Source: Candidatus Limnocylindrales bacterium
GTDB lineage: Bacteria; Chloroflexota; Limnocylindria; Limnocylindrales; CSP1-4
Assembly: GCA_038325875.1 (NCBI GenBank)
Contig: JBBQJL010000001.1
Location: forward strand, 50,881-114,880
Reading direction: 5' to 3'
Length of the DNA stretch: 64,000 nucleotides
Below the pieces are notes generated by a model. The model was not told the origin of the DNA. It made no database searches and saw only the letters and a program-made list of their open reading frames with translations. A program made the position numbers and the translations under genes. Of the stretch, positions 1 through 64,000 are shown in pieces (positions within the stretch are counted from its first letter, which is position 1; the number at the start of each line of letters is the position of its first letter).

Positions 1-1217
1 AGGGGTTAGCGGGTCGGAACCGGGTCGATCTCGCCTCGTTCCTGGGGGCCGGGGTCTATCGCCACTACAGCCCGGCGGCCGTCGACCAGATCCTGCTGCG
101 GGGAGAGTGGTACACGGCCTACACCCCGTATCAGCCGGAGATCAGCCAGGGCACCCTCCAGTCCATCTATGAATACCAATCGCTGATCGCCGAGCTGGTC
201 GGCCTGGACGTCGTGTCGGCGTCCCACTACGACGGGGCTGCGGCCACGGCCGAGGCCGCCCTGATGACCTGCCGGGCGACCCGGCGCGAGCGCGTCCTCA
301 TGTCTCGGGCGGTCCATCGCCACTACCGCGAGACGACGGCCACCTACTCCCTGGGCGGCGGCCTGACCGTCGAGGAGATCCCCCTCGTCCGGGACGGCCC
401 CGAGGCCGGCACGACCGATCTGGCCGCCCTGGAGCGGCTGCTGGCCGATCCCGACCGACCGGTCGCCGGGGTCGTGGCCGGCCAGCCGAACTTCCTTGGG
501 CTACTCGAGCCGATGGCCGACATCGGTCGACTGGCGCACGCTGCCGGCGCGCTGTTCGTGGCGGTCGTCGAGCCGGTCTCGCTGGCGGTCCTCGCCCCGC
601 CCGGGGCATACGCCGCCGACATCGCGGCGGGCGAGGGCCAGCCGCTCGGGATCGCCCCGCAGTACGGGGGCCCGTATCTGGGCATCCTGGCCTCGACCGA
701 CGCGTTGATCCGGCAGATCCCCGGCCGGCTGGTCGGGATGACGACCGACCTCGACGGCCAGCGCGCCTTCGTCATGACCATGCGGGCGCGCGAGCAGGAT
801 ATCCGGCGCGAGAAGGCCGCCAGCAACATCTGCACGAACCAGGCCCTGCTCGCGCTGGCGGCCAGCGTCTACCTCGCCACGATCGGGCCGCACGGATTGC
901 GCGACGTGGCCGCCCTCGGGGCTGCCCGGGCGACGGAGCTCGAGGCGGCACTCGCTGCGATCGGTGCCGCGCGGCTGCACCCCGGCCCCTACCTGAACGA
1001 ATTCGCCGTCCGCGTGCCCGACGCTCCGGCCGTCCATCGGCGGCTCCTCGATCGGGGCATCCTGGCCGGCCTTGTCCTGGCCGAGGCCGAACCGGACGAT
1101 CCGTCTCTGGCTGATGGCCTGCTGGTGTGCGCGACCGAGGTCACGACCGAGGAGGAGATCGCCCGGTTCGCGGCGGAGTTGTCCGAGTTGATCGCCACGA
1201 CCGAGGTCGGCCGATGA
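1..1217 (+). CDS. gcvPA: Glycine dehydrogenase (decarboxylating) subunit 1, 5'-truncated at window edge
   Basis: Frame +3 reads ...YRHYSPAAVDQ...YTPYQPEISQG...ASNICTNQALLALAAS through to the stop at 1217. These are typical GcvPA P-protein motifs. The gene continues upstream of position 1. Confidence 0.85.
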   Translation, partial: GLAGRNRVDLASFLGAGVYRHYSPAAVDQILLRGEWYTAYTPYQPEISQGTLQSIYEYQSLIAELVGLDVVSASHYDGAAATAEAALMTCRATRRERVLMSRAVHRHYRETTATYSLGGGLTVEEIPLVRDGPEAGTTDLAALERLLADPDRPVAGVVAGQPNFLGLLEPMADIGRLAHAAGALFVAVVEPVSLAVLAPPGAYAADIAAGEGQPLGIAPQYGGPYLGILASTDALIRQIPGRLVGMTTDLDGQRAFVMTMRAREQDIRREKAASNICTNQALLALAASVYLATIGPHGLRDVAALGAARATELEAALAAIGAARLHPGPYLNEFAVRVPDAPAVHRRLLDRGILAGLVLAEAEPDDPSLADGLLVCATEVTTEEEIARFAAELSELIATTEVGR

Positions 1218-2716
1218 GCGTGACCGGAACTCGCCTGCAGGCGACGATCTTCGAGAAGTCGAGCCCGGGCCGCGGGGGAGGCAAGATCCCACACCCCCCG
1301 GCGGACGCGCTCGCCCGGATCCCCGCGTCCGCCCGACGGGTCAGCCCGCCGGCCCTGCCCGAGATGAACGAGCCCGAGGTCGTCCGCCACTACGTCAACC
1401 TGAGCCAGCTGAACTACGCCGTCGACACCGGCTTCTACCCGCTCGGGTCGTGCACCATGAAGTGGAACCCGAAGCTCAACGAGTGGGCCGCTCGCCTGCC
1501 CGGCTTCACGGCGCTCCACCCGCTCGCACCGGACTCGGTCGCCCAGGGCACACTCCAGCTGCTGTGGGAGCTCGAGGGCGCGCTGGCCGAGATCAGCGGG
1601 ATGCGGGCAGTCACGCTTCAACCGGCCGCCGGCGCCCAGGGTGAGCTGACCGGGATCCTGATGATCCGGGCCTACCACCGCGAGCGAGGCGACCTCGAGC
1701 GGACCGAGGTCCTCGTTCCGGACAGCTCGCACGGGACCAACCCGGCGACGGCGTCGATGGCCGGCTTCACGACGGTCACCGTCCCGTCGGCGCCCGACGG
1801 CGGGGTTGACCTCGACGCGTTCAAGGCGACGCTTGGGCCGCGGACGGCGGCGGTCATGATCACCAACCCGTCGACGCTCGGACTGTTCGAGGCGCGCATC
1901 GGCGAGCTGCTCGGTGCGGTCCACGCGGCCGGCGCGCTGGCCTACATGGACGGAGCCAACCTGAACGCGATCCTCGGCCGGTTCAAGCCCGGCGAGGCGG
2001 GCTTCGACGTGATGCACTTCAACGTCCACAAGACGTTCAGCACGCCGCACGGCGGCGGTGGCCCAGGCGCAGGTCCGGTCGGCGTGGGGCCGAAGCTCAT
2101 GCCCTACCTGCCCTTCCCACGTGTCCTGCGCGAGCCGGACGACACGTTCCGTCTGGAGCGAGCCGGCGAGCGCCCTTCGTCGATCGGTCGGATGCGCAGC
2201 TTCGTCGGCAACACCGGGGTCCTCGTTCGCGCGTTTGCCTATATCCGCGCCCACGGCGGGACCGGCCTGCGCGAGGTCAGCGAGGACGCCGTGCTCGCCG
2301 CCAACTACCTCAAGGTGCGCCTGGCCGGAACGTTCGATGAGCCCCATGGGGACCGTGCCTGCAAGCACGAGTTCGTGGCCTCGGCCTCGAGCATCAAGAA
2401 GGCGACCGGCGTGCGCACCCTCGACATCGCCAAGCGCCTGATCGACTACGGCTACCACCCGCCGACGATCTACTTCCCGCTGATCGTCGACGAGGGGATG
2501 CTCATCGAACCGACCGAGACCGAACCGATCGAGACGCTCGACGCGTTCGCCGACGCCCTGATCGCGATCGCCGCCGAGGCGCGCTCGACGCCCGAGCTCG
2601 TCCTCGAGGCGCCGCACAACGCCCCGGTCCGGCGTCTCGACGAGGCGATGGCAGCCCGCCATCCCAACCTCCGCTGGCGGCCGATGGCCGGTGCCGACAC
2701 GCCGTGCCCGGACTGA
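1214..2716 (+). CDS. gcvPB: Glycine dehydrogenase (decarboxylating) subunit 2
   Basis: The ATG at 1214 overlaps the gcvPA stop (ATGA). The protein reads MSVTGTRL...NYAVDTGFYPLGSCTMKWNPK...HFNVHKTFSTPHGGGGPG, which are typical GcvPB motifs. Confidence 0.85.
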   Translation: MSVTGTRLQATIFEKSSPGRGGGKIPHPPADALARIPASARRVSPPALPEMNEPEVVRHYVNLSQLNYAVDTGFYPLGSCTMKWNPKLNEWAARLPGFTALHPLAPDSVAQGTLQLLWELEGALAEISGMRAVTLQPAAGAQGELTGILMIRAYHRERGDLERTEVLVPDSSHGTNPATASMAGFTTVTVPSAPDGGVDLDAFKATLGPRTAAVMITNPSTLGLFEARIGELLGAVHAAGALAYMDGANLNAILGRFKPGEAGFDVMHFNVHKTFSTPHGGGGPGAGPVGVGPKLMPYLPFPRVLREPDDTFRLERAGERPSSIGRMRSFVGNTGVLVRAFAYIRAHGGTGLREVSEDAVLAANYLKVRLAGTFDEPHGDRACKHEFVASASSIKKATGVRTLDIAKRLIDYGYHPPTIYFPLIVDEGMLIEPTETEPIETLDAFADALIAIAAEARSTPELVLEAPHNAPVRRLDEAMAARHPNLRWRPMAGADTPCPD

Positions 2717-2741
2717 CCCGGGAGCTCCCGAGCGCAGGGCG

Positions 2742-3467
2742 ATGAACCTCGCACGGCGCCGGGGCGTATCTTCAGGTGGGAGTACTGGACGATCGCCCAC
2801 GCGCGACTCGAAGGAGCCGACCACGAGCGAGCCGATCGACGATGCGGAGCGAGGACGCCGGCTGGCCGAAGAGATCGTCCTCCTCGAGCGGATGCAGCGC
2901 GACGACCTCGACGCGTTCGAGGCGTTCTTCATCCGCTACAGGACCCCGATCTATCGGACCGCGTACGGCCTGACCGGGGACCCGCAGGCAGCCGAAGAGA
3001 TCCTTCAGGACACCTTCGCCAGGGCCTACCAGCGCCGTCACGTCCTGCGCACCGACGTCTCGCCGTTGCCCTGGTTGCATCGGGTCGCGCTCAACTTGTG
3101 CTATTCGCGCCTGGGTCGCCGTCGCCTGCCGTCCTCGCCGATGGAGGACTCCGTCGTCGGGCTGGTCCGCGACCTGGCGACCGAGCCGGCCGAGCACGCC
3201 GAGCAGCAGGAGCTGCGGCGCATCGTCCGCGACGGTGTGGCGCACCTTCCGCCCAAGCACCAGAGCGTGATCATCCTGTACTACCTCCACGGGCTGTCGC
3301 TCCAGGAGACCGCCCAGCTCCTTGACATCCGTCTCGGCACGGTCAAGTCGCGGTTGCACTACGCGCTGCGCTCGCTGCGGACGGGACTCGAAGGGGACCG
3401 GCGCTTCGGTGGCGCCTACGGCGAGATCTCGCCCGTCCCGTCCGAGATCGCGGAAGCCCCCCCGTGA
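2742..3467 (+). CDS. ECF-family RNA polymerase sigma-70 factor
   Basis: Region 2 (EEIVLLERMQRDDLDAFEAFFIRYRTPIYRTAYGLTGD) and a region 4 HTH (LYYLHGLSLQETAQLLDIRLGTVKSRLHYA) are both present. The start at the ATG at 2742 is chosen to avoid overlap with gcvPB and is uncertain. Confidence 0.75.
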   Translation: MNLARRRGVSSGGSTGRSPTRDSKEPTTSEPIDDAERGRRLAEEIVLLERMQRDDLDAFEAFFIRYRTPIYRTAYGLTGDPQAAEEILQDTFARAYQRRHVLRTDVSPLPWLHRVALNLCYSRLGRRRLPSSPMEDSVVGLVRDLATEPAEHAEQQELRRIVRDGVAHLPPKHQSVIILYYLHGLSLQETAQLLDIRLGTVKSRLHYALRSLRTGLEGDRRFGGAYGEISPVPSEIAEAPP

Positions 3468-4039
3468 TGGGCCGGCCGAGCGGCTGCGGCAACCATCGCG
3501 CCGAGCTGATCGCGTTCGCGGAGCGCTCCGAGCGCGGCGCACGGACGGATGCTGCTCTCGATCACCTCGGCCGCTGTCCGCGCTGCCGGGCCGATCTGAC
3601 CGAGACCATGCTGGCCATCCATGCCGTTCGTCGGACGCTGGCCGAAGCCGCCACGGTCGATCCGCCGGCTGACGCCTGGGATCGGTTGCGCGACCGCGTC
3701 CAGCGGCCGGTGACGGGCGTCTGGCAGGCGAGGACCTCGCTGGCCGGGGTGATCGTGGGCGCCGGCCTGGTCGCGGCGCTCGTCGGGCCGGTGGCGGTGT
3801 TCCCCTCAGCCGGGACGGTCGAGCGAGAGCCCGGGCCGGCTCCGGCGGTGCTCCATGCCAGGACCGAGGCGGACCAGCGTGCAGAGATGGCGTTCCTGAG
3901 CCGGGTCAGGATCGAACCACCGCAACGGCAGGTGCCGGTCGCGGTGATCACCTCGACAAGCGGATGGTCGGGCCCCGACGGGCTGGGCCGATCCGCGCCA
4001 CCCATCCGGGTCGACGCGCCACCGGATCGGGCTGCCTGA
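3464..4039 (+). CDS. Anti-sigma factor, zinc-binding (ZAS-like) with a single TM segment
   Basis: The start overlaps the sigma-factor stop (ATGA at 3464). It carries an HxxxCxxC motif (HLGRCPRCR) and a hydrophobic stretch LAGVIVGAGLVAALVGPVAVF. This is the classic ECF sigma/anti-sigma pairing. Confidence 0.65.
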   Translation: MMGRPSGCGNHRAELIAFAERSERGARTDAALDHLGRCPRCRADLTETMLAIHAVRRTLAEAATVDPPADAWDRLRDRVQRPVTGVWQARTSLAGVIVGAGLVAALVGPVAVFPSAGTVEREPGPAPAVLHARTEADQRAEMAFLSRVRIEPPQRQVPVAVITSTSGWSGPDGLGRSAPPIRVDAPPDRAA

Positions 4040-4157
4040 GCCGGACTGCGGACCGGTCGACATCCGCGAAGGAGGAGGTGCGAGACTCGATCAGGACGGC
4101 CGCCCGGGCCGGATCGGAGCTCCGTCCGGCGAAGGCCGCGGCCCCGATCCACGTGAG

Positions 4158-4186
4158 TTGACACGGTTCGGGTCCGTCCGCATAGT
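4158..4186 (+). promoter_or_regulatory. Candidate sigma-70-type promoter for Dpp/Opp operon 1 (TTGACA-N17-CATAGT)
   Basis: TTGACA at 4158-4163, a 17-nt spacer, then CATAGT at 4181-4186. This lies about 170 nt upstream of the SBP start at 4358. Confidence 0.3.
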
Positions 4187-4357
4187 ACCGGGAGCGCAGG
4201 GACCGCAGTTCACCGTGCGCTCGTTTGCCCACCGTTTCCGTGCCGGCGGCCCAGTTTGCGCAGCAGATGGACCCGGGAGGTGGTGGCGGCCGACGACGCA
4301 GGTGCGGTCCGATGCGATTGAGAGTGACAGGTTCAGTATCCGTTTGGAGGACCGCAC

Positions 4358-6217
4358 ATGCGGAATCGCCTACTTGGCTTGCTCGCGACCTCGGCGATCG
4401 TATTCGCCGCATGCCAGGGCGCAACGAGCTCGCCGTCCGTTTCGTCCGCGCCAGCGAGCGCGCCACCACCGCCATCTGAGGCCGCCGGCTCACCGACAGA
4501 GGCGCCGGCACCGACGCCGATCGACATCAATCAGCTGCTGTACGGCTACAAGTACGAGCCGACCGCCGGTACCCCGGGCGGCAAGGTGATCATCTCGGAC
4601 TGGCAGGCCGCCAACCAGCTCAACCCGTACTACTCGAACGCGTTCGCCAACAGCGAGGTCTTCGCCGCCACGATGCGGTCGCTGCTGACGACCACCAACG
4701 ACGGCAAGTACAAGCCGGACCTCGCGCCCGAGCCGATCACCTTCGCCGACAACGTCAAGACCGACGCCGACGGCAAGGGTGGCTTCACGGTCAGCGTCAA
4801 GCTCAAGCCGAACCTCAAGTGGTCGGACGGCGTGCCCCTGACGCTCAACGACCTGAAGTGGACCCAGTCGTGGATCATGGACCCGAAGCAGGTCGGTATC
4901 GCGACCGGCGGCTACGACCAGATCGACAACATCACGGTCGGTGCCGATGGCCTGACCGCGGACATCCACTTCAAGGCAGCCTATGCGGGCTGGCTCGGCC
5001 TGGTCGGCGGCTATGTGATGCTCCCGGAGCATTACATGAAGTCGATCCCGGTCAAGGATGCCCCGGCCAAGAGCTACCCGCTGTCGGCCGGCATCGCCAA
5101 GGCGCCGGTCAGCGGCCCGTTCAAGTACACCAGCGCCACGGCCGACACGATCGAGCTCGTCCGCAATGACAACTGGGCGGGTGGCGATCATCCGGCCTAC
5201 CTCGACGCCGTGACCTACAAGTTCTTCCCCGACAACAAGGAGGGGATGATCGCGGCCTTCCTGGCCGATGAGATCGACATCGCCCTGGACCTCGTCCAGG
5301 CCGACTACGACGCCATCAAGGACGTGCCGGCCAGCCAGGGCAAGGCCATCCTCGAGCCGGCTTGGCTGTACGAGCACTTCGATATGAACCAGGCGGGCCT
5401 TGGTCAGGGCAAGGGCCACCCGGCCCTCAAGGACCTGGTCGTCCGCCAGGCGATCGCCCAGGCCATCGACAAGAAGGCCATGTGGGAGACCGTCTTCCCG
5501 GGCGCGCCATACCCGGACAACAACCCGTGCACCAATGCCACCCCGACCAACTACTGGCAGCTCCAGGACGCGAAGTGCCTGCCGTTCGACGTGGCCGCCG
5601 CCAACAAGGCGCTCGATGACGCCGGCTACAAGACCGGCACCGACGGGATCCGCGTCGACAAGTCCGGTAACCCGCTCGTCTTCGAGCACTGCACCTCGAC
5701 CGCCGGCTTCCGCCAGCTGGGCGGCGACTTCCTCGCGAAGTCCCTCCAGCCGATCGGCATCAAGCTCAACCTGAACTTCGTCGACTCCACGACCATCCTG
5801 TTCGCCAACTGGCCGGACGTGAAGGCCGACACGAAGTGCAACCTGGCCCACGGCGGCTACGACACGTCGGAGTTCGCCTACGTCCTCACTCTCGATCTGT
5901 TCGGGGACTACTACTACAGCTACGCCTCGGAGCAGATCCCGACCGATGCCAACAAGGGCGACGGGTACAACTACCTGCGCCTGAGCAACAAGGACATGGA
6001 CGCGGCGATCAACGTCCTCAAGGCGGAGACCGACCAGGCCAAGCAGCTGGACGCGGCCTACGCTATCCAGCAGGTTTACATCGACAGCATTCCGGAAGTG
6101 GTCCTCTACTACCGCAACGAAGCGCGTGGTGTGAGCAACCGCGTCCAGAACTTCCTCAAGAACCCCTCCACCGCCTCGGACATGTGGAATATCGAGGACT
6201 GGTGGGTCCAGAAGTAA
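4358..6217 (+). CDS. Peptide/nickel ABC transporter substrate-binding lipoprotein (SBP family 5, DppA/OppA-like), operon 1
   Basis: N-terminal signal peptide with lipobox (LLATSAIVFAAC), about 620 aa, and family-5 SBP motifs. It is followed by two permease genes and two ATPase genes. Confidence 0.85.
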   Translation: MRNRLLGLLATSAIVFAACQGATSSPSVSSAPASAPPPPSEAAGSPTEAPAPTPIDINQLLYGYKYEPTAGTPGGKVIISDWQAANQLNPYYSNAFANSEVFAATMRSLLTTTNDGKYKPDLAPEPITFADNVKTDADGKGGFTVSVKLKPNLKWSDGVPLTLNDLKWTQSWIMDPKQVGIATGGYDQIDNITVGADGLTADIHFKAAYAGWLGLVGGYVMLPEHYMKSIPVKDAPAKSYPLSAGIAKAPVSGPFKYTSATADTIELVRNDNWAGGDHPAYLDAVTYKFFPDNKEGMIAAFLADEIDIALDLVQADYDAIKDVPASQGKAILEPAWLYEHFDMNQAGLGQGKGHPALKDLVVRQAIAQAIDKKAMWETVFPGAPYPDNNPCTNATPTNYWQLQDAKCLPFDVAAANKALDDAGYKTGTDGIRVDKSGNPLVFEHCTSTAGFRQLGGDFLAKSLQPIGIKLNLNFVDSTTILFANWPDVKADTKCNLAHGGYDTSEFAYVLTLDLFGDYYYSYASEQIPTDANKGDGYNYLRLSNKDMDAAINVLKAETDQAKQLDAAYAIQQVYIDSIPEVVLYYRNEARGVSNRVQNFLKNPSTASDMWNIEDWWVQK

Positions 6218-6238
6218 CCTCTAACCCTTGACCTTCGC

Positions 6239-6269
6239 GGACGGCGGCTCGACACCCGAGCCGCCGTCC
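6239..6269 (+). terminator. Perfect 13-bp-stem hairpin after the SBP gene (intra-operon attenuator/stabiliser; no U-run)
   Basis: GGACGGCGGCTCG-acacc-CGAGCCGCCGTCC. This is typical of the stem-loops that follow SBP genes in ABC operons. Confidence 0.4.
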
Positions 6270-6405
6270 GTGCTTCAGCTCTGCCGCCGGCGCCGTCCGG
6301 ACGCAGGCCCCGACCGAGGTCCGCGGTGACCGACTCCTGCCGGGGGATCGTCGAGTCGATCCCCAACTCGACAATCAGCCCGTTCCTGACAGCCGGTGAC
6401 CCTCA

Positions 6406-7539
6406 ATGACGAAGTTCATCATCCGTCGGGCGATCGGCCTCATCCCGCTCCTGCTCGGCGTCGTTGTCATCAGCTTCCTGTTGATGAAAGCCGCCCCAGG
6501 CGGCCCCCAGGCGGCCTTCCAGGGCAACAAGAAGATCAGCCAGGAGCAGATCGACGCCTGGCTCACGCGCTGGTGTCTCCAGCCGACCGACGTCAACACG
6601 CCGATCGTGCAGCAGGTCGGCAACTACTTCATCGAGTTCGGCGGCTGGTTCGGCATCCTGAACTGCAACAAGTCGGGCACCCAGGCGTTCTTCTCGGACG
6701 CCGGCGGGCTGAACTTCCTGCCGTCTGCCCTTAGCGGCGGCACGAACGGGGTGATCCACGGCGATCTCGGCTACGGGATCAAGACCGGTCGCCCGGTCAC
6801 CGACCTGATCGCCGAGCGGATCCCGGCCACGTTCATCCTGGCCTCCACCGCGCTCGTCCTGTGGGTGTCGATCGCCATCCTGCTGGGCGTCTACGCAGCG
6901 ATCCACCGCTACTCGCTGTTCGACCAGTCGGTGACCTTCCTCAGCTACATCTTCTACTCGCTCCCGACGTTCTGGCTCGGGCTCAACCTGATCTTCATCT
7001 TCGGAGTCGCCCTGAGATGGTTCCCGACCGGGGGCATCATCAGCACCCGCGACTGGTCGCCGTTCAACACGCCGCATTATTGGGTCCAGTTCGGAGCCAA
7101 CCCGACCGGCGCGATCGTCGACATCGGACGGCACCTCTTCCTGCCGGTCCTGACCCTGGTCGCGGTCAACATCGCCGGTGACAGCCGGTTCGTCCGGGCG
7201 TCGATGCTCGAGTCGATCAACCAGGACTACGTCCGAACGGCCAAGGCCAAGGGCCTCCGCCAGCGAGTGGTCGTCGGCAAGCACGCACTGCGCAACGCGA
7301 TGCTCCCCGTCGTGACCAACGTCGCGCTCGAGATCCCGTTCCTGTTCGCCGGGGCGATCGTGACCGAGCGGATCTTCAGCTGGCCCGGGATGGGCAGCCT
7401 GTTCATCACCTCGATCGGGGATCGCGACTACTTCATCATCATGGGTCTGCTCATGGTGACCGCCAGCATCACCCTGCTGGCGAACCTGCTTGCCGACGTG
7501 ATCTATGCGGTCGTCGACCCGCGGATCCGCTATGACTGA
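6406..7539 (+). CDS. ABC transporter permease (DppB/OppB-like), operon 1
   Basis: MTKFIIRRAIGLIPLLLGVVVISFLLM... with multiple TM segments and a family-5 permease signature. Confidence 0.85.
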   Translation: MTKFIIRRAIGLIPLLLGVVVISFLLMKAAPGGPQAAFQGNKKISQEQIDAWLTRWCLQPTDVNTPIVQQVGNYFIEFGGWFGILNCNKSGTQAFFSDAGGLNFLPSALSGGTNGVIHGDLGYGIKTGRPVTDLIAERIPATFILASTALVLWVSIAILLGVYAAIHRYSLFDQSVTFLSYIFYSLPTFWLGLNLIFIFGVALRWFPTGGIISTRDWSPFNTPHYWVQFGANPTGAIVDIGRHLFLPVLTLVAVNIAGDSRFVRASMLESINQDYVRTAKAKGLRQRVVVGKHALRNAMLPVVTNVALEIPFLFAGAIVTERIFSWPGMGSLFITSIGDRDYFIIMGLLMVTASITLLANLLADVIYAVVDPRIRYD

Positions 7540-8542
7540 CAACGTGCCAGGCATGGGCGAGAACTCGAACGCCGATGAGGTGTTGATCCGGCCGGCGGGC
7601 GGCCCGATGAACGTCGTCCAGATGGCCGAGGGTCCGCAGCCCGAGGACTTCGAGGTGGCGCTCGAGTCGCTCAACCAATGGCAGATCGCCTGGCGGCGGT
7701 TCCGACGTCATCGCCTCGCCATGGTCGGCTCGGCCATCTTCGGGATGATGATCCTGCTGGCGATCTTCGGCCCGATCATCTGGCCGTTCGATCGGCTCGA
7801 CCTCAAGCCGGTCGCCCACAGCGGCGGAAACCCGCCGGGCTGGATGCAGGACCCGCGGACGCTGGCCGACCCGTTCGGGACCGACGACGGCGGGCGCAGC
7901 GTGTTCGTGCTGACCGTCAACGGCGCGCGCCTGTCGATGCTCATCGGGGTCGGCACCGCGATCATCGCGGTGACGATCGGGGTGGTGGTCGGCTCGTTCG
8001 CCGGGTTCTTCGGGGGCCGCGTGGACGGCGTCCTGATGCGCTTCGTCGACCTGATGCTGACGATCCCGTTCCTGTTCGTCATCCTGGTCATGGCCCGCTT
8101 CTTCGGCGCCGGCGACCCGATCGTCCTGACCCTCATCTTCGGGTTGCTGTTCTGGCCCGGTCTGGCCCGACTCGTCCGGGCCCTGTTCCTGTCGCTCCGC
8201 GAACAGGATTTCGTGTTGGCCGCCAGGGCCGTCGGGGTGAGCGACACTCGGATCACGTTCCGGCATATCCTGCCCAACGCCCTCGGGCCGATCATCGTCT
8301 CGGCCACCCTGCTGGTGGCCTCGGCGATCGTGACCGAGGCGTTCGTGAGCTTCCTCAACTTCGGGTTGAAGGCGACCGACATCAGCTGGGGCAACGCCTT
8401 GTCCAACTCGCAGCAGTACCAGGTGGTCGGCAACTGGTGGTGGGCGTTCTTCCCCGGGATGGCCATCGCCCTGACCGTGACCGCCATCAACTTCATGGGC
8501 GACGGGCTGCGCGACGCCCTCGACCCGCGCGCCAGGGAGTGA
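7532..8542 (+). CDS. ABC transporter permease (DppC/OppC-like), operon 1
   Basis: The ATG at 7532 overlaps the DppB stop. The protein reads MTDNVPG...[17 protein letters not shown]... and carries the EAA-loop region [23 protein letters not shown]. Confidence 0.8.
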
Positions 8543-8546
8543 CCGC

Positions 8547-9644
8547 TTGACTGGCCCCGTTCCTCCGGTCGACGCTCCCGGCATCGTCGCTCCCGCCGCG
8601 GACCCTGCCGGTCGCGGGCGTCCGCTCCTGGATGTGCGCGACCTGCGGACCTACTTCCACGTGATGGACGGTGTGGTTCGGGCCGTCGACGGCGTCAGCT
8701 TCTCGATCATGCCCGGCGAGACGCTCGGCATCGTGGGTGAGTCGGGCTGCGGCAAGAGCGTGACTTCGCTGTCGATCATGCGCCTGCTGGACATGCCGCC
8801 CGCTGAGATCCCGAGCGGGCAGATCCTGTTCGAGGGGCGCGACCTGCTGACCCTGCCGGACGAGGAGATGCGCAAGGTCCGCGGCAATGACATCGCGATG
8901 ATCTTCCAGGAGCCGATGACCAGCCTCAACCCGGTGTTCACCGTCGGTGACCAGATCGCCGAAGCGGTCATCGAGCACCAGGACCTGTCCAAGAAGGCTG
9001 CCTGGGACAAGGCCATCGAGTCGATCAAGGCGGTCGGGATCAACAACCCCGAACGGCGGGTCAAGCAGTACCCGCACGAGCTGTCGGGCGGGATGCGCCA
9101 ACGGGTGATGATCGCGATGGCCCTGTCGTGCGATCCGAAGCTGCTCATCGCCGACGAGCCGACGACGGCCCTGGACGTGACCATCCAGGCCCAGATCCTG
9201 GAGCTGATCCGCGAGGTCCAGGATCGGACGGGGGCGGCCCTGATGCTGATCACCCACGATCTCGGCGTGGTCGCCGAGACGGTCAAGGACGTCGTCGTGA
9301 TGTACGCCGGACGGATCGTCGAGGAGGGCAGCGTCGAGGAGGTGCTGCTGGCACCCAAGCACCCCTACACCGAGGGGCTGCTCGGATCCATCCCGTCGCG
9401 CGGGAAGCGCGGTGTGCGCCTGAACGTCATCCGCGGCACGGTCCCGAACCCGTTCAACATGCCACCCGGCTGCAACTTCGCGCCGCGCTGCCCGTATGCG
9501 TTCGAGCCGTGCGGCCCGAACGACCCCCACATCCTCGATGCCAGCCCGCCCGATGTCGCCTGCTGGCTGTATACGGCGGCGCCGGGCTCGCCGACGCCAC
9601 CTCGGGTCCGACCGCGGCTCGATCTCGTCGAGGCCCTCGGGTGA
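8547..9644 (+). CDS. ABC transporter ATP-binding protein (DppD/OppD-like), operon 1
   Basis: Walker A GESGCGKS, signature LSGGMRQR, Walker [13 protein letters not shown], and the C-terminal oligopeptide-ABC Cys motif. The TTG start at 8547 is uncertain. Confidence 0.85.
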
Positions 9645-10864
9645 CGTTCGAGCCGACCGGATCGCCGACCGCCGCAGGCTCGATGTCAGCGACGACGAGC
9701 GCGCCTGTGCGGCCGGCGCCGTCCGAGCGCCCGCTGATCGAGGTCGAGGGCCTGGTCAAGTACTACCCGATCGTCGGCGGTTTCCTGCGCCGCCACGTCG
9801 GCGACGTCAAGGCCGTCGACGGGGTCAGCTTCTGGGTCAACCACGGGGAGGTGTTCGGGCTCGTCGGCGAGTCCGGTTGCGGCAAGTCGACCCTCGGCAA
9901 GACGCTCATCCAGCTCCAGCCGCCGACGGCCGGGGTGGCCAGGCTCGACGGCGAGCCGATCTTCGACAAGAAGGGCAAGGAGCTCAAGCGGCTCCGCCGC
10001 CGGATGCAGATCATCTTCCAGGATCCGGTCGGGTCGCTGAACCCGCGGATGCCGATCAGCGATATCATCGGCGAGGGGCTATTGGCCCAGGCGGATGCCG
10101 ACAACAAGTGGGGCGACCGGAAGGTCCGCGACAAGCGGGTCGCGGATTACCTGGATGCGGTCGGCCTGCGGCGCGACTACACCCGGCGCTATCCGCACGA
10201 GTTCTCGGGCGGCCAGCGTCAGCGCATCGGGATCGCTCGGGCGCTCGCCCTCAGCCCCGACTTCCTGATCTGCGACGAGCCGGTCTCGGCACTCGACGTG
10301 TCGATCCAGAGCCAGATACTGAACCTGCTCCTCGACCTTCGGCGCGAGTTCGATCTGACCTACCTGTTCATCGCTCATAACCTGTCCGTGGTCCAGTACA
10401 TCAGCGATCGGGTCGGGGTGATGTACCTCGGCAAGCTGGTCGAGCTGGCGGAGGTAGATGAGCTGTACCGACGTCCTCGACATCCCTATTCAGTGGCTCT
10501 GCTGTCGGCGGTCCCGGATGCGAACCCGCGGATCCGCAAGAAGCGCCTGGTCCTGACCGGCGACGTCCCATCGCCGGCGGCGCCCCCGTCAGGCTGTCGG
10601 TTCCACACTCGGTGCTGGCTGTTCGAGCGGCTGGGGAGACCCGAGGACTGCACGACGGTCGATCCGGAGTTCCGCGACATCGGCGACGGCCACTTGGTCG
10701 CCTGCCACCATGCCGAGGAGGTGCCGACGGCGGTCGTCGCGGCCGCGGTCCCGACCGCGGAAGTGACGCTCGACACCGTGGCGATGCCGTCCGCCGGATC
10801 ACCGGCGGAACCGTCCGACGATGCCGGTCTGCCGGCGGTGGACGCCCCGGCGAGCGGCACCTGA
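9641..10864 (+). CDS. ABC transporter ATP-binding protein (DppF/OppF-like), operon 1
   Basis: The GTG at 9641 overlaps the DppD stop (GTGA). It has Walker [10 protein letters not shown], signature FSGGQRQR and Walker [12 protein letters not shown]. There is a roughly 60-aa low-complexity C-terminal tail. Confidence 0.8.
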
Positions 10865-10964
10865 GTATCATGCCGGGGTCGGCGAGGACCGACCCGGCCG
10901 GAAACGGTCGGGCTGGAGGAGGTCTCGCCGGCCCGGGCACAGCCATAGGAGGAGAACGAACCGC

Positions 10965-12689
10965 ATGACACGGATCAGATCAGGAGCAGGTCTCGCCGTT
11001 GCGGCGATCCTGTTCGCGGCCTGCACTGGTGCGACCACCACGCCGGCCCCGGCCAGTCAGGCCCCATCGGTGGCGGCACCATCGGTCGCGGCGCCTTCGA
11101 CCGAACCGAGCGCGGCCGCCGGGACCCCCAAGGACGGTGGCAACCTCATCGTCGCGATCCCGGGTGACATCGCGTCGACCGACACGGCGTTCATCCAGGA
11201 CAGCAACTCGTCGGCCGTCTCGAACCAGGTCATCGAGGGCCTCGTCGGGACCAAGCCCGGCACGACCGGTGAGGTCATCCCGGTTCTGGCCAAGAGCTGG
11301 ACGGTCAGCCCCGACGGCCTGACCTACACATTCACCCTGCAGGAAGGCGTCAAGTTCCACGACGGGACCGACTTCAACGCCGACGCCGTCTGCTACAACT
11401 ACGACCGCTGGAACAACTTCACCGGCGCCCTGGCCAGTGGTGACTACTCGTACTACTGGGCAGCCGTGTTCGGCGGCTACAAGGCCGACTCGAACATGGC
11501 CTCGTGCAAGGCCACCAGCCCGACCGAGGTCGCGATCACGCTCAAGAAGCCGTACAGCAGCTTCCTGCTGAGCCAGACGATCAGCACCTTCGGGATCAAC
11601 AGCCCGACCGCCCTCAAGGCGCTCGACGCCGACAACCCCGATCCGACCAAGAGCGGTTACAACACCGGCGCCAAGGGCGCCATGGTCGGGACCGGGCCGT
11701 TCAAGTTCGTCGACTACCTGGCCAACGATCACGTCACCCTCGAGAAGAACGCCGACTACTGGAACAAGGACGGCATGGCTCACCTGGACAAGGTGACCTT
11801 CAAGCCGTATCCGGACCAGACGGGCACGCTCAACGCGCTCGGCGCCGGCGACATCGACCTCGCCCTCAATATCAATCCGACCGACCTGGCCACGATCCAG
11901 GCCGACACGACCCTGCAGGCGATCGATCGCGGCGAGTCGTGCAACCTGTTCCACCTGGCCATGAACCAGACCCACAAGCCGTTCGACAATGCCAAGATCC
12001 GCGAGGCAGTCGCCTACGCGATCAACAAGCAGGCCCTGATCGATACGTTCTACGGCGGCCAGGCCGTCGCAGCCAAGACATGGATGCCGATCAATGGTCT
12101 GGACGCCAAGGACGAGGGCCTGCCCGAGTACAGCGTCGACAAGGCCAAGGCCCTGATCGCCGAATCGGGCGTGCCGGCCGACCAGCTGACGTTCGACTTC
12201 CACTATCCGTCCAACGTGTCTCGGCCGTACATGCCGGACCCGAAGGGCATCTTCCAGGCGCTCAGTGCCGATCTCGAGGCCGTCGGCTTCAAGCCCACGC
12301 CGCAGACCAAGCCCTGGCGCGAGGGCTACCTCAAGGAAGAGGCCGTCGGGAAGTACCCGATCTGGCTGATCGGCTGGACCTGCGACTGGGCCGGTCCGGA
12401 CAACTTCCTCGACACCGCCTTCTTCAACTACCAGGGCGGCAAGCCGAACCCCGAGTTCGCCTACAAGAACGACGAGCTCAACAAGACCATGAAGGACGCC
12501 GAGGCGGCGACCGACGACGCCACGGCCAAGACGCTCTGGGAGAAGGCACAGGACATGATCCGGGCCGACCTCCCGACCGTCCCGCTCGTCAACTCCACCC
12601 CGCCGGCTGCCGCCAAGGCCTACGTCAAGGGCTTCGTCGGCTCGGGCAACCTGACCGAGATCTTCAACACGGTCTGGCTCGACAAGTGA
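10965..12689 (+). CDS. Peptide ABC transporter substrate-binding lipoprotein (family 5), operon 2
   Basis: An AGGAGGAG RBS sits 9 nt upstream of the ATG at 10965. The protein reads MTRIRSGAGLAVAAILFAAC with a lipobox and is a paralog of the SBP at 4358. Confidence 0.85.
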   Translation: MTRIRSGAGLAVAAILFAACTGATTTPAPASQAPSVAAPSVAAPSTEPSAAAGTPKDGGNLIVAIPGDIASTDTAFIQDSNSSAVSNQVIEGLVGTKPGTTGEVIPVLAKSWTVSPDGLTYTFTLQEGVKFHDGTDFNADAVCYNYDRWNNFTGALASGDYSYYWAAVFGGYKADSNMASCKATSPTEVAITLKKPYSSFLLSQTISTFGINSPTALKALDADNPDPTKSGYNTGAKGAMVGTGPFKFVDYLANDHVTLEKNADYWNKDGMAHLDKVTFKPYPDQTGTLNALGAGDIDLALNINPTDLATIQADTTLQAIDRGESCNLFHLAMNQTHKPFDNAKIREAVAYAINKQALIDTFYGGQAVAAKTWMPINGLDAKDEGLPEYSVDKAKALIAESGVPADQLTFDFHYPSNVSRPYMPDPKGIFQALSADLEAVGFKPTPQTKPWREGYLKEEAVGKYPIWLIGWTCDWAGPDNFLDTAFFNYQGGKPNPEFAYKNDELNKTMKDAEAATDDATAKTLWEKAQDMIRADLPTVPLVNSTPPAAAKAYVKGFVGSGNLTEIFNTVWLDK

Positions 12690-12696
12690 CCGTGAC

Positions 12697-12765
12697 GACA
12701 CCGGCTCTCACGCCGGTGTCGCTCAGCTGACTCGCACGACCCCGGGGCCTTCGGGCCCCGGGGTC
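12697..12765 (+). terminator. Two tandem perfect hairpins after the SBP2 gene (intra-operon stem-loops)
   Basis: GACACCGGC-tctcac-GCCGGTGTC at 12697-12720, and GACCCCGGGGCC-ttcg-GGCCCCGGGGTC at 12738-12765. Confidence 0.4.
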
Positions 12766-12798
12766 CATTCCCTCAGCCGGACGGGGTGATTCGCGCCC

Positions 12799-13803
12799 GT
12801 GCTCAAGTACATCGTCCGACGACTTCTCGGAGCGATCCCGGTCCTGTTCGGACTGTCGATCGTCCTGTTCGCGTTCATCCACCTGCTGCCGGGCGACCCG
12901 GCGGCCACGATCCTGGGCCAGCACGCCCGGCCGGAGCTGGTCGAGGCCATGCGCCACCGGCTCGGGCTGGACCTCCCGCTGTGGCAGCAGTACCTCAACT
13001 ATATGAACGACCTCGCCCACGGCAACCTGGGCAACAGCTTCGTCAACAACCGGTCGGTCCTGAACGACTTCATCGTCCGCTTCCCGGGCACCATCGAGCT
13101 GACCCTCGCAGCACTTGCGTTCGCGGTCGGCCTCGGGATCCCGCTCGGGCGCTGGGCGGCGCGCCGGCCGCAGAGCTTCACCGACGGCTCGATCACGGTC
13201 CTGTCGCTGGTCGGGGTCAGCATCCCGATCTTCGTCCTCGGCCTGACCCTCCAGTACATCTTCGCGGTCCAGCTCAAGATCCTGCCCGCCTCGGGTCGGA
13301 TCGATGCGCGCCTCGATGTGCCGTACGTGACGAACTTCCTGCTGATCGACACGCTCATCGCCGGGCGACCGGACGCCTTCGTCGACAGCCTCCGCCACCT
13401 CGTCCTGCCGGCCATCGCGCTCGGCTCGATCCCGCTGGCGATCATCACCCGGATCACCCGCGCGTCGGTCCTTGACGTCTCGAACGAGGACTACGTCCGG
13501 ACGGCCCGGGCCAAGGGATTGACCGAGAAGCGAGTCGACGGGCGACATGTCATGCGCAACGCCTGGCTGCCGGTGGTCACGATCATCGGGCTGCAGGTCG
13601 GCGGGTTGCTCGCCGGGGCCGTCATCACCGAGACGGTGTTCGCCTGGAACGGCGTCGGGAAATGGGTGGTCGAGGCCATCGAGGCGCACGACTACTTCGT
13701 CATCCAGTCGTCCATCCTGATCTTCGCCATCATCTTTCTCATCGCCAACCTGGTGGTCGACATCGGCTACGCCTTCCTCAACCCGCGGATCCGGTACTCC
13801 TGA
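12799..13803 (+). CDS. ABC transporter permease (DppB-like), operon 2
   Basis: GTG start. The protein reads MLKYIVRRLLGAIPVLFGLSIVLFAFIHLLPGDP..., has TM segments, and is a paralog of the permease at 6406. Confidence 0.85.
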   Translation: MLKYIVRRLLGAIPVLFGLSIVLFAFIHLLPGDPAATILGQHARPELVEAMRHRLGLDLPLWQQYLNYMNDLAHGNLGNSFVNNRSVLNDFIVRFPGTIELTLAALAFAVGLGIPLGRWAARRPQSFTDGSITVLSLVGVSIPIFVLGLTLQYIFAVQLKILPASGRIDARLDVPYVTNFLLIDTLIAGRPDAFVDSLRHLVLPAIALGSIPLAIITRITRASVLDVSNEDYVRTARAKGLTEKRVDGRHVMRNAWLPVVTIIGLQVGGLLAGAVITETVFAWNGVGKWVVEAIEAHDYFVIQSSILIFAIIFLIANLVVDIGYAFLNPRIRYS

Positions 13804-14696
13804 TGGCGACGACCGCCGTCCCCGTCCGGGCGACCGCTCCGACGCGAGCCAGCCGCGGCCTGTGGCGGGACGCCCTGGTTCGCCTGCGGCGCAACCGCCC
13901 GGCGATGGTCGGGCTGGGGTTCATCGCCGTCTTCGTGGCGGTCGCCTTCCTGGCTCCGCTCCTCGCCCCATACGATCCCAACAAGCTCGGCCTCGGCAAG
14001 TCATTCGAGCCGCCCTCGCCGAGTCACCTGGCCGGTCTCGACAAGCTCGGCCGCGATGAGCTCAGCCGGGTCTTCTATGGCGCCCGGGTGAGCCTGATCG
14101 TCGGGATCGTGTCGGTCACCGTCGGCCTGACGATCGGCGGCTTCGTCGGTGCCCTGGCGGGCGGCTTCGGCGGGCGGATCGACACGATCCTGATGCGGAT
14201 GACCGACGTGTTCCTGGCCATCCCCGGGATCCTGCTGGCGATCGGGATCGTGGCCTGGCTCGGTCAGGGCCTGCCCCAGATCATGATCGCGGTGGCGGTC
14301 GCCAACGCCCCGATCTTCGCCCGGATCCTGCGCGGCAGCCTGCTCTCGCTGCGCGAGGCGGAGTTCGTGACCGCCGCCCGCTCGATCGGGGCGAGCAAGA
14401 GCCGCATGCTCATGCGCCACATGCTCCCGAACGCACTGACCGCACTCATCGTGGCGGCCACCCTGGCCCTGGCCACGGCCATCATCGACGTGGCCGGCCT
14501 GGGCTTCCTCGGGCTCGGGCCGCCCGATCCGCGGACCGCCGAGTGGGGGACGATGCTGACCGACTCGACCGAGGCGCTGCGTCGCGCGCCGTGGCTCATC
14601 TTCGCCCCGGGGCTGGCCATCGTCATCAGCGCGATCGGGTTCAACCTGCTCGGGGACGGGTTGCGTGAGTCGCTCGATCCGCGGTTGAAGCGATGA
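13803..14696 (+). CDS. ABC transporter permease (DppC-like), operon 2
   Basis: The ATG at 13803 overlaps the stop (TGATG). The protein reads [10 protein letters not shown]...[18 protein letters not shown] and carries the EAA-loop [22 protein letters not shown]. Confidence 0.8.
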
Positions 14697-16000
14697 GCGC
14701 GCTCGCCGGGCCGACCGACTCGAAGGCGACGACCGGGGGGGCGTCTACGACCGGCCCGAACCCCGAGGCGCTCCTGTCGGTCGAGGACCTGGTCGTCCGG
14801 TTCCGGACCCAGGACGGCTCGATCTTCGCGGTCAACGGGGTCAGCTTCGACGTGGCCCCCGGCGAGACACTCGGCCTGGTCGGCGAATCCGGCTGTGGCA
14901 AGAGCGTCACCAACCTGGCGATCATGCGCCTTCTGCCGAAGCCGGCCGGTCGGATCGAGGGCGGCCGGATCTGGTTCGACGGGGTCGACCTCGCGGCGAT
15001 CTCGGAGAACGAGATCCGGGACATCCGCGGTCGCGATGTGGCGATGATCTTCCAGGATCCGATGACCAGCCTGAACCCGGTCCTGACCATCGAGGAACAG
15101 ATGGTCGAGACGATCCGGGCCCATCGGACGACGACCAAGGAGGCCGCCCGGGATCGGGCCATCGAGATCCTGGTGACGGTCGGCATCTCGGATGCCGAGG
15201 CCCGTCTGAAGTCTTTCCCCCACCAGTTCTCGGGCGGGATGCGCCAGCGGGTGATGATCGCCATGGCGCTGGCCCTCGAGCCACGGCTGATGATCGCCGA
15301 CGAGCCGACCACGGCCCTCGACGTGACGATCCAGGCCCAGGTCCTCGAGCTGCTCCAGCGGCTGACGACCGAGACGGGGACCGCGATGATCCTGATCACC
15401 CACGACCTCGGGGTGGTCGCCGGGATGACAATGCGGACCAACGTCATGTACGCCGGCTTCGTGGTCGAGACCGCCACCACGACCGAACTGTTCGCCAACC
15501 CGTCGCACCCGTACACGGTCGGCCTCCTCCACTCGATCCCGCGTGTCGACGCGGAGGCCGGGGAGGAGCTCATCCCGATCGAGGGCCGACCACCGGACCA
15601 GCGGGTCGAGCCATCGGGCTGTCCGTTCGCGCCGCGCTGCGCCTGGCGACTCGAGACGTGCTGGTCGGACAACCCGACCTCGACGACGGTCGAGCCCGGG
15701 GCTGCGCTCATCCGGACGGGACCGAACGCCACCCACCTGATCGCCTGCCACAACCCGCCGACGCACGAGGAAGCGCTGGCCGGTCGCCCGCTCCGGGAGG
15801 GCTTCGTAGCGGCCCCGCCGCCCGGCGGCGACGATGCCGGCGGAGGCCTCGACGAGCTGTCCACGCTCGATACCCTGGCGGCCTTCGAACCGCCGACCGG
15901 CGAGATGACCGGCCTCAGCGCGCGCGACGAAGCTCTCACCCTCAGTGGTCAAGACCACGGCCGCTATCCCGGCGATCCCGACAGGGGCGGCCTGCCATGA
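14693..16000 (+). CDS. ABC transporter ATP-binding protein (DppD-like), operon 2, with long C-terminal extension
   Basis: ATGA overlap at the start. Walker A GESGCGKS, signature FSGGMRQR and Walker [13 protein letters not shown] are present. A roughly 100-aa Gly/Pro/Asp-rich C-terminal tail follows. Confidence 0.85.
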
Positions 16001-17271
16001 CCGACGGCCTCGGAACGGTTCCGACAGCGTCGAGTGGGAGCGGTCGCGCGAGCGCGCCGTCGGCCGGGAACGGGTCCAACGGCGCCGCCGCGCCGCTGGT
16101 CAGCGTCCAGGACCTGCGGGTCTGGTTCCCGATCACGGACGGTCTCATCTTCGAGCGCCATATCGGCGACGTCCGGGCGGTCGACGGCATCGACTTCGAG
16201 ATCCGCCGCGGCGAGACGCTCGGGCTGGTCGGCGAGTCCGGCTGCGGCAAGAGCACGACCGGACGGGCGATCATCCGGCTGTACAAGCCGACGACCGGGT
16301 CGGTCAGCATCGACGGGACCGATCTCGCCCCGCTCGAGGGCTCCGATCTGCGCCGGATGCGCGGTCGGATGCAGATGATCTTCCAGGACCCCTACTCGAG
16401 CCTCAACCCGCGGATGAACGTGGCCGGCATCGTCGGCGAGCCGCTCGAGATCCACAACGTCGGGACGAAGACCGAGCGGGCGGACAAGGTCCGCGACCTG
16501 CTCGCGACGGTCGGTCTCAATCCCGACTTCGCGGAGCGCTATCCACACGAGTTCTCCGGCGGCCAGCGCCAGCGGATCGGGGTGGCCCGGGCGCTCGCCC
16601 TGAACCCGGACCTGATCGTCGCCGACGAGCCGATCAGCGCCCTCGACGTGTCGATCCAGGCCCAGATCATCAACCTCCTCGAAAAGCTCCAGAATCAGCT
16701 CGGCCTGACCTACCTGTTCATCGCCCACGACCTGTCGGTCGTCCGCCACATCAGCGACCGGATCGCGGTGATGTACCTCGGGCGGATCGTCGAGGTCGCG
16801 CCGTCGCGCGAGCTCAACCGGGAGCCCCTCCACCCGTACACGGTCGCCCTCCTGTCGGCCATCCCGATCCCGGATCCGGTGGTCGAGAGCCGGCGCCGCC
16901 GGATCATCCTGAAGGGCGACGTCCCGTCGCCGGCGGCGCCTCCGCCCGGCTGCCGGTTCCACACCCGCTGCTGGCTGCGCGAGCGCCTCGGCAACCCGGA
17001 ACGGTGCACCACCGAAGAGCCGGTCCTGCGCACGCTGTCGACCGGTCACGAGGTGGCGTGCCACTTCGCCGAGGAGGTCGCCGGCTCGGCCGAGCAGGTG
17101 CAGGCGACCGGTCGATCGGCGCACGGCGCCGCGCCCGCGGCCTCTGCCGGTCCGGGGGCTGCGGCAGCCGTGCCCGGAGCAGCGGCGCCCCGTCCCGACC
17201 TCGCGGACCTGCCCACGCCGCCGCCGGTCCCGCCAAGTGCGCCGCCGTCGGTGCCGACGCCGGGAAGCTGA
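15997..17271 (+). CDS. ABC transporter ATP-binding protein (DppF-like), operon 2
   Basis: The ATG at 15997 overlaps the stop. It has Walker [10 protein letters not shown], signature FSGGQRQR and Walker [12 protein letters not shown]. The C-terminal tail is Ala/Pro-rich. Confidence 0.85.
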
Positions 17272-17288
17272 CCGGCTAGACTCCGCCC

Positions 17289-18233
17289 GTGCAGCCGCTC
17301 CGGATCGCCCTCGCCCAGATCGCTCCGCGCCTCGGCGCGTTCGACGACAACCTCGAACGCCACCGGACCATCCTGGCCGAGGCCCGCGCGGACGGTGCCG
17401 GCCTGGTCGTCTTCCCGGAGCTCGGCCTGACCGGCTACCTCCTCCAGGACCTCGCCGCGGAGGTGGCGATCCGCCTCGACGATCCGCGCCTCGCCGCGCT
17501 GACCGCCGACACGATCGGGCTGTCGGCCGTGGTCTCGTTCGTCGAGGAATCGGCCGATCACCGCCTGTTCATCGCGGCGGCGCTGCTGGAGGACGGACGG
17601 ATCGCCCACGTCCACCGGAAGCTGTTCCTGCCGACCTACGGGCTGTTCGATGAGCGCCGCTTCTTCGCTGCCGGCGACGTCCTCCGGGCGATCCCGTCCC
17701 GGCTCGGGCCGGGCATCGGCCTCGCCGTGTGCGAGGACTTCTGGCACCTGTCCGTGGCGCAGGTGCTGGCGCTCGACGGGGCCCAGATCCTGATCAACGT
17801 GTCGTCGTCGCCGGGTCGGGACGTTGCGGCCATCAACGAGGTCGGGCTCGGCACGGCGGCCTCGTGGCGGACCCTGATGCGGACCTACGCTCAGCTCACG
17901 ACCAGCTACGTCGTCTTCGTCAACCGGGTCGGGGTCGAGGAGTCGATCAGCTTCTGGGGCGGCTCGGAAGTGATCGGGCCGGACGGCGCGGCGATCTTCA
18001 GCGCTCCGTTCTACGACGAGGGCCTGTACCCGGTGGACGTGGACCTGGCCGAGATCCGACGAGCAAGGATCGGTCTGCCGCTGCTGCGCGACGAGCGACC
18101 TGAGCTCCATGTCCGCGAGCTCGACCGGATCGTGGCCGAGCGGGCCGGGCTGGCCGCCGATGCGACCGCGGACCGCGACGCGGCGCCCGGCCTCGACGTC
18201 GCGCCGTCGTCGGCATCGGCAGCCCGATCGTGA
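17289..18233 (+). CDS. Carbon-nitrogen hydrolase (nitrilase superfamily; glutaminase-like domain of glutamine-dependent NAD+ synthetase, encoded separately)
   Basis: The E-K-C catalytic triad contexts are present: FPELGLTGY, HRKLFLP and GLAVCEDFWH. It sits immediately upstream of nadE and overlaps it. Confidence 0.75.
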   Translation: MQPLRIALAQIAPRLGAFDDNLERHRTILAEARADGAGLVVFPELGLTGYLLQDLAAEVAIRLDDPRLAALTADTIGLSAVVSFVEESADHRLFIAAALLEDGRIAHVHRKLFLPTYGLFDERRFFAAGDVLRAIPSRLGPGIGLAVCEDFWHLSVAQVLALDGAQILINVSSSPGRDVAAINEVGLGTAASWRTLMRTYAQLTTSYVVFVNRVGVEESISFWGGSEVIGPDGAAIFSAPFYDEGLYPVDVDLAEIRRARIGLPLLRDERPELHVRELDRIVAERAGLAADATADRDAAPGLDVAPSSASAARS

Positions 18234-19117
18234 CCGGCATCGCGTTCGAGCTGCCGGCCGAGCTGGAGATCGACACGGACATCGCCCGGCGGGTCATCGC
18301 CGAGTTCATCCGCGGCCAGCTGCGGCAGGCCGGCTTCGAACGGGCCGTTCTCGGCCTGTCCGGCGGGATCGATTCGGCCCTGGTCGCGTTCCTCGTGGCC
18401 GAGGCCATCGGAGCCGACAAGCTGCTGAGCGTGATGTTGCCCTACCGGACCTCGTCGCCAGCGTCGCGCGCCGATGCGGAGAAGGTCATCCGTCGGCTCG
18501 GCTGCGCATCCGAGCTGGTCGACATCAGCGCGATGGTCGACGGCTACTACGGGGCCGATGGCGTGCCGGGCGCGCTCGGACCGGACGGGCTGGACGCCGC
18601 CCCGCTCCGGCGCGGGAACTTCATGGCCCGGATGCGGATGGCCGTCCTGTACGACCGCTCGGTCACCTGGGGCGGGCTGGTCGTCGGGACCGGCAACAAG
18701 ACCGAAGGGCTGATCGGGTATACGACCCTGTTCGGGGACAGTGCTTGTGCGTTCAACCCGATCGGCGATCTGTACAAGAGCCAGGTCCGCCAGCTGGCCG
18801 CCGCCGTCGGCGTTCCCGACGAGATCATCGCCAAGGCCCCGTCGGCGGACCTGTGGCCTGGCCAGACCGACGAATCGGAGGCCGGCTTCAGTTATCCCGA
18901 GCTGGACCGCCTGCTGTTCTGGCTGATCGACAAGCGCCGCTCGCCCGAAGACCTGGTCGGCAAGGGGTTCGGGCCCGGTCTCGTCGCGTGGGCGACCCGG
19001 GCGGTCGCCGGCGCCGAGTTCAAGCGGCAGATGCCGCCGATCGCCAAGCTCGGGCCGCGGACGGCCGGGGTCGACTACCTCTACCCACGCCGCCGGCCCG
19101 GTTCGTCCCGCTCGTGA
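18230..19117 (+). CDS. nadE: NAD+ synthetase (synthetase domain)
   Basis: The GTG start overlaps the upstream stop (GTGA). The PP-loop motif SGGIDSA is present, and the sequence reads ...LPYRTSS...TGNKTEGLIGYTTLFGD. Confidence 0.8.
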   Translation: MTGIAFELPAELEIDTDIARRVIAEFIRGQLRQAGFERAVLGLSGGIDSALVAFLVAEAIGADKLLSVMLPYRTSSPASRADAEKVIRRLGCASELVDISAMVDGYYGADGVPGALGPDGLDAAPLRRGNFMARMRMAVLYDRSVTWGGLVVGTGNKTEGLIGYTTLFGDSACAFNPIGDLYKSQVRQLAAAVGVPDEIIAKAPSADLWPGQTDESEAGFSYPELDRLLFWLIDKRRSPEDLVGKGFGPGLVAWATRAVAGAEFKRQMPPIAKLGPRTAGVDYLYPRRRPGSSRS

Positions 19118-20031
19118 CGGCCTCGGCGGGGGGACGGCTGTACGTCGTCGCGACGCCTATCGGCAACCTCGGCGACGTCACCCTGCGGGCGATCGACACC
19201 CTCCGGGCGGTCCCGCTCATCGCGGCCGAGGACACCCGGGTGAGTCGCCGCCTGCTCGCCAGGCACGCCATCGACACGCGGATGATCAGCTTCCATGCCC
19301 GCAATGCCGAACGAAGGCTGCCCGACCTGCTCGACCACCTGCGGTCCGGGGCCGACCTCGCCCTCGTGACCGACGCCGGGACGCCCGGGGTCAGCGACCC
19401 CGGTGAGGGGCTGGTCCGCGCCTGGGCAGGGGAGGGCGGGCTCGTCGTGCCCATCCCGGGGGCATCGGCGGTGCTGGCGGCGATCGTCGCCTCCGGTGTG
19501 GCCGGCCCGCGCTGGACGTTCGAGGGCTTCCTGCCGCGGAGCGGTCGGGCAAGGCGCGACCGGCTCGCCCGGATCGCCGCTGATGAGCGCGGCTGTGTCG
19601 TGTACGAGGCACCCGGACGCGTCGCCGCGACGCTCGGCGATCTCGCCGCCGCCTGCGGGCCAGAGCGCCCTGCCGCCGTGTGTCGTGAGCTGACCAAGCT
19701 CCACGAAGAGGTCGTCCGGGGCACCCTTGGGGATATCGGTGCGACGGCTCGGGACGGCGGGTTGACCCTGCGCGGAGAATTCGCGCTGGTGGTCGGTGAG
19801 TGGCGTGGCGCCTCGGCGTTGGGCGGCCCCTCGGCACGACCGGGCGCGGCGCGCGGCGGCTCCCCGAGCGTGCCTGACGGGGCTGTCGCCGATCCTGAGA
19901 CGGCGGCACGCGCCGCGGTCGAACGGCTGGTCGGCGAGGGCGTGGCTCGCGGCGATGCCGCTCGGCGCATCGCCGCCGAGACCGGGATCCCGCGCCGACG
20001 CCTGTATGGTGCGCCGACGACCGCCGACTGA
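19114..20031 (+). CDS. rsmI: 16S rRNA (cytidine1402-2'-O)-methyltransferase
   Basis: The GTG at 19114 overlaps the nadE stop. The protein reads GRLYVVATPIGNLGDVTLRAIDTL...AAEDTR...VTDAGTPGVSDPG and belongs to the tetrapyrrole-methylase/RsmI family. Confidence 0.8.
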   Translation: MTASAGGRLYVVATPIGNLGDVTLRAIDTLRAVPLIAAEDTRVSRRLLARHAIDTRMISFHARNAERRLPDLLDHLRSGADLALVTDAGTPGVSDPGEGLVRAWAGEGGLVVPIPGASAVLAAIVASGVAGPRWTFEGFLPRSGRARRDRLARIAADERGCVVYEAPGRVAATLGDLAAACGPERPAAVCRELTKLHEEVVRGTLGDIGATARDGGLTLRGEFALVVGEWRGASALGGPSARPGAARGGSPSVPDGAVADPETAARAAVERLVGEGVARGDAARRIAAETGIPRRRLYGAPTTAD

Positions 20032-20057
20032 AGCCCGGCCGCGCCGGGGCGCGGATC

Positions 20058-20972
20058 CTACGGGTGCGCGACGGCTCGCACCGATGCCACGGTCAGCCGA
20101 CTCAGCTCAGCGAACTTCGGGCGGACGAAGTAGAGCAGGCCGACGAGCATCGCTGGGGTCTGGAGATACAGGCGCGGGGCCGCGATGGTCACGGCCAGGA
20201 CCACCGTCCAGGGCCGATCGGTCAGCGCTCCCCAGACCACGATCACTGCCGCGAATGCCACGCGAGCCCAGAGAGGGACACCGTCACTCGGGGTCAGCGT
20301 GGACAGGAACGCGACCCACTCGAACCAAAGACCGGGCCCGACAGCCATGGATCCGACGACGATCGCCGCCGTCAGTCCGAGAGCGATCCCGAGATGACGC
20401 CATTCCCGCCTCGCGGCGAACCAGAGCAGGCTGACGCCAGGGGTGACCTTGGTCAACAGCACGAACGACCAGAGCGCCGGCCAGCGCAGGCCCCAGACCG
20501 CCACGGCGACGATCAGCAGGTTGACGTTCGCGGCGTTGATCTCGGACGCCAGAGGTGACCAGAACACGACCAGTGGCAGGAGCGGCCCGGTCAGCGCGAA
20601 GAGTGCCACGACCTCGGCGCCGCGGATCAACCCGACGAACGCATCGAACGACAGGAGCTGGAAGAGGACCATCGACTGGGCTGCCGCGGGGGAGTAGATG
20701 AACTGGTAGCCGACGGTCCAATACGGCGCCGCTGGGTTGATCATGTAGTAGCACCAGGCGTCGACCGGGGTTCCGGTCATTGCGCTGAAGGTCGCCCAGA
20801 CCGTGACGGCGACGCCGCCGGCCAAACCGACCATGGCCAGACGAACGGGGTGGGCCAGGGTCTCCAGGCCATCGATGAGGGCCACGGTCCAGCGGCGGAT
20901 CCACGCTCCCGGTTGGATCGTCCGCAGCCGATCTCCGGCGCCTGCCGAACGCTCGGATCGCAGTATCGCCAT
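20058..20972 (-). CDS. Polytopic integral membrane protein, DUF2029 / GT87-like (putative glycosyltransferase)
   Basis: About 9 predicted TM helices. There is a conserved aromatic-rich N-terminal loop (CYYMINPAAPYW) and overall resemblance to actinobacterial DUF2029 mannosyl/arabinosyltransferase-like proteins. The family call is tentative. Confidence 0.6.
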   Translation of the reverse strand: MAILRSERSAGAGDRLRTIQPGAWIRRWTVALIDGLETLAHPVRLAMVGLAGGVAVTVWATFSAMTGTPVDAWCYYMINPAAPYWTVGYQFIYSPAAAQSMVLFQLLSFDAFVGLIRGAEVVALFALTGPLLPLVVFWSPLASEINAANVNLLIVAVAVWGLRWPALWSFVLLTKVTPGVSLLWFAARREWRHLGIALGLTAAIVVGSMAVGPGLWFEWVAFLSTLTPSDGVPLWARVAFAAVIVVWGALTDRPWTVVLAVTIAAPRLYLQTPAMLVGLLYFVRPKFAELSRLTVASVRAVAHP

Positions 20973-21084
20973 TGGACCCGACTCCGACTTGGTGGAGGGC
21001 GAGTCTGCCAGAGGTACCGGCCGCGGGATAGCCCAGAAGTACCGGTCGTGGTGCGGTCCGACAACGCGACGCTAGGATGGCTCG

Positions 21085-21897
21085 ATGAGCGAGCGACCGC
21101 AGACCTGGCACCACGGGCTGATGGCCCGCTGGTGGGCCGAGTTCAACGTCGCCGAACCGGCCGAACTCGTCTATTACGGCGCAGCGATCCGTCGGTATGG
21201 GCAGCCCGCCCTCGACGTTGGCTGCGGCGCCGGCCGGATCCTCGTGCCGCTGCTCGCGGAGGGACTCGACGTCGACGGGGTGGACCTGTCGCCGGACATG
21301 CTGGCCCAGGCCGCCGACCTTGCCGAAGCGGCGGGCCTGCACCCGGCGCTGTACACCCAGGCGATGCACGAGCTCGACCTGCCCCGGCGCTACCGGACGA
21401 TCTACATCTGCGACTCGTTCGGGATCGGGGGGACTCGCTACGACGACATGCGTGCCCTCCAGCGGATCTTCGACCAGCTCGAGCCGGGCGGTGCACTCGT
21501 CTTCAGTCACGACCTGCCCTACTCGGACGCGGACGCTGCGAGCTGGTCGCTCTGGCTACCGGGCGAGAGCGGACCGCTGCCCCGCGACTGGCCGGCCGAC
21601 GGCGATCGGCGCCGCATGGCCGATGGCGACGAGCTAGAGCTCCTGGTCCGGCGGATCGACTTCGATCCACTCCAGCAGCGCCTGGTCCTCGAGATGCGCG
21701 CTCGGCTGTGGCACGACGGGTCCGTCGTGGCGGAGGATCAGCATCGGATCCACCTGAACCTGTACTTCCTCCAGGAGGTCATGCTGATGCTCGACGTCGC
21801 AGGGTTCCGGGACGTCGACGTCGAGGGCTGGTACAGCGGGATCCCCGTCACCCGCGACGATGGCCGAGTCGTCTTCGTCGCGAAACGGCCGACCTGA
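21085..21897 (+). CDS. Class I SAM-dependent methyltransferase
   Basis: Motif I LDVGCGAGRIL and the post-I acidic residue VDGVDLSPDM are present. The gene is divergent from the membrane-protein gene. Confidence 0.7.
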   Translation: MSERPQTWHHGLMARWWAEFNVAEPAELVYYGAAIRRYGQPALDVGCGAGRILVPLLAEGLDVDGVDLSPDMLAQAADLAEAAGLHPALYTQAMHELDLPRRYRTIYICDSFGIGGTRYDDMRALQRIFDQLEPGGALVFSHDLPYSDADAASWSLWLPGESGPLPRDWPADGDRRRMADGDELELLVRRIDFDPLQQRLVLEMRARLWHDGSVVAEDQHRIHLNLYFLQEVMLMLDVAGFRDVDVEGWYSGIPVTRDDGRVVFVAKRPT

Positions 21898-21979
21898 CCG
21901 ACCGGGGCCGGCAGCGCCGACGATCACTCGCGTTGACGTCGGTCGTGCGGGTGCTTGAAGCGTGCGCGAACGCGCGGCC

Positions 21980-22013
21980 GGGGCGGGCGCCCGAGGGGGA
22001 GAGCGCCCGCCCC
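21980..22013. terminator. Bidirectional GC-rich hairpin between the convergent methyltransferase and ssb genes
   Basis: GGGGCGGGCGC-ccgagggggaga-GCGCCCGCCCC, an 11-bp perfect stem. Confidence 0.4.
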
Positions 22014-22092
22014 GTCGCACGGGGAGGAGGGAAGCGTCGGTCGGTCGGCGGGTGCGGACCTACGATCGGCCGGCGGCGGGTCCGGCGTCTGA

Positions 22093-22518
22093 TCAGGCCG
22101 CCACGGACTCGTCAGGGATCGGGTCATCCGGACCCGGCTCGTCGACGAGCGTCTCAGCGTGGACCTCGAGCGCGTCGGCTGCGGCCTGGGCCTCGTAGTC
22201 CTTCTTCTTGCGCCCGGACAGCATCTCCACGTGGTTGGCCACGATCTCGGTCTTCCAGTGGCGCTTGCCGGCGTCGTCGTCCCAGGTGCGGGTCTGGATG
22301 CGGCCTTCGACGGCCACCTGCTGGCCCTTCCCGAGGTACTGGCCACAGACTTCGGCAAGCTTGTCCCAGGTGACGATCGTGTGGAATTCCGAGCGCTCCT
22401 TGCCACCTCCGGCGTATTCGTGCGATGCGACGTTGAACGTGGTGACGTTCTTGCCGCTGGCCAGGGCGCGCAGCTCCGGGTCTCGGGTGAGCCGCCCGGT
22501 CAACAGGACCTTGTTCAT
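22093..22518 (-). CDS. ssb: Single-stranded DNA-binding protein paralog (stand-alone, non-canonical C-terminus)
   Basis: OB-fold SSB motifs: MNKVLLTGRLTRDPELR...FHTIVTW...GKGQQVAVEGRIQTRTWDD. A GAAGGAGAC RBS lies upstream on the minus strand. The protein ends ...DDPIPDESVAA rather than with the DDDIPF tip. Confidence 0.8.
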   Translation of the reverse strand: MNKVLLTGRLTRDPELRALASGKNVTTFNVASHEYAGGGKERSEFHTIVTWDKLAEVCGQYLGKGQQVAVEGRIQTRTWDDDAGKRHWKTEIVANHVEMLSGRKKKDYEAQAAADALEVHAETLVDEPGPDDPIPDESVAA

Positions 22519-22722
22519 CGGTCCGGGTCTCCTTCTCGGTCGGCCGGCGGCGCCGGTCCGACCCTGCGGTTGCGGCGGGTCGATCCCGACGGCCGGCGGG
22601 AGCCGACGGGCACGATGGACGGTAGTGATGCCCGCTCACCTGGGCATTCGCCGGCCCTTCACCAGGACTTACCGGGCCACCCGGCTTGCACGCGGGGCCG
22701 CGTCAGGCGGCAGCCTTCGCAA

Positions 22723-22769
22723 CTATCCGGGTCGGTGACGGATACCTGGCACCTATCCGGTCGGGACGG
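22723..22769. repeat. Imperfect direct repeat CTATCCGG(G)TCGG(T/G)GACGG x2 separated by 11 nt in the long non-coding region
   Basis: The two copies are at 22723-22741 and 22753-22769. The adjacent inverted repeat ATGGTCA-N8-TGACCAG at 22773-22794 contains CACGTG. Confidence 0.5.
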
Positions 22770-23379
22770 ACCATGGTCACGTGGATATGACCAGCATTGC
22801 TACCAGGCGGACTTCTGAGCGCTCAACCTCGCGATCGACCGGTGTCGACCGTCGTCATGGCGCGTCGGCGGTGACATTCAGGCACACAGAAGGCCCTCCC
22901 AACGTTGACGTCGGCGCTCAGCGTGAGAGCTAGTGTCCTGATTCATGATGCTCGGTAGGTAATCGCCCTCGCGCTCCCGGGTCCAGACGACCGAGGCGCA
23001 GGAGGTGGCGATCGTCCGCCGGGCCGAACTCTTCGTCCGTGAACTGAGCGACGGGGAGGCAGCCCACCTCCTCAGGCAGGCGCGCCGGGGCAGGAAGGCG
23101 GTCGTCCGACAACGCGGCCGATCAACCCGGGGCTCGAAAGCCGCATCACAATGCCGAGATTGTGCGCCGAGCGTGACACGGTGGGGTGTCGGGGTCTGGC
23201 GCGCCAGCGCGGTCTCCGGTCCACGAGCGCCGCCTCTCCTGACGGAGGCGACCTACCGGAACGGTGAGGCGACGACCCCATGATAGGGTGGCTGGGCTTG
23301 GGCGTCGGAGGACCTCCGCGCCCCTGCAGCCGCGGCGTCCACATGGTGGTGCCCGAACTATGGCACCGAGGTCAGCTGC

Positions 23380-24336
23380 ATGACATTCGATGTCCACGTC
23401 GTCCACGACGACCCTGAGGTGGCCCCGGCTCGCCGTGGCTCGCGAGCGTGGCGCGTTCTCCGGCGCAACCCGACATTCTGGTTCGGCGCGACCGGCGTCG
23501 TATGTATCGTGGCGGCGGCCCTGTTCGCGCCCATCATCACGCCCCATGATCCCAACATCGCCTTCCGGCGCGAGGGGCTCACCGCCGCAGGCGACCCGGT
23601 CGGCCCGAGCGCGCTGTTCCCGCTGGGTACCGACGAGCTAGGACGGGATTACCTGAGCCGGCTCCTCCATGGGGCTCGTACCTCGCTCACCGTCGGGATC
23701 GTGGCCAACTTCCTCGCGACGGCCATCGGGCTCGCGGTCGGGTCGATCGCGGCCTTCGCCCGAACCCCTCGGCTCCGGTTCGGCATGGTGCGCGGTCGCA
23801 GCCTGGAGATCCCGATCCCCGTCGAAAACATCCTGATGCGGACCACGGACGCCGTGCTGTCCTTTCCCGTGCTGCTGCTGGCGATCGCGCTGGTGGCCAT
23901 CGTCGGTCCAAGTCTCGGCCTCGTGATCGTGGTCATCGCGGCCGTCCTGTGGACCTCGACGGCGCGGATCATCCATTCGCGGGTGGTGGTTATCCGCGAG
24001 GCGGACTTCATCGAGGCAGCCCGGGCGGTCGGCGTCGCCCCGATACGGATCTTGATTCGGCATATCCTGCCGCACCTCGTGCCGATCGTCGCCGTCTACG
24101 CGACCCTCGGCATCGCTTCCACAGTCCTCTTCGAGGCGACGCTGTCGTTCCTGGGGGTCGGCGTCCCCGTCCCCGCCGCGTCATGGGGCGGGATGATCTT
24201 CGAGCACATCGGGTACTACAAGAGCGATCCGCGCGTCGTCGTCCTGCCCGGCCTGGCGATCATGCTCACGATCCTTTCGTTCAACCTCCTCGGCGACGCG
24301 TTGGCCGATGCGTTCGACCCTTTTCACTGGCGGTAA
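23380..24336 (+). CDS. ABC transporter permease (DppC-like) of an ATPase-less third peptide-ABC-like cluster
   Basis: It has TM segments and an EAA loop (AARAVGVAPIRILIRHILPHLVP). A roughly 30-aa insertion (RTPRLRFGMVRGRSLEIPIPVENILMR) is absent from the paralogs at 7532 and 13803. Confidence 0.75.
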   Translation: MTFDVHVVHDDPEVAPARRGSRAWRVLRRNPTFWFGATGVVCIVAAALFAPIITPHDPNIAFRREGLTAAGDPVGPSALFPLGTDELGRDYLSRLLHGARTSLTVGIVANFLATAIGLAVGSIAAFARTPRLRFGMVRGRSLEIPIPVENILMRTTDAVLSFPVLLLAIALVAIVGPSLGLVIVVIAAVLWTSTARIIHSRVVVIREADFIEAARAVGVAPIRILIRHILPHLVPIVAVYATLGIASTVLFEATLSFLGVGVPVPAASWGGMIFEHIGYYKSDPRVVVLPGLAIMLTILSFNLLGDALADAFDPFHWR

Positions 24337-24390
24337 AGCCGGGTAGCGGGCAAACCGCCCGCCCCCGGTCGCGACTCGGGAGGAGAGGTC

Positions 24391-26121
24391 ATGCACAACG
24401 GATCGACACGGCGGAGGGCCCTGTCATCGGTCGCGCTGATCGCGCTTGTCGCAGGTGCCTGCCAGCCAGCCGCTCCCAGGTTGGCATCCCCTGGCACGTC
24501 AGCCGGCGGAGCGACACCTCAGAGCCCGCCTGCCGGATCGAGCGCGGCGCCTGCCACGGGCGCGATCCCGCAGGGCGGCACCCTGTCAATCGCCTGGGCC
24601 AGCGATCTTCAGCATCTCGACCCGGCCGTCATGTACGACACCGTCGGGATCTCCGCCGTCCGGACGATGTTCGAGGCACCACTGAGCTATGACCTCACGT
24701 CCACTAAGCTCGTGCCACTCCTGGCGACCGCCCTACCGCTGATCTCGGCCGATGGCAAGACCTACACGCTCACGTTCCGTACAGGCGTGAAGTTCGTCAA
24801 CGAGGACGGGACAGTACTGCGCGAGATGACGGCCGACGACGTCGTCTACTCCCTCAATCGCGTTCTCGACCCCAACCTCAAGCCCACCCCGTCTCCGGTC
24901 GCGAGCGCGTTTTTCGGCAACATCGTCGGCGCTGCGGACGTGATCGGCGGTAAGGCGAAGACTGCCTCGGGGATCAAGATGATCGACGCGTCGACCGTCG
25001 AGATCGACCTCGTCAACGCGGACGCGACCTTCAGCAACATCCTCGCAACGACGTTCGCGTCGGTCGTCCCGAAGGAAGTCGCCGGCGAGGATACGGCGGC
25101 CTTCGATGCGAAGCCGGTCGGCACTGGGCCGTACCTGTTGAAGTCCTACACCAAGGGCCAGCAGGCCACGTTCGTCGCCAACAAGAGTTACTGGCGGGCC
25201 GGCCAACCGTATCTCAACGAGATCGACTTCAAGGTCGGGGTCGACGATAACGCCGCCATCCAGCAAATCGAAGCTGGAACCCTTGACCTCATGGGCGACA
25301 CGCTGCCGAGCGGTTCGTTCACCCAGATCACGACCGATCCGGCAACCAAGGACCAGGTTGTTCACCACGGCCTCGTCGATACCCAGTACCTGTGGATGGA
25401 CACAGCGCAGCCGGACAGCGGCCCGCTGTCAAAGGTCGCGGTCCGCCAGGCGATCGAGTATGCAATCGACAAGGACAACATCCTGAAGATCGTCCACGGC
25501 GCCGGGACCCGGGCCGAGTGCATCTTCCCGACGGATCTACCCGCCTTCGATCCGGCCTGCCACCCGTACAGCTTCGACGTGCCCAAGGCCAAGCAGATGC
25601 TGACGGACGCCGGCTACTCCGACGGCTTCAGGACCACGCTGTACACGGATACGACGGATCCCGACCCGAAGGTCGCGGCCGCGCTCCAGCAGGACCTGGC
25701 TGCTATCGGCATCACCGCCGATGTCGTAACCCAGTCCTTCGACACATTCCTGACCACCATCCAGACGCCCCATGCGGCCCCGATGGGATATGTCGGCTGG
25801 TACCAGGACTATCCCGACCCGTCCGACTTCATCGACCCGATTCTGTCCTGTGCTTCGGCGGTCAAGGGCGGGGCGAACCAGGCGTGGTACTGCAACAAGC
25901 AGGTCGATGCCCAGGCGGCCGCGGCCCGAGGCGAGGTCGACTCGAGCAAGCGTCTGTCCGAGTACCAGGCGATCCAGAACCAGATCATGACCGACGCGCC
26001 TTGGGTGCCGCTCTACTTCCAGGAGCACTACACCCTCGTCGGAAAGCGGGTGGGCGGCTTCACCATCCACCCCGTCTATCTCTATTCGTTGCGGGATGTC
26101 TACATCAAGCCGGGTTCGTGA
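24391..26121 (+). CDS. Family-5 substrate-binding lipoprotein, third cluster
   Basis: A GGGAGGAGAGG RBS precedes the start. The protein reads MHNGSTRRRALSSVALIALVAGAC with a lipobox and is about 576 aa. Confidence 0.8.
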   Translation: MHNGSTRRRALSSVALIALVAGACQPAAPRLASPGTSAGGATPQSPPAGSSAAPATGAIPQGGTLSIAWASDLQHLDPAVMYDTVGISAVRTMFEAPLSYDLTSTKLVPLLATALPLISADGKTYTLTFRTGVKFVNEDGTVLREMTADDVVYSLNRVLDPNLKPTPSPVASAFFGNIVGAADVIGGKAKTASGIKMIDASTVEIDLVNADATFSNILATTFASVVPKEVAGEDTAAFDAKPVGTGPYLLKSYTKGQQATFVANKSYWRAGQPYLNEIDFKVGVDDNAAIQQIEAGTLDLMGDTLPSGSFTQITTDPATKDQVVHHGLVDTQYLWMDTAQPDSGPLSKVAVRQAIEYAIDKDNILKIVHGAGTRAECIFPTDLPAFDPACHPYSFDVPKAKQMLTDAGYSDGFRTTLYTDTTDPDPKVAAALQQDLAAIGITADVVTQSFDTFLTTIQTPHAAPMGYVGWYQDYPDPSDFIDPILSCASAVKGGANQAWYCNKQVDAQAAAARGEVDSSKRLSEYQAIQNQIMTDAPWVPLYFQEHYTLVGKRVGGFTIHPVYLYSLRDVYIKPGS

Positions 26122-26159
26122 TTCGGTCGTGACCCAGCCCGACAGACCGAGGCTGCAAC

Positions 26160-26183
26160 GAGGGGCAGTTCACACGGCCCCTC
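26160..26183 (+). terminator. Stem-loop after the SBP3 gene
   Basis: GAGGGGC-agttcacacg-GCCCCTC. Confidence 0.3.
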
Positions 26184-26202
26184 CCGCGACCTGGCGAGCG
26201 GC

Positions 26203-27144
26203 GTGATCGGCTACGTGATCCGCAGGGTCGGCTGGGCCGCGCTGGTGCTGTTCGCCGTCACGCTCCTCACTTTCGTGCTCATCTACGTTCTGCCGGCTGA
26301 TCCCGCTCGGCTCATCGCGGGTCGGCAGGCGCGCCCCGAGGATGTGGCGGCGATTCGACATGCGCTGGGGCTCGACCAACCATTCCCCGTCCAGCTCGCG
26401 ACCTACGTCGCGCGCATCCTTCATGGGGACTTCGGCCATTCCTACCATCAGAACATCGACGTCCTGCCGCTCCTGCTCCAGCGGTTCCCGGCGACTCTGC
26501 AATTGGCCATCGCGGGTCTCGTCATGGAGCTCTTGATCGGCCTGCCGCTGGGCCTCGTCGCGGCGGCTCGCAAGGGGACATCGTCTGACCGGGCGGCGAC
26601 CATCATCACCGTGACCCTCGTGTCTGCGCCGTCGTTCTGGGTCGGATACCTCCTCCTCGAGGTCGTGTTCCAGGCACATGGCGCCGGCATCGATCTCTTC
26701 CCGGTCGGCGGCGGTTACAAGCCACTCGACCTGCGTTATCTGTTTCTCCCGGCGCTGACCCTCGGCTTCGGAGGCGCGGCCTACTACAGCCGGTTGATGC
26801 GGACGACGATGATCGAAGAGCTTCGGCGGGATTACATCCGGACCGGCCGGGCCAAGGGTGTGAGCGAGACGCGCCTACGCTTGCGCCATGCGCTTCGTAA
26901 CGGGATCGGCCCGATCCTGGTCCAGGTGGGTCTCGACTTCGGCTTCTTCCTCGGTGGCGTGGTCGTGGTCGAGCAGGTTTTCAGCTGGCCTGGGATCGGC
27001 AGACTGGCTGTCGAGTCGATCAGCACCGCAGACGTCCCGCTCATCATGGGCACGGTCATCTTCGGTACTGTCTGTATCGTCATTGCCAACCTGGTCATCG
27101 ATGTCGCAAACGCGATCATCGACCCGCGGATCAAGCTGGCCTAG
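26203..27144 (+). CDS. ABC transporter permease (DppB-like), third cluster
   Basis: GTG start. The protein reads MIGYVIRRVGWAALVLFAVTLLTFVLIYVLPADP... with TM segments. Confidence 0.8.
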   Translation: MIGYVIRRVGWAALVLFAVTLLTFVLIYVLPADPARLIAGRQARPEDVAAIRHALGLDQPFPVQLATYVARILHGDFGHSYHQNIDVLPLLLQRFPATLQLAIAGLVMELLIGLPLGLVAAARKGTSSDRAATIITVTLVSAPSFWVGYLLLEVVFQAHGAGIDLFPVGGGYKPLDLRYLFLPALTLGFGGAAYYSRLMRTTMIEELRRDYIRTGRAKGVSETRLRLRHALRNGIGPILVQVGLDFGFFLGGVVVVEQVFSWPGIGRLAVESISTADVPLIMGTVIFGTVCIVIANLVIDVANAIIDPRIKLA

Positions 27145-27151
27145 GGACGGG

Positions 27152-28111
27152 ATGACCTATTCCATCGTTGCTCGCGACCCGCTGACCGGCGACCTCGCGG
27201 TAGCCGTCCAGTCCAAGTTCCTGGCGGTCGGCTCGGTGGTTCCCTGGGCCCGGGCGGGGGTCGGCGCACTCGCCACTCAGTCGTTCGCCAACGTCGCATA
27301 CGGTCCGGATGGCCTCGGGCTCCTTGCCTCCGGCGCGGGGGCGACCGAGGCCCTCAGCGGTCTTGTCGCGGGCGATGCGATGGCCGATGAGCGCCAGGTC
27401 GGCATAGTGGACGCCTTCGGGCTGGGGGCCAGCTTTACCGGCAGAAGGTGTTTCATCTGGGCCGGCGGCCGGACCGGACCGGGCTTCGCCGCCCAAGGCA
27501 ACGTCCTTGCCGGACCGGCGGTGGTCGATGCGATGGTCGACACGTTCCTGGAGGGCTCGGGACGGTTCCCGGAACGGCTGGTGCACTGCCTTGCGGCAGC
27601 CGATGCGGCCGGCGGCGATCGGCGCGGGCGAGAGTCCGCGGCGCTCCTCGTCGTGCGCGAGGGCGGCGGCTATGGCGGCGGCAACGACCGGTGGATCGAC
27701 CTGCGGGTAGATGATCACGTCGACCCGATCGGTGAGCTGGCCAGATTGCTCGATCTGCAGCGCCTCTATCTCGACCCACCACTGGTGTCCGAACTCCTGG
27801 TGATCGACGCGACTCGGGCGGCGGACCTCCGCGCGATGCTTCGACGGGTCGGCGCGTTACCGGGAGATTGGACCGCAGCAATATTGGCGCCCGGGTCCGA
27901 ATCGAACGAAAACGATTCGCAGCAAACTTCACGCCCGGCAGTCGGCGAACCGCGGCCTTTTACGCCCGGCTGGGACGCCAGCTGGCACCAGGCGCTTGCG
28001 GACTGGATGGGCATCGAGAATCTGGAGGAGCGGCTGGCGGCACCTGGCTGGATCGATCCGCGGGTCCTCGCGATCCTGGCCGAGAAGGCAGCGGCAGGGC
28101 GATCGTCGTGA
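27152..28111 (+). CDS. DUF1028-family Ntn-hydrolase-like protein (N-terminal Thr nucleophile) with a C-terminal putative peptidoglycan-binding-like region
   Basis: The N-terminus reads MTYSIVARDPLTGDLAVAVQSKFLAVGSVVPWA, the canonical DUF1028 start with Thr2. The start lies 8 nt after the permease stop. Confidence 0.75.
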   Translation: MTYSIVARDPLTGDLAVAVQSKFLAVGSVVPWARAGVGALATQSFANVAYGPDGLGLLASGAGATEALSGLVAGDAMADERQVGIVDAFGLGASFTGRRCFIWAGGRTGPGFAAQGNVLAGPAVVDAMVDTFLEGSGRFPERLVHCLAAADAAGGDRRGRESAALLVVREGGGYGGGNDRWIDLRVDDHVDPIGELARLLDLQRLYLDPPLVSELLVIDATRAADLRAMLRRVGALPGDWTAAILAPGSESNENDSQQTSRPAVGEPRPFTPGWDASWHQALADWMGIENLEERLAAPGWIDPRVLAILAEKAAAGRSS

Positions 28112-31100
28112 CGCTCCGTTGTCCGAGCTGCGCGACCGACAGTCCGGCTGGGACCAAGTTCTGCCCGGAGTGCGGGGCGCGTCTCGACGCCGGCCGACCA
28201 GGGTCGCAGGAGGTCCGACGGACGGTCACCGTCCTGTTCTCCGACGTGACCGGCTCGACCGCCCTCGGCGAGCGCCTCGACCCCGAATCGCTCCGCTCGA
28301 TCATGAACCGGTACTTCGGGGCGATGAAGGTCGTCATCGAGCGCCACGGTGGGACGGTCGAGAAGTACATCGGTGACGCGATCATGGCGGTCTTTGGGCT
28401 GCCGACCGTCCACGAGGATGATGCCCTCCGTGCCGTACGGGCGGCTTCGGAGATGGGATTCGCCCTGACCGCGCTCAACGCCGAGCTTGCGCACGACCGT
28501 GGGATGACGATCACGACCCGAACTGGCATCACGACGGGCGAGGTCGTCGCGGGCGACGCGGCCCACGGCACGCTCATCACGGGCGATACGGTCAACACCG
28601 CGGCCCGGCTCGAGCAGGCGGCCCCTCCCGGCCAGATCCTCCTGGGGCGCCCGACGTGGCAGCTGGTCCGCGACGCAGTCGAGGTCGAGCCGCTCGAGCC
28701 GATGGCGGCAAAGGGCAAGGCCGCACCGCTGGCCGCCTTCCGACTCATCTCGATCGACCCAGGCGCGGACGCCCACACCCGTCGGCTCGATGGTCCGATG
28801 GTCGGACGTGCCCGTGAGCTCGGCCGGCTCGAACAGGCCTTTCGCCAGACGGTCGCCGATCGCTCCTGCCAGCTCTTCACGCTGCTCGGCTCAGCGGGCG
28901 TCGGGAAGAGCCGCCTCACCGGTGAGTTCATCACGGGCGTCGGTGTCGAGGCGACGGTGCTCAAGGGACGCTGCCTCCCGTACGGCGAGGGGATCACATA
29001 CTGGCCACTCGGTGAGGTCGTCCGCGCGGCCAGTGGCATCGATGAGCGCGATGCACCAGAGGTCGCCGTGGCCAGGCTCGCCGGGCTGCTTGAGGGGGAG
29101 CAGGACGAGGAGGTCCTTACCCGTCGCGTCGCGGTGGCCATCGGACTCGAGCTCGCTGCCGCGACCCAGGAGGAGATCTTCTGGGCGACGCGCAGGCTCT
29201 TCGAGCGTCTCGCACGAACTCGGCCGTTGGTCGTCGTGTTCGAGGACATCCATTGGGCTGAGGCGACGTTCCTCGACCTCATTGAGCACGTCGCCGACTT
29301 GTCGAGGGACGCGCCACTCCTCCTCCTCTGCCCGGCTCGCCCGGAGCTTCTGGACCGACGGCCCACCTGGGGTGGCGGCAAGCTCAACGCGACGACGATC
29401 CTGCTCGAGCCATTGCCCGCGGAGGCGACTCGGGAGCTCATCGATCAGCTGCCCGGCGGCGAAGCGCTGCCGTCAGCGCTCCGGAGTCGAATCCTGGATG
29501 CGGCGGAGGGCAACCCCCTCTACCTCGAGGAGATGCTAGCGATGTTGGTCGACGATGGTCTCGTCAACCAGACGGACGGCGCTTGGGTCGGTGCGGCCGA
29601 GGTGGCCGAGGTTCGCGTCCCACCGACGATCCAGGCGCTCCTCGCAGCGCGGCTCGACCAGCTCGATCCCGAGGAGAGGGCCGTCGCCGAACGGGCGTCC
29701 GTGGTCGGTCGGGTGTTCGAACAGGCGGCGGTCATCGAGCTTGCCTCGGTCGCGCTCCGACCGGAAGTCGCGCGGAGCCTGGTCGCGCTGGTCCGAAAGG
29801 AGCTCGTTCGTCCAGACCGATCCGAGTTGTCGGTAGGCGATGCATTCAAATTCCGCCACATCCTGATCCGCGACGCGGCGTATGAGGCGCTCCCGAAGTC
29901 GGATCGGGCCGAGCTCCATGAACGGTTCGCGAATTGGCTCGAGCGCACGGCGAGTGAACGTATCAGGGAATACGAGGAGATTCTCGGCTACCACCTGGCC
30001 CAGGCGCACCGCTATCGGACGGAGTTGGGTGAAAGCGGTGAGCGAGTCGAACGACTGGCAGAGCTGGCAGCCGGGCGCCTGGCGGCGGCCGGGGTGCGTG
30101 CGTTCGACCGCGGCGACATGTCGGGTGCCCCAGGGCTGCTCGCGGCGGCGACGGATCTCTATCCTCGGGGATCGACACGACGCCTCGAGCTGGCCGCCGA
30201 CCGCAGCTTCGCCCTCTTCTCGGCCGGCCGGGTTCGCGATGCCCAGGCCACGCTCGCCGAAGCCATCAGCGAGGCGGACTCGTTCGGGCTCCTGGCCTTC
30301 GCGACGCGATCGCGCCTCGATGCGAGCCTCCTGCAGATCATCTCGGCCGGAGAGTACCGGCAAGTCAGCGAGACGGCGAAACTCGCTATCCCAATACTCG
30401 AGAAGGACGGGGACGACTCCGGCCTTGGCAAAGCTTGGCTCGTACTTGCGAATGCGGCGTGGCAAGCTGGTCAAGCGGAGGCGGCCATCGCCGCCCGGAG
30501 TCGGGCCGACGAGTACGCCCGGCGAGCCGGTGACCGGCGGTCCGATCGGTGGACGACCTTCTGGGGCGCCGAGTGCTACGGACCGGCCCCGGCCGCAGCG
30601 ACCATCCGGGCTCTCGAGAAGATGCATGCTGCCGCCCAGGGCGACCCATTGCGACAATCCAAGCCGCTGTTCTCTCTGGCCGGACTGTATGCCATGCGAG
30701 GTCGGGTCGCCGATTCCCGGCGGGCATATCGGGATCTGCGGCGGATCTTCGTGGATCTCGGGATGAGTGTCCTCGTCGCCGCCGCGGCCGAGATAGCAGG
30801 CGTTGCCGAACTGGTGGGGGAGGACGCGCGGGCGGCCCAAGCTGCCCTCGAGGAAGGGATCCTGGGCATGGAAGACCTCGGGGCGGCCGCCTACCTCTCG
30901 ACTCTGCTGGGGATCAAGGCGATCGCGCTGGCTCGGCTGGGTGAGAACCAAGGAGCATTGGATGCCGCCGATCGCGCGGTCCGCGAGGGGTCGAACGAGG
31001 ACGTCCTGCTCCATGTCTTTTCGAACACGGCTCGCTCGATCGCGTTCCTTGCGATGACCGACGCCCGATCGTCGATCGAGGCGGGAAGGGAGGCGATCAG

Positions 31101-31296
31101 ATGGGCGGAATCGACCGACTTCGTGAGCTTCCACGCCGACGCCCGCCTCGCGCTCGGGGCTGCCCTTCGAGCGGAGCGTGCCGAGACCGAAGCCGCCCAG
31201 TCGGCGTCCCGCGCGCTACAGCTGTACGCGGCGAAGGGCAACTTGATCGGTGCGCGCGCGGCGCGCGTCTTCATCGAGCGCGCGGATGAGCGATGA
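28108..31296 (+). CDS. Multidomain signalling protein: double zinc ribbon - class III adenylyl/guanylyl cyclase - STAND/AAA ATPase - TPR-like helical repeats (1062 aa)
   Basis: The GTG at 28108 overlaps the DUF1028 stop (GTGA). The zinc ribbon is CPSCATDSPAGTKFCPECG. The cyclase core reads VTVLFSDVTGSTAL...KYIGDAIMAVFG...GDTVNTAARLE. The P-loop is LLGSAGVGKSRL. The C-terminal half is a long helical/TPR-like region. Confidence 0.8.
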   Translation: MTLRCPSCATDSPAGTKFCPECGARLDAGRPGSQEVRRTVTVLFSDVTGSTALGERLDPESLRSIMNRYFGAMKVVIERHGGTVEKYIGDAIMAVFGLPTVHEDDALRAVRAASEMGFALTALNAELAHDRGMTITTRTGITTGEVVAGDAAHGTLITGDTVNTAARLEQAAPPGQILLGRPTWQLVRDAVEVEPLEPMAAKGKAAPLAAFRLISIDPGADAHTRRLDGPMVGRARELGRLEQAFRQTVADRSCQLFTLLGSAGVGKSRLTGEFITGVGVEATVLKGRCLPYGEGITYWPLGEVVRAASGIDERDAPEVAVARLAGLLEGEQDEEVLTRRVAVAIGLELAAATQEEIFWATRRLFERLARTRPLVVVFEDIHWAEATFLDLIEHVADLSRDAPLLLLCPARPELLDRRPTWGGGKLNATTILLEPLPAEATRELIDQLPGGEALPSALRSRILDAAEGNPLYLEEMLAMLVDDGLVNQTDGAWVGAAEVAEVRVPPTIQALLAARLDQLDPEERAVAERASVVGRVFEQAAVIELASVALRPEVARSLVALVRKELVRPDRSELSVGDAFKFRHILIRDAAYEALPKSDRAELHERFANWLERTASERIREYEEILGYHLAQAHRYRTELGESGERVERLAELAAGRLAAAGVRAFDRGDMSGAPGLLAAATDLYPRGSTRRLELAADRSFALFSAGRVRDAQATLAEAISEADSFGLLAFATRSRLDASLLQIISAGEYRQVSETAKLAIPILEKDGDDSGLGKAWLVLANAAWQAGQAEAAIAARSRADEYARRAGDRRSDRWTTFWGAECYGPAPAAATIRALEKMHAAAQGDPLRQSKPLFSLAGLYAMRGRVADSRRAYRDLRRIFVDLGMSVLVAAAAEIAGVAELVGEDARAAQAALEEGILGMEDLGAAAYLSTLLGIKAIALARLGENQGALDAADRAVREGSNEDVLLHVFSNTARSIAFLAMTDARSSIEAGREAIRWAESTDFVSFHADARLALGAALRAERAETEAAQSASRALQLYAAKGNLIGARAARVFIERADER

Positions 31297-31682
31297 AGAG
31301 GCCTGAACATGGACAACCCGGAGGATCCTGGGTCTAGCTGTTCTTCCCCGTCAGGGTTGTTGCCGGGCACGCGGCTCATCGGTGGCTGCCCGGTGAGTGA
31401 CCAATGCGGTCGGCGTCGATTGTCGAAGTCGATGAAGCGGGCGAGACTGGCGACCCATGCGCCGGGTTCGGTGGACGGCTCGGCCCAGCCCCGCCGCCAG
31501 CCCCGCCGACGACCCGCAGTCAGCCGCTGCTATACTGCCCTGGTCTCGGAACGCGGGCACAGACCCGCCGCACGGAGATCGGCCCATCGCTCGAGGAACG
31601 TTCGCCCCGTGAGACGAACGCCCAACGATCCGGGGATCGCCGGAACGCCGGCGTCTCGACGAAGGGAGCAGTCTATCCGGGT

Positions 31683-31710
31683 CCTCGGCCACTCGGCCGG
31701 GGCCTTTTTC
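31683..31710 (+). terminator. Terminator-like hairpin + U-run inside the purA 5' leader (candidate attenuator/riboswitch expression platform)
   Basis: CUCGGCC-acuc-GGCCGGG (7 bp with one G-U pair) followed by GCCUUUUUC. The element ends 45 nt before the purA ATG, and the leader is 458 nt long. Confidence 0.35.
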
Positions 31711-31754
31711 ATCCCCGACCTGGGCCACCGCGGCCAGCTAGAGGCGTTCGCCTG

Positions 31755-33068
31755 ATGCCGGCCACCGTCATCGTCGGATTGCAATGGGGCGACGAAGGGA
31801 AGGGCAAGACCACCGACTTCCTGGCCGAACAGGTCGCCATGGCCGTCCGCTACCAGGGCGGCGACAACGCCGGCCACACGGTCGTCCTCGGCGACGAGGT
31901 GTTCAAGCTCCGGCTGACCCCGTCGGGCGTGCTCTACCCGCACATCTCCAGCGTCATCGGGGCCGGTGTCGTGGTCAATCCGGCGACCCTCATCGGTGAG
32001 CTGGACATGCTGACCTCGCGCGGGATCGACACGGGCAAGGTCCGCGTCAGCCGCAATGCCCACGTGATCATGCCCTACCACGTTGCGCTCGATGGGGCGA
32101 TGGAGGCGCGCCTCGACGGCGAGAAGGTCGGCACCACGAACCGCGGGATCGGCCCGACCTACGCCGATCGCGCGTCGCGCCTCGGCCTGCGGATGGAGGA
32201 CCTCCTCGACGAGGCGACCTTCCGCCACCGCCTGGCCAAGGTGCTGCCCGACAAGAACACCCTGCTCGCGACGATGCCCGGCGCCACCCGGTTCGAGGCC
32301 GAGCCGCTGGTCGCCCAGGCGATGGCCTGGGGTGAGCGCCTCCGTCCGCACCTCGCCGACACGACCTGGCTGGTCCAGGACGCCCTGCGCCGCGGTGACC
32401 ACGTCCTGCTCGAGGGCGCCCAGGGCACGCTCCTCGACATCGACCATGGCAGCTACCCGTATGTCACCTCGTCGAACCCGATCGCCGGCGGCGCCTGCAC
32501 CGGCGGCGGGATCGGGCCGCTCCAGGTCGACGAGGTCATCGGGGTCATGAAGGCGTACACGACCCGGGTCGGCTCGGGTCCCTATCCGACCGAGTTGACC
32601 GACGAGGTCGGGGCGGGCATCGCCGAGCGCGGCCACGAATTCGGGACGGTGACCGGACGACCCCGCCGGGTCGGCTGGTTCGACGCGGTCGCGCTGCGCT
32701 TCGCCGTCGCCATCAACAGCGTGAGCAGCATCATGCTGAACAAGATCGACATCCTGTCCGGGATCGACGAGATCCGGCTGTGCGTCGCCTATGAGATCGA
32801 CGGGCAGCGCCTCGAGCAGTGGCCGTCGAGCGCCGAGGTCTTGAGCCGGGCGCGCCCGATCTACGAGCGGTTCCCGGGCTGGACGGAAGAGATCAACGGG
32901 GTCCGGACCCTGGCCGAGCTGCCGGAGAACGCGCGGCGCTACGTCACGGCGCTCGAGGTGGCCGCCGGCGTTCCGATCGTCCTCGTGTCGGTCGGGCCGG
33001 AGCGGACCCAGACGATCGAGCGGGCGTATCGCCCGATGCGCCATCGGCCGACGGTCCCGGCCGGATGA
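31755..33068 (+). CDS. purA: Adenylosuccinate synthetase
   Basis: MPATVIVGLQWGDEGKGKTTDFL...GGDNAGHTV...TTNRGIGPTYADR. These motifs are unambiguous. Confidence 0.9.
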   Translation: MPATVIVGLQWGDEGKGKTTDFLAEQVAMAVRYQGGDNAGHTVVLGDEVFKLRLTPSGVLYPHISSVIGAGVVVNPATLIGELDMLTSRGIDTGKVRVSRNAHVIMPYHVALDGAMEARLDGEKVGTTNRGIGPTYADRASRLGLRMEDLLDEATFRHRLAKVLPDKNTLLATMPGATRFEAEPLVAQAMAWGERLRPHLADTTWLVQDALRRGDHVLLEGAQGTLLDIDHGSYPYVTSSNPIAGGACTGGGIGPLQVDEVIGVMKAYTTRVGSGPYPTELTDEVGAGIAERGHEFGTVTGRPRRVGWFDAVALRFAVAINSVSSIMLNKIDILSGIDEIRLCVAYEIDGQRLEQWPSSAEVLSRARPIYERFPGWTEEINGVRTLAELPENARRYVTALEVAAGVPIVLVSVGPERTQTIERAYRPMRHRPTVPAG

Positions 33069-34465
33069 GCCTGCCCGTGATGCCGACCCGGATCCTCATC
33101 GTCGGCGGGGGCGGCCGCGAGCACGCCCTGGCCTGGAAGCTCGCCGCTGAACCGGGCGTCAACGAGATCGAGGTGGCGCCGGGCAGCGCAGCGATCGGCG
33201 CCGAGCCGCGGGTGCGTACGCTCCGCGAGGTCGACGCGCTCGTCCCGGCGGCGGTCGTGGCGGCTGCTCGCTCCCACGCGGTCGAGCTTGTCGTCGTCGG
33301 GCCGGAGGCGCCGCTGGCGGCCGGTGTCGCCGACGCCCTGACCGAGGCCGGGATCCCGGTCTTCGGCCCCAGCCGTGCGGCAGCCCGGATCGAGACGAGC
33401 AAGGCCTTCTGTCACGAGGTCGCCGAGGCGGCCGGCGTGCGGATGGCCCGGAGCCGGGCGTTCGCTGCCGGCGAGCTCGACGCTGCGCTGGCGTTCGCCG
33501 CCGAGCTGGCCGGCTCGGGACGCGGGCTGGTGGTCAAGGCGGACGGGCTGGCGGCGGGCAAGGGCGTGGCCGTGTGTGACGACCTGGCGACGGCCGAGGA
33601 CGAGCTGGTCGGTCTGCTCGGGTCCAGGCCGAGCCACCCCGACGAGGCGGCGGGAACGCCCCGGGTCGTCCTCGAGGAGCGCCTGTTCGGGCCCGAAGTG
33701 AGCGTGATCGCCGTGTCCGACGGCCGGCTGGCGCTGGCCCTGCCCGCCGCTCGCGATCACAAGCGTCTGGGTGACGGGGACCGCGGCCCGAACACGGGTG
33801 GCATGGGTGCCTTCAGCCCGGTGGCCGACCTGCCCGACGACGAGGCGGCCGCCCTGCTCGCTGGCGTCCACCTGCCGATCCTGGCCGAGCTCGACCGCCG
33901 TGGGACGCCGTTCCGCGGGTTCCTCTACGCCGGCCTGATGCTGACCGCGGACGGTCCCGTCCTGCTCGAGTGCAATGCCCGTCTCGGCGACCCGGAGGGG
34001 CAGGTCATCCTGCCGAGGCTGGCCGGGCCGCTCGGGCCGGTCCTGCTCGCCGCCGCGCGGGGCGACCTGGGGCCCGTCGTCCGGAGCCTCCCATCCGCCA
34101 CGCCGGCGCTGCCGACGCTGCCCGCGGCGGCGGTGGCGATCGTCCTCGCCGCCGAGGGCTATCCGAACACGCCGAAACGGGGCCAGTCGATCGCCGGCCT
34201 GGACGACGCGGTCCGTCTCGGCTGTCTCGTCTTCCACGCCGGGACGCTGGCTCGTCAACCGAGCGGCTTCGCGACCAACGGTGGGCGGGTCCTGACCGTG
34301 GTCGGTCGGGGCCTCGACCTTCGGTCTGCCCGCGCCCAGGCCGAGCAGGGGGCCGACGCCATCGCCTGGGACGGGCTCCAGCGCCGCCGCGACATCGGCC
34401 TCGAGTCGGCCGCCGACGTGGCGGTCCCGATGGCGACCGGCGCACTCCCCGGCGGCGCCCGATGA
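33065..34465 (+). CDS. purD: Phosphoribosylamine--glycine ligase
   Basis: ATGA overlap with purA. The protein reads RILIVGGGGREHALAWKLA...VVKADGLAAGKGV...GPNTGGMGAFSP. Confidence 0.9.
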   Translation: MSLPVMPTRILIVGGGGREHALAWKLAAEPGVNEIEVAPGSAAIGAEPRVRTLREVDALVPAAVVAAARSHAVELVVVGPEAPLAAGVADALTEAGIPVFGPSRAAARIETSKAFCHEVAEAAGVRMARSRAFAAGELDAALAFAAELAGSGRGLVVKADGLAAGKGVAVCDDLATAEDELVGLLGSRPSHPDEAAGTPRVVLEERLFGPEVSVIAVSDGRLALALPAARDHKRLGDGDRGPNTGGMGAFSPVADLPDDEAAALLAGVHLPILAELDRRGTPFRGFLYAGLMLTADGPVLLECNARLGDPEGQVILPRLAGPLGPVLLAAARGDLGPVVRSLPSATPALPTLPAAAVAIVLAAEGYPNTPKRGQSIAGLDDAVRLGCLVFHAGTLARQPSGFATNGGRVLTVVGRGLDLRSARAQAEQGADAIAWDGLQRRRDIGLESAADVAVPMATGALPGGAR

Positions 34466-35775
34466 TCCGTCGCTACACGCTCGCCGAGATGGGCGCGCTG
34501 TGGTCCGAGACCGCCCGCTTCGAGCAGATGCTCAAGGTCGAGATCGCCGTGGCCCGGGCGCAGGTCGGGCGCGGGCTGGTGCCGGCCGAGGCGCTGGCCG
34601 CGATCGAGGAGCGCGCCCGGGTAGATGTCGAGCGGATCGCCGAGATCGAGCAGACGACCGACCACGATGTCATCGCCTTTGTCAGCCAGGTCGCCGAGAC
34701 GGTCGGGCCGGAGGGCCGCTACCTCCATCTCGGCCTGACCAGCAGCGACGTCGTCGACACGGCGCTGGCGCTCCAGCTCAAGGCGGCCGGCCAGCGACTG
34801 CTGGCCGATCTCGACCGGCTCCTGACCGTGGTCATCGCTCGGGCACGCACGGAAGCGGCGACCGTGATGATGGGTCGGACCCACTCGGTCCACGCCGAGC
34901 CGACGACCCTCGGCGCGAAGATGGCCGGCTGGGCGTTCGAGCTCGACCGCGATCGGCGGCGCCTGGCCGACGCGGTCGCCGAGATCGCGACCGGCAAGAT
35001 CTCGGGCCCGGTCGGGACCTACAGCCACCTCGACCCGGAACTCGAGGCCGAGGTCCTGGCCTCGCTCGACCTGCGGGTCGACCCGGTCAGCAGCCAGATC
35101 GTCCAGCGCGACCGGCACGCGGCGCTGCTCGTCGCGATCGCCATCACCGGCGGCTCGCTGGAGCGCTTCGCGACCGAGGTGCGCAACCTCCAGCACACCG
35201 AGATCGGCGAGCTCCAGGAGCCGTTCCGGGCCGGCCAGAAGGGTTCCAGCGCGATGCCCCACAAGCGCAACCCGATCCTGTCCGAGCGGATCGCCGGCCT
35301 GGCCCGACTGCTCCGCGGCTATGCGGGGGCGGCACTCGAGGATCAGCCGCTCTGGCACGAACGGGATATCAGCCACAGCTCGGCCGAGCGGGTCCTCCTG
35401 CCGGACGCCACGATCCTGCTCGATTACATGCTGGTCAGGATGGCCGGCCTGATCGAGGGACTGATCGCCCGGCCCGATCGGATGCGCGAGAACATCGAGC
35501 GTGGACTCGGGCTCCATGCGTCGTCGCGCGTACTGGTCGCGCTGGTCGACGAGGGCGGGCTGAGCCGCGAGGACGCATACGGCATCGTTCAGCGCAGCGC
35601 CCTCCGCGCGGCCGACGAGCGCCGCCCGTTGCGCGAGCTGCTGGCGACCGACCCGGTCGTTGCCCGGTCACTGCCCCTGAGTCGCCTCGACGCGTGCTTC
35701 GACGACGACGCCTTCCTGCGCCACGTCCCGGCCATCGTCGCCCGTCTCGAGCGGATCGAGGCGACGGCGCGATGA
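34462..35775 (+). CDS. purB: Adenylosuccinate lyase
   Basis: ATGA overlap with purD. The protein reads MIRRYTLAEMGALWSE...GLTSSDVVDTA...GQKGSSAMPHKRNP. Confidence 0.9.
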   Translation: MIRRYTLAEMGALWSETARFEQMLKVEIAVARAQVGRGLVPAEALAAIEERARVDVERIAEIEQTTDHDVIAFVSQVAETVGPEGRYLHLGLTSSDVVDTALALQLKAAGQRLLADLDRLLTVVIARARTEAATVMMGRTHSVHAEPTTLGAKMAGWAFELDRDRRRLADAVAEIATGKISGPVGTYSHLDPELEAEVLASLDLRVDPVSSQIVQRDRHAALLVAIAITGGSLERFATEVRNLQHTEIGELQEPFRAGQKGSSAMPHKRNPILSERIAGLARLLRGYAGAALEDQPLWHERDISHSSAERVLLPDATILLDYMLVRMAGLIEGLIARPDRMRENIERGLGLHASSRVLVALVDEGGLSREDAYGIVQRSALRAADERRPLRELLATDPVVARSLPLSRLDACFDDDAFLRHVPAIVARLERIEATAR

Positions 35776-36722
35776 CCCTGGCCGACGGGTTCGTCCGCTC
35801 CGGCAAGGTCCGCGATCTGTACGCGCTTGGCGACGACCGGCTGCTGCTCGTCGCGTCGGACCGACTGTCGGCGTTCGACGTCGTGTTGCCGACGCCGGTC
35901 CCCGACAAGGGTCGGGTCCTGACCGGCCTGTCGCGGTTCTGGTTCGCGGAGACCGGGTCGATCGTCCCGAACCACCTCCTGTCGGCGGACGTGTCGGCCC
36001 CGGACGTGACCGCCCTGTCGCTCGATCCGGCGGACCTGCGCGGTCGGTCGATGATCTGCCGGCGGGCCGAGGTGCTCCCGATCGAGGTGATCGTGCGCGG
36101 CTACCTGGCCGGCTCAGGCTGGCAGGACTACCAGCGCAACCGGGCGATCGGCGGACAGCGGCTGCCGGTCGGGCTGCATGAGAGCGATCGCCTCCCCGAG
36201 CCGATCCTCACGCCGTCGACCAAGGCCGAGTCAGGCAGCCATGACGAGAACATCGACCTGTCGGCCATGGTCGACCGGCTGGCCGTCGTGGAGCTCGCCG
36301 GCCGACCTCTCGGCTTCGCTGCTGCGGACGCCCTCACCGAGCGGATCCGCGACCGGGCGATCGCCCTGTACCGGTTCGGATCGGCCGTGGCGGCCCGGGC
36401 GGGCATCCTGCTGGCCGACACGAAGTTCGAGTTCGGGCTCCTGCCCGATGGCCAGCTCCTGCTCATCGACGAGGCGCTCACCCCGGATTCGTCGCGGTTC
36501 TGGGATGCTCCGACGTACGAGCCGGGGCGCGCCCAGGCCAGCTACGACAAGCAATACGTGCGCGACTGGCTCGAGACCCAGGCGTGGACCAAGACGGCGC
36601 CCGGTCCGACCCTGCCGGCGGCGGTGGTCGACGGCACCCGGGCTCGGTATGTCGAGGCATTCGAGCGGATCACCGGCGCCGACTTCGGGCGCTATCTCGA
36701 GGAGGACGTCATCGCCCGATGA
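35772..36722 (+). CDS. purC: Phosphoribosylaminoimidazole-succinocarboxamide synthase (SAICAR synthetase)
   Basis: ATGA overlap with purB. The protein reads GKVRDLYALGDDRLLLVASDRLSAFDVVL...LADTKFEFG, matching the long actinobacterial-type PurC. Confidence 0.85.
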   Translation: MTLADGFVRSGKVRDLYALGDDRLLLVASDRLSAFDVVLPTPVPDKGRVLTGLSRFWFAETGSIVPNHLLSADVSAPDVTALSLDPADLRGRSMICRRAEVLPIEVIVRGYLAGSGWQDYQRNRAIGGQRLPVGLHESDRLPEPILTPSTKAESGSHDENIDLSAMVDRLAVVELAGRPLGFAAADALTERIRDRAIALYRFGSAVAARAGILLADTKFEFGLLPDGQLLLIDEALTPDSSRFWDAPTYEPGRAQASYDKQYVRDWLETQAWTKTAPGPTLPAAVVDGTRARYVEAFERITGADFGRYLEEDVIAR

Positions 36723-37027
36723 GCACCACGACAGCGTTCCGGTTCGCCGTCAATGTCACCCCCAAGGACGGCATCCTCGACCCGCAGGGCCGGGCGGTGG
36801 AGGGGAGCCTGCCCCACCTCGGGGTGACCGGCGTCTCGGCGATCCGGGTCGGCCGCAGGGTCGAGCTGACGGTCGTCGCCGAGACCGAGGGCGACGCCCG
36901 GGCGATCGTCGAACGGCTGGCCGGCGAGCTCCTCAGCAACCCCCTGATCGAGGCCTACGCGATCGAGCTCCTCGGGGCGATCGCGCCGGCGACATCGATC
37001 GCCAAGGCAGATGGCGTGCCGGCCTGA
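36719..37027 (+). CDS. purS: Phosphoribosylformylglycinamidine synthase subunit PurS
   Basis: ATGA overlap with purC. The protein reads FRFAVNVTPKDGILDPQGRAVEGSL...VRVGRRVELTV, which is PurS-like, with a short C-terminal extension. Confidence 0.75.
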   Translation: MSTTTAFRFAVNVTPKDGILDPQGRAVEGSLPHLGVTGVSAIRVGRRVELTVVAETEGDARAIVERLAGELLSNPLIEAYAIELLGAIAPATSIAKADGVPA

Positions 37028-37776
37028 TGGTCCGCATCGGCGTCGTCCTGTTCCCCGGCTCGAACCGCGACATCGACGCGGTCAATGCGCTCCAGGTCGC
37101 CGGCGCCGAGCCGGTCGTCCTGTGGCACGAGGCGGCGAACCTGCAGGGCGTCGACGGGATCGTCCTGCCCGGCGGATTCGCCTATGGCGACTACCTCCGC
37201 GCCGGCGTCATCGCCCGGTTCAGCCCGGTCATGCGCGCGGTCGCGGCGTTCGCCACCGAGGGCGGGCACGTCCTCGGCATCTGCAACGGATTCCAGGTCC
37301 TGACCGAAGCCGGCCTGCTGCCAGGCGCCCTGCTGCGCAACCGCTCGCTGCGGTTCGTCTCGCGTGAGATCGCGGTCATGCCCGAGCGGCTCGACTCGCC
37401 GTTCACCCGGGCGATCGACGCCCGCCGGCCGCTGCGCATGCCGGTCGCCCATGGCGAGGGCTGCTACTTCGCCGACCCGGCTGCGCTGGACGCGCTCGAG
37501 GCGAGCGGTGGCGTGCTGTTCCGCTACGTCCATCTCGACGGGACGGTCGCCGGCGGCGAGGAGGATCGGGCGAATCCGAACGGCTCGCTGCGGGCGATCG
37601 CCGGCGTGACCAACGCCGCCGGCAACGTCGCCGGGCTGATGCCCCATCCGGAGACCGCGGTCGAGGTCGTCCTCGGTTCGGACGACGGCCTCGGGATCGT
37701 CCGCTCGCTGGTCGACAGCGCGGCCGAACGAGCGCACGGGGCGCGGCCCGTCGTCGTCGGGGTCGGCGTCCGATGA
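37027..37776 (+). CDS. purQ: Phosphoribosylformylglycinamidine synthase glutaminase subunit
   Basis: TGATG overlap with purS. The protein reads [17 protein letters not shown]...GICNGFQVL...MPHPE, a class I glutamine amidotransferase. Confidence 0.85.
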
Positions 37777-37786
37777 GCGCGGTCCG

Positions 37787-40153
37787 ATGAGCGCCGTGGC
37801 GCCGCCCCCGATCGCGGACGAGCCGCTCCATCGCCGTCTCGGTGTGACCGACCAGGAGCTCGGGGTCATCGAGACGAAGCTCGGGCGCCCGCCGAACGAC
37901 CTTGAGCTGGCGATGTTCAGCGTGATGTGGAGCGAGCACTGCTCGTACAAGAGCTCGAAGCCGCTCCTCCGGACACTGCCGACCGCCGGCGAGGTCGTGG
38001 TCGCGGGCCCCGGCGAGAATGCCGGAGTGATCTCGATCGGCGACGGTCTGGCGGTCGCGTTCAAGATCGAATCGCACAACCATCCGAGCGCCGTCGAGCC
38101 GTATCAGGGCGCTGCGACCGGGGTCGGCGGGATCCTGCGCGACATCTTCACGATGGGTGCGCGGCCGATCGCCGTCCTCGATGCGCTCCGTTTCGGCGAT
38201 CCATCCGACCCGCGCACGCGCCACCTCGTGAACGGCGTCGTCCGCGGCGTCGGCGGCTACGGCAACTGCGTCGGCGTGCCGACCGTCGGCGGCGAGCTCG
38301 TGTTCGACTCGACCTATGGCGGCAACCCGCTGGTCAACGTGATGGCAATCGGCCTGCTCGAGGAGCGGCTGCTGACCCTGGCAGCGGCTCCGGGTCCGGG
38401 CAACCTGGCGGTCCTGTTCGGGTCAACCACCGGTCGCGACGGCATCGGCGGCGCCTCGGTCCTGGCGTCGGCCACGTTCGGTGCCGATGAGCCGTCGAAG
38501 CGTCCGACCGTCCAGGTCGGCGACCCGTTCGCCGAGAAGCTGCTCATCGAGGCCAGCCTCGAGCTGATCGAGCGTGGCCTGGTCGAGGGCCTCCAGGACC
38601 TCGGCGCCGGCGGGATCACCTGCGCCACGTCCGAGACGGCCGACCGCGCCGGCACGGGGATCCTGATCGACCTGGATGCCATCCCGCGTCGGGAGCCGGG
38701 GATGGCCCCGTTCGAGGTGATGATCTCGGAGTCGCAGGAGCGGATGCTCGCGGTCATCCTGCCCGAGCGCTGGGACGAGGTCCGGGATGTCTGCGTCCGA
38801 TGGGGCCTGCCCGTCGCGGTCATCGGCCGGGTCACGGCCGACGGGGACGTGACCGTCGTCGAGGGCGGCCTCGACCCGACTGGTCGACCGAACCCCGGCG
38901 CCCTCGAGATCGCCCGGATCCCGGCTCCGGCCCTGACCAGCGATGCGATCGTCCACGACCGCCTCGCGACCCCTCCGCCGCGGCAACGCGCCGCCGCGGC
39001 GCCGGGCCTCGAGCCCGGGCCGACCGCCGGGCTGCCCGAGCGAGGGATGGACCCCGGCGCCGTCCTCCTGTCGCTCATCGGCGGCGCCAACCTGTCGAGC
39101 CGGCACTGGGTCCACGAGCAGTACGACAGCCACGTCCAGGCCAACACGGTCGTCGGCCCGGGTCACGGCGCCGCCGTCATCCGGATCAAGGGCACGACCA
39201 GGGCACTGGTTGCCGCGACCGATGGGAACCAGTCGGTCGGCCGGGCCGACCCGTGGCTCGGCGCCGCCTTGAGCGTGGCCGAGGCCACCCGCAACGTGTC
39301 GATCACCGGTGCCCGTCCGCTCGGCGTGACGAACTGCCTGAACTATGGCGATCCGACCCGTCCGGAGGCGTTCTGGCAGCTCCAGGAGGGGGTCCGCGGG
39401 CTGGGCGATGCCTGTCGGGCGCTCGGCCTGCCGGTCACCGGCGGGAACGTGTCGCTCTACAACGAGTCGCCGACCGGGGCGATCGCGCCGACGCCCGAGA
39501 TCGGCGTGGTCGGCCTGCTCGACGATGTCGCGACCCGGGTCGGGCCAGCGTTCGACGCTGCCGATGACGCCGTCATCCTCGTCGGCGAGTCGACGCCGGG
39601 GCTGTTCGGCAGCGCCTATGCCGAGCTGGCCGGCGTCGCGCCCGAGGATGGACCGCCGTCGCTCGACCTCGCTCGCGAAGGAGCCCTCCAGGTCTTCATC
39701 CGCGAGGCGATCGGGCGTGGTCTGGTCGCTTCGGCCCAGGACGTCAGCGGGGGCGGGCTGGCCGTGGCCGTGGCCGAGGGCTGTATATGGGCCGCCGGCG
39801 GCGGCGTCGGCGCGACGCTCCGGCTGCCAGTCGCCGGCGCTCCGGCGGTCGAGCTGTTCGGCGAGAGTCCGTCGCGGCTCATCCTCAGCTGCCGCCCACG
39901 GCACGCGCCCGCGCTCATCCTGCTCGCCCGCCAGCACCGGCTGCCTGTCGAGCAACTGGGCACGGTCGGGGGCGATCGACTGTTCATCGAGCTGGCCGGC
40001 CAGGGCGCGACGGGTGCCGCCGAGGAGCGCGGCTCGCGGATCGCCGATGCCGTCGATGTCCCGGTGGCCGACCTTGCCCACGCCTGGCGGTCGGGGCTCG
40101 CCCGGGCGCTCGGCGAGGATGGCGAGCCCGCCTCGCTCCCGGAGGACCGCTGA
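37787..40153 (+). CDS. purL: Phosphoribosylformylglycinamidine synthase large subunit
   Basis: ...[19 protein letters not shown]...[21 protein letters not shown]..., typical PurL. Confidence 0.9.
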
Positions 40154-40154
40154 G

Positions 40155-41657
40155 ATGTGCGGCGTGTTCGGGGTCGTCCTGCCCGTCGGCCGCGATTCCG
40201 AGGCCGCCCAGATCGCCGCGCTCGGCCTGTTCGCCCTCCAGCACCGTGGCCAGGAATCGGCCGGGATCGCGGTCAGCGACGGACGCGAGCTGATGCTCTA
40301 CAAGGACCTCGGGATGATCGCCTCGGTCCTCGACGAGCGGCGACTGCCGAGCCTGCGCGGCAATCTGGCGATCGCCCACTGCCGCTACTCCACGACCGGG
40401 TCCACCATCTGGGAGAACGCCCAGCCGACGTTCCGCCTCGGGCCGCGGCGGGCGGTCGCGATCGGGCACAACGGCAATCTGGTCAATACCCGCGAGCTGC
40501 TCGACCAGCTCCGCGGCGGGCGGACCCGCCTGCCCGCCTCGACCGACACCGAGCTGCTGACGGCGCTCCTGGCCGACGAGCCGGCCGCCGACACGATCGA
40601 GGCCCTGGTCAAGGTCCTGCCCCGGGTCCGCGGGGCCTACAGCCTTGTCGTGCTCGACGAGCGACGGGTCATCGGCGTGCGCGACCCGTTCGGCTTTCGT
40701 CCGCTCGTCCTCGGTCGGCTGCCCGCGCCAGATGCCGTCGATGGGGCCCTCGAGCCCGGCCTGTGGGGTGACGACGACGCGGGCGCCGGCTGGATCCTCA
40801 GCTCGGAGACGACCGGCCTCGACATCGTCGGCGCCGAGTTCGTGCGCGACGTGGAGCCGGGCGAGATCGTCGTCCTCGAGCCCGGCCGGGCACCGCGCTC
40901 GGTCCGCTTCGCCGAGGCGAAGCCCGCCCTGTGCGTGTTCGAGTTGATCTACTTCGCCCGCCCCGACTCGTACATGGAGGGGCGCAACCTGTACGAGGCG
41001 CGCCGGCGGATGGGGATGCAGCTGGCCGACGAGCACCCGGTCGCGACCGACCTGGTCATGCCGGTGCCGGACACCGGCGCGCCGGCAGCGGCCGGCTATG
41101 CCGAGCGCTCGGGCATCCCGTACCGGGAGGGCCTCGTCCGCAACCGGTACACCGGCCGGACGTTCATCCAGCCGTCCCAGACGCTCCGTCACCGCGGCGT
41201 GACGATGAAGCTCAACCCGCTCAGGGAGGTCGTCCGCGGCCAGCGCCTGACCGTCGTCGACGACTCGATCGTGCGCGGCACCACGACCAAGCAGATCGTC
41301 GCTCTCCTGCGCAAGGCCGGGGCGGCCGAAGTCCATGTCCGGATCAGCGCTCCGCCGATCTACCACCCGTGCTTCTACGGGATCGATACCCAGATCGAGA
41401 CCGAACTCATCGCATCGACCCATTCGACCGAGCAGATCCGCGAGTTCATCGGTGCCGATTCGCTCGGCTACCTGTCGATCGCGGGGGTCCTGACCGCGCT
41501 CGACCTGCCCTACGAGCGGTTCTGCTTCGCCTGTTTCGACGGCGTCTACCCGGTGCCGGTCCCGTACGACGCCCGCAGTCGGAAGTTCATGCTCGAGGAG
41601 GAGCCCGGGGCCGATCTGGCCGTGCCGGTCGCGCCCGGGTCGGGCGGGCGTGGCTGA
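40155..41657 (+). CDS. purF: Amidophosphoribosyltransferase
   Basis: MCGVFGVV with the N-terminal Cys nucleophile, ...LQHRGQESAGIAV...AHCRYSTTG, and the PRTase motif VVDDSIVRGTT. Confidence 0.9.
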   Translation: MCGVFGVVLPVGRDSEAAQIAALGLFALQHRGQESAGIAVSDGRELMLYKDLGMIASVLDERRLPSLRGNLAIAHCRYSTTGSTIWENAQPTFRLGPRRAVAIGHNGNLVNTRELLDQLRGGRTRLPASTDTELLTALLADEPAADTIEALVKVLPRVRGAYSLVVLDERRVIGVRDPFGFRPLVLGRLPAPDAVDGALEPGLWGDDDAGAGWILSSETTGLDIVGAEFVRDVEPGEIVVLEPGRAPRSVRFAEAKPALCVFELIYFARPDSYMEGRNLYEARRRMGMQLADEHPVATDLVMPVPDTGAPAAAGYAERSGIPYREGLVRNRYTGRTFIQPSQTLRHRGVTMKLNPLREVVRGQRLTVVDDSIVRGTTTKQIVALLRKAGAAEVHVRISAPPIYHPCFYGIDTQIETELIASTHSTEQIREFIGADSLGYLSIAGVLTALDLPYERFCFACFDGVYPVPVPYDARSRKFMLEEEPGADLAVPVAPGSGGRG

Positions 41658-42780
41658 CCTTCGCCGAGCCTACGTCCGAGCGGGGGTCGATGTGACCGCC
41701 GGTGAGCGGACGGTCGAGCTCATCCGGGATGCGGTCGAATCGACCCGTCGCCCGGAGGTCATCGGTGGTCTCGGCGGCTTCGCCGGCGCGGTCGGGATGC
41801 CGGCCGGGTTGCGCGACCCGATCCTGGTCAGCGCGACCGACGGAGTCGGGACGAAGACCGCGATCGCCACGGCGCTCGACCGCTTCGACACGATCGGGAT
41901 CGACCTCGTCGCGATGTGTGCCGACGACGTCGTGTGCACCGGCGCGGCTCCGCTGTTCTTCCTCGACTACGTCGCTGTCGGGCGGCTCGATCCGGGCAAT
42001 GTCGCCGAGCTGGTCAGCGGCGTGGCGGCCGGCTGTCGGACCGCTGGATGCGCCCTGGTCGGCGGGGAGACCGCCGAACACCCCGGGATGATCGGCGGAG
42101 ACGAGTTCGACCTCGCCGGGTTCTGTGTCGGTGTCGTCGAACGGGACCGGGTGATCGACGGCGCATCGATCCGCCCCGGGGACGCGATCGTCGGCCTGGC
42201 CGCGTCCGGACTCCACGCCAATGGGTTCTCGCTCGTCCGAGCGCTCATCGCCCAGTTCGATCTCGACCTGCGTTCGCCGTACCAGGAGCGGCTCCGTCGG
42301 TCGATCGGTGATGCCGCGACCGAGGCGGCCCTGGCGCTGGAACCGAACCAGGCGATGGCGACCCTCGGGGAGGTCGTCTTGACGCCGACCACCGTCTATG
42401 CAGGGGCGATCCTCCGGCTCCGGGCGGCGCTCGAGACGGCCGGCCACGACCTCCGCGGCATCGCCCACATCACTGGCGGTGGCCTGCCGGGCAATGCTCC
42501 ACGGATGCTCCCGGACGGGCTGGCCGCGCGGCTCGACCCCGATCTGTGGCCGATGCCGTCGGTCATGCGCCTGTTCGGCGCGCTCGGCGGCCTCGAGGAC
42601 GACGAGCTTCGAGCGACCTTCAACGGCGGACTCGGGATGGTCGTCGCGGTGGCGCCCGAGGCGGTCGCGGCCACCCTGAGCTCGTTCCGGGCCGACGGCC
42701 TCGCCGCCTGGCCGGTCGGCCGGGTCGTCGACCGCTCGACGACCGATGATCAGCGCTACGTCGAGGGGCCGATCCGGTGA
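41650..42780 (+). CDS. purM: Phosphoribosylformylglycinamidine cyclo-ligase (AIR synthetase)
   Basis: The GTG start overlaps the purF 3' end by 8 nt. The protein reads ...IGGLGGFAG...VSATDGVGTK...HITGGGL. Confidence 0.85.
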   Translation: MADLRRAYVRAGVDVTAGERTVELIRDAVESTRRPEVIGGLGGFAGAVGMPAGLRDPILVSATDGVGTKTAIATALDRFDTIGIDLVAMCADDVVCTGAAPLFFLDYVAVGRLDPGNVAELVSGVAAGCRTAGCALVGGETAEHPGMIGGDEFDLAGFCVGVVERDRVIDGASIRPGDAIVGLAASGLHANGFSLVRALIAQFDLDLRSPYQERLRRSIGDAATEAALALEPNQAMATLGEVVLTPTTVYAGAILRLRAALETAGHDLRGIAHITGGGLPGNAPRMLPDGLAARLDPDLWPMPSVMRLFGALGGLEDDELRATFNGGLGMVVAVAPEAVAATLSSFRADGLAAWPVGRVVDRSTTDDQRYVEGPIR

Positions 42781-45074
42781 GCGCTGGCCACGGACGGATC
42801 GCCGTCGGGGTGTCCGGCGCTGGCTCCAACCTGCGCGCGCTCGCCGCCGCTGCGGCCCGGGGCGAGTTGGGTGGCGCGATCGTCCTGGTGTTCGCGGACC
42901 GGGCCTGTCCGGCCCTCGACTGGGCAGCCGAGCAGGGGATCGAGACGGCGCTGGTGCCCGCCGAGCGCGCTGATGGCGCCGGCCGAGCTGCGCAGGATGC
43001 GACCCTCGCGGCGACGCTCGGGGCGGTCTCACCCGACGTGGTCGTCCTGGCCGGCTACATGCGGATCGTCGGTCCCCTCACGCTGGCTGCCTTCCCGGCC
43101 CGCATCCTCAACACCCATCCGGCACTACTGCCCGCGTTCCCCGGTGCCCACAGCGTGGCCGACGCGCTCGCCCATGGCGCCGCGGTCAGTGGCGCGACCG
43201 TTCATCTCGTCGACGCGACCCTCGACGGCGGACCGATCGTGGTCCAGGAAGCCGTTCCGGTCGACCCGACCGACGACGAACCGACCCTCCACGCCCGGAT
43301 CCGGGCGGTCGAGCACCGACTGCTCCCACGGGCGGTGGCGCTCGCGCTGGCCGGCGCGCTCCGGCTCGATTCGGCGTCCGGTCGGGTGTCGGTCGATGTC
43401 GATCTTGCCGAGGCGACCATCCCGACGCCACGCCGCGCCCTGCTGTCGGTCAGCGACAAGACCGACCTGGTCGACTTTGGGCGAGGCCTCGTCGGCCTCG
43501 GGTTCGAGCTCGTGTCGACCGGCGGCACTGCCCGGGCCCTGCGTAACGCTGGACTTCCGGTGACCGATGTCGCCGCGATCACCGGGTTCCCCGAGATGCT
43601 CGACGGCCGGGTGAAGACCCTGCATCCCCGGATCCACGCCGGGATCCTGGCCGACCGCCGTCTGGTCGACCACCGGCGCCAGCTGGTCGCGGCGGGGATC
43701 GCGCCATTCGAGCTCGTCGTCGTCAACCTGTACCCGTTCGCCGCGGCGGCCGACCGACCCGGGATCGAGTTCGATGCGCTGGTCGAGGAGATCGACATCG
43801 GCGGCCCGTCGATGGTCAGGGCGGCCGCCAAGAACCATGCCAGCGTCGCGATCGTGACCAGTCCGCTGCGCTACCGGTCGGTCCTGCGGGCCCTCGCGGA
43901 CGAGGGCTGCGTCCCGCTCGGTCTCCGCTCGGTGCTGGCCGTCGACGCCTTTCGACACACGGCCGCGTATGACGCGCGGATCGCCGCCGAGCTGCCCGGG
44001 CGGATGGCCGCCGCCGGTGTCCCGCTGCCGGATGAGCCGGGGCTGCCCGGCGCGACCGACCCGTTCCCGCCGACCTTGACGATCGGGCTCGACAAGGTCG
44101 AGACACTCCGCTACGGCGAGAACCCGCACCAGGCTGCGGCGCGCTACCGTCGCGCCGGGACGATCGACGACGGCCCGTTCGCGTCGGGCGCCCCGCCGCT
44201 CCAGGGCAAGCCACTGAGCTACAACAACGTGCTCGATGCCGCGGCGGTCGCCGCCCTGGCCCGATCGCTGCGCGGACCGGGCTGTGTCATCGTCAAGCAC
44301 ACCAACCCATGTGGCGCGGCGGAGCGGTCGACCCTGCTCGAGGCGTGGCGCGACGCGCTGGCCGGCGATCCCGTGTCTGCCTTCGGCGGGGTCGTGGGGC
44401 TGACCGGGACGGTCGACCGACCGCTGGCGGAGGCGCTGATATCGATCTTCCTGGAAGTCGTGGTCGCGCCGGCGTTCGATCCGGACGCCCTGGTGGTCCT
44501 GGCCGCCAAGCCGAACCTGCGCCTCGTGGCCGATCCGTCGCTCGGGGGTCGCGGGGCAGCGGGCGACTCACCGGTCGCACCGGCAGTTCCGGGCCCGGAC
44601 CCGCTCGGTGCGATCCGGACGGCCGGCGGCGCGATCCTGGTGAGCACCCCCGACAGCGCAGTCGACGACCCGACGACCTGGACCCTGGCCACCAGCCGGG
44701 CGCCGTCCGACGACGAGCGCCGTGACCTCGACCTCGCCTGGCGCCTATGCCGAGGCGTGACCAGCAACGCGATCGTCCTGGTCAAGGGCGGTCGGCTGGT
44801 CGGCCTCGGGTCCGGCCAGACGAGCCGGGTCGACGCCGCCCGCCAGGCCGTCGACCGGGCTCGCTCGATCTCCGGCCCGGTCGCCACGATCGGCGCAGTC
44901 TGTGGATCGGACGCGTTCTTCCCCTTCGCCGACGCCGTCGAAGCGTGTCTCGCCGCCGGGGTGACGGCGTTCGCCCAGCCGGGCGGTTCCATCCGGGACG
45001 CCGAGGTCGTCGCGGTCGCCGAGGCCGCCGCCGCCACCATGGTCCTCACCGGGGTCCGCCACTTCCGGCATTGA
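42777..45074 (+). CDS. purNH: Fused GAR formyltransferase (PurN, N-terminal ~200 aa) + bifunctional AICAR transformylase/IMP cyclohydrolase (PurH) in one 765-aa ORF
   Basis: The N-terminus reads RIAVGVSGAGSNLRAL...VVLAGYMRIV...NTHPALLPAFPG (PurN). It continues in the same frame into RRALLSVSDKTDLVDFG...STGGTA...VKTLHPRIHAGIL...GGPSMVRAAAKNH (PurH). There is no stop between the two domains. Confidence 0.8.
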   Translation: MSAGHGRIAVGVSGAGSNLRALAAAAARGELGGAIVLVFADRACPALDWAAEQGIETALVPAERADGAGRAAQDATLAATLGAVSPDVVVLAGYMRIVGPLTLAAFPARILNTHPALLPAFPGAHSVADALAHGAAVSGATVHLVDATLDGGPIVVQEAVPVDPTDDEPTLHARIRAVEHRLLPRAVALALAGALRLDSASGRVSVDVDLAEATIPTPRRALLSVSDKTDLVDFGRGLVGLGFELVSTGGTARALRNAGLPVTDVAAITGFPEMLDGRVKTLHPRIHAGILADRRLVDHRRQLVAAGIAPFELVVVNLYPFAAAADRPGIEFDALVEEIDIGGPSMVRAAAKNHASVAIVTSPLRYRSVLRALADEGCVPLGLRSVLAVDAFRHTAAYDARIAAELPGRMAAAGVPLPDEPGLPGATDPFPPTLTIGLDKVETLRYGENPHQAAARYRRAGTIDDGPFASGAPPLQGKPLSYNNVLDAAAVAALARSLRGPGCVIVKHTNPCGAAERSTLLEAWRDALAGDPVSAFGGVVGLTGTVDRPLAEALISIFLEVVVAPAFDPDALVVLAAKPNLRLVADPSLGGRGAAGDSPVAPAVPGPDPLGAIRTAGGAILVSTPDSAVDDPTTWTLATSRAPSDDERRDLDLAWRLCRGVTSNAIVLVKGGRLVGLGSGQTSRVDAARQAVDRARSISGPVATIGAVCGSDAFFPFADAVEACLAAGVTAFAQPGGSIRDAEVVAVAEAAAATMVLTGVRHFRH

Positions 45075-45113
45075 CGGGCGCGAGGCCCGCCGCCCCCCGC
45101 CGCACCCCGAACC

Positions 45114-45141
45114 CCGCCGCCCGCCGCCCGCCGCCCGCCGC
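45114..45141. repeat. (CCGCCGC)x4 GC-rich microsatellite in the purNH downstream spacer
   Basis: Read directly from the sequence. Confidence 0.6.
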
Positions 45142-45157
45142 ACCACTCCGGGTGGCC

Positions 45158-45183
45158 GATCTACGCTTCAGCAAGCGTGGATC
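45158..45183 (+). terminator. 11-bp stem hairpin downstream of purNH (possible operon terminator; no U-tract)
   Basis: GATCTACGCTT-cagc-AAGCGTGGATC (one G-U pair). Confidence 0.3.
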
Positions 45184-45398
45184 GCTGCGCCGAATGACGA
45201 CATCAGGTCGTCTGCCCGCTTGGTGTCGGCGATCCTGACCACTCTCAGTAGCGGACGCCGCGGGAGTGGCGGACTGGCCGCGTCCCACGCTCGATCGGAG
45301 CACCGAACGGCCGTCGCTGGCCAGTCTGGCCGATCCGGTGCAGAATCAACCGACCGCGCAGGGCGAGACTGCCCGCTGGACCGAGGAGGGACGCCCCG

Positions 45399-46007
45399 AT
45401 GAGCGACGAACAGACCAGCCCGCCGACCGATACGAACGCCCACGCCGACGAGGCGTCCACCGACGACATGCACGCCGACGCCGTGGATGGCGGGCGCGAT
45501 CTCGGAACGATCGTGGCGACCATCGGAACGACCGTGTCGTCGATCGCCCACGACCTGGCCGAGAAGGCCGGACCCACCATCAAGAACGCCACGGAGAAGG
45601 CCAGCCCGGCCGTCCGCGAGGTGACCGCCAAGGCGGCCGATGTCGCGGCCAAGGCGGGCGACGCGGCCGGTCCGTTCGCGGAGAAGGTGGCCGGGGCGAC
45701 CGCCGACATCGGAGCCAAGATCGCCGAGCGCAGCCGGAGCTTCGCGTCCGACGTCCGCCATGCCGGGGAGGATGCGGCCGACAAGTTCAAGTCCGGCGTC
45801 TCGAGCGCGACCGGCAATAGGCCCGACAAGGCTGAGGACGCGGCTTCCGATCTCGCCGCCGACACTGGTCGCGGTGCCGACAAGGCGAGCGACACGGCGT
45901 CAGCTGCGGCCCATCGCGCGGCCGATGCGGCCGGTGACGCGGCCCACCGCGCGGCCGATGCGGCCGGCGACGTCGCCGACGACGTGACCAGGCCGACGTC
46001 CGCCTAG
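45399..46007 (+). CDS. Hypothetical Ala-rich protein with 11-residue amphipathic repeats (LEA/apolipoprotein-like, low complexity)
   Basis: Repeated units such as KAADVAAKAGDAAGPFAEKVAGATADIGAKIAE. Third-position GC is strong, which is consistent with coding. A GAGGAGGGA RBS lies upstream. Confidence 0.55.
   Translation: MSDEQTSPPTDTNAHADEASTDDMHADAVDGGRDLGTIVATIGTTVSSIAHDLAEKAGPTIKNATEKASPAVREVTAKAADVAAKAGDAAGPFAEKVAGATADIGAKIAERSRSFASDVRHAGEDAADKFKSGVSSATGNRPDKAEDAASDLAADTGRGADKASDTASAAAHRAADAAGDAAHRAADAAGDVADDVTRPTSA
45906..45971 (+). repeat. 33-bp tandem duplication (2 copies, 2 mismatches) inside the Ala-rich protein gene, encoding AAHRAADAAGD x2
   Basis: The copies are at 45906-45938 and 45939-45971. 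Confidence 0.7.
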
Positions 46008-46058
46008 GGATCAGCGCCTGCCCGGCCGGTCGTTGGTGCCTGCTACCATCGGCCGGCC

Positions 46059-47702
46059 ATGACCGAGCCCGCCCGGTACTACCTGACCACGGCGATCGCC
46101 TACGCCAACAACCGGCCGGGCCTGCATACGCTGTACGAGGTCATCGCTGCCGACGTCATCGCGCGCTGGCACCGGATGGTCGGTCGTGACACGAGGTTCC
46201 TGACCGGCACCGACGAGCACTCGGTCAACATCGCCCAGCAGGCAGCCGAAGAGGGCCGACCTCCGCGCGACTTCGTCGACGAGAAGGTCGAGCTGTTCAA
46301 GGCGGCCGAGACGGCCCTGGCGATCGCACCCGATCGGTTCATCCGGACGACCGACCCGGATCACCTCCGGGCCGCCCAGGAGATGGTCCGACGGGCCCAC
46401 GCCAACGGCGACATCTACCTCGGCACGTACGAGGGCTGGTATTGCCCCAACGAGGGCTTCCGCAACGCCACCGACGTCCAGGAGACGGCCCGCGGCACGG
46501 TCTGTCCGAACCATCCGGAGATTCCACTCCAGTGGCTCACCGAACGGAACTGGTTCTTCCGCTTGTCCGCCTACCAGGAGCGGCTCGAGCGTCACTACGC
46601 CGACCATCCGGAGTTCGTCCAGCCCGACTTCCGTCGGAACGAGATGCTCGGGTTCATCCGACAGGGGCTCGAGGACTTCTCGATCAGCCGGCCAGGCGTG
46701 GCGTGGGGGATCCCGTTCCCGATCGCCGAGAACGGTGAGACTGCGCAGCGCGAGGACGGCAGCTGGGACCCGGAAGCCGGCACCATCTACGTCTGGTACG
46801 ACGCCCTGATCAACTACATCACCGGCGCCGGGTTCCCGGACGACCCCGACGCCTTCGCTCAGTGGTGGCCGGCCGACCTCCATGTCATCGGCAAGGACAT
46901 CGCCCGGTTCCACACGATCTACTGGCCGGCGATGCTGTGGAGTGCCGGGCTCGAAGCGCCGCGCCGAGTCTGGGTCCACGGCTGGCTGCTGACCCATGGC
47001 GAGCGAATGAGCAAGAGCCGCGGCAACTTCCTCGATCCGGACGCCGTCGTGGCGGCCTTCGGCGCCGACGGGGCGCGCTACGTCACCCTGCGGGAAGTGC
47101 CCTTCGACCGCGATGCCGAGGTGAGCTGGGATTCATTCGTGCGGCGCTACAACGCCGACCTCGCCAACGACTTCGGCAACCTCGTCAATCGGACCGTGTC
47201 GATGGCCGGCCGCTATCTCGGCGACAGGCGCCCCGCCCCGGGCCGCACGCCGGCCTCGTCGCTCGGGGCTGCCTGGCCCGACATCGCGACGCGCTACCGG
47301 GAACGCCTCGAGGCATGCCTCCTGCACGACGCCCTGGCGGTTCTCTGGGAGTTCGTCGGGGCGGCCAACAAGCTGGTCGACGCCGAGCAGCCGTGGGTCC
47401 TGGCCAAGGCCGCCAAGGCGGGCGACACGGACGCCGAGCGACGACTCGAGGCGGTCCTCGGCGACCTGGTCGAGGCCTGCCGGCTGATCGGCCTGGCCGC
47501 CGCGCCGTTCATGCCCGGGATCGCACCCAGGGTCCTCACTCAGCTCGGCCAACGCTACCCCTACCTGGCCGACGGGAACGGCGGCCCGGCCTTGCTCGAC
47601 GAGCTGCGCTGGGGCGCGCACGCGGCTGAGGCGGGGACACTATCGGCGCCCCAACCGCTGTTCCCGCGCCTCGAGGCGGAGCTCGCCCCGGAGGCTGGCT
47701 GA
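46059..47702 (+). CDS. metG: Methionyl-tRNA synthetase (short form, no C-terminal tRNA-binding extension)
   Basis: YYLTTAIAYANNRPGLHTLYEVIAADV with the HIGH-region analog, plus the KMSKS motif (MSKSRGNF). Confidence 0.9.
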   Translation: MTEPARYYLTTAIAYANNRPGLHTLYEVIAADVIARWHRMVGRDTRFLTGTDEHSVNIAQQAAEEGRPPRDFVDEKVELFKAAETALAIAPDRFIRTTDPDHLRAAQEMVRRAHANGDIYLGTYEGWYCPNEGFRNATDVQETARGTVCPNHPEIPLQWLTERNWFFRLSAYQERLERHYADHPEFVQPDFRRNEMLGFIRQGLEDFSISRPGVAWGIPFPIAENGETAQREDGSWDPEAGTIYVWYDALINYITGAGFPDDPDAFAQWWPADLHVIGKDIARFHTIYWPAMLWSAGLEAPRRVWVHGWLLTHGERMSKSRGNFLDPDAVVAAFGADGARYVTLREVPFDRDAEVSWDSFVRRYNADLANDFGNLVNRTVSMAGRYLGDRRPAPGRTPASSLGAAWPDIATRYRERLEACLLHDALAVLWEFVGAANKLVDAEQPWVLAKAAKAGDTDAERRLEAVLGDLVEACRLIGLAAAPFMPGIAPRVLTQLGQRYPYLADGNGGPALLDELRWGAHAAEAGTLSAPQPLFPRLEAELAPEAG

Positions 47703-47720
47703 GCCGATGCCGATGACCGC

Positions 47721-48545
47721 GTGCGCCTGATCGACAGCCACGGGCACCTCCAGGCCGATCGCTTCCGGTCCGACGTCGACCAGGTCATCGGCGGTGCGCG
47801 TCTGGCCGGCGTCGAGCGGATCCTGGTGCCGGGCTGGGACCCCGACTCGTCGGGTGCCGCCCTCGACCTCGTTACCCGCTATCCGTGGCTCGATGCCGCC
47901 GTCGGCGTCCACCCCCACGATGCGGCGACCGTCAATGAGGCGGGCTGGGCGCGGGTGGCGAGCCTGGCCGTCGACCCGCGCGTCGTGGCCGTCGGCGAGA
48001 CTGGTCTTGACACGGACCGAGCCTTCTCACCACTGGCGGATCAGCAGGCGAATCTCCGGCGCAACCTCGCCCTCGCACTCGCGACCGGGAAGCCGGCGAT
48101 CGTCCACTGCCGATCGAAGGCGGGGGAGCGTGACGCCCAGGATCTGCTCGTCCGAGAGCTGCGCGCGGCTGGGTTCGGCGGTCCGGCGAGCCGGGCCGCC
48201 TTCGCCGACCGACCCCCGGCGGTCATCCACTCGTTCTCCGGCCCGGTCGACTACGCCGAGGTCGTCCTGGACCTCGGCCTCGCGATCTCATTCAGCGGCC
48301 TGGTCTTCCGGGCCGGCGAGGAGGCCAGTGCCGAGGTCGTCCGGATGGTCCCGATCGATCGTCTCCTGGTCGAGACGGATTCGCCCTTCCTGTCGCCACC
48401 GGGCGCGCCGCGCAAGCGGAATGAGCCCGAGTGGGTGTCCGTGACGGCCGGCTGGGTGGCCGACCGGCGCGCGGCTGCACCGGAACTGGTCGGAGACGGT
48501 CTGATCGACACCTACGACCGCATCTTCGTGCGTCACGACCGATGA
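47721..48545 (+). CDS. tatD: TatD-family metal-dependent hydrolase (deoxyribonuclease)
   Basis: GTG start. The protein reads VRLIDSHGHL...VAVGETGLD. metG-tatD adjacency is conserved. Confidence 0.85.
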   Translation: MRLIDSHGHLQADRFRSDVDQVIGGARLAGVERILVPGWDPDSSGAALDLVTRYPWLDAAVGVHPHDAATVNEAGWARVASLAVDPRVVAVGETGLDTDRAFSPLADQQANLRRNLALALATGKPAIVHCRSKAGERDAQDLLVRELRAAGFGGPASRAAFADRPPAVIHSFSGPVDYAEVVLDLGLAISFSGLVFRAGEEASAEVVRMVPIDRLLVETDSPFLSPPGAPRKRNEPEWVSVTAGWVADRRAAAPELVGDGLIDTYDRIFVRHDR

Positions 48546-49216
48546 AGACCGGTCGTCTATGGGGTATGCGCGTCCTCGTCATCCTGCTCGGCGCGATGCT
48601 CCTGAGCGCATGTTCGCCGACCGCCTCGACGGCGCCATCGGCGAGCACGACCGCCAGCCCCAGTCAGCCGGTCAGCCCGACGGCGACGCCAAGCCCAACG
48701 TCAGATCCCCCACCGAGCCCGGCTGCTGCGGCTACGCCCACACCGAGCCAGACGCCGACCGCGACGCCAGCCTTCGCGGCCTGCGCACTGCCCACCTGGC
48801 AAGGCAAGCTGCCGAGCGGTCGCCTCGTCGACGTCACGGTCGCAACGACTGCGACGGCCGACACGGTCGTGTTCAAGTTCGAGCCGGGTGGGGACAACCC
48901 CGGAACGCCGAGCGGCAGAGTGAGCCCTGCCAAGCCGCCGTTCTCCCAAAGCGGCAGCGGGCAGACGATCCCCGTCCTCGGCGATCAGTACCTCCAGGTC
49001 CGCTTCCAGAAGATGACCCTCGAAGACGCCGCCGGGCCCGTCTACACCGGCAAACACAACATCAAGCCCGGTTACCCCGCCCTCCGGCAGATCGTCAACG
49101 ACGACGAGTTCGAGGGCTACAGCGGCTGGATCGTCGGGATGACCAAGCCGACCTGCGTGACCATGGCCAATGACCCGACGGGGATGACCCTCACCCTCAC
49201 GATCGCCCATCCCTGA
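48542..49216 (+). CDS. Secreted lipoprotein with Ser/Thr/Pro-rich linker, unknown function
   Basis: Signal peptide with lipobox MRVLVILLGAMLLSAC, then an STP-rich segment, then a roughly 130-aa globular domain. The start is at either the ATG at 48542 (overlapping the tatD stop) or 48566. Confidence 0.6.
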   Translation: MKTGRLWGMRVLVILLGAMLLSACSPTASTAPSASTTASPSQPVSPTATPSPTSDPPPSPAAAATPTPSQTPTATPAFAACALPTWQGKLPSGRLVDVTVATTATADTVVFKFEPGGDNPGTPSGRVSPAKPPFSQSGSGQTIPVLGDQYLQVRFQKMTLEDAAGPVYTGKHNIKPGYPALRQIVNDDEFEGYSGWIVGMTKPTCVTMANDPTGMTLTLTIAHP

Positions 49217-49282
49217 CCGCCGGTCTCGCCTTCACTCGCTTGGGCCCTCGCCTTGACAGCGGCCGCCCGGCTGAGTACAGTT

Positions 49283-49309
49283 TTGGCACTCTCGCACCGA
49301 GAGTGCTAA
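49283..49309. promoter_or_regulatory. CIRCE operator (HrcA binding site) upstream of groES
   Basis: TTGGCACTC-N9-GAGTGCTAA, a perfect inverted repeat matching the CIRCE consensus TTAGCACTC-N9-GAGTGCTAA at 17 of 18 positions. Confidence 0.85.
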
Positions 49310-49461
49310 GCGAATCCGACCGCCGGGCCCGGAACGGGCTGCGGGCACGGTCCACGCGACGCACTCGGTCACATGGAACGGGTCATCCGCTCGCGTAGGC
49401 GCTCGGAGGCCCGACTTCGAAGGGTCGACGGCCGATGAGCCGTCACAGGAGGGATCGCACC

Positions 49462-51448
<1,987 letters not shown>

Positions 51449-51473
51449 TCCTCCGCACTCCGAACCACGACAC

Positions 51474-51500
51474 GAGGCCCGGGCGCGACGCCCGGGCCTC
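51474..51500 (+). terminator. Perfect 12-bp hairpin downstream of groEL
   Basis: GAGGCCCGGGCG-cga-CGCCCGGGCCTC, followed by GTCGATTC (weak U-run). Confidence 0.5.
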
Positions 51501-51638
51501 GTCGATTCAGACGGACACCGAGGCACGGCCAGGCAGGCACGAGGCGATGCTCGCTGGCAGCGTGGCCCCGAAGCCGTGGATCTACCCATCGGCCCCCGAG
51601 CTGCCGCCATTCGACGGGACCTGCGCCATACTCGATCC

Positions 51639-52571
51639 ATGCGTTACGTCGAGGTCGAAGGTCTCCGCGTTTCCCTGATCGGGCTGGGCACCTGGCAGTT
51701 CGGCTCCCGCGAGTGGGGCTACGGAGAGGCCTACGCTGCCGAAGTCGCTCCGGCGTTGGTGCGTCGTGCCGTGGAGCTCGGAATCACTCTCATCGACACC
51801 GCCGAGGGGTACGGGCCGGGACGATCGGAGCGGATCATCGGCGCCACGCTCGCGACGATGCCCGCGGTGGAGCGCGCCCGCCTGATCGTGGCGACGAAGT
51901 TCCTGCCGATCGCTCCAGCGGAGCCGATCCTCGCCTGGCAGGCGGCCGGCAGCCGGCGCCGGCTCGGTGTCGATGCACTCGACCTGTACTACGCCCACTG
52001 GCCGAACCCACTGGTGTCGCCGCATCGAGTGATGCAGGCGGTCCGTCCGCTCGTGGCGTCGGGCGTCGTGCGTCGGGTCGGGGTCAGCAACTACTCGCTG
52101 GACGGCTGGCGGGCGGCGGAGCGGGCGCTGCGGGCTCCAGTCGTCGCCAACCAGGTCCGGTTCAGCCTCGTCAGCCCCGGCCCCACCGAGGACCTCGTGC
52201 CGTACGCGGCCGCGATGGACCGCCTGGTCGTCGCCTACTCACCGCTCGGGCAGGGCCTGCTGACCGAGGCCGCGACGGGAACGGTCGGCTGGATGCGGGC
52301 GATGAACCCGTTGTTCCGGGCGAGCGGCCAACCCCGGATGGTCACGCTGATCGACGCGGTCCGCGAGGTCGCCGTCGGCCACCACGCCACGCCGGCCCAG
52401 GTCGCCCTGGCCTGGGTCCTCCATCACCCGAACACGGTCGCGATCCCGGGGGCCCGGACGATCGCGCAGCTCGAGGAGAACGCGGCCGCCGCCGACCTGG
52501 TGCTCACCGAGGCCGAGTTCGCGGTCCTGTCGGCAGAGGCGCTGTCGCTGGCGGCCGGCCGGCGACCATAG
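51639..52571 (+). CDS. Aldo/keto reductase family oxidoreductase
   Basis: ...GLGTWQFGS...IDTAEGYG...LDLYYAHWP...VGVSNYS..., typical AKR motifs. Confidence 0.8.
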   Translation: MRYVEVEGLRVSLIGLGTWQFGSREWGYGEAYAAEVAPALVRRAVELGITLIDTAEGYGPGRSERIIGATLATMPAVERARLIVATKFLPIAPAEPILAWQAAGSRRRLGVDALDLYYAHWPNPLVSPHRVMQAVRPLVASGVVRRVGVSNYSLDGWRAAERALRAPVVANQVRFSLVSPGPTEDLVPYAAAMDRLVVAYSPLGQGLLTEAATGTVGWMRAMNPLFRASGQPRMVTLIDAVREVAVGHHATPAQVALAWVLHHPNTVAIPGARTIAQLEENAAAADLVLTEAEFAVLSAEALSLAAGRRP

Positions 52572-52766
52572 CCGGATCAGTGGCGAATCCCCCTAGACTC
52601 GACGCCAGCGGTACCATCGGGCCAGAGACGACCGGAATGACGTGCCGCCACGCTGGCGCGGTGCCCGGCGTCACGCTCCGGGCGTCGAGAGACGTCCCAT
52701 GACGGACCCGGCGAAGCCGCCGGGCGCCACCACCCACTTCCATCGAACGAACGGAGAACCACCCGC

Positions 52767-53582
52767 ATGCCCCGTCGCCTCCTGATCCTGGTCGCCGTCG
52801 CGGCGACCTTCTTCCTGGCCGCTTGCGGCTCCTCGTCGGCCCCGGCGCTGACCGACCCGAAGGACATCCTCACCCACGCCACGTCCTCGCTGCAGGGCAT
52901 CAAGTCGGTCCATATCAAGGCCAGTCTGACCGGCAAGCTCGACCCCGGCTCATTGACCGGTGCCGGTGGCTCCGGCGGGGGCGCAACGCTCGATCTGAGC
53001 GGCTCGACGCTCGAGGGCGACATCGACATCGCCAAGAGCGAAGCCAAGCTGGCGATCGCAGCCCCGAATCTGTTCGGCTTCAGCGCCGACGTCATCGTCG
53101 ATAGCGGCACGCTCTACTTGAAGTCGAGCATGACCGGCGACAAGTATCAGAAGCTCGACACCTCGAAGCTGACGGCGGGTTTGCCGATTCCGAGCCTGCC
53201 GGTCAGCGCCTCGCCCGACCCCAGCGCCGCGGCGGCCATGATCGCCCAGCTCAAGACGGAGCTGGACAAGCTGCCCGCCCCGACGAAGCTCGCCGACGAG
53301 AAGGTCAACGGCGTCGACAGCAACCACGTCCAGATGAAGGTCGCGAACAGTGACGTGCCCCAGGCCAGCGGCCTGCCGGCCGGCACCGCGACCCTCGACA
53401 TCTGGACGAGCAAGACAGACTACCGACCCACCCGGATCGGCATCACCATCGACGGCGGCGCCGAGGGCAACCTGGCCCTCACGGTCGATCTGACCGCCTA
53501 CGACGCCGCGGTCGACATCGCACCGCCGCCCGCCGACCAGGTCAGCGATCAGCCCTTCGCGATCCCGGGCCTGACGCCGTAG
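52767..53582 (+). CDS. Lipoprotein of unknown function (possibly LppX/LprG-like lipid-binding family)
   Basis: MPRRLLILVAVAATFFLAACGSS with a lipobox, about 270 aa. The family assignment is tentative. Confidence 0.6.
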   Translation: MPRRLLILVAVAATFFLAACGSSSAPALTDPKDILTHATSSLQGIKSVHIKASLTGKLDPGSLTGAGGSGGGATLDLSGSTLEGDIDIAKSEAKLAIAAPNLFGFSADVIVDSGTLYLKSSMTGDKYQKLDTSKLTAGLPIPSLPVSASPDPSAAAAMIAQLKTELDKLPAPTKLADEKVNGVDSNHVQMKVANSDVPQASGLPAGTATLDIWTSKTDYRPTRIGITIDGGAEGNLALTVDLTAYDAAVDIAPPPADQVSDQPFAIPGLTP

Positions 53583-53607
53583 CGGCTGACTGTCCGGTCT
53601 GGATCAC

Positions 53608-53640
53608 GAAGCCCGCCCAGGTCGCCCGGGGCGGGCTTCG
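53608..53640 (+). terminator. Hairpin followed by a T-rich stretch after the lipoprotein gene
   Basis: GAAGCCCGCCC-aggtcgcccgg-GGCGGGCTTC, then GTCGTTCGTCTGTC. Confidence 0.4.
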
Positions 53641-53804
53641 TCGTTCGTCTGTCGGCAGCCGCCTATCCTGTGCAGTCGGGCGCACAGACACGAGCCAGAC
53701 TTGGGTGGGATGCGGCGCCCAGCGCACAGCGCCGCTCGATTCTCGCCTGCCCTTCGGAGGCGGTCGTTGATAGGCGGTGCAGGCGGCCGACCTACAATGG
53801 GGAC

Positions 53805-60965
<7,161 letters not shown>

Positions 60966-60991
60966 CAGGGTCGGTCGGCTATCATCGGGGG

Positions 60992-61288
60992 ATGGCCACG
61001 CTGTCTCACGACGAGGTCGCTCACGTCGCCCATCTCGCTCGCCTTGGGCTGTCCGAGGCGGAGCTCTCGCGCCTCGAGGGCCAGCTCAACCATATCCTCG
61101 AGCAGTACGCCAAGCTGGCCGAGCTCGACACCGATGCCATCGCGCCGACGGCCCAGACCATCGAGCTCGAGAACATCCTGCGCGACGACGTGGTCAGCCC
61201 GTCGCTGTCGGTCGAGGCGGCCCTGGCGAACGCGCCCGAGCGCCAGGGCGACTTCATCGTGGTCCCAGCCATCCTCAGCGGCGAATGA
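60992..61288 (+). CDS. gatC: Asp/Glu-tRNA amidotransferase subunit C
   Basis: MATLSHDEVAHVAHLARLGLSEAEL... about 98 aa, immediately upstream of gatA with ATGA overlap. Confidence 0.85.
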   Translation: MATLSHDEVAHVAHLARLGLSEAELSRLEGQLNHILEQYAKLAELDTDAIAPTAQTIELENILRDDVVSPSLSVEAALANAPERQGDFIVVPAILSGE

Positions 61289-62868
61289 CCGACCCGACGC
61301 GCCTCTACGCCCACGAGCTGGCGGCGCTGCTTCGGACCGGTGAGGCGAGCGCGCGCGAGGCTACGACCGCCGCCCTCGACGCGGCCGAGCGGGGCAACCG
61401 CGCGCTCAACGCCTGGCTGTCGATCGATCGCGAACGCGCCCTGGCCGAAGCCGACGCCGCCGACGCTCGCCTGGCCGCGGCCCGTCGAGACGGATCGGCC
61501 GCCGTGGAGGCGCTCCACCCGCTGCTCGGCGTGCCGGTCGCGCTCAAGGACCTCGTCTCGGTCAAGGGCGGTCAGTGCACCGCCGGTTCGCGCATCCTCG
61601 ACGGCTACCGCGCACCGTATGACGCTCATATCACCGAGCGTCTGCGCGACGTCGGGGCCGTCATCGTCGGCAAGACGAACATGGACGAGTTCGCCATGGG
61701 CTCGTCGACCGAGCACTCGGCGTTTGGCCCGACTGCCAACCCGTGGGATCTCGATCGCGTGCCGGGCGGTAGCAGCGGCGGCTCGGCCGCAGCGGTGGCC
61801 GCATTCCACGTTCCACTCGCCATCGGCACCGACACCGGTGGATCGATCCGCCAGCCGGCCGCCCTGACCGGCATCGTCGGGATGAAGCCGACCTACGGCC
61901 GGGTCAGCCGCTACGGGATCGTCGCGTTCGCCTCGTCGCTCGACCAGATCGGGCCGTTCGCCCGCGACGCGACCGACGCCGCCGCGCTCCTTCACGCGGT
62001 CGCCGGACGCGACGAGCGCGACTCGACCTCGGCCCCGACGACGGTGCCCGATGAGCTGCTCCGCCTGCCGGCGTCCGACGATGAAGCCGCCGCCGGGCTG
62101 CGCGGTAAGCGGCTCGGTCTTCCGAAGGAGTACTTCGTGGCGGGCATGGAGCCCGGCACGGAAGCGCGGGTCCGCGCGGCGGTCGCGCTGCTCGAGTCCG
62201 CCGGGGCGATCGTCGAAGAGGTCAGCCTGCCGCACACGGATTACGGCCTGGCGACCTACTACATCGTGGCCCCGGCCGAGGCGTCGGCCAACCTGGCTCG
62301 CTACGACGGGATCCGCTACGGACCGGCAGCGCGTGACGGCGACATCCTGGCCAACTACCTGGCGACCCGCGGTACCGGCTTCGGCGACGAGGTCAAGCGG
62401 CGGATCATGCTCGGGACGTACGCCCTGTCGGCCGGCTACTACGACGCGTTCTATCTCAAGGCGCAGAAGGTGCGGACCCTGATCAAGGCCGATTTCGATG
62501 CGGTCTGGGCGGCTGGCTTCGACGCGATCGTGGCGCCGACCAGCCCCGGGGTCGCGTTCCGCCTCGGGGCGAAGCTGGACGACCCGGTGGCGATGTACCT
62601 GAACGACGCCTGCACTCTGCCGGTCAACATGGCCGGTCTGCCGGGCGTGTCGATCCCGTGCGGTCTGGCCGACGGCCTGCCGGTCGGACTGCAGCTCATC
62701 GGGGCGCCGTGGACGGAGCTCGAGCTGCTCCGCCTGGCCCGGGGCTACGAGGCGCTGACCGCCGACGCCGACTGGCGTTCGCTCGAGCCGACGGACCTCG
62801 GCCGAAGCACGGACGCCGCCGTTCCGACGCCAGCCGAACGGGCGGCTGCCGCGCGCCGGCCGAGCTGA
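61285..62868 (+). CDS. gatA: Asp/Glu-tRNA amidotransferase subunit A
   Basis: Amidase signature: GKTNMDEFAMGSSTEHSAFGPTANPWD...GGSSGGSAAAVAA. Confidence 0.9.
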   Translation: MTDPTRLYAHELAALLRTGEASAREATTAALDAAERGNRALNAWLSIDRERALAEADAADARLAAARRDGSAAVEALHPLLGVPVALKDLVSVKGGQCTAGSRILDGYRAPYDAHITERLRDVGAVIVGKTNMDEFAMGSSTEHSAFGPTANPWDLDRVPGGSSGGSAAAVAAFHVPLAIGTDTGGSIRQPAALTGIVGMKPTYGRVSRYGIVAFASSLDQIGPFARDATDAAALLHAVAGRDERDSTSAPTTVPDELLRLPASDDEAAAGLRGKRLGLPKEYFVAGMEPGTEARVRAAVALLESAGAIVEEVSLPHTDYGLATYYIVAPAEASANLARYDGIRYGPAARDGDILANYLATRGTGFGDEVKRRIMLGTYALSAGYYDAFYLKAQKVRTLIKADFDAVWAAGFDAIVAPTSPGVAFRLGAKLDDPVAMYLNDACTLPVNMAGLPGVSIPCGLADGLPVGLQLIGAPWTELELLRLARGYEALTADADWRSLEPTDLGRSTDAAVPTPAERAAAARRPS

Positions 62869-62890
62869 AGCTGGCGATCGACGGACACGC

Positions 62891-63625
62891 CTAGGTCTCG
62901 CGGGTGAGGCCGTGCTCGACGGCGTAGGTGGTCAGCGCCCGGATGCCGTGGATACCGAGCTTCTCGGAGAGGTTGGCGACGTGGCGCCGCACCGTGTGGA
63001 CGCTGATCCCGAGGATCCGTCCGACCTCGGACGGCGAGCGGCCGCCAGCGAGGAGGCTGAGGATCTCCCGTTCGCGGACGCTCAATTGCTGCCCGCTCCG
63101 GGCCAGGCGGATCGAGTCATCGACGATCGCGCCAGCGACGCTGCTGTGAAGATAGACCTCGCCCCGCGAGACGGCCCGGATCGCTTCGAACAGGTCGCGT
63201 GAGCGGGCGCCCTTGACGACGTAGCCGGAGGCTCCGGCCAAGAGGGCTTGACGGACCGATTCCGAACCGCGGTCCATGGTCACGATGACGACCCGGAGAC
63301 CTGGGTACCGGCTGCGCAGTGCGCGCAGGAGGGGCAGGCCGTCGCCTTCGGGGAAGGTCAAGTCGAGCAGGAGCACGTCGGGCCGGGTGGCCGCCACGAG
63401 CTCGAACGCCTCCTCGTGAGTGGTCGCCTCGCCGACGACCTCGAAGCCCTTGTCATCGCCGAGGACCAGGCGCAGCCCCTCGCGGACCAGCTGGTGGTCG
63501 TCGACCAGACCGACCCTGATCTGAACGGGTTGGCGCCGGAACGGGGGGCCCCCGCCCGGATCGGGTCGTCCGGCTGGCACGGGGTCCTCGGTCCGCGGGC
63601 CGTCCGCGCCGGTCAACTCGTCCAT
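62891..63625 (-). CDS. Two-component response regulator, NarL/FixJ (LuxR HTH) family
   Basis: Receiver domain (VGLVDDHQLVREGL...DVLLLDLTFPEGDG) plus a LuxR HTH (LSVREREILSLLAGGRSPSEVGRILGISVHTVRRHV). The true start may be an internal start at VQIRVGLVDD rather than the Met at 63625. Confidence 0.8.
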   Translation of the reverse strand: MDELTGADGPRTEDPVPAGRPDPGGGPPFRRQPVQIRVGLVDDHQLVREGLRLVLGDDKGFEVVGEATTHEEAFELVAATRPDVLLLDLTFPEGDGLPLLRALRSRYPGLRVVIVTMDRGSESVRQALLAGASGYVVKGARSRDLFEAIRAVSRGEVYLHSSVAGAIVDDSIRLARSGQQLSVREREILSLLAGGRSPSEVGRILGISVHTVRRHVANLSEKLGIHGIRALTTYAVEHGLTRET

Positions 63626-64000
63626 CGGAGCGCACCCTGGGCATCCTGGACCATGACCTCTCGGGCGTCGATCGCCGGGGTCGGGGTCTCGACGGGCATC
63701 TGCAGGTCGACCACGGTACCCATCCCGGGCTGTGATCGGACTTCCAGGCGTCCCCCCAGGATGGTCGCCCGCTCCTGCATCCCGACAAGTCCCAGCCCGA
63801 CGGGGGTGGTGGCCATGTCGAAGCCGTCGCCATGGTCGCCGACGGCGATCGTGACGAGTCCATCGTCGACCACAGCGTCGATCCAGACATCGGTCGCGTG
63901 GCTGTGCCGAGCGGCGTTGCTGACCGCCTCCTGGACGATCCGGTAGGCGTCGATCTCGCGTTCACGGTCGACCATTCCCGGTGGCAGGATCGACGGCCTG
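63613..64000 (-). CDS. Sensor histidine kinase, C-terminal HATPase domain; 5' end beyond the window
   Basis: ...YRIVQEAVSNAARHSHAT...DHGDGFD...GLGLVGMQERA..., a HisKA_3/HATPase_c-type domain. Its stop overlaps the response-regulator start. Confidence 0.7.
   Translation of the reverse strand, partial: RPSILPPGMVDREREIDAYRIVQEAVSNAARHSHATDVWIDAVVDDGLVTIAVGDHGDGFDMATTPVGLGLVGMQERATILGGRLEVRSQPGMGTVVDLQMPVETPTPAIDAREVMVQDAQGALRWTS

Follow-up and report, generated by a model that had tools for sequence, protein, structure and literature searches.

An ATPase-less peptide-type ABC importer block with a DUF1028 gene, adjoined by a cyclase-STAND gene, in a probable Chloroflexota genome

Gene layout between 23380 and 31296

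ORF reading and a Pfam profile search of the window, as we call the whole 64-kb stretch of DNA analysed, placed five ORFs on the + strand between positions 23380 and 31296. They are given here together with the upstream features that bear on them. The genome most likely belongs to the Chloroflexota and not to the Actinobacteria, across which the earlier note had proposed to look for conserved neighbourhoods.

8547-10864, + strand: ATPase pair D/F of upstream peptide ABC cluster 1; Pfam ABC_tran and oligo_HPY in both ORFs
14693-17271, + strand: ATPase pair D/F of upstream peptide ABC cluster 2; Pfam ABC_tran and oligo_HPY in both ORFs
22519-23379, no strand: gene-free stretch 5' of permC, 860 nt without recognisable gene
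23380-24336, + strand: permC, OppC/DppC-type permease C of a PepT (peptide/opine/nickel) family ABC importer; first gene of the block
24391-26121, + strand: SBP, family-5 solute-binding lipoprotein; Pfam SBP_bac_5 E=2e-82
26203-27144, + strand: permB, OppB/DppB-type permease B; Pfam BPD_transp_1_N E=1e-21, BPD_transp_1 E=4e-39
27152-28111, + strand: DUF1028, putative cytoplasmic Ntn-hydrolase with C-terminal PG_binding_2; last gene of the block
28108-31296, + strand: cyclase-STAND, GTG start, 1062 aa; zinc ribbon, class III nucleotidyl cyclase, STAND P-loop NTPase, TPR-like solenoid

The permC product matched Pfam OppC_N (E=1e-10) and BPD_transp_1 (E=9e-25), and its top NCBIfam match, Opp4C, fell under the cut-off of that model. 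No ATPase gene was found within 23380-31296; this and the five genes with their domains agree with what the earlier note had read. The two complete ATPase pairs that it had placed upstream were recovered by Pfam, each within a complete SBP-B-C-D-F cluster (4358-10864 and 10821-17271). In the stretch 22519-23379, a six-frame Pfam search gave no match, an Rfam search no family and a search for sigma-70-like sites no candidate; it is presumably the seat of the operon promoter and leader.

The DUF1028 stop codon (TGA, 28109-28111) overlaps the GTG start of the 1062-aa protein (28108-28110) by 4 nt (GTGA, 28108-28111), as the earlier note had described. No start other than this GTG retains all four cysteines of the zinc ribbon, each of them invariant in 37 homologues, and alignments with cyclase-STAND homologues begin at residue 3-5. 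Terminator-like sites between the genes did not exceed chance level. Given its position directly 3' of DUF1028 and the GTGA overlap, the cyclase gene is probably co-transcribed with the permC-SBP-permB-DUF1028 operon. Of the 33 co-directional gene pairs of the 64-kb window, about 10 overlap by 1, 4 or 8 nt (seven being of the 4-nt type), so that an overlap shared by about a third of same-strand pairs is weak evidence of shared function.

The transporter-DUF1028 block and its predicted substrate

The order permC-SBP-permB-DUF1028, without ATPase genes, recurs in 11 species-level Chloroflexota-type genomes (L005, L013, L018, L022, L023, L028, L034, L037, L042, L045 and L052; 61-77% amino acid identity) and in one more distant lineage, L082/L164 (53-58% for L082). 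Orthologues of permC stand at the matching position in nine loci (67-77% identity), and those of permB immediately 5' of DUF1028 in 11 (65-74%). A variant, L012, has the order C-SBP-B-D-F-DUF1028 with both ATPases included, and its D/F genes share 49-55% identity with those of window cluster 2 (14693-17271). Around the other block loci, 2-10 kb of flanking sequence contained no PepT-type ATPase, just generic ABC-ATPase matches of 25-33% identity. In a DUF1028 tree, the block-associated members, distant L082 among them, fell into at least four separate clades, so that their association with the transporter is either ancient or has been kept repeatedly. Taken together, these comparisons of gene order support a functional link between transporter and DUF1028. 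The part of the earlier proposal that joined the transporter to DUF1028 is thus borne out by the 11 loci, by L082/L164 and by the L012 variant, whereas cyclase membership of the same unit is not (0 of 74 loci, see below).

The SBP carries a PROSITE-type lipobox (..LVAGAC) followed by a Pro/Ala/Ser linker. Its nearest solved relative, by a wide margin, is MeAmi_SBP of Mesorhizobium (PDB 8UPI; E=9.5e-117, 394 bits, the next match scoring 190 bits). The ligands of MeAmi_SBP are L-amino-acid amides, and such SBPs are paired with an amidase in their operons (bioRxiv 10.1101/2024.02.22.581678). The window SBP retains Tyr32, Trp410 and Asp413, the contacts for ligand backbone and alpha-amine, but the bulky Trp34 and Trp435 are replaced by Thr and Ala, and it lacks the three-residue insertion before Met408 that bars larger ligands in MeAmi_SBP. 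The same pattern was found in 10 block-associated orthologues. Judging from this alignment, the pocket is less crowded than that of MeAmi_SBP and keeps the contacts to the ligand amino group. Given the two lost tryptophans and the missing insertion, amino-acid amides are only a lead; a ligand with a free alpha-amino group is predicted, the likeliest kinds being amino-acid amides, dipeptide-like amides and short peptides. As in MeAmi operons, a PepT-type importer would be combined with a cytoplasmic amide-bond hydrolase in a single operon. The two differ in that the hydrolase here is a DUF1028 Ntn-hydrolase and not an FmdA_AmdA amidase, that ATPase genes are missing, that ANTAR or cytosolic-PBP regulator genes were not seen, and that the host belongs to the Chloroflexota and not to the Gram-negative rhizobia.

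The DUF1028 protein (MTYSIV...) matched Pfam DUF1028 with E=1e-71 (residues 2-196 against profile positions 1-193) and PG_binding_2 with E=2e-7. Residue 2 aligns with the first profile position and is a threonine in all 30 aligned homologues, in line with the earlier assignment of a Thr2 Ntn-hydrolase; Thr2 is the presumed nucleophile. The sequence shows no signal peptide. The AlphaFold model was poor (pLDDT 67), and the only solved homologue, 2IMH, is a structural-genomics entry without assigned function. A full-text literature search found no functional study of any DUF1028 protein, and no activity demonstrated for the family. The main value of the block, a modest one, is as a functional lead for DUF1028. 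The iaaA-gsiABCD operon of E. coli, which joins a glutathione importer of the PepT family to a cytoplasmic Thr-nucleophile Ntn-hydrolase (isoaspartyl dipeptidase), is a precedent for an operon of peptide-type importer and Ntn amidohydrolase. IaaA belongs, however, to the Asparaginase_2 family, and the gsi operon has its own ATPase and a gene order unlike that of the window block.

The cyclase-STAND protein

The cyclase-STAND protein matched Pfam Guanylate_cyc (E=1e-22), AAA_16 (E=1e-19) and zinc-ribbon models (E about 1e-3), and more than 8000 homologues were found, many of about 1060 aa with identical architecture. The metal-binding aspartates and the N/R transition-state motif that the earlier note had pointed out are all found in the window protein and do not vary across the family (D46, D90, N163, R167); the same holds for K86. 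The NTPase has a Walker A motif (GSAGVGKS) at 261 and a Walker B motif (VVVFED) at 375. For the last element of the proposed DZR-cyclase-NTPase-TPR order, Pfam gave no significant TPR match. Support for it comes from modelling instead: the AlphaFold prediction (pLDDT 85.5) has paired helices over residues 645-1061 and Foldseek aligned it with the STAND-TPR structure 6MFV, supporting a TPR-like solenoid as the C-terminal part. For the cyclase domain, Foldseek returned CyaC, Cya2 and CyaB. With Lys86 at the purine-specifying position, the protein is probably an adenylate cyclase. Rv0386 of mycobacteria differs in this respect, work of Castro et al. from 2005 reportedly having placed Gln/Asn there.

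In its N-terminal class III cyclase followed by a P-loop STAND-type NTPase, and as a soluble protein of about 1000 aa, the window protein resembles the mycobacterial Mclx proteins. The latter (Rv0386, Rv1358 and Rv2488c) consist of CHD, AAA/NB-ARC and LuxR HTH domains (PMC4452763). The likeness to Rv0386-type proteins without their LuxR HTH therefore stands: no LuxR/GerE HTH occurs in the window protein, which has instead an N-terminal zinc ribbon and about 420 aa of C-terminal TPR-like helical hairpins. The Foldseek match to 6MFV, the STAND NTPase PH0952 of Pyrococcus horikoshii with its TPR sensor, covered NTPase, helical and TPR parts (828 columns, E=2e-11). Sequence identity was 14%, the low TM scores (0.30/0.45) indicate that the domain arrangement differs, and PH0952 has neither a cyclase nor a zinc-ribbon output domain. 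Following the family architecture, the cyclase is probably gated by nucleotide-dependent STAND oligomerisation upon binding of a ligand to the TPR region.

Two neighbours or one unit

We favour, with moderate confidence, the view that the locus holds two separable neighbours, a conserved four-gene uptake and hydrolysis operon and a cyclase-STAND gene of a large family, juxtaposed probably by packing. In the operon, the lipoprotein SBP would capture a small ligand bearing a free alpha-amino group, permC and permB would import it, powered by PepT-type ATPases encoded elsewhere, and cytoplasmic DUF1028 would cleave its amide bond by way of Thr2. The D/F pairs of the neighbouring clusters (8547-10864 and 14693-17271) are candidates for energising the importer in trans. 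Sugar (CUT1) importers are documented to share an ATPase, a single homodimeric one such as MsmX or MsiK (PMC7658222). Like these, the window system has permeases and an SBP without an ATPase gene of their own and would borrow one encoded elsewhere; unlike them, a PepT-type system would require a D/F pair.

The earlier note had instead suggested that the five genes form one ligand-to-second-messenger module. In such a module, the TPR/STAND part would sense the imported compound or the DUF1028 product, and the cyclase would then make cAMP or cGMP. The co-directional genes, the GTGA overlap, the missing terminator-like site and the intact catalytic set of the cyclase would fit such a module. However, in the 74 DUF1028 loci whose downstream sequence reached at least 1 kb, DUF1028 was never followed by a cyclase-STAND gene, nor was the block in the 10 block-bearing loci that extended at least 2.4 kb on that side, and none of 80 metagenomic relatives of the cyclase had DUF1028 nearby. 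The nearest cyclase relatives, P0002/P0003 (59-61% identity), lie elsewhere in their genome, between a DUF72 and a cupin gene. The sole remaining support comes from L082/L164, where three cyclase-STAND paralogues lie within 4 kb of the block, near genes for a Crp-like cNMP-binding regulator, an MFS-cNMP protein, GAF and PP2C, and no further gene is shared with the window neighbourhood; this hints at more than chance. Yet none of these paralogues overlaps DUF1028, not all are adjacent, and an opposite-strand PP2C gene parts one from DUF1028. Being 66-67% identical among themselves against 59-61% to the window protein, they count as one event, and homologues of the L082 Crp-like or MFS cNMP-binding proteins were not found in the 64-kb window. 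In favour of the module, a distant cyclase-STAND gene lies 3 kb from DUF1028 (L063) and a small cyclase 2.5 kb from it (L017/33/43/44).

Conserved synteny, whose absence the earlier note had named as refuting its proposal, is thus largely missing among the relatives, which speaks against the single unit. A lone co-occurrence besides the discovery case is statistically unconvincing, and with 0 of 74, 0 of 80, one other lineage and overlaps that are usual in this window, a ligand-to-cAMP module is weakly supported and we regard it as unlikely. Since the cyclase pairing is missing in related genomes, tight gene packing is likelier than a new signalling device; the DUF1028-cyclase juxtaposition is lineage-specific and most likely reflects packing, not an obligatory functional partnership.

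Recycling of cell-wall peptides by the block, which would import murein peptides for DUF1028 to bind through PG_binding_2 and cleave, with the cyclase unrelated, appears improbable. The PG_binding_2 domain on a cytoplasmic enzyme is kept in most close homologues, and the murein-peptide binding protein MppA is among the PDB relatives of the SBP. However, MppA scores 110 bits against 394 for 8UPI and lies below DppA and GbpA, PG_binding_2 itself is just a putative peptidoglycan-binding domain, and DUF1028 also occurs in haloarchaea, which have no murein and where matches cover residues 1-215 only, without the C-terminal part.

It is very improbable that the cyclase-STAND protein is a Pycsar- or Avs-type anti-phage sensor lying next to the transporter by accident. 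Its STAND-plus-repeats architecture, the fusion of homologue P0015 to TIR domains and matches of PADLOC PycC models to the cyclase domain (top E=1e-18) recall such systems, but PycC scored 66 bits against 81 for the generic Pfam cyclase, covering the shared fold alone, and no PADLOC model matched the STAND part. No effector gene is adjacent, the genes downstream being purA, purB and purC, and the family is huge, often with tandem chromosomal paralogues.

A decaying, non-functional transporter remnant that lost its ATPases, as the lack of ATPase genes, the featureless 860-nt gap upstream and a GC content slightly below that of the flanks might suggest, is hardly credible: none of the four ORFs is interrupted or truncated, their GC3 (0.78-0.87) is typical for coding sequence, and the conservation of the intact ATPase-less block in 11 further genomes at the identities given above counts strongly against it.

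Gene layout and surroundings of the importer block

The region 23380-31296 contains five co-directional ORFs on the plus strand. Pfam searches and the raw sequence agreed with the gene-level description in the earlier note, namely five ORFs with their assigned domains, no ATPase genes and an overlap between the stop of the fourth gene and the start of the fifth. The first four ORFs (23380-28111) are referred to below as the block, and the fifth encodes the cyclase-STAND protein.

Features of the region and its surroundings
4358-10864 and 10821-17271: ABC clusters 1 and 2, back to back, each in the canonical order SBP-permB-permC-ATPase D-ATPase F
17289-18233: CN_hydrolase
18230-19117: NAD_synthase, a separate gene with a 4-nt overlap with CN_hydrolase
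opposite strand: ssb, upstream neighbour of the block, followed by an 860-nt gap to permC
23380-24336, plus strand: permC (Pfam OppC_N and BPD_transp_1)
24391-26121, plus strand: SBP (Pfam SBP_bac_5, E=2e-82)
26203-27144, plus strand: permB (Pfam BPD_transp_1_N and BPD_transp_1)
27152-28111, plus strand: DUF1028 with a C-terminal PG_binding_2 (Pfam DUF1028, E=1e-71)
28108-31296, plus strand: cyclase-STAND protein (Pfam Guanylate_cyc, AAA_16 at E=1e-19, weak zinc-ribbon models)
downstream neighbours of the cyclase gene: purA, purB, purC

Together with clusters 1 and 2, the block brings the number of family-5 SBP systems to three within 27 kb. The CN_hydrolase/NAD_synthase pair directly after cluster 2 looks like a split glutamine-dependent NAD synthetase. 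Over the block (24000-28000) the GC content drops to 0.65-0.665, against 0.69-0.73 in the flanks, and its GC3 is somewhat below that of clusters 1 and 2; these lower values may be the sign of a different history. Two minus-strand ORFs opposite the cyclase gene, at 27960-29441 (493 aa) and 29536-31134 (532 aa), were discarded as genes, their codon-position GC being that of high-GC shadow ORFs.

The 860 nt between ssb and permC (22519-23379) are unusually long for such a compact genome. A six-frame Pfam search of this gap gave no match, leaving the guess of a transposase remnant unsupported. The Rfam search of the whole window revealed neither a riboswitch nor any other RNA upstream of permC, and a promoter and terminator scan of 22000-31800 gave nothing beyond the shuffled expectation.

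Conservation of the block and its possible substrate

Conservation was assessed by tblastn, with the window proteins as queries and 80 DUF1028 loci (1.27 Mb altogether) as targets. The order permC-SBP-permB-DUF1028 was recovered at 61-77% identity in L005, L013, L018, L022, L023, L028, L034 and L045, was present but interrupted by contig ends in L037, L042 and L052, and was found at 53-58% identity in the ENA contig L082. A neighbour-joining tree of DUF1028 placed the copies from block loci in at least four clades, the distant L082 included. The recurrence of this order across loci and DUF1028 clades indicates that the link between transporter and DUF1028 is probably old and selectively maintained. 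The closest DUF1028 loci of species-representative genomes came almost all from Chloroflexota MAGs labelled Limnocylindrales, Limnocylindria or 'Chloroflexia'. One of these loci, L053, also holds homologues of other window genes (described below). The host of the window is thus most probably a high-GC member of the Chloroflexota, and not of the Actinobacteria assumed in the earlier note.

The transporter has a family-5 SBP and two different permeases, one of OppB and one of OppC type, as in PepT (Opp/Dpp/Nik) importers. No ATPase with an oligo_HPY C-terminal region is encoded in 23380-31296, and no PepT-type ATPase was detected in the flanks of 11 orthologous blocks, where only generic ABC ATPases of 25-33% identity occur. 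Pairs of oligo_HPY ATPases were found only in the window's clusters 1 and 2, as expected from the earlier report of an ATPase-less cluster lying downstream of two complete pairs, and in a variant carried by L012, a Chloroflexi MAG. There (3650-10945) the genes run permC-SBP-permB-ATPase D-ATPase F-DUF1028, the same unusual order plus both ATPases, in a much more divergent transporter (25-40% identity). Recurrence of the block without PepT ATPases indicates that the ATPase-less state is a stable feature and not decay. The conserved functional unit is the four-gene set, an ATPase-less importer with DUF1028. As a clear instance of a peptide-type ABC importer maintained without ATPase genes, it points to sharing of ATPases beyond the sugar importers.

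The best solved relative of the SBP in the PDB was 8UPI (394 bits, E=9.5e-117), followed by GbpA (190 bits) and DppA (about 166-174 bits). The 8UPI protein is MeAmi_SBP, which binds L-amino-acid amides and comes from operons carrying an FmdA_AmdA amidase (bioRxiv 10.1101/2024.02.22.581678). The pockets could be compared directly, the 8UPI chain numbering agreeing with that of the paper. The window SBP retains the contacts Tyr32 (Y82), Trp410 and Asp413, has Thr in place of Trp34 and Ala in place of Trp435, and is missing three residues of the insertion before Met408, which the authors of that study hold to keep out larger ligands (bioRxiv 10.1101/2024.02.22.581678). The same pattern was seen in all 10 of the 10 block-associated SBP orthologues. 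Thus, unlike a MeAmi-type uptake operon, the block encodes an SBP without the full ligand-contact set (Tyr32, Trp34, the Met408 insertion, Trp410, Asp413, Trp435); nor did Pfam detect an FmdA_AmdA amidase or the ANTAR/cytosolic-PBP regulator genes of MeAmi operons among the five genes and their neighbours. The three retained residues, together with the loss of bulky residues and insertion, lead us to infer that the ligand carries a free alpha-amino group and that the side pocket is roomier; amino-acid amides, dipeptide amides and dipeptides are all candidates.

The DUF1028 protein (PF06267, Ntn-hydrolase clan) matches its profile over the full length, residues 2-196 aligning with positions 1-193 of 193. 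Thr2, the presumed nucleophile and named as such in the earlier note, comes immediately after the initiator Met and does not vary among 30 homologues. The only solved DUF1028 homologue, the structural-genomics structure 2IMH (E=1e-16), which was deposited without an assigned function, has an aligned Thr at the same place. The AlphaFold model (pLDDT 66.6) was too poor to compare with the alpha-beta-beta-alpha sandwich fold or to use in a fold search, probably owing to the narrow alignment of 30 sequences, all about 70% identical. The family is large, nearly all of the best 8000 scored candidates passing E<=1e-10, and a full-text literature search found no functional study of it. The protein has no signal peptide, and, taken with the invariant Thr2, this would make it a natural cytoplasmic amide-bond hydrolase, a putative non-homologous counterpart of the MeAmi amidase. 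Conservation of the block across many soil Chloroflexota, with an SBP nearest to the only characterised amino-acid-amide binding protein, suggests that DUF1028 acts as a cytoplasmic amidase or peptidase on an imported amino-terminal amide. The block therefore gives DUF1028 a concrete, testable role, and this lead, along with the peptide-type importer kept without its own ATPases, is the main value of the locus.

The cyclase-STAND-TPR protein

More than 8000 database proteins match the cyclase-STAND protein at E<1e-20, and more than 100 homologues of about 1060 aa share its domain order at 47-61% identity. To our knowledge, no ligand has been identified for the family, which is extremely common in soil metagenomes. 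No start other than the GTG at 28108 would keep the CPxC...CxxC ribbon, whose four cysteines are invariant in 37 homologues. The same alignment bore out the earlier assignment of catalytic residues: the metal-binding D46 (FSDVTG) and D90 (IGDA), both of which also align to Cya2 and CyaB, and the transition-state N163 and R167 of GDTVNTAARL are all invariant. K86 is invariant too; the residue aligned with it is the specificity Glu in the guanylate cyclase Cya2 and a Lys in 6FHT, the version of Cya2 engineered into an adenylate cyclase. Judged from this position, ATP would be the likelier substrate; the second purine-specifying position cannot be placed, the loop being 2-4 residues shorter (T158 is invariant and T155 frequent). 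In the P-loop domain, Walker A (GSAGVGKS at 261) and Walker B (VVVFED at 375) are present, with G264, G266, K267, S268 and D380 invariant.

The full-length AlphaFold model (pLDDT 85.5) consists of a zinc ribbon, the cyclase domain, the P-loop domain, a helical/winged-helix region and then about 11 helical hairpins (645-1061, pLDDT around 90). Foldseek matched the cyclase domain to CyaC, Cya2 and CyaB; over 828 columns it also gave a match to 6MFV, a STAND-TPR protein. The TPR-like region proposed earlier was therefore recovered at the level of structure but not by Pfam, which gave no significant TPR match in the C-terminal 510 aa of the window protein; TPR_12 and TPR_MalT matches are present in homologues. 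The likeness to the mycobacterial Rv0386-type (Mclx) proteins, apart from their LuxR HTH, also stood. The window protein is built on the same plan (PMC4452763), but its C-terminal 510 aa gave no GerE/LuxR match at E<=10 and the modelled hairpins continue to the C-terminal end; lacking this HTH, it is not a member of the Mclx group. A defence role was set aside, since the PADLOC matches concern only the generic PycC cyclase fold and, in contrast to Pycsar anti-phage systems, there is no adjacent cNMP-activated effector, the neighbours being DUF1028 and purA.

Several features of the family may be recorded here. The homologue P0015 (1179 aa, 53% identity), a cyclase-AAA_16 protein, also carries TIR_2/PF08937 domains, so some members are TIR-fused. 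Tandem or adjacent cyclase-STAND paralogues were often found (L001/L082, L084, L093, L096, L107, L118, L142, L160, L165, L167). Between L164 and L082 the cyclases are 66-70% identical against 90% for permC, and so diverge much faster than their neighbours.

Association of the cyclase gene with DUF1028

The raw sequence cgtcGTGAcg confirms the reported overlap between the DUF1028 stop (TGA, 28109-28111) and the cyclase start (GTG, 28108-28110). This GTGA overlap makes co-transcription of the two genes likely, and no terminator-like site above chance lies between the block and cyclase genes (scan of 22000-31800). Overlaps of 1, 4 or 8 nt nevertheless occur in about 10 of the 33 co-directional neighbour pairs of the window, purB/purC and CN_hydrolase/NAD_synthase among them, and 7 are of the same 4-nt type. 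In this genome, the overlap alone is no sign of shared function.

Of the DUF1028 loci, 74 extend 1 kb or more downstream, and in none of them does a cyclase-STAND gene follow DUF1028; this number includes all 10 block-bearing loci that extend 2.4 kb or more. Conversely, DUF1028 was absent from 80 metagenomic loci (0.77 Mb) that carry relatives of the cyclase at 41-58% identity. Its nearest relatives, P0002 and P0003 (59-61%), have DUF72 on one side and a cupin gene on the other, and P0007, P0009 and P0011 have other contexts, often next to another cyclase paralogue. A cyclase-STAND-TPR gene directly behind the block is peculiar to this genome, apart from a loose echo in a single further lineage. 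Our preferred reading, to which we give somewhat better than even chances, is that of a conserved uptake and hydrolysis operon with an incidentally co-transcribed sensor cyclase.

The echo is found on ENA contig_45874 (L001/L082), where two tandem cyclase-STAND genes lie 3.6 kb upstream of the block and a third lies downstream, beyond an opposite-strand PP2C gene. This neighbourhood also holds a Crp-like cNMP-binding regulator, an MFS-cNMP protein and a GAF protein. As L164 is syntenic with the L082 contig (permC 90% identical), the two were counted as one lineage. The co-occurrence of block and cyclases there is suggestive and bears on two signalling interpretations. The first, the integrated module of importer, DUF1028 and cyclase-STAND proposed in the earlier note, keeps its transporter-DUF1028 half, which is conserved, but loses the cyclase pairing, absent from the 74 DUF1028 and 80 cyclase loci, and we consider it improbable. 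Were it true, the locus would supply the first candidate ligand for the cyclase-STAND-TPR family. In the second, which we rate as slightly less probable again, the block is a dedicated small-amide uptake and hydrolysis system wired to cAMP signalling in at least two lineages (this genome and L082/L164), the STAND-TPR cyclases sensing the imported compound or the DUF1028 product; the second messenger would then report nutrient import. With the discovery case set aside, L082/L164 amounts to one co-occurrence, and local clusters of paralogues are frequent in this family. Among themselves the three L082 paralogues share 66-67% identity, against 59-61% with the window protein, which in the tree groups with P0002/P0003, apart from them. 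Queries with the L082 neighbours (Crp-like cNMP regulator, MFS-cNMP, GAF, PP2C, MGMT, HAD, thioesterase) gave no tblastn match in the window. Weight not taken by the incidental sensor cyclase or the integrated module goes to a substrate variant and minor rivals.

DUF1028 also occurs in other gene contexts. In Limnocylindria-type genomes it usually has on one side CoxG, which closes a Fer2-MoCoBD-XdhC-CoxG molybdoenzyme cluster, and on the other a metallo-beta-lactamase-fold gene (212 aa) with an ECF sigma factor after it (L016, L020, L025, L035, L048 and others, around 5500-12300). In L005, L022 and L023, CoxG and DUF1028 are separated by the inserted ABC block. A tblastn search with the CoxG, MBL, XdhC and MoCoBD flanking genes found no remnant within the window. 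L053 (3600-14600) carries homologues of the window genes at 46059-56645 (61-90% identity), and its DUF1028 copy (58%) overlaps an acyl-ACP thioesterase gene by 4 nt, so that this window is not alone in having DUF1028 overlap an unrelated gene downstream in this way. Finally, in the related MAGs L017, L033, L043 and L044, a cyclase-domain-only protein of about 291 aa is encoded 2.3-3.3 kb downstream of DUF1028 (at about 13200-14300), separated from it by MarR (opposite strand) and GNAT genes.
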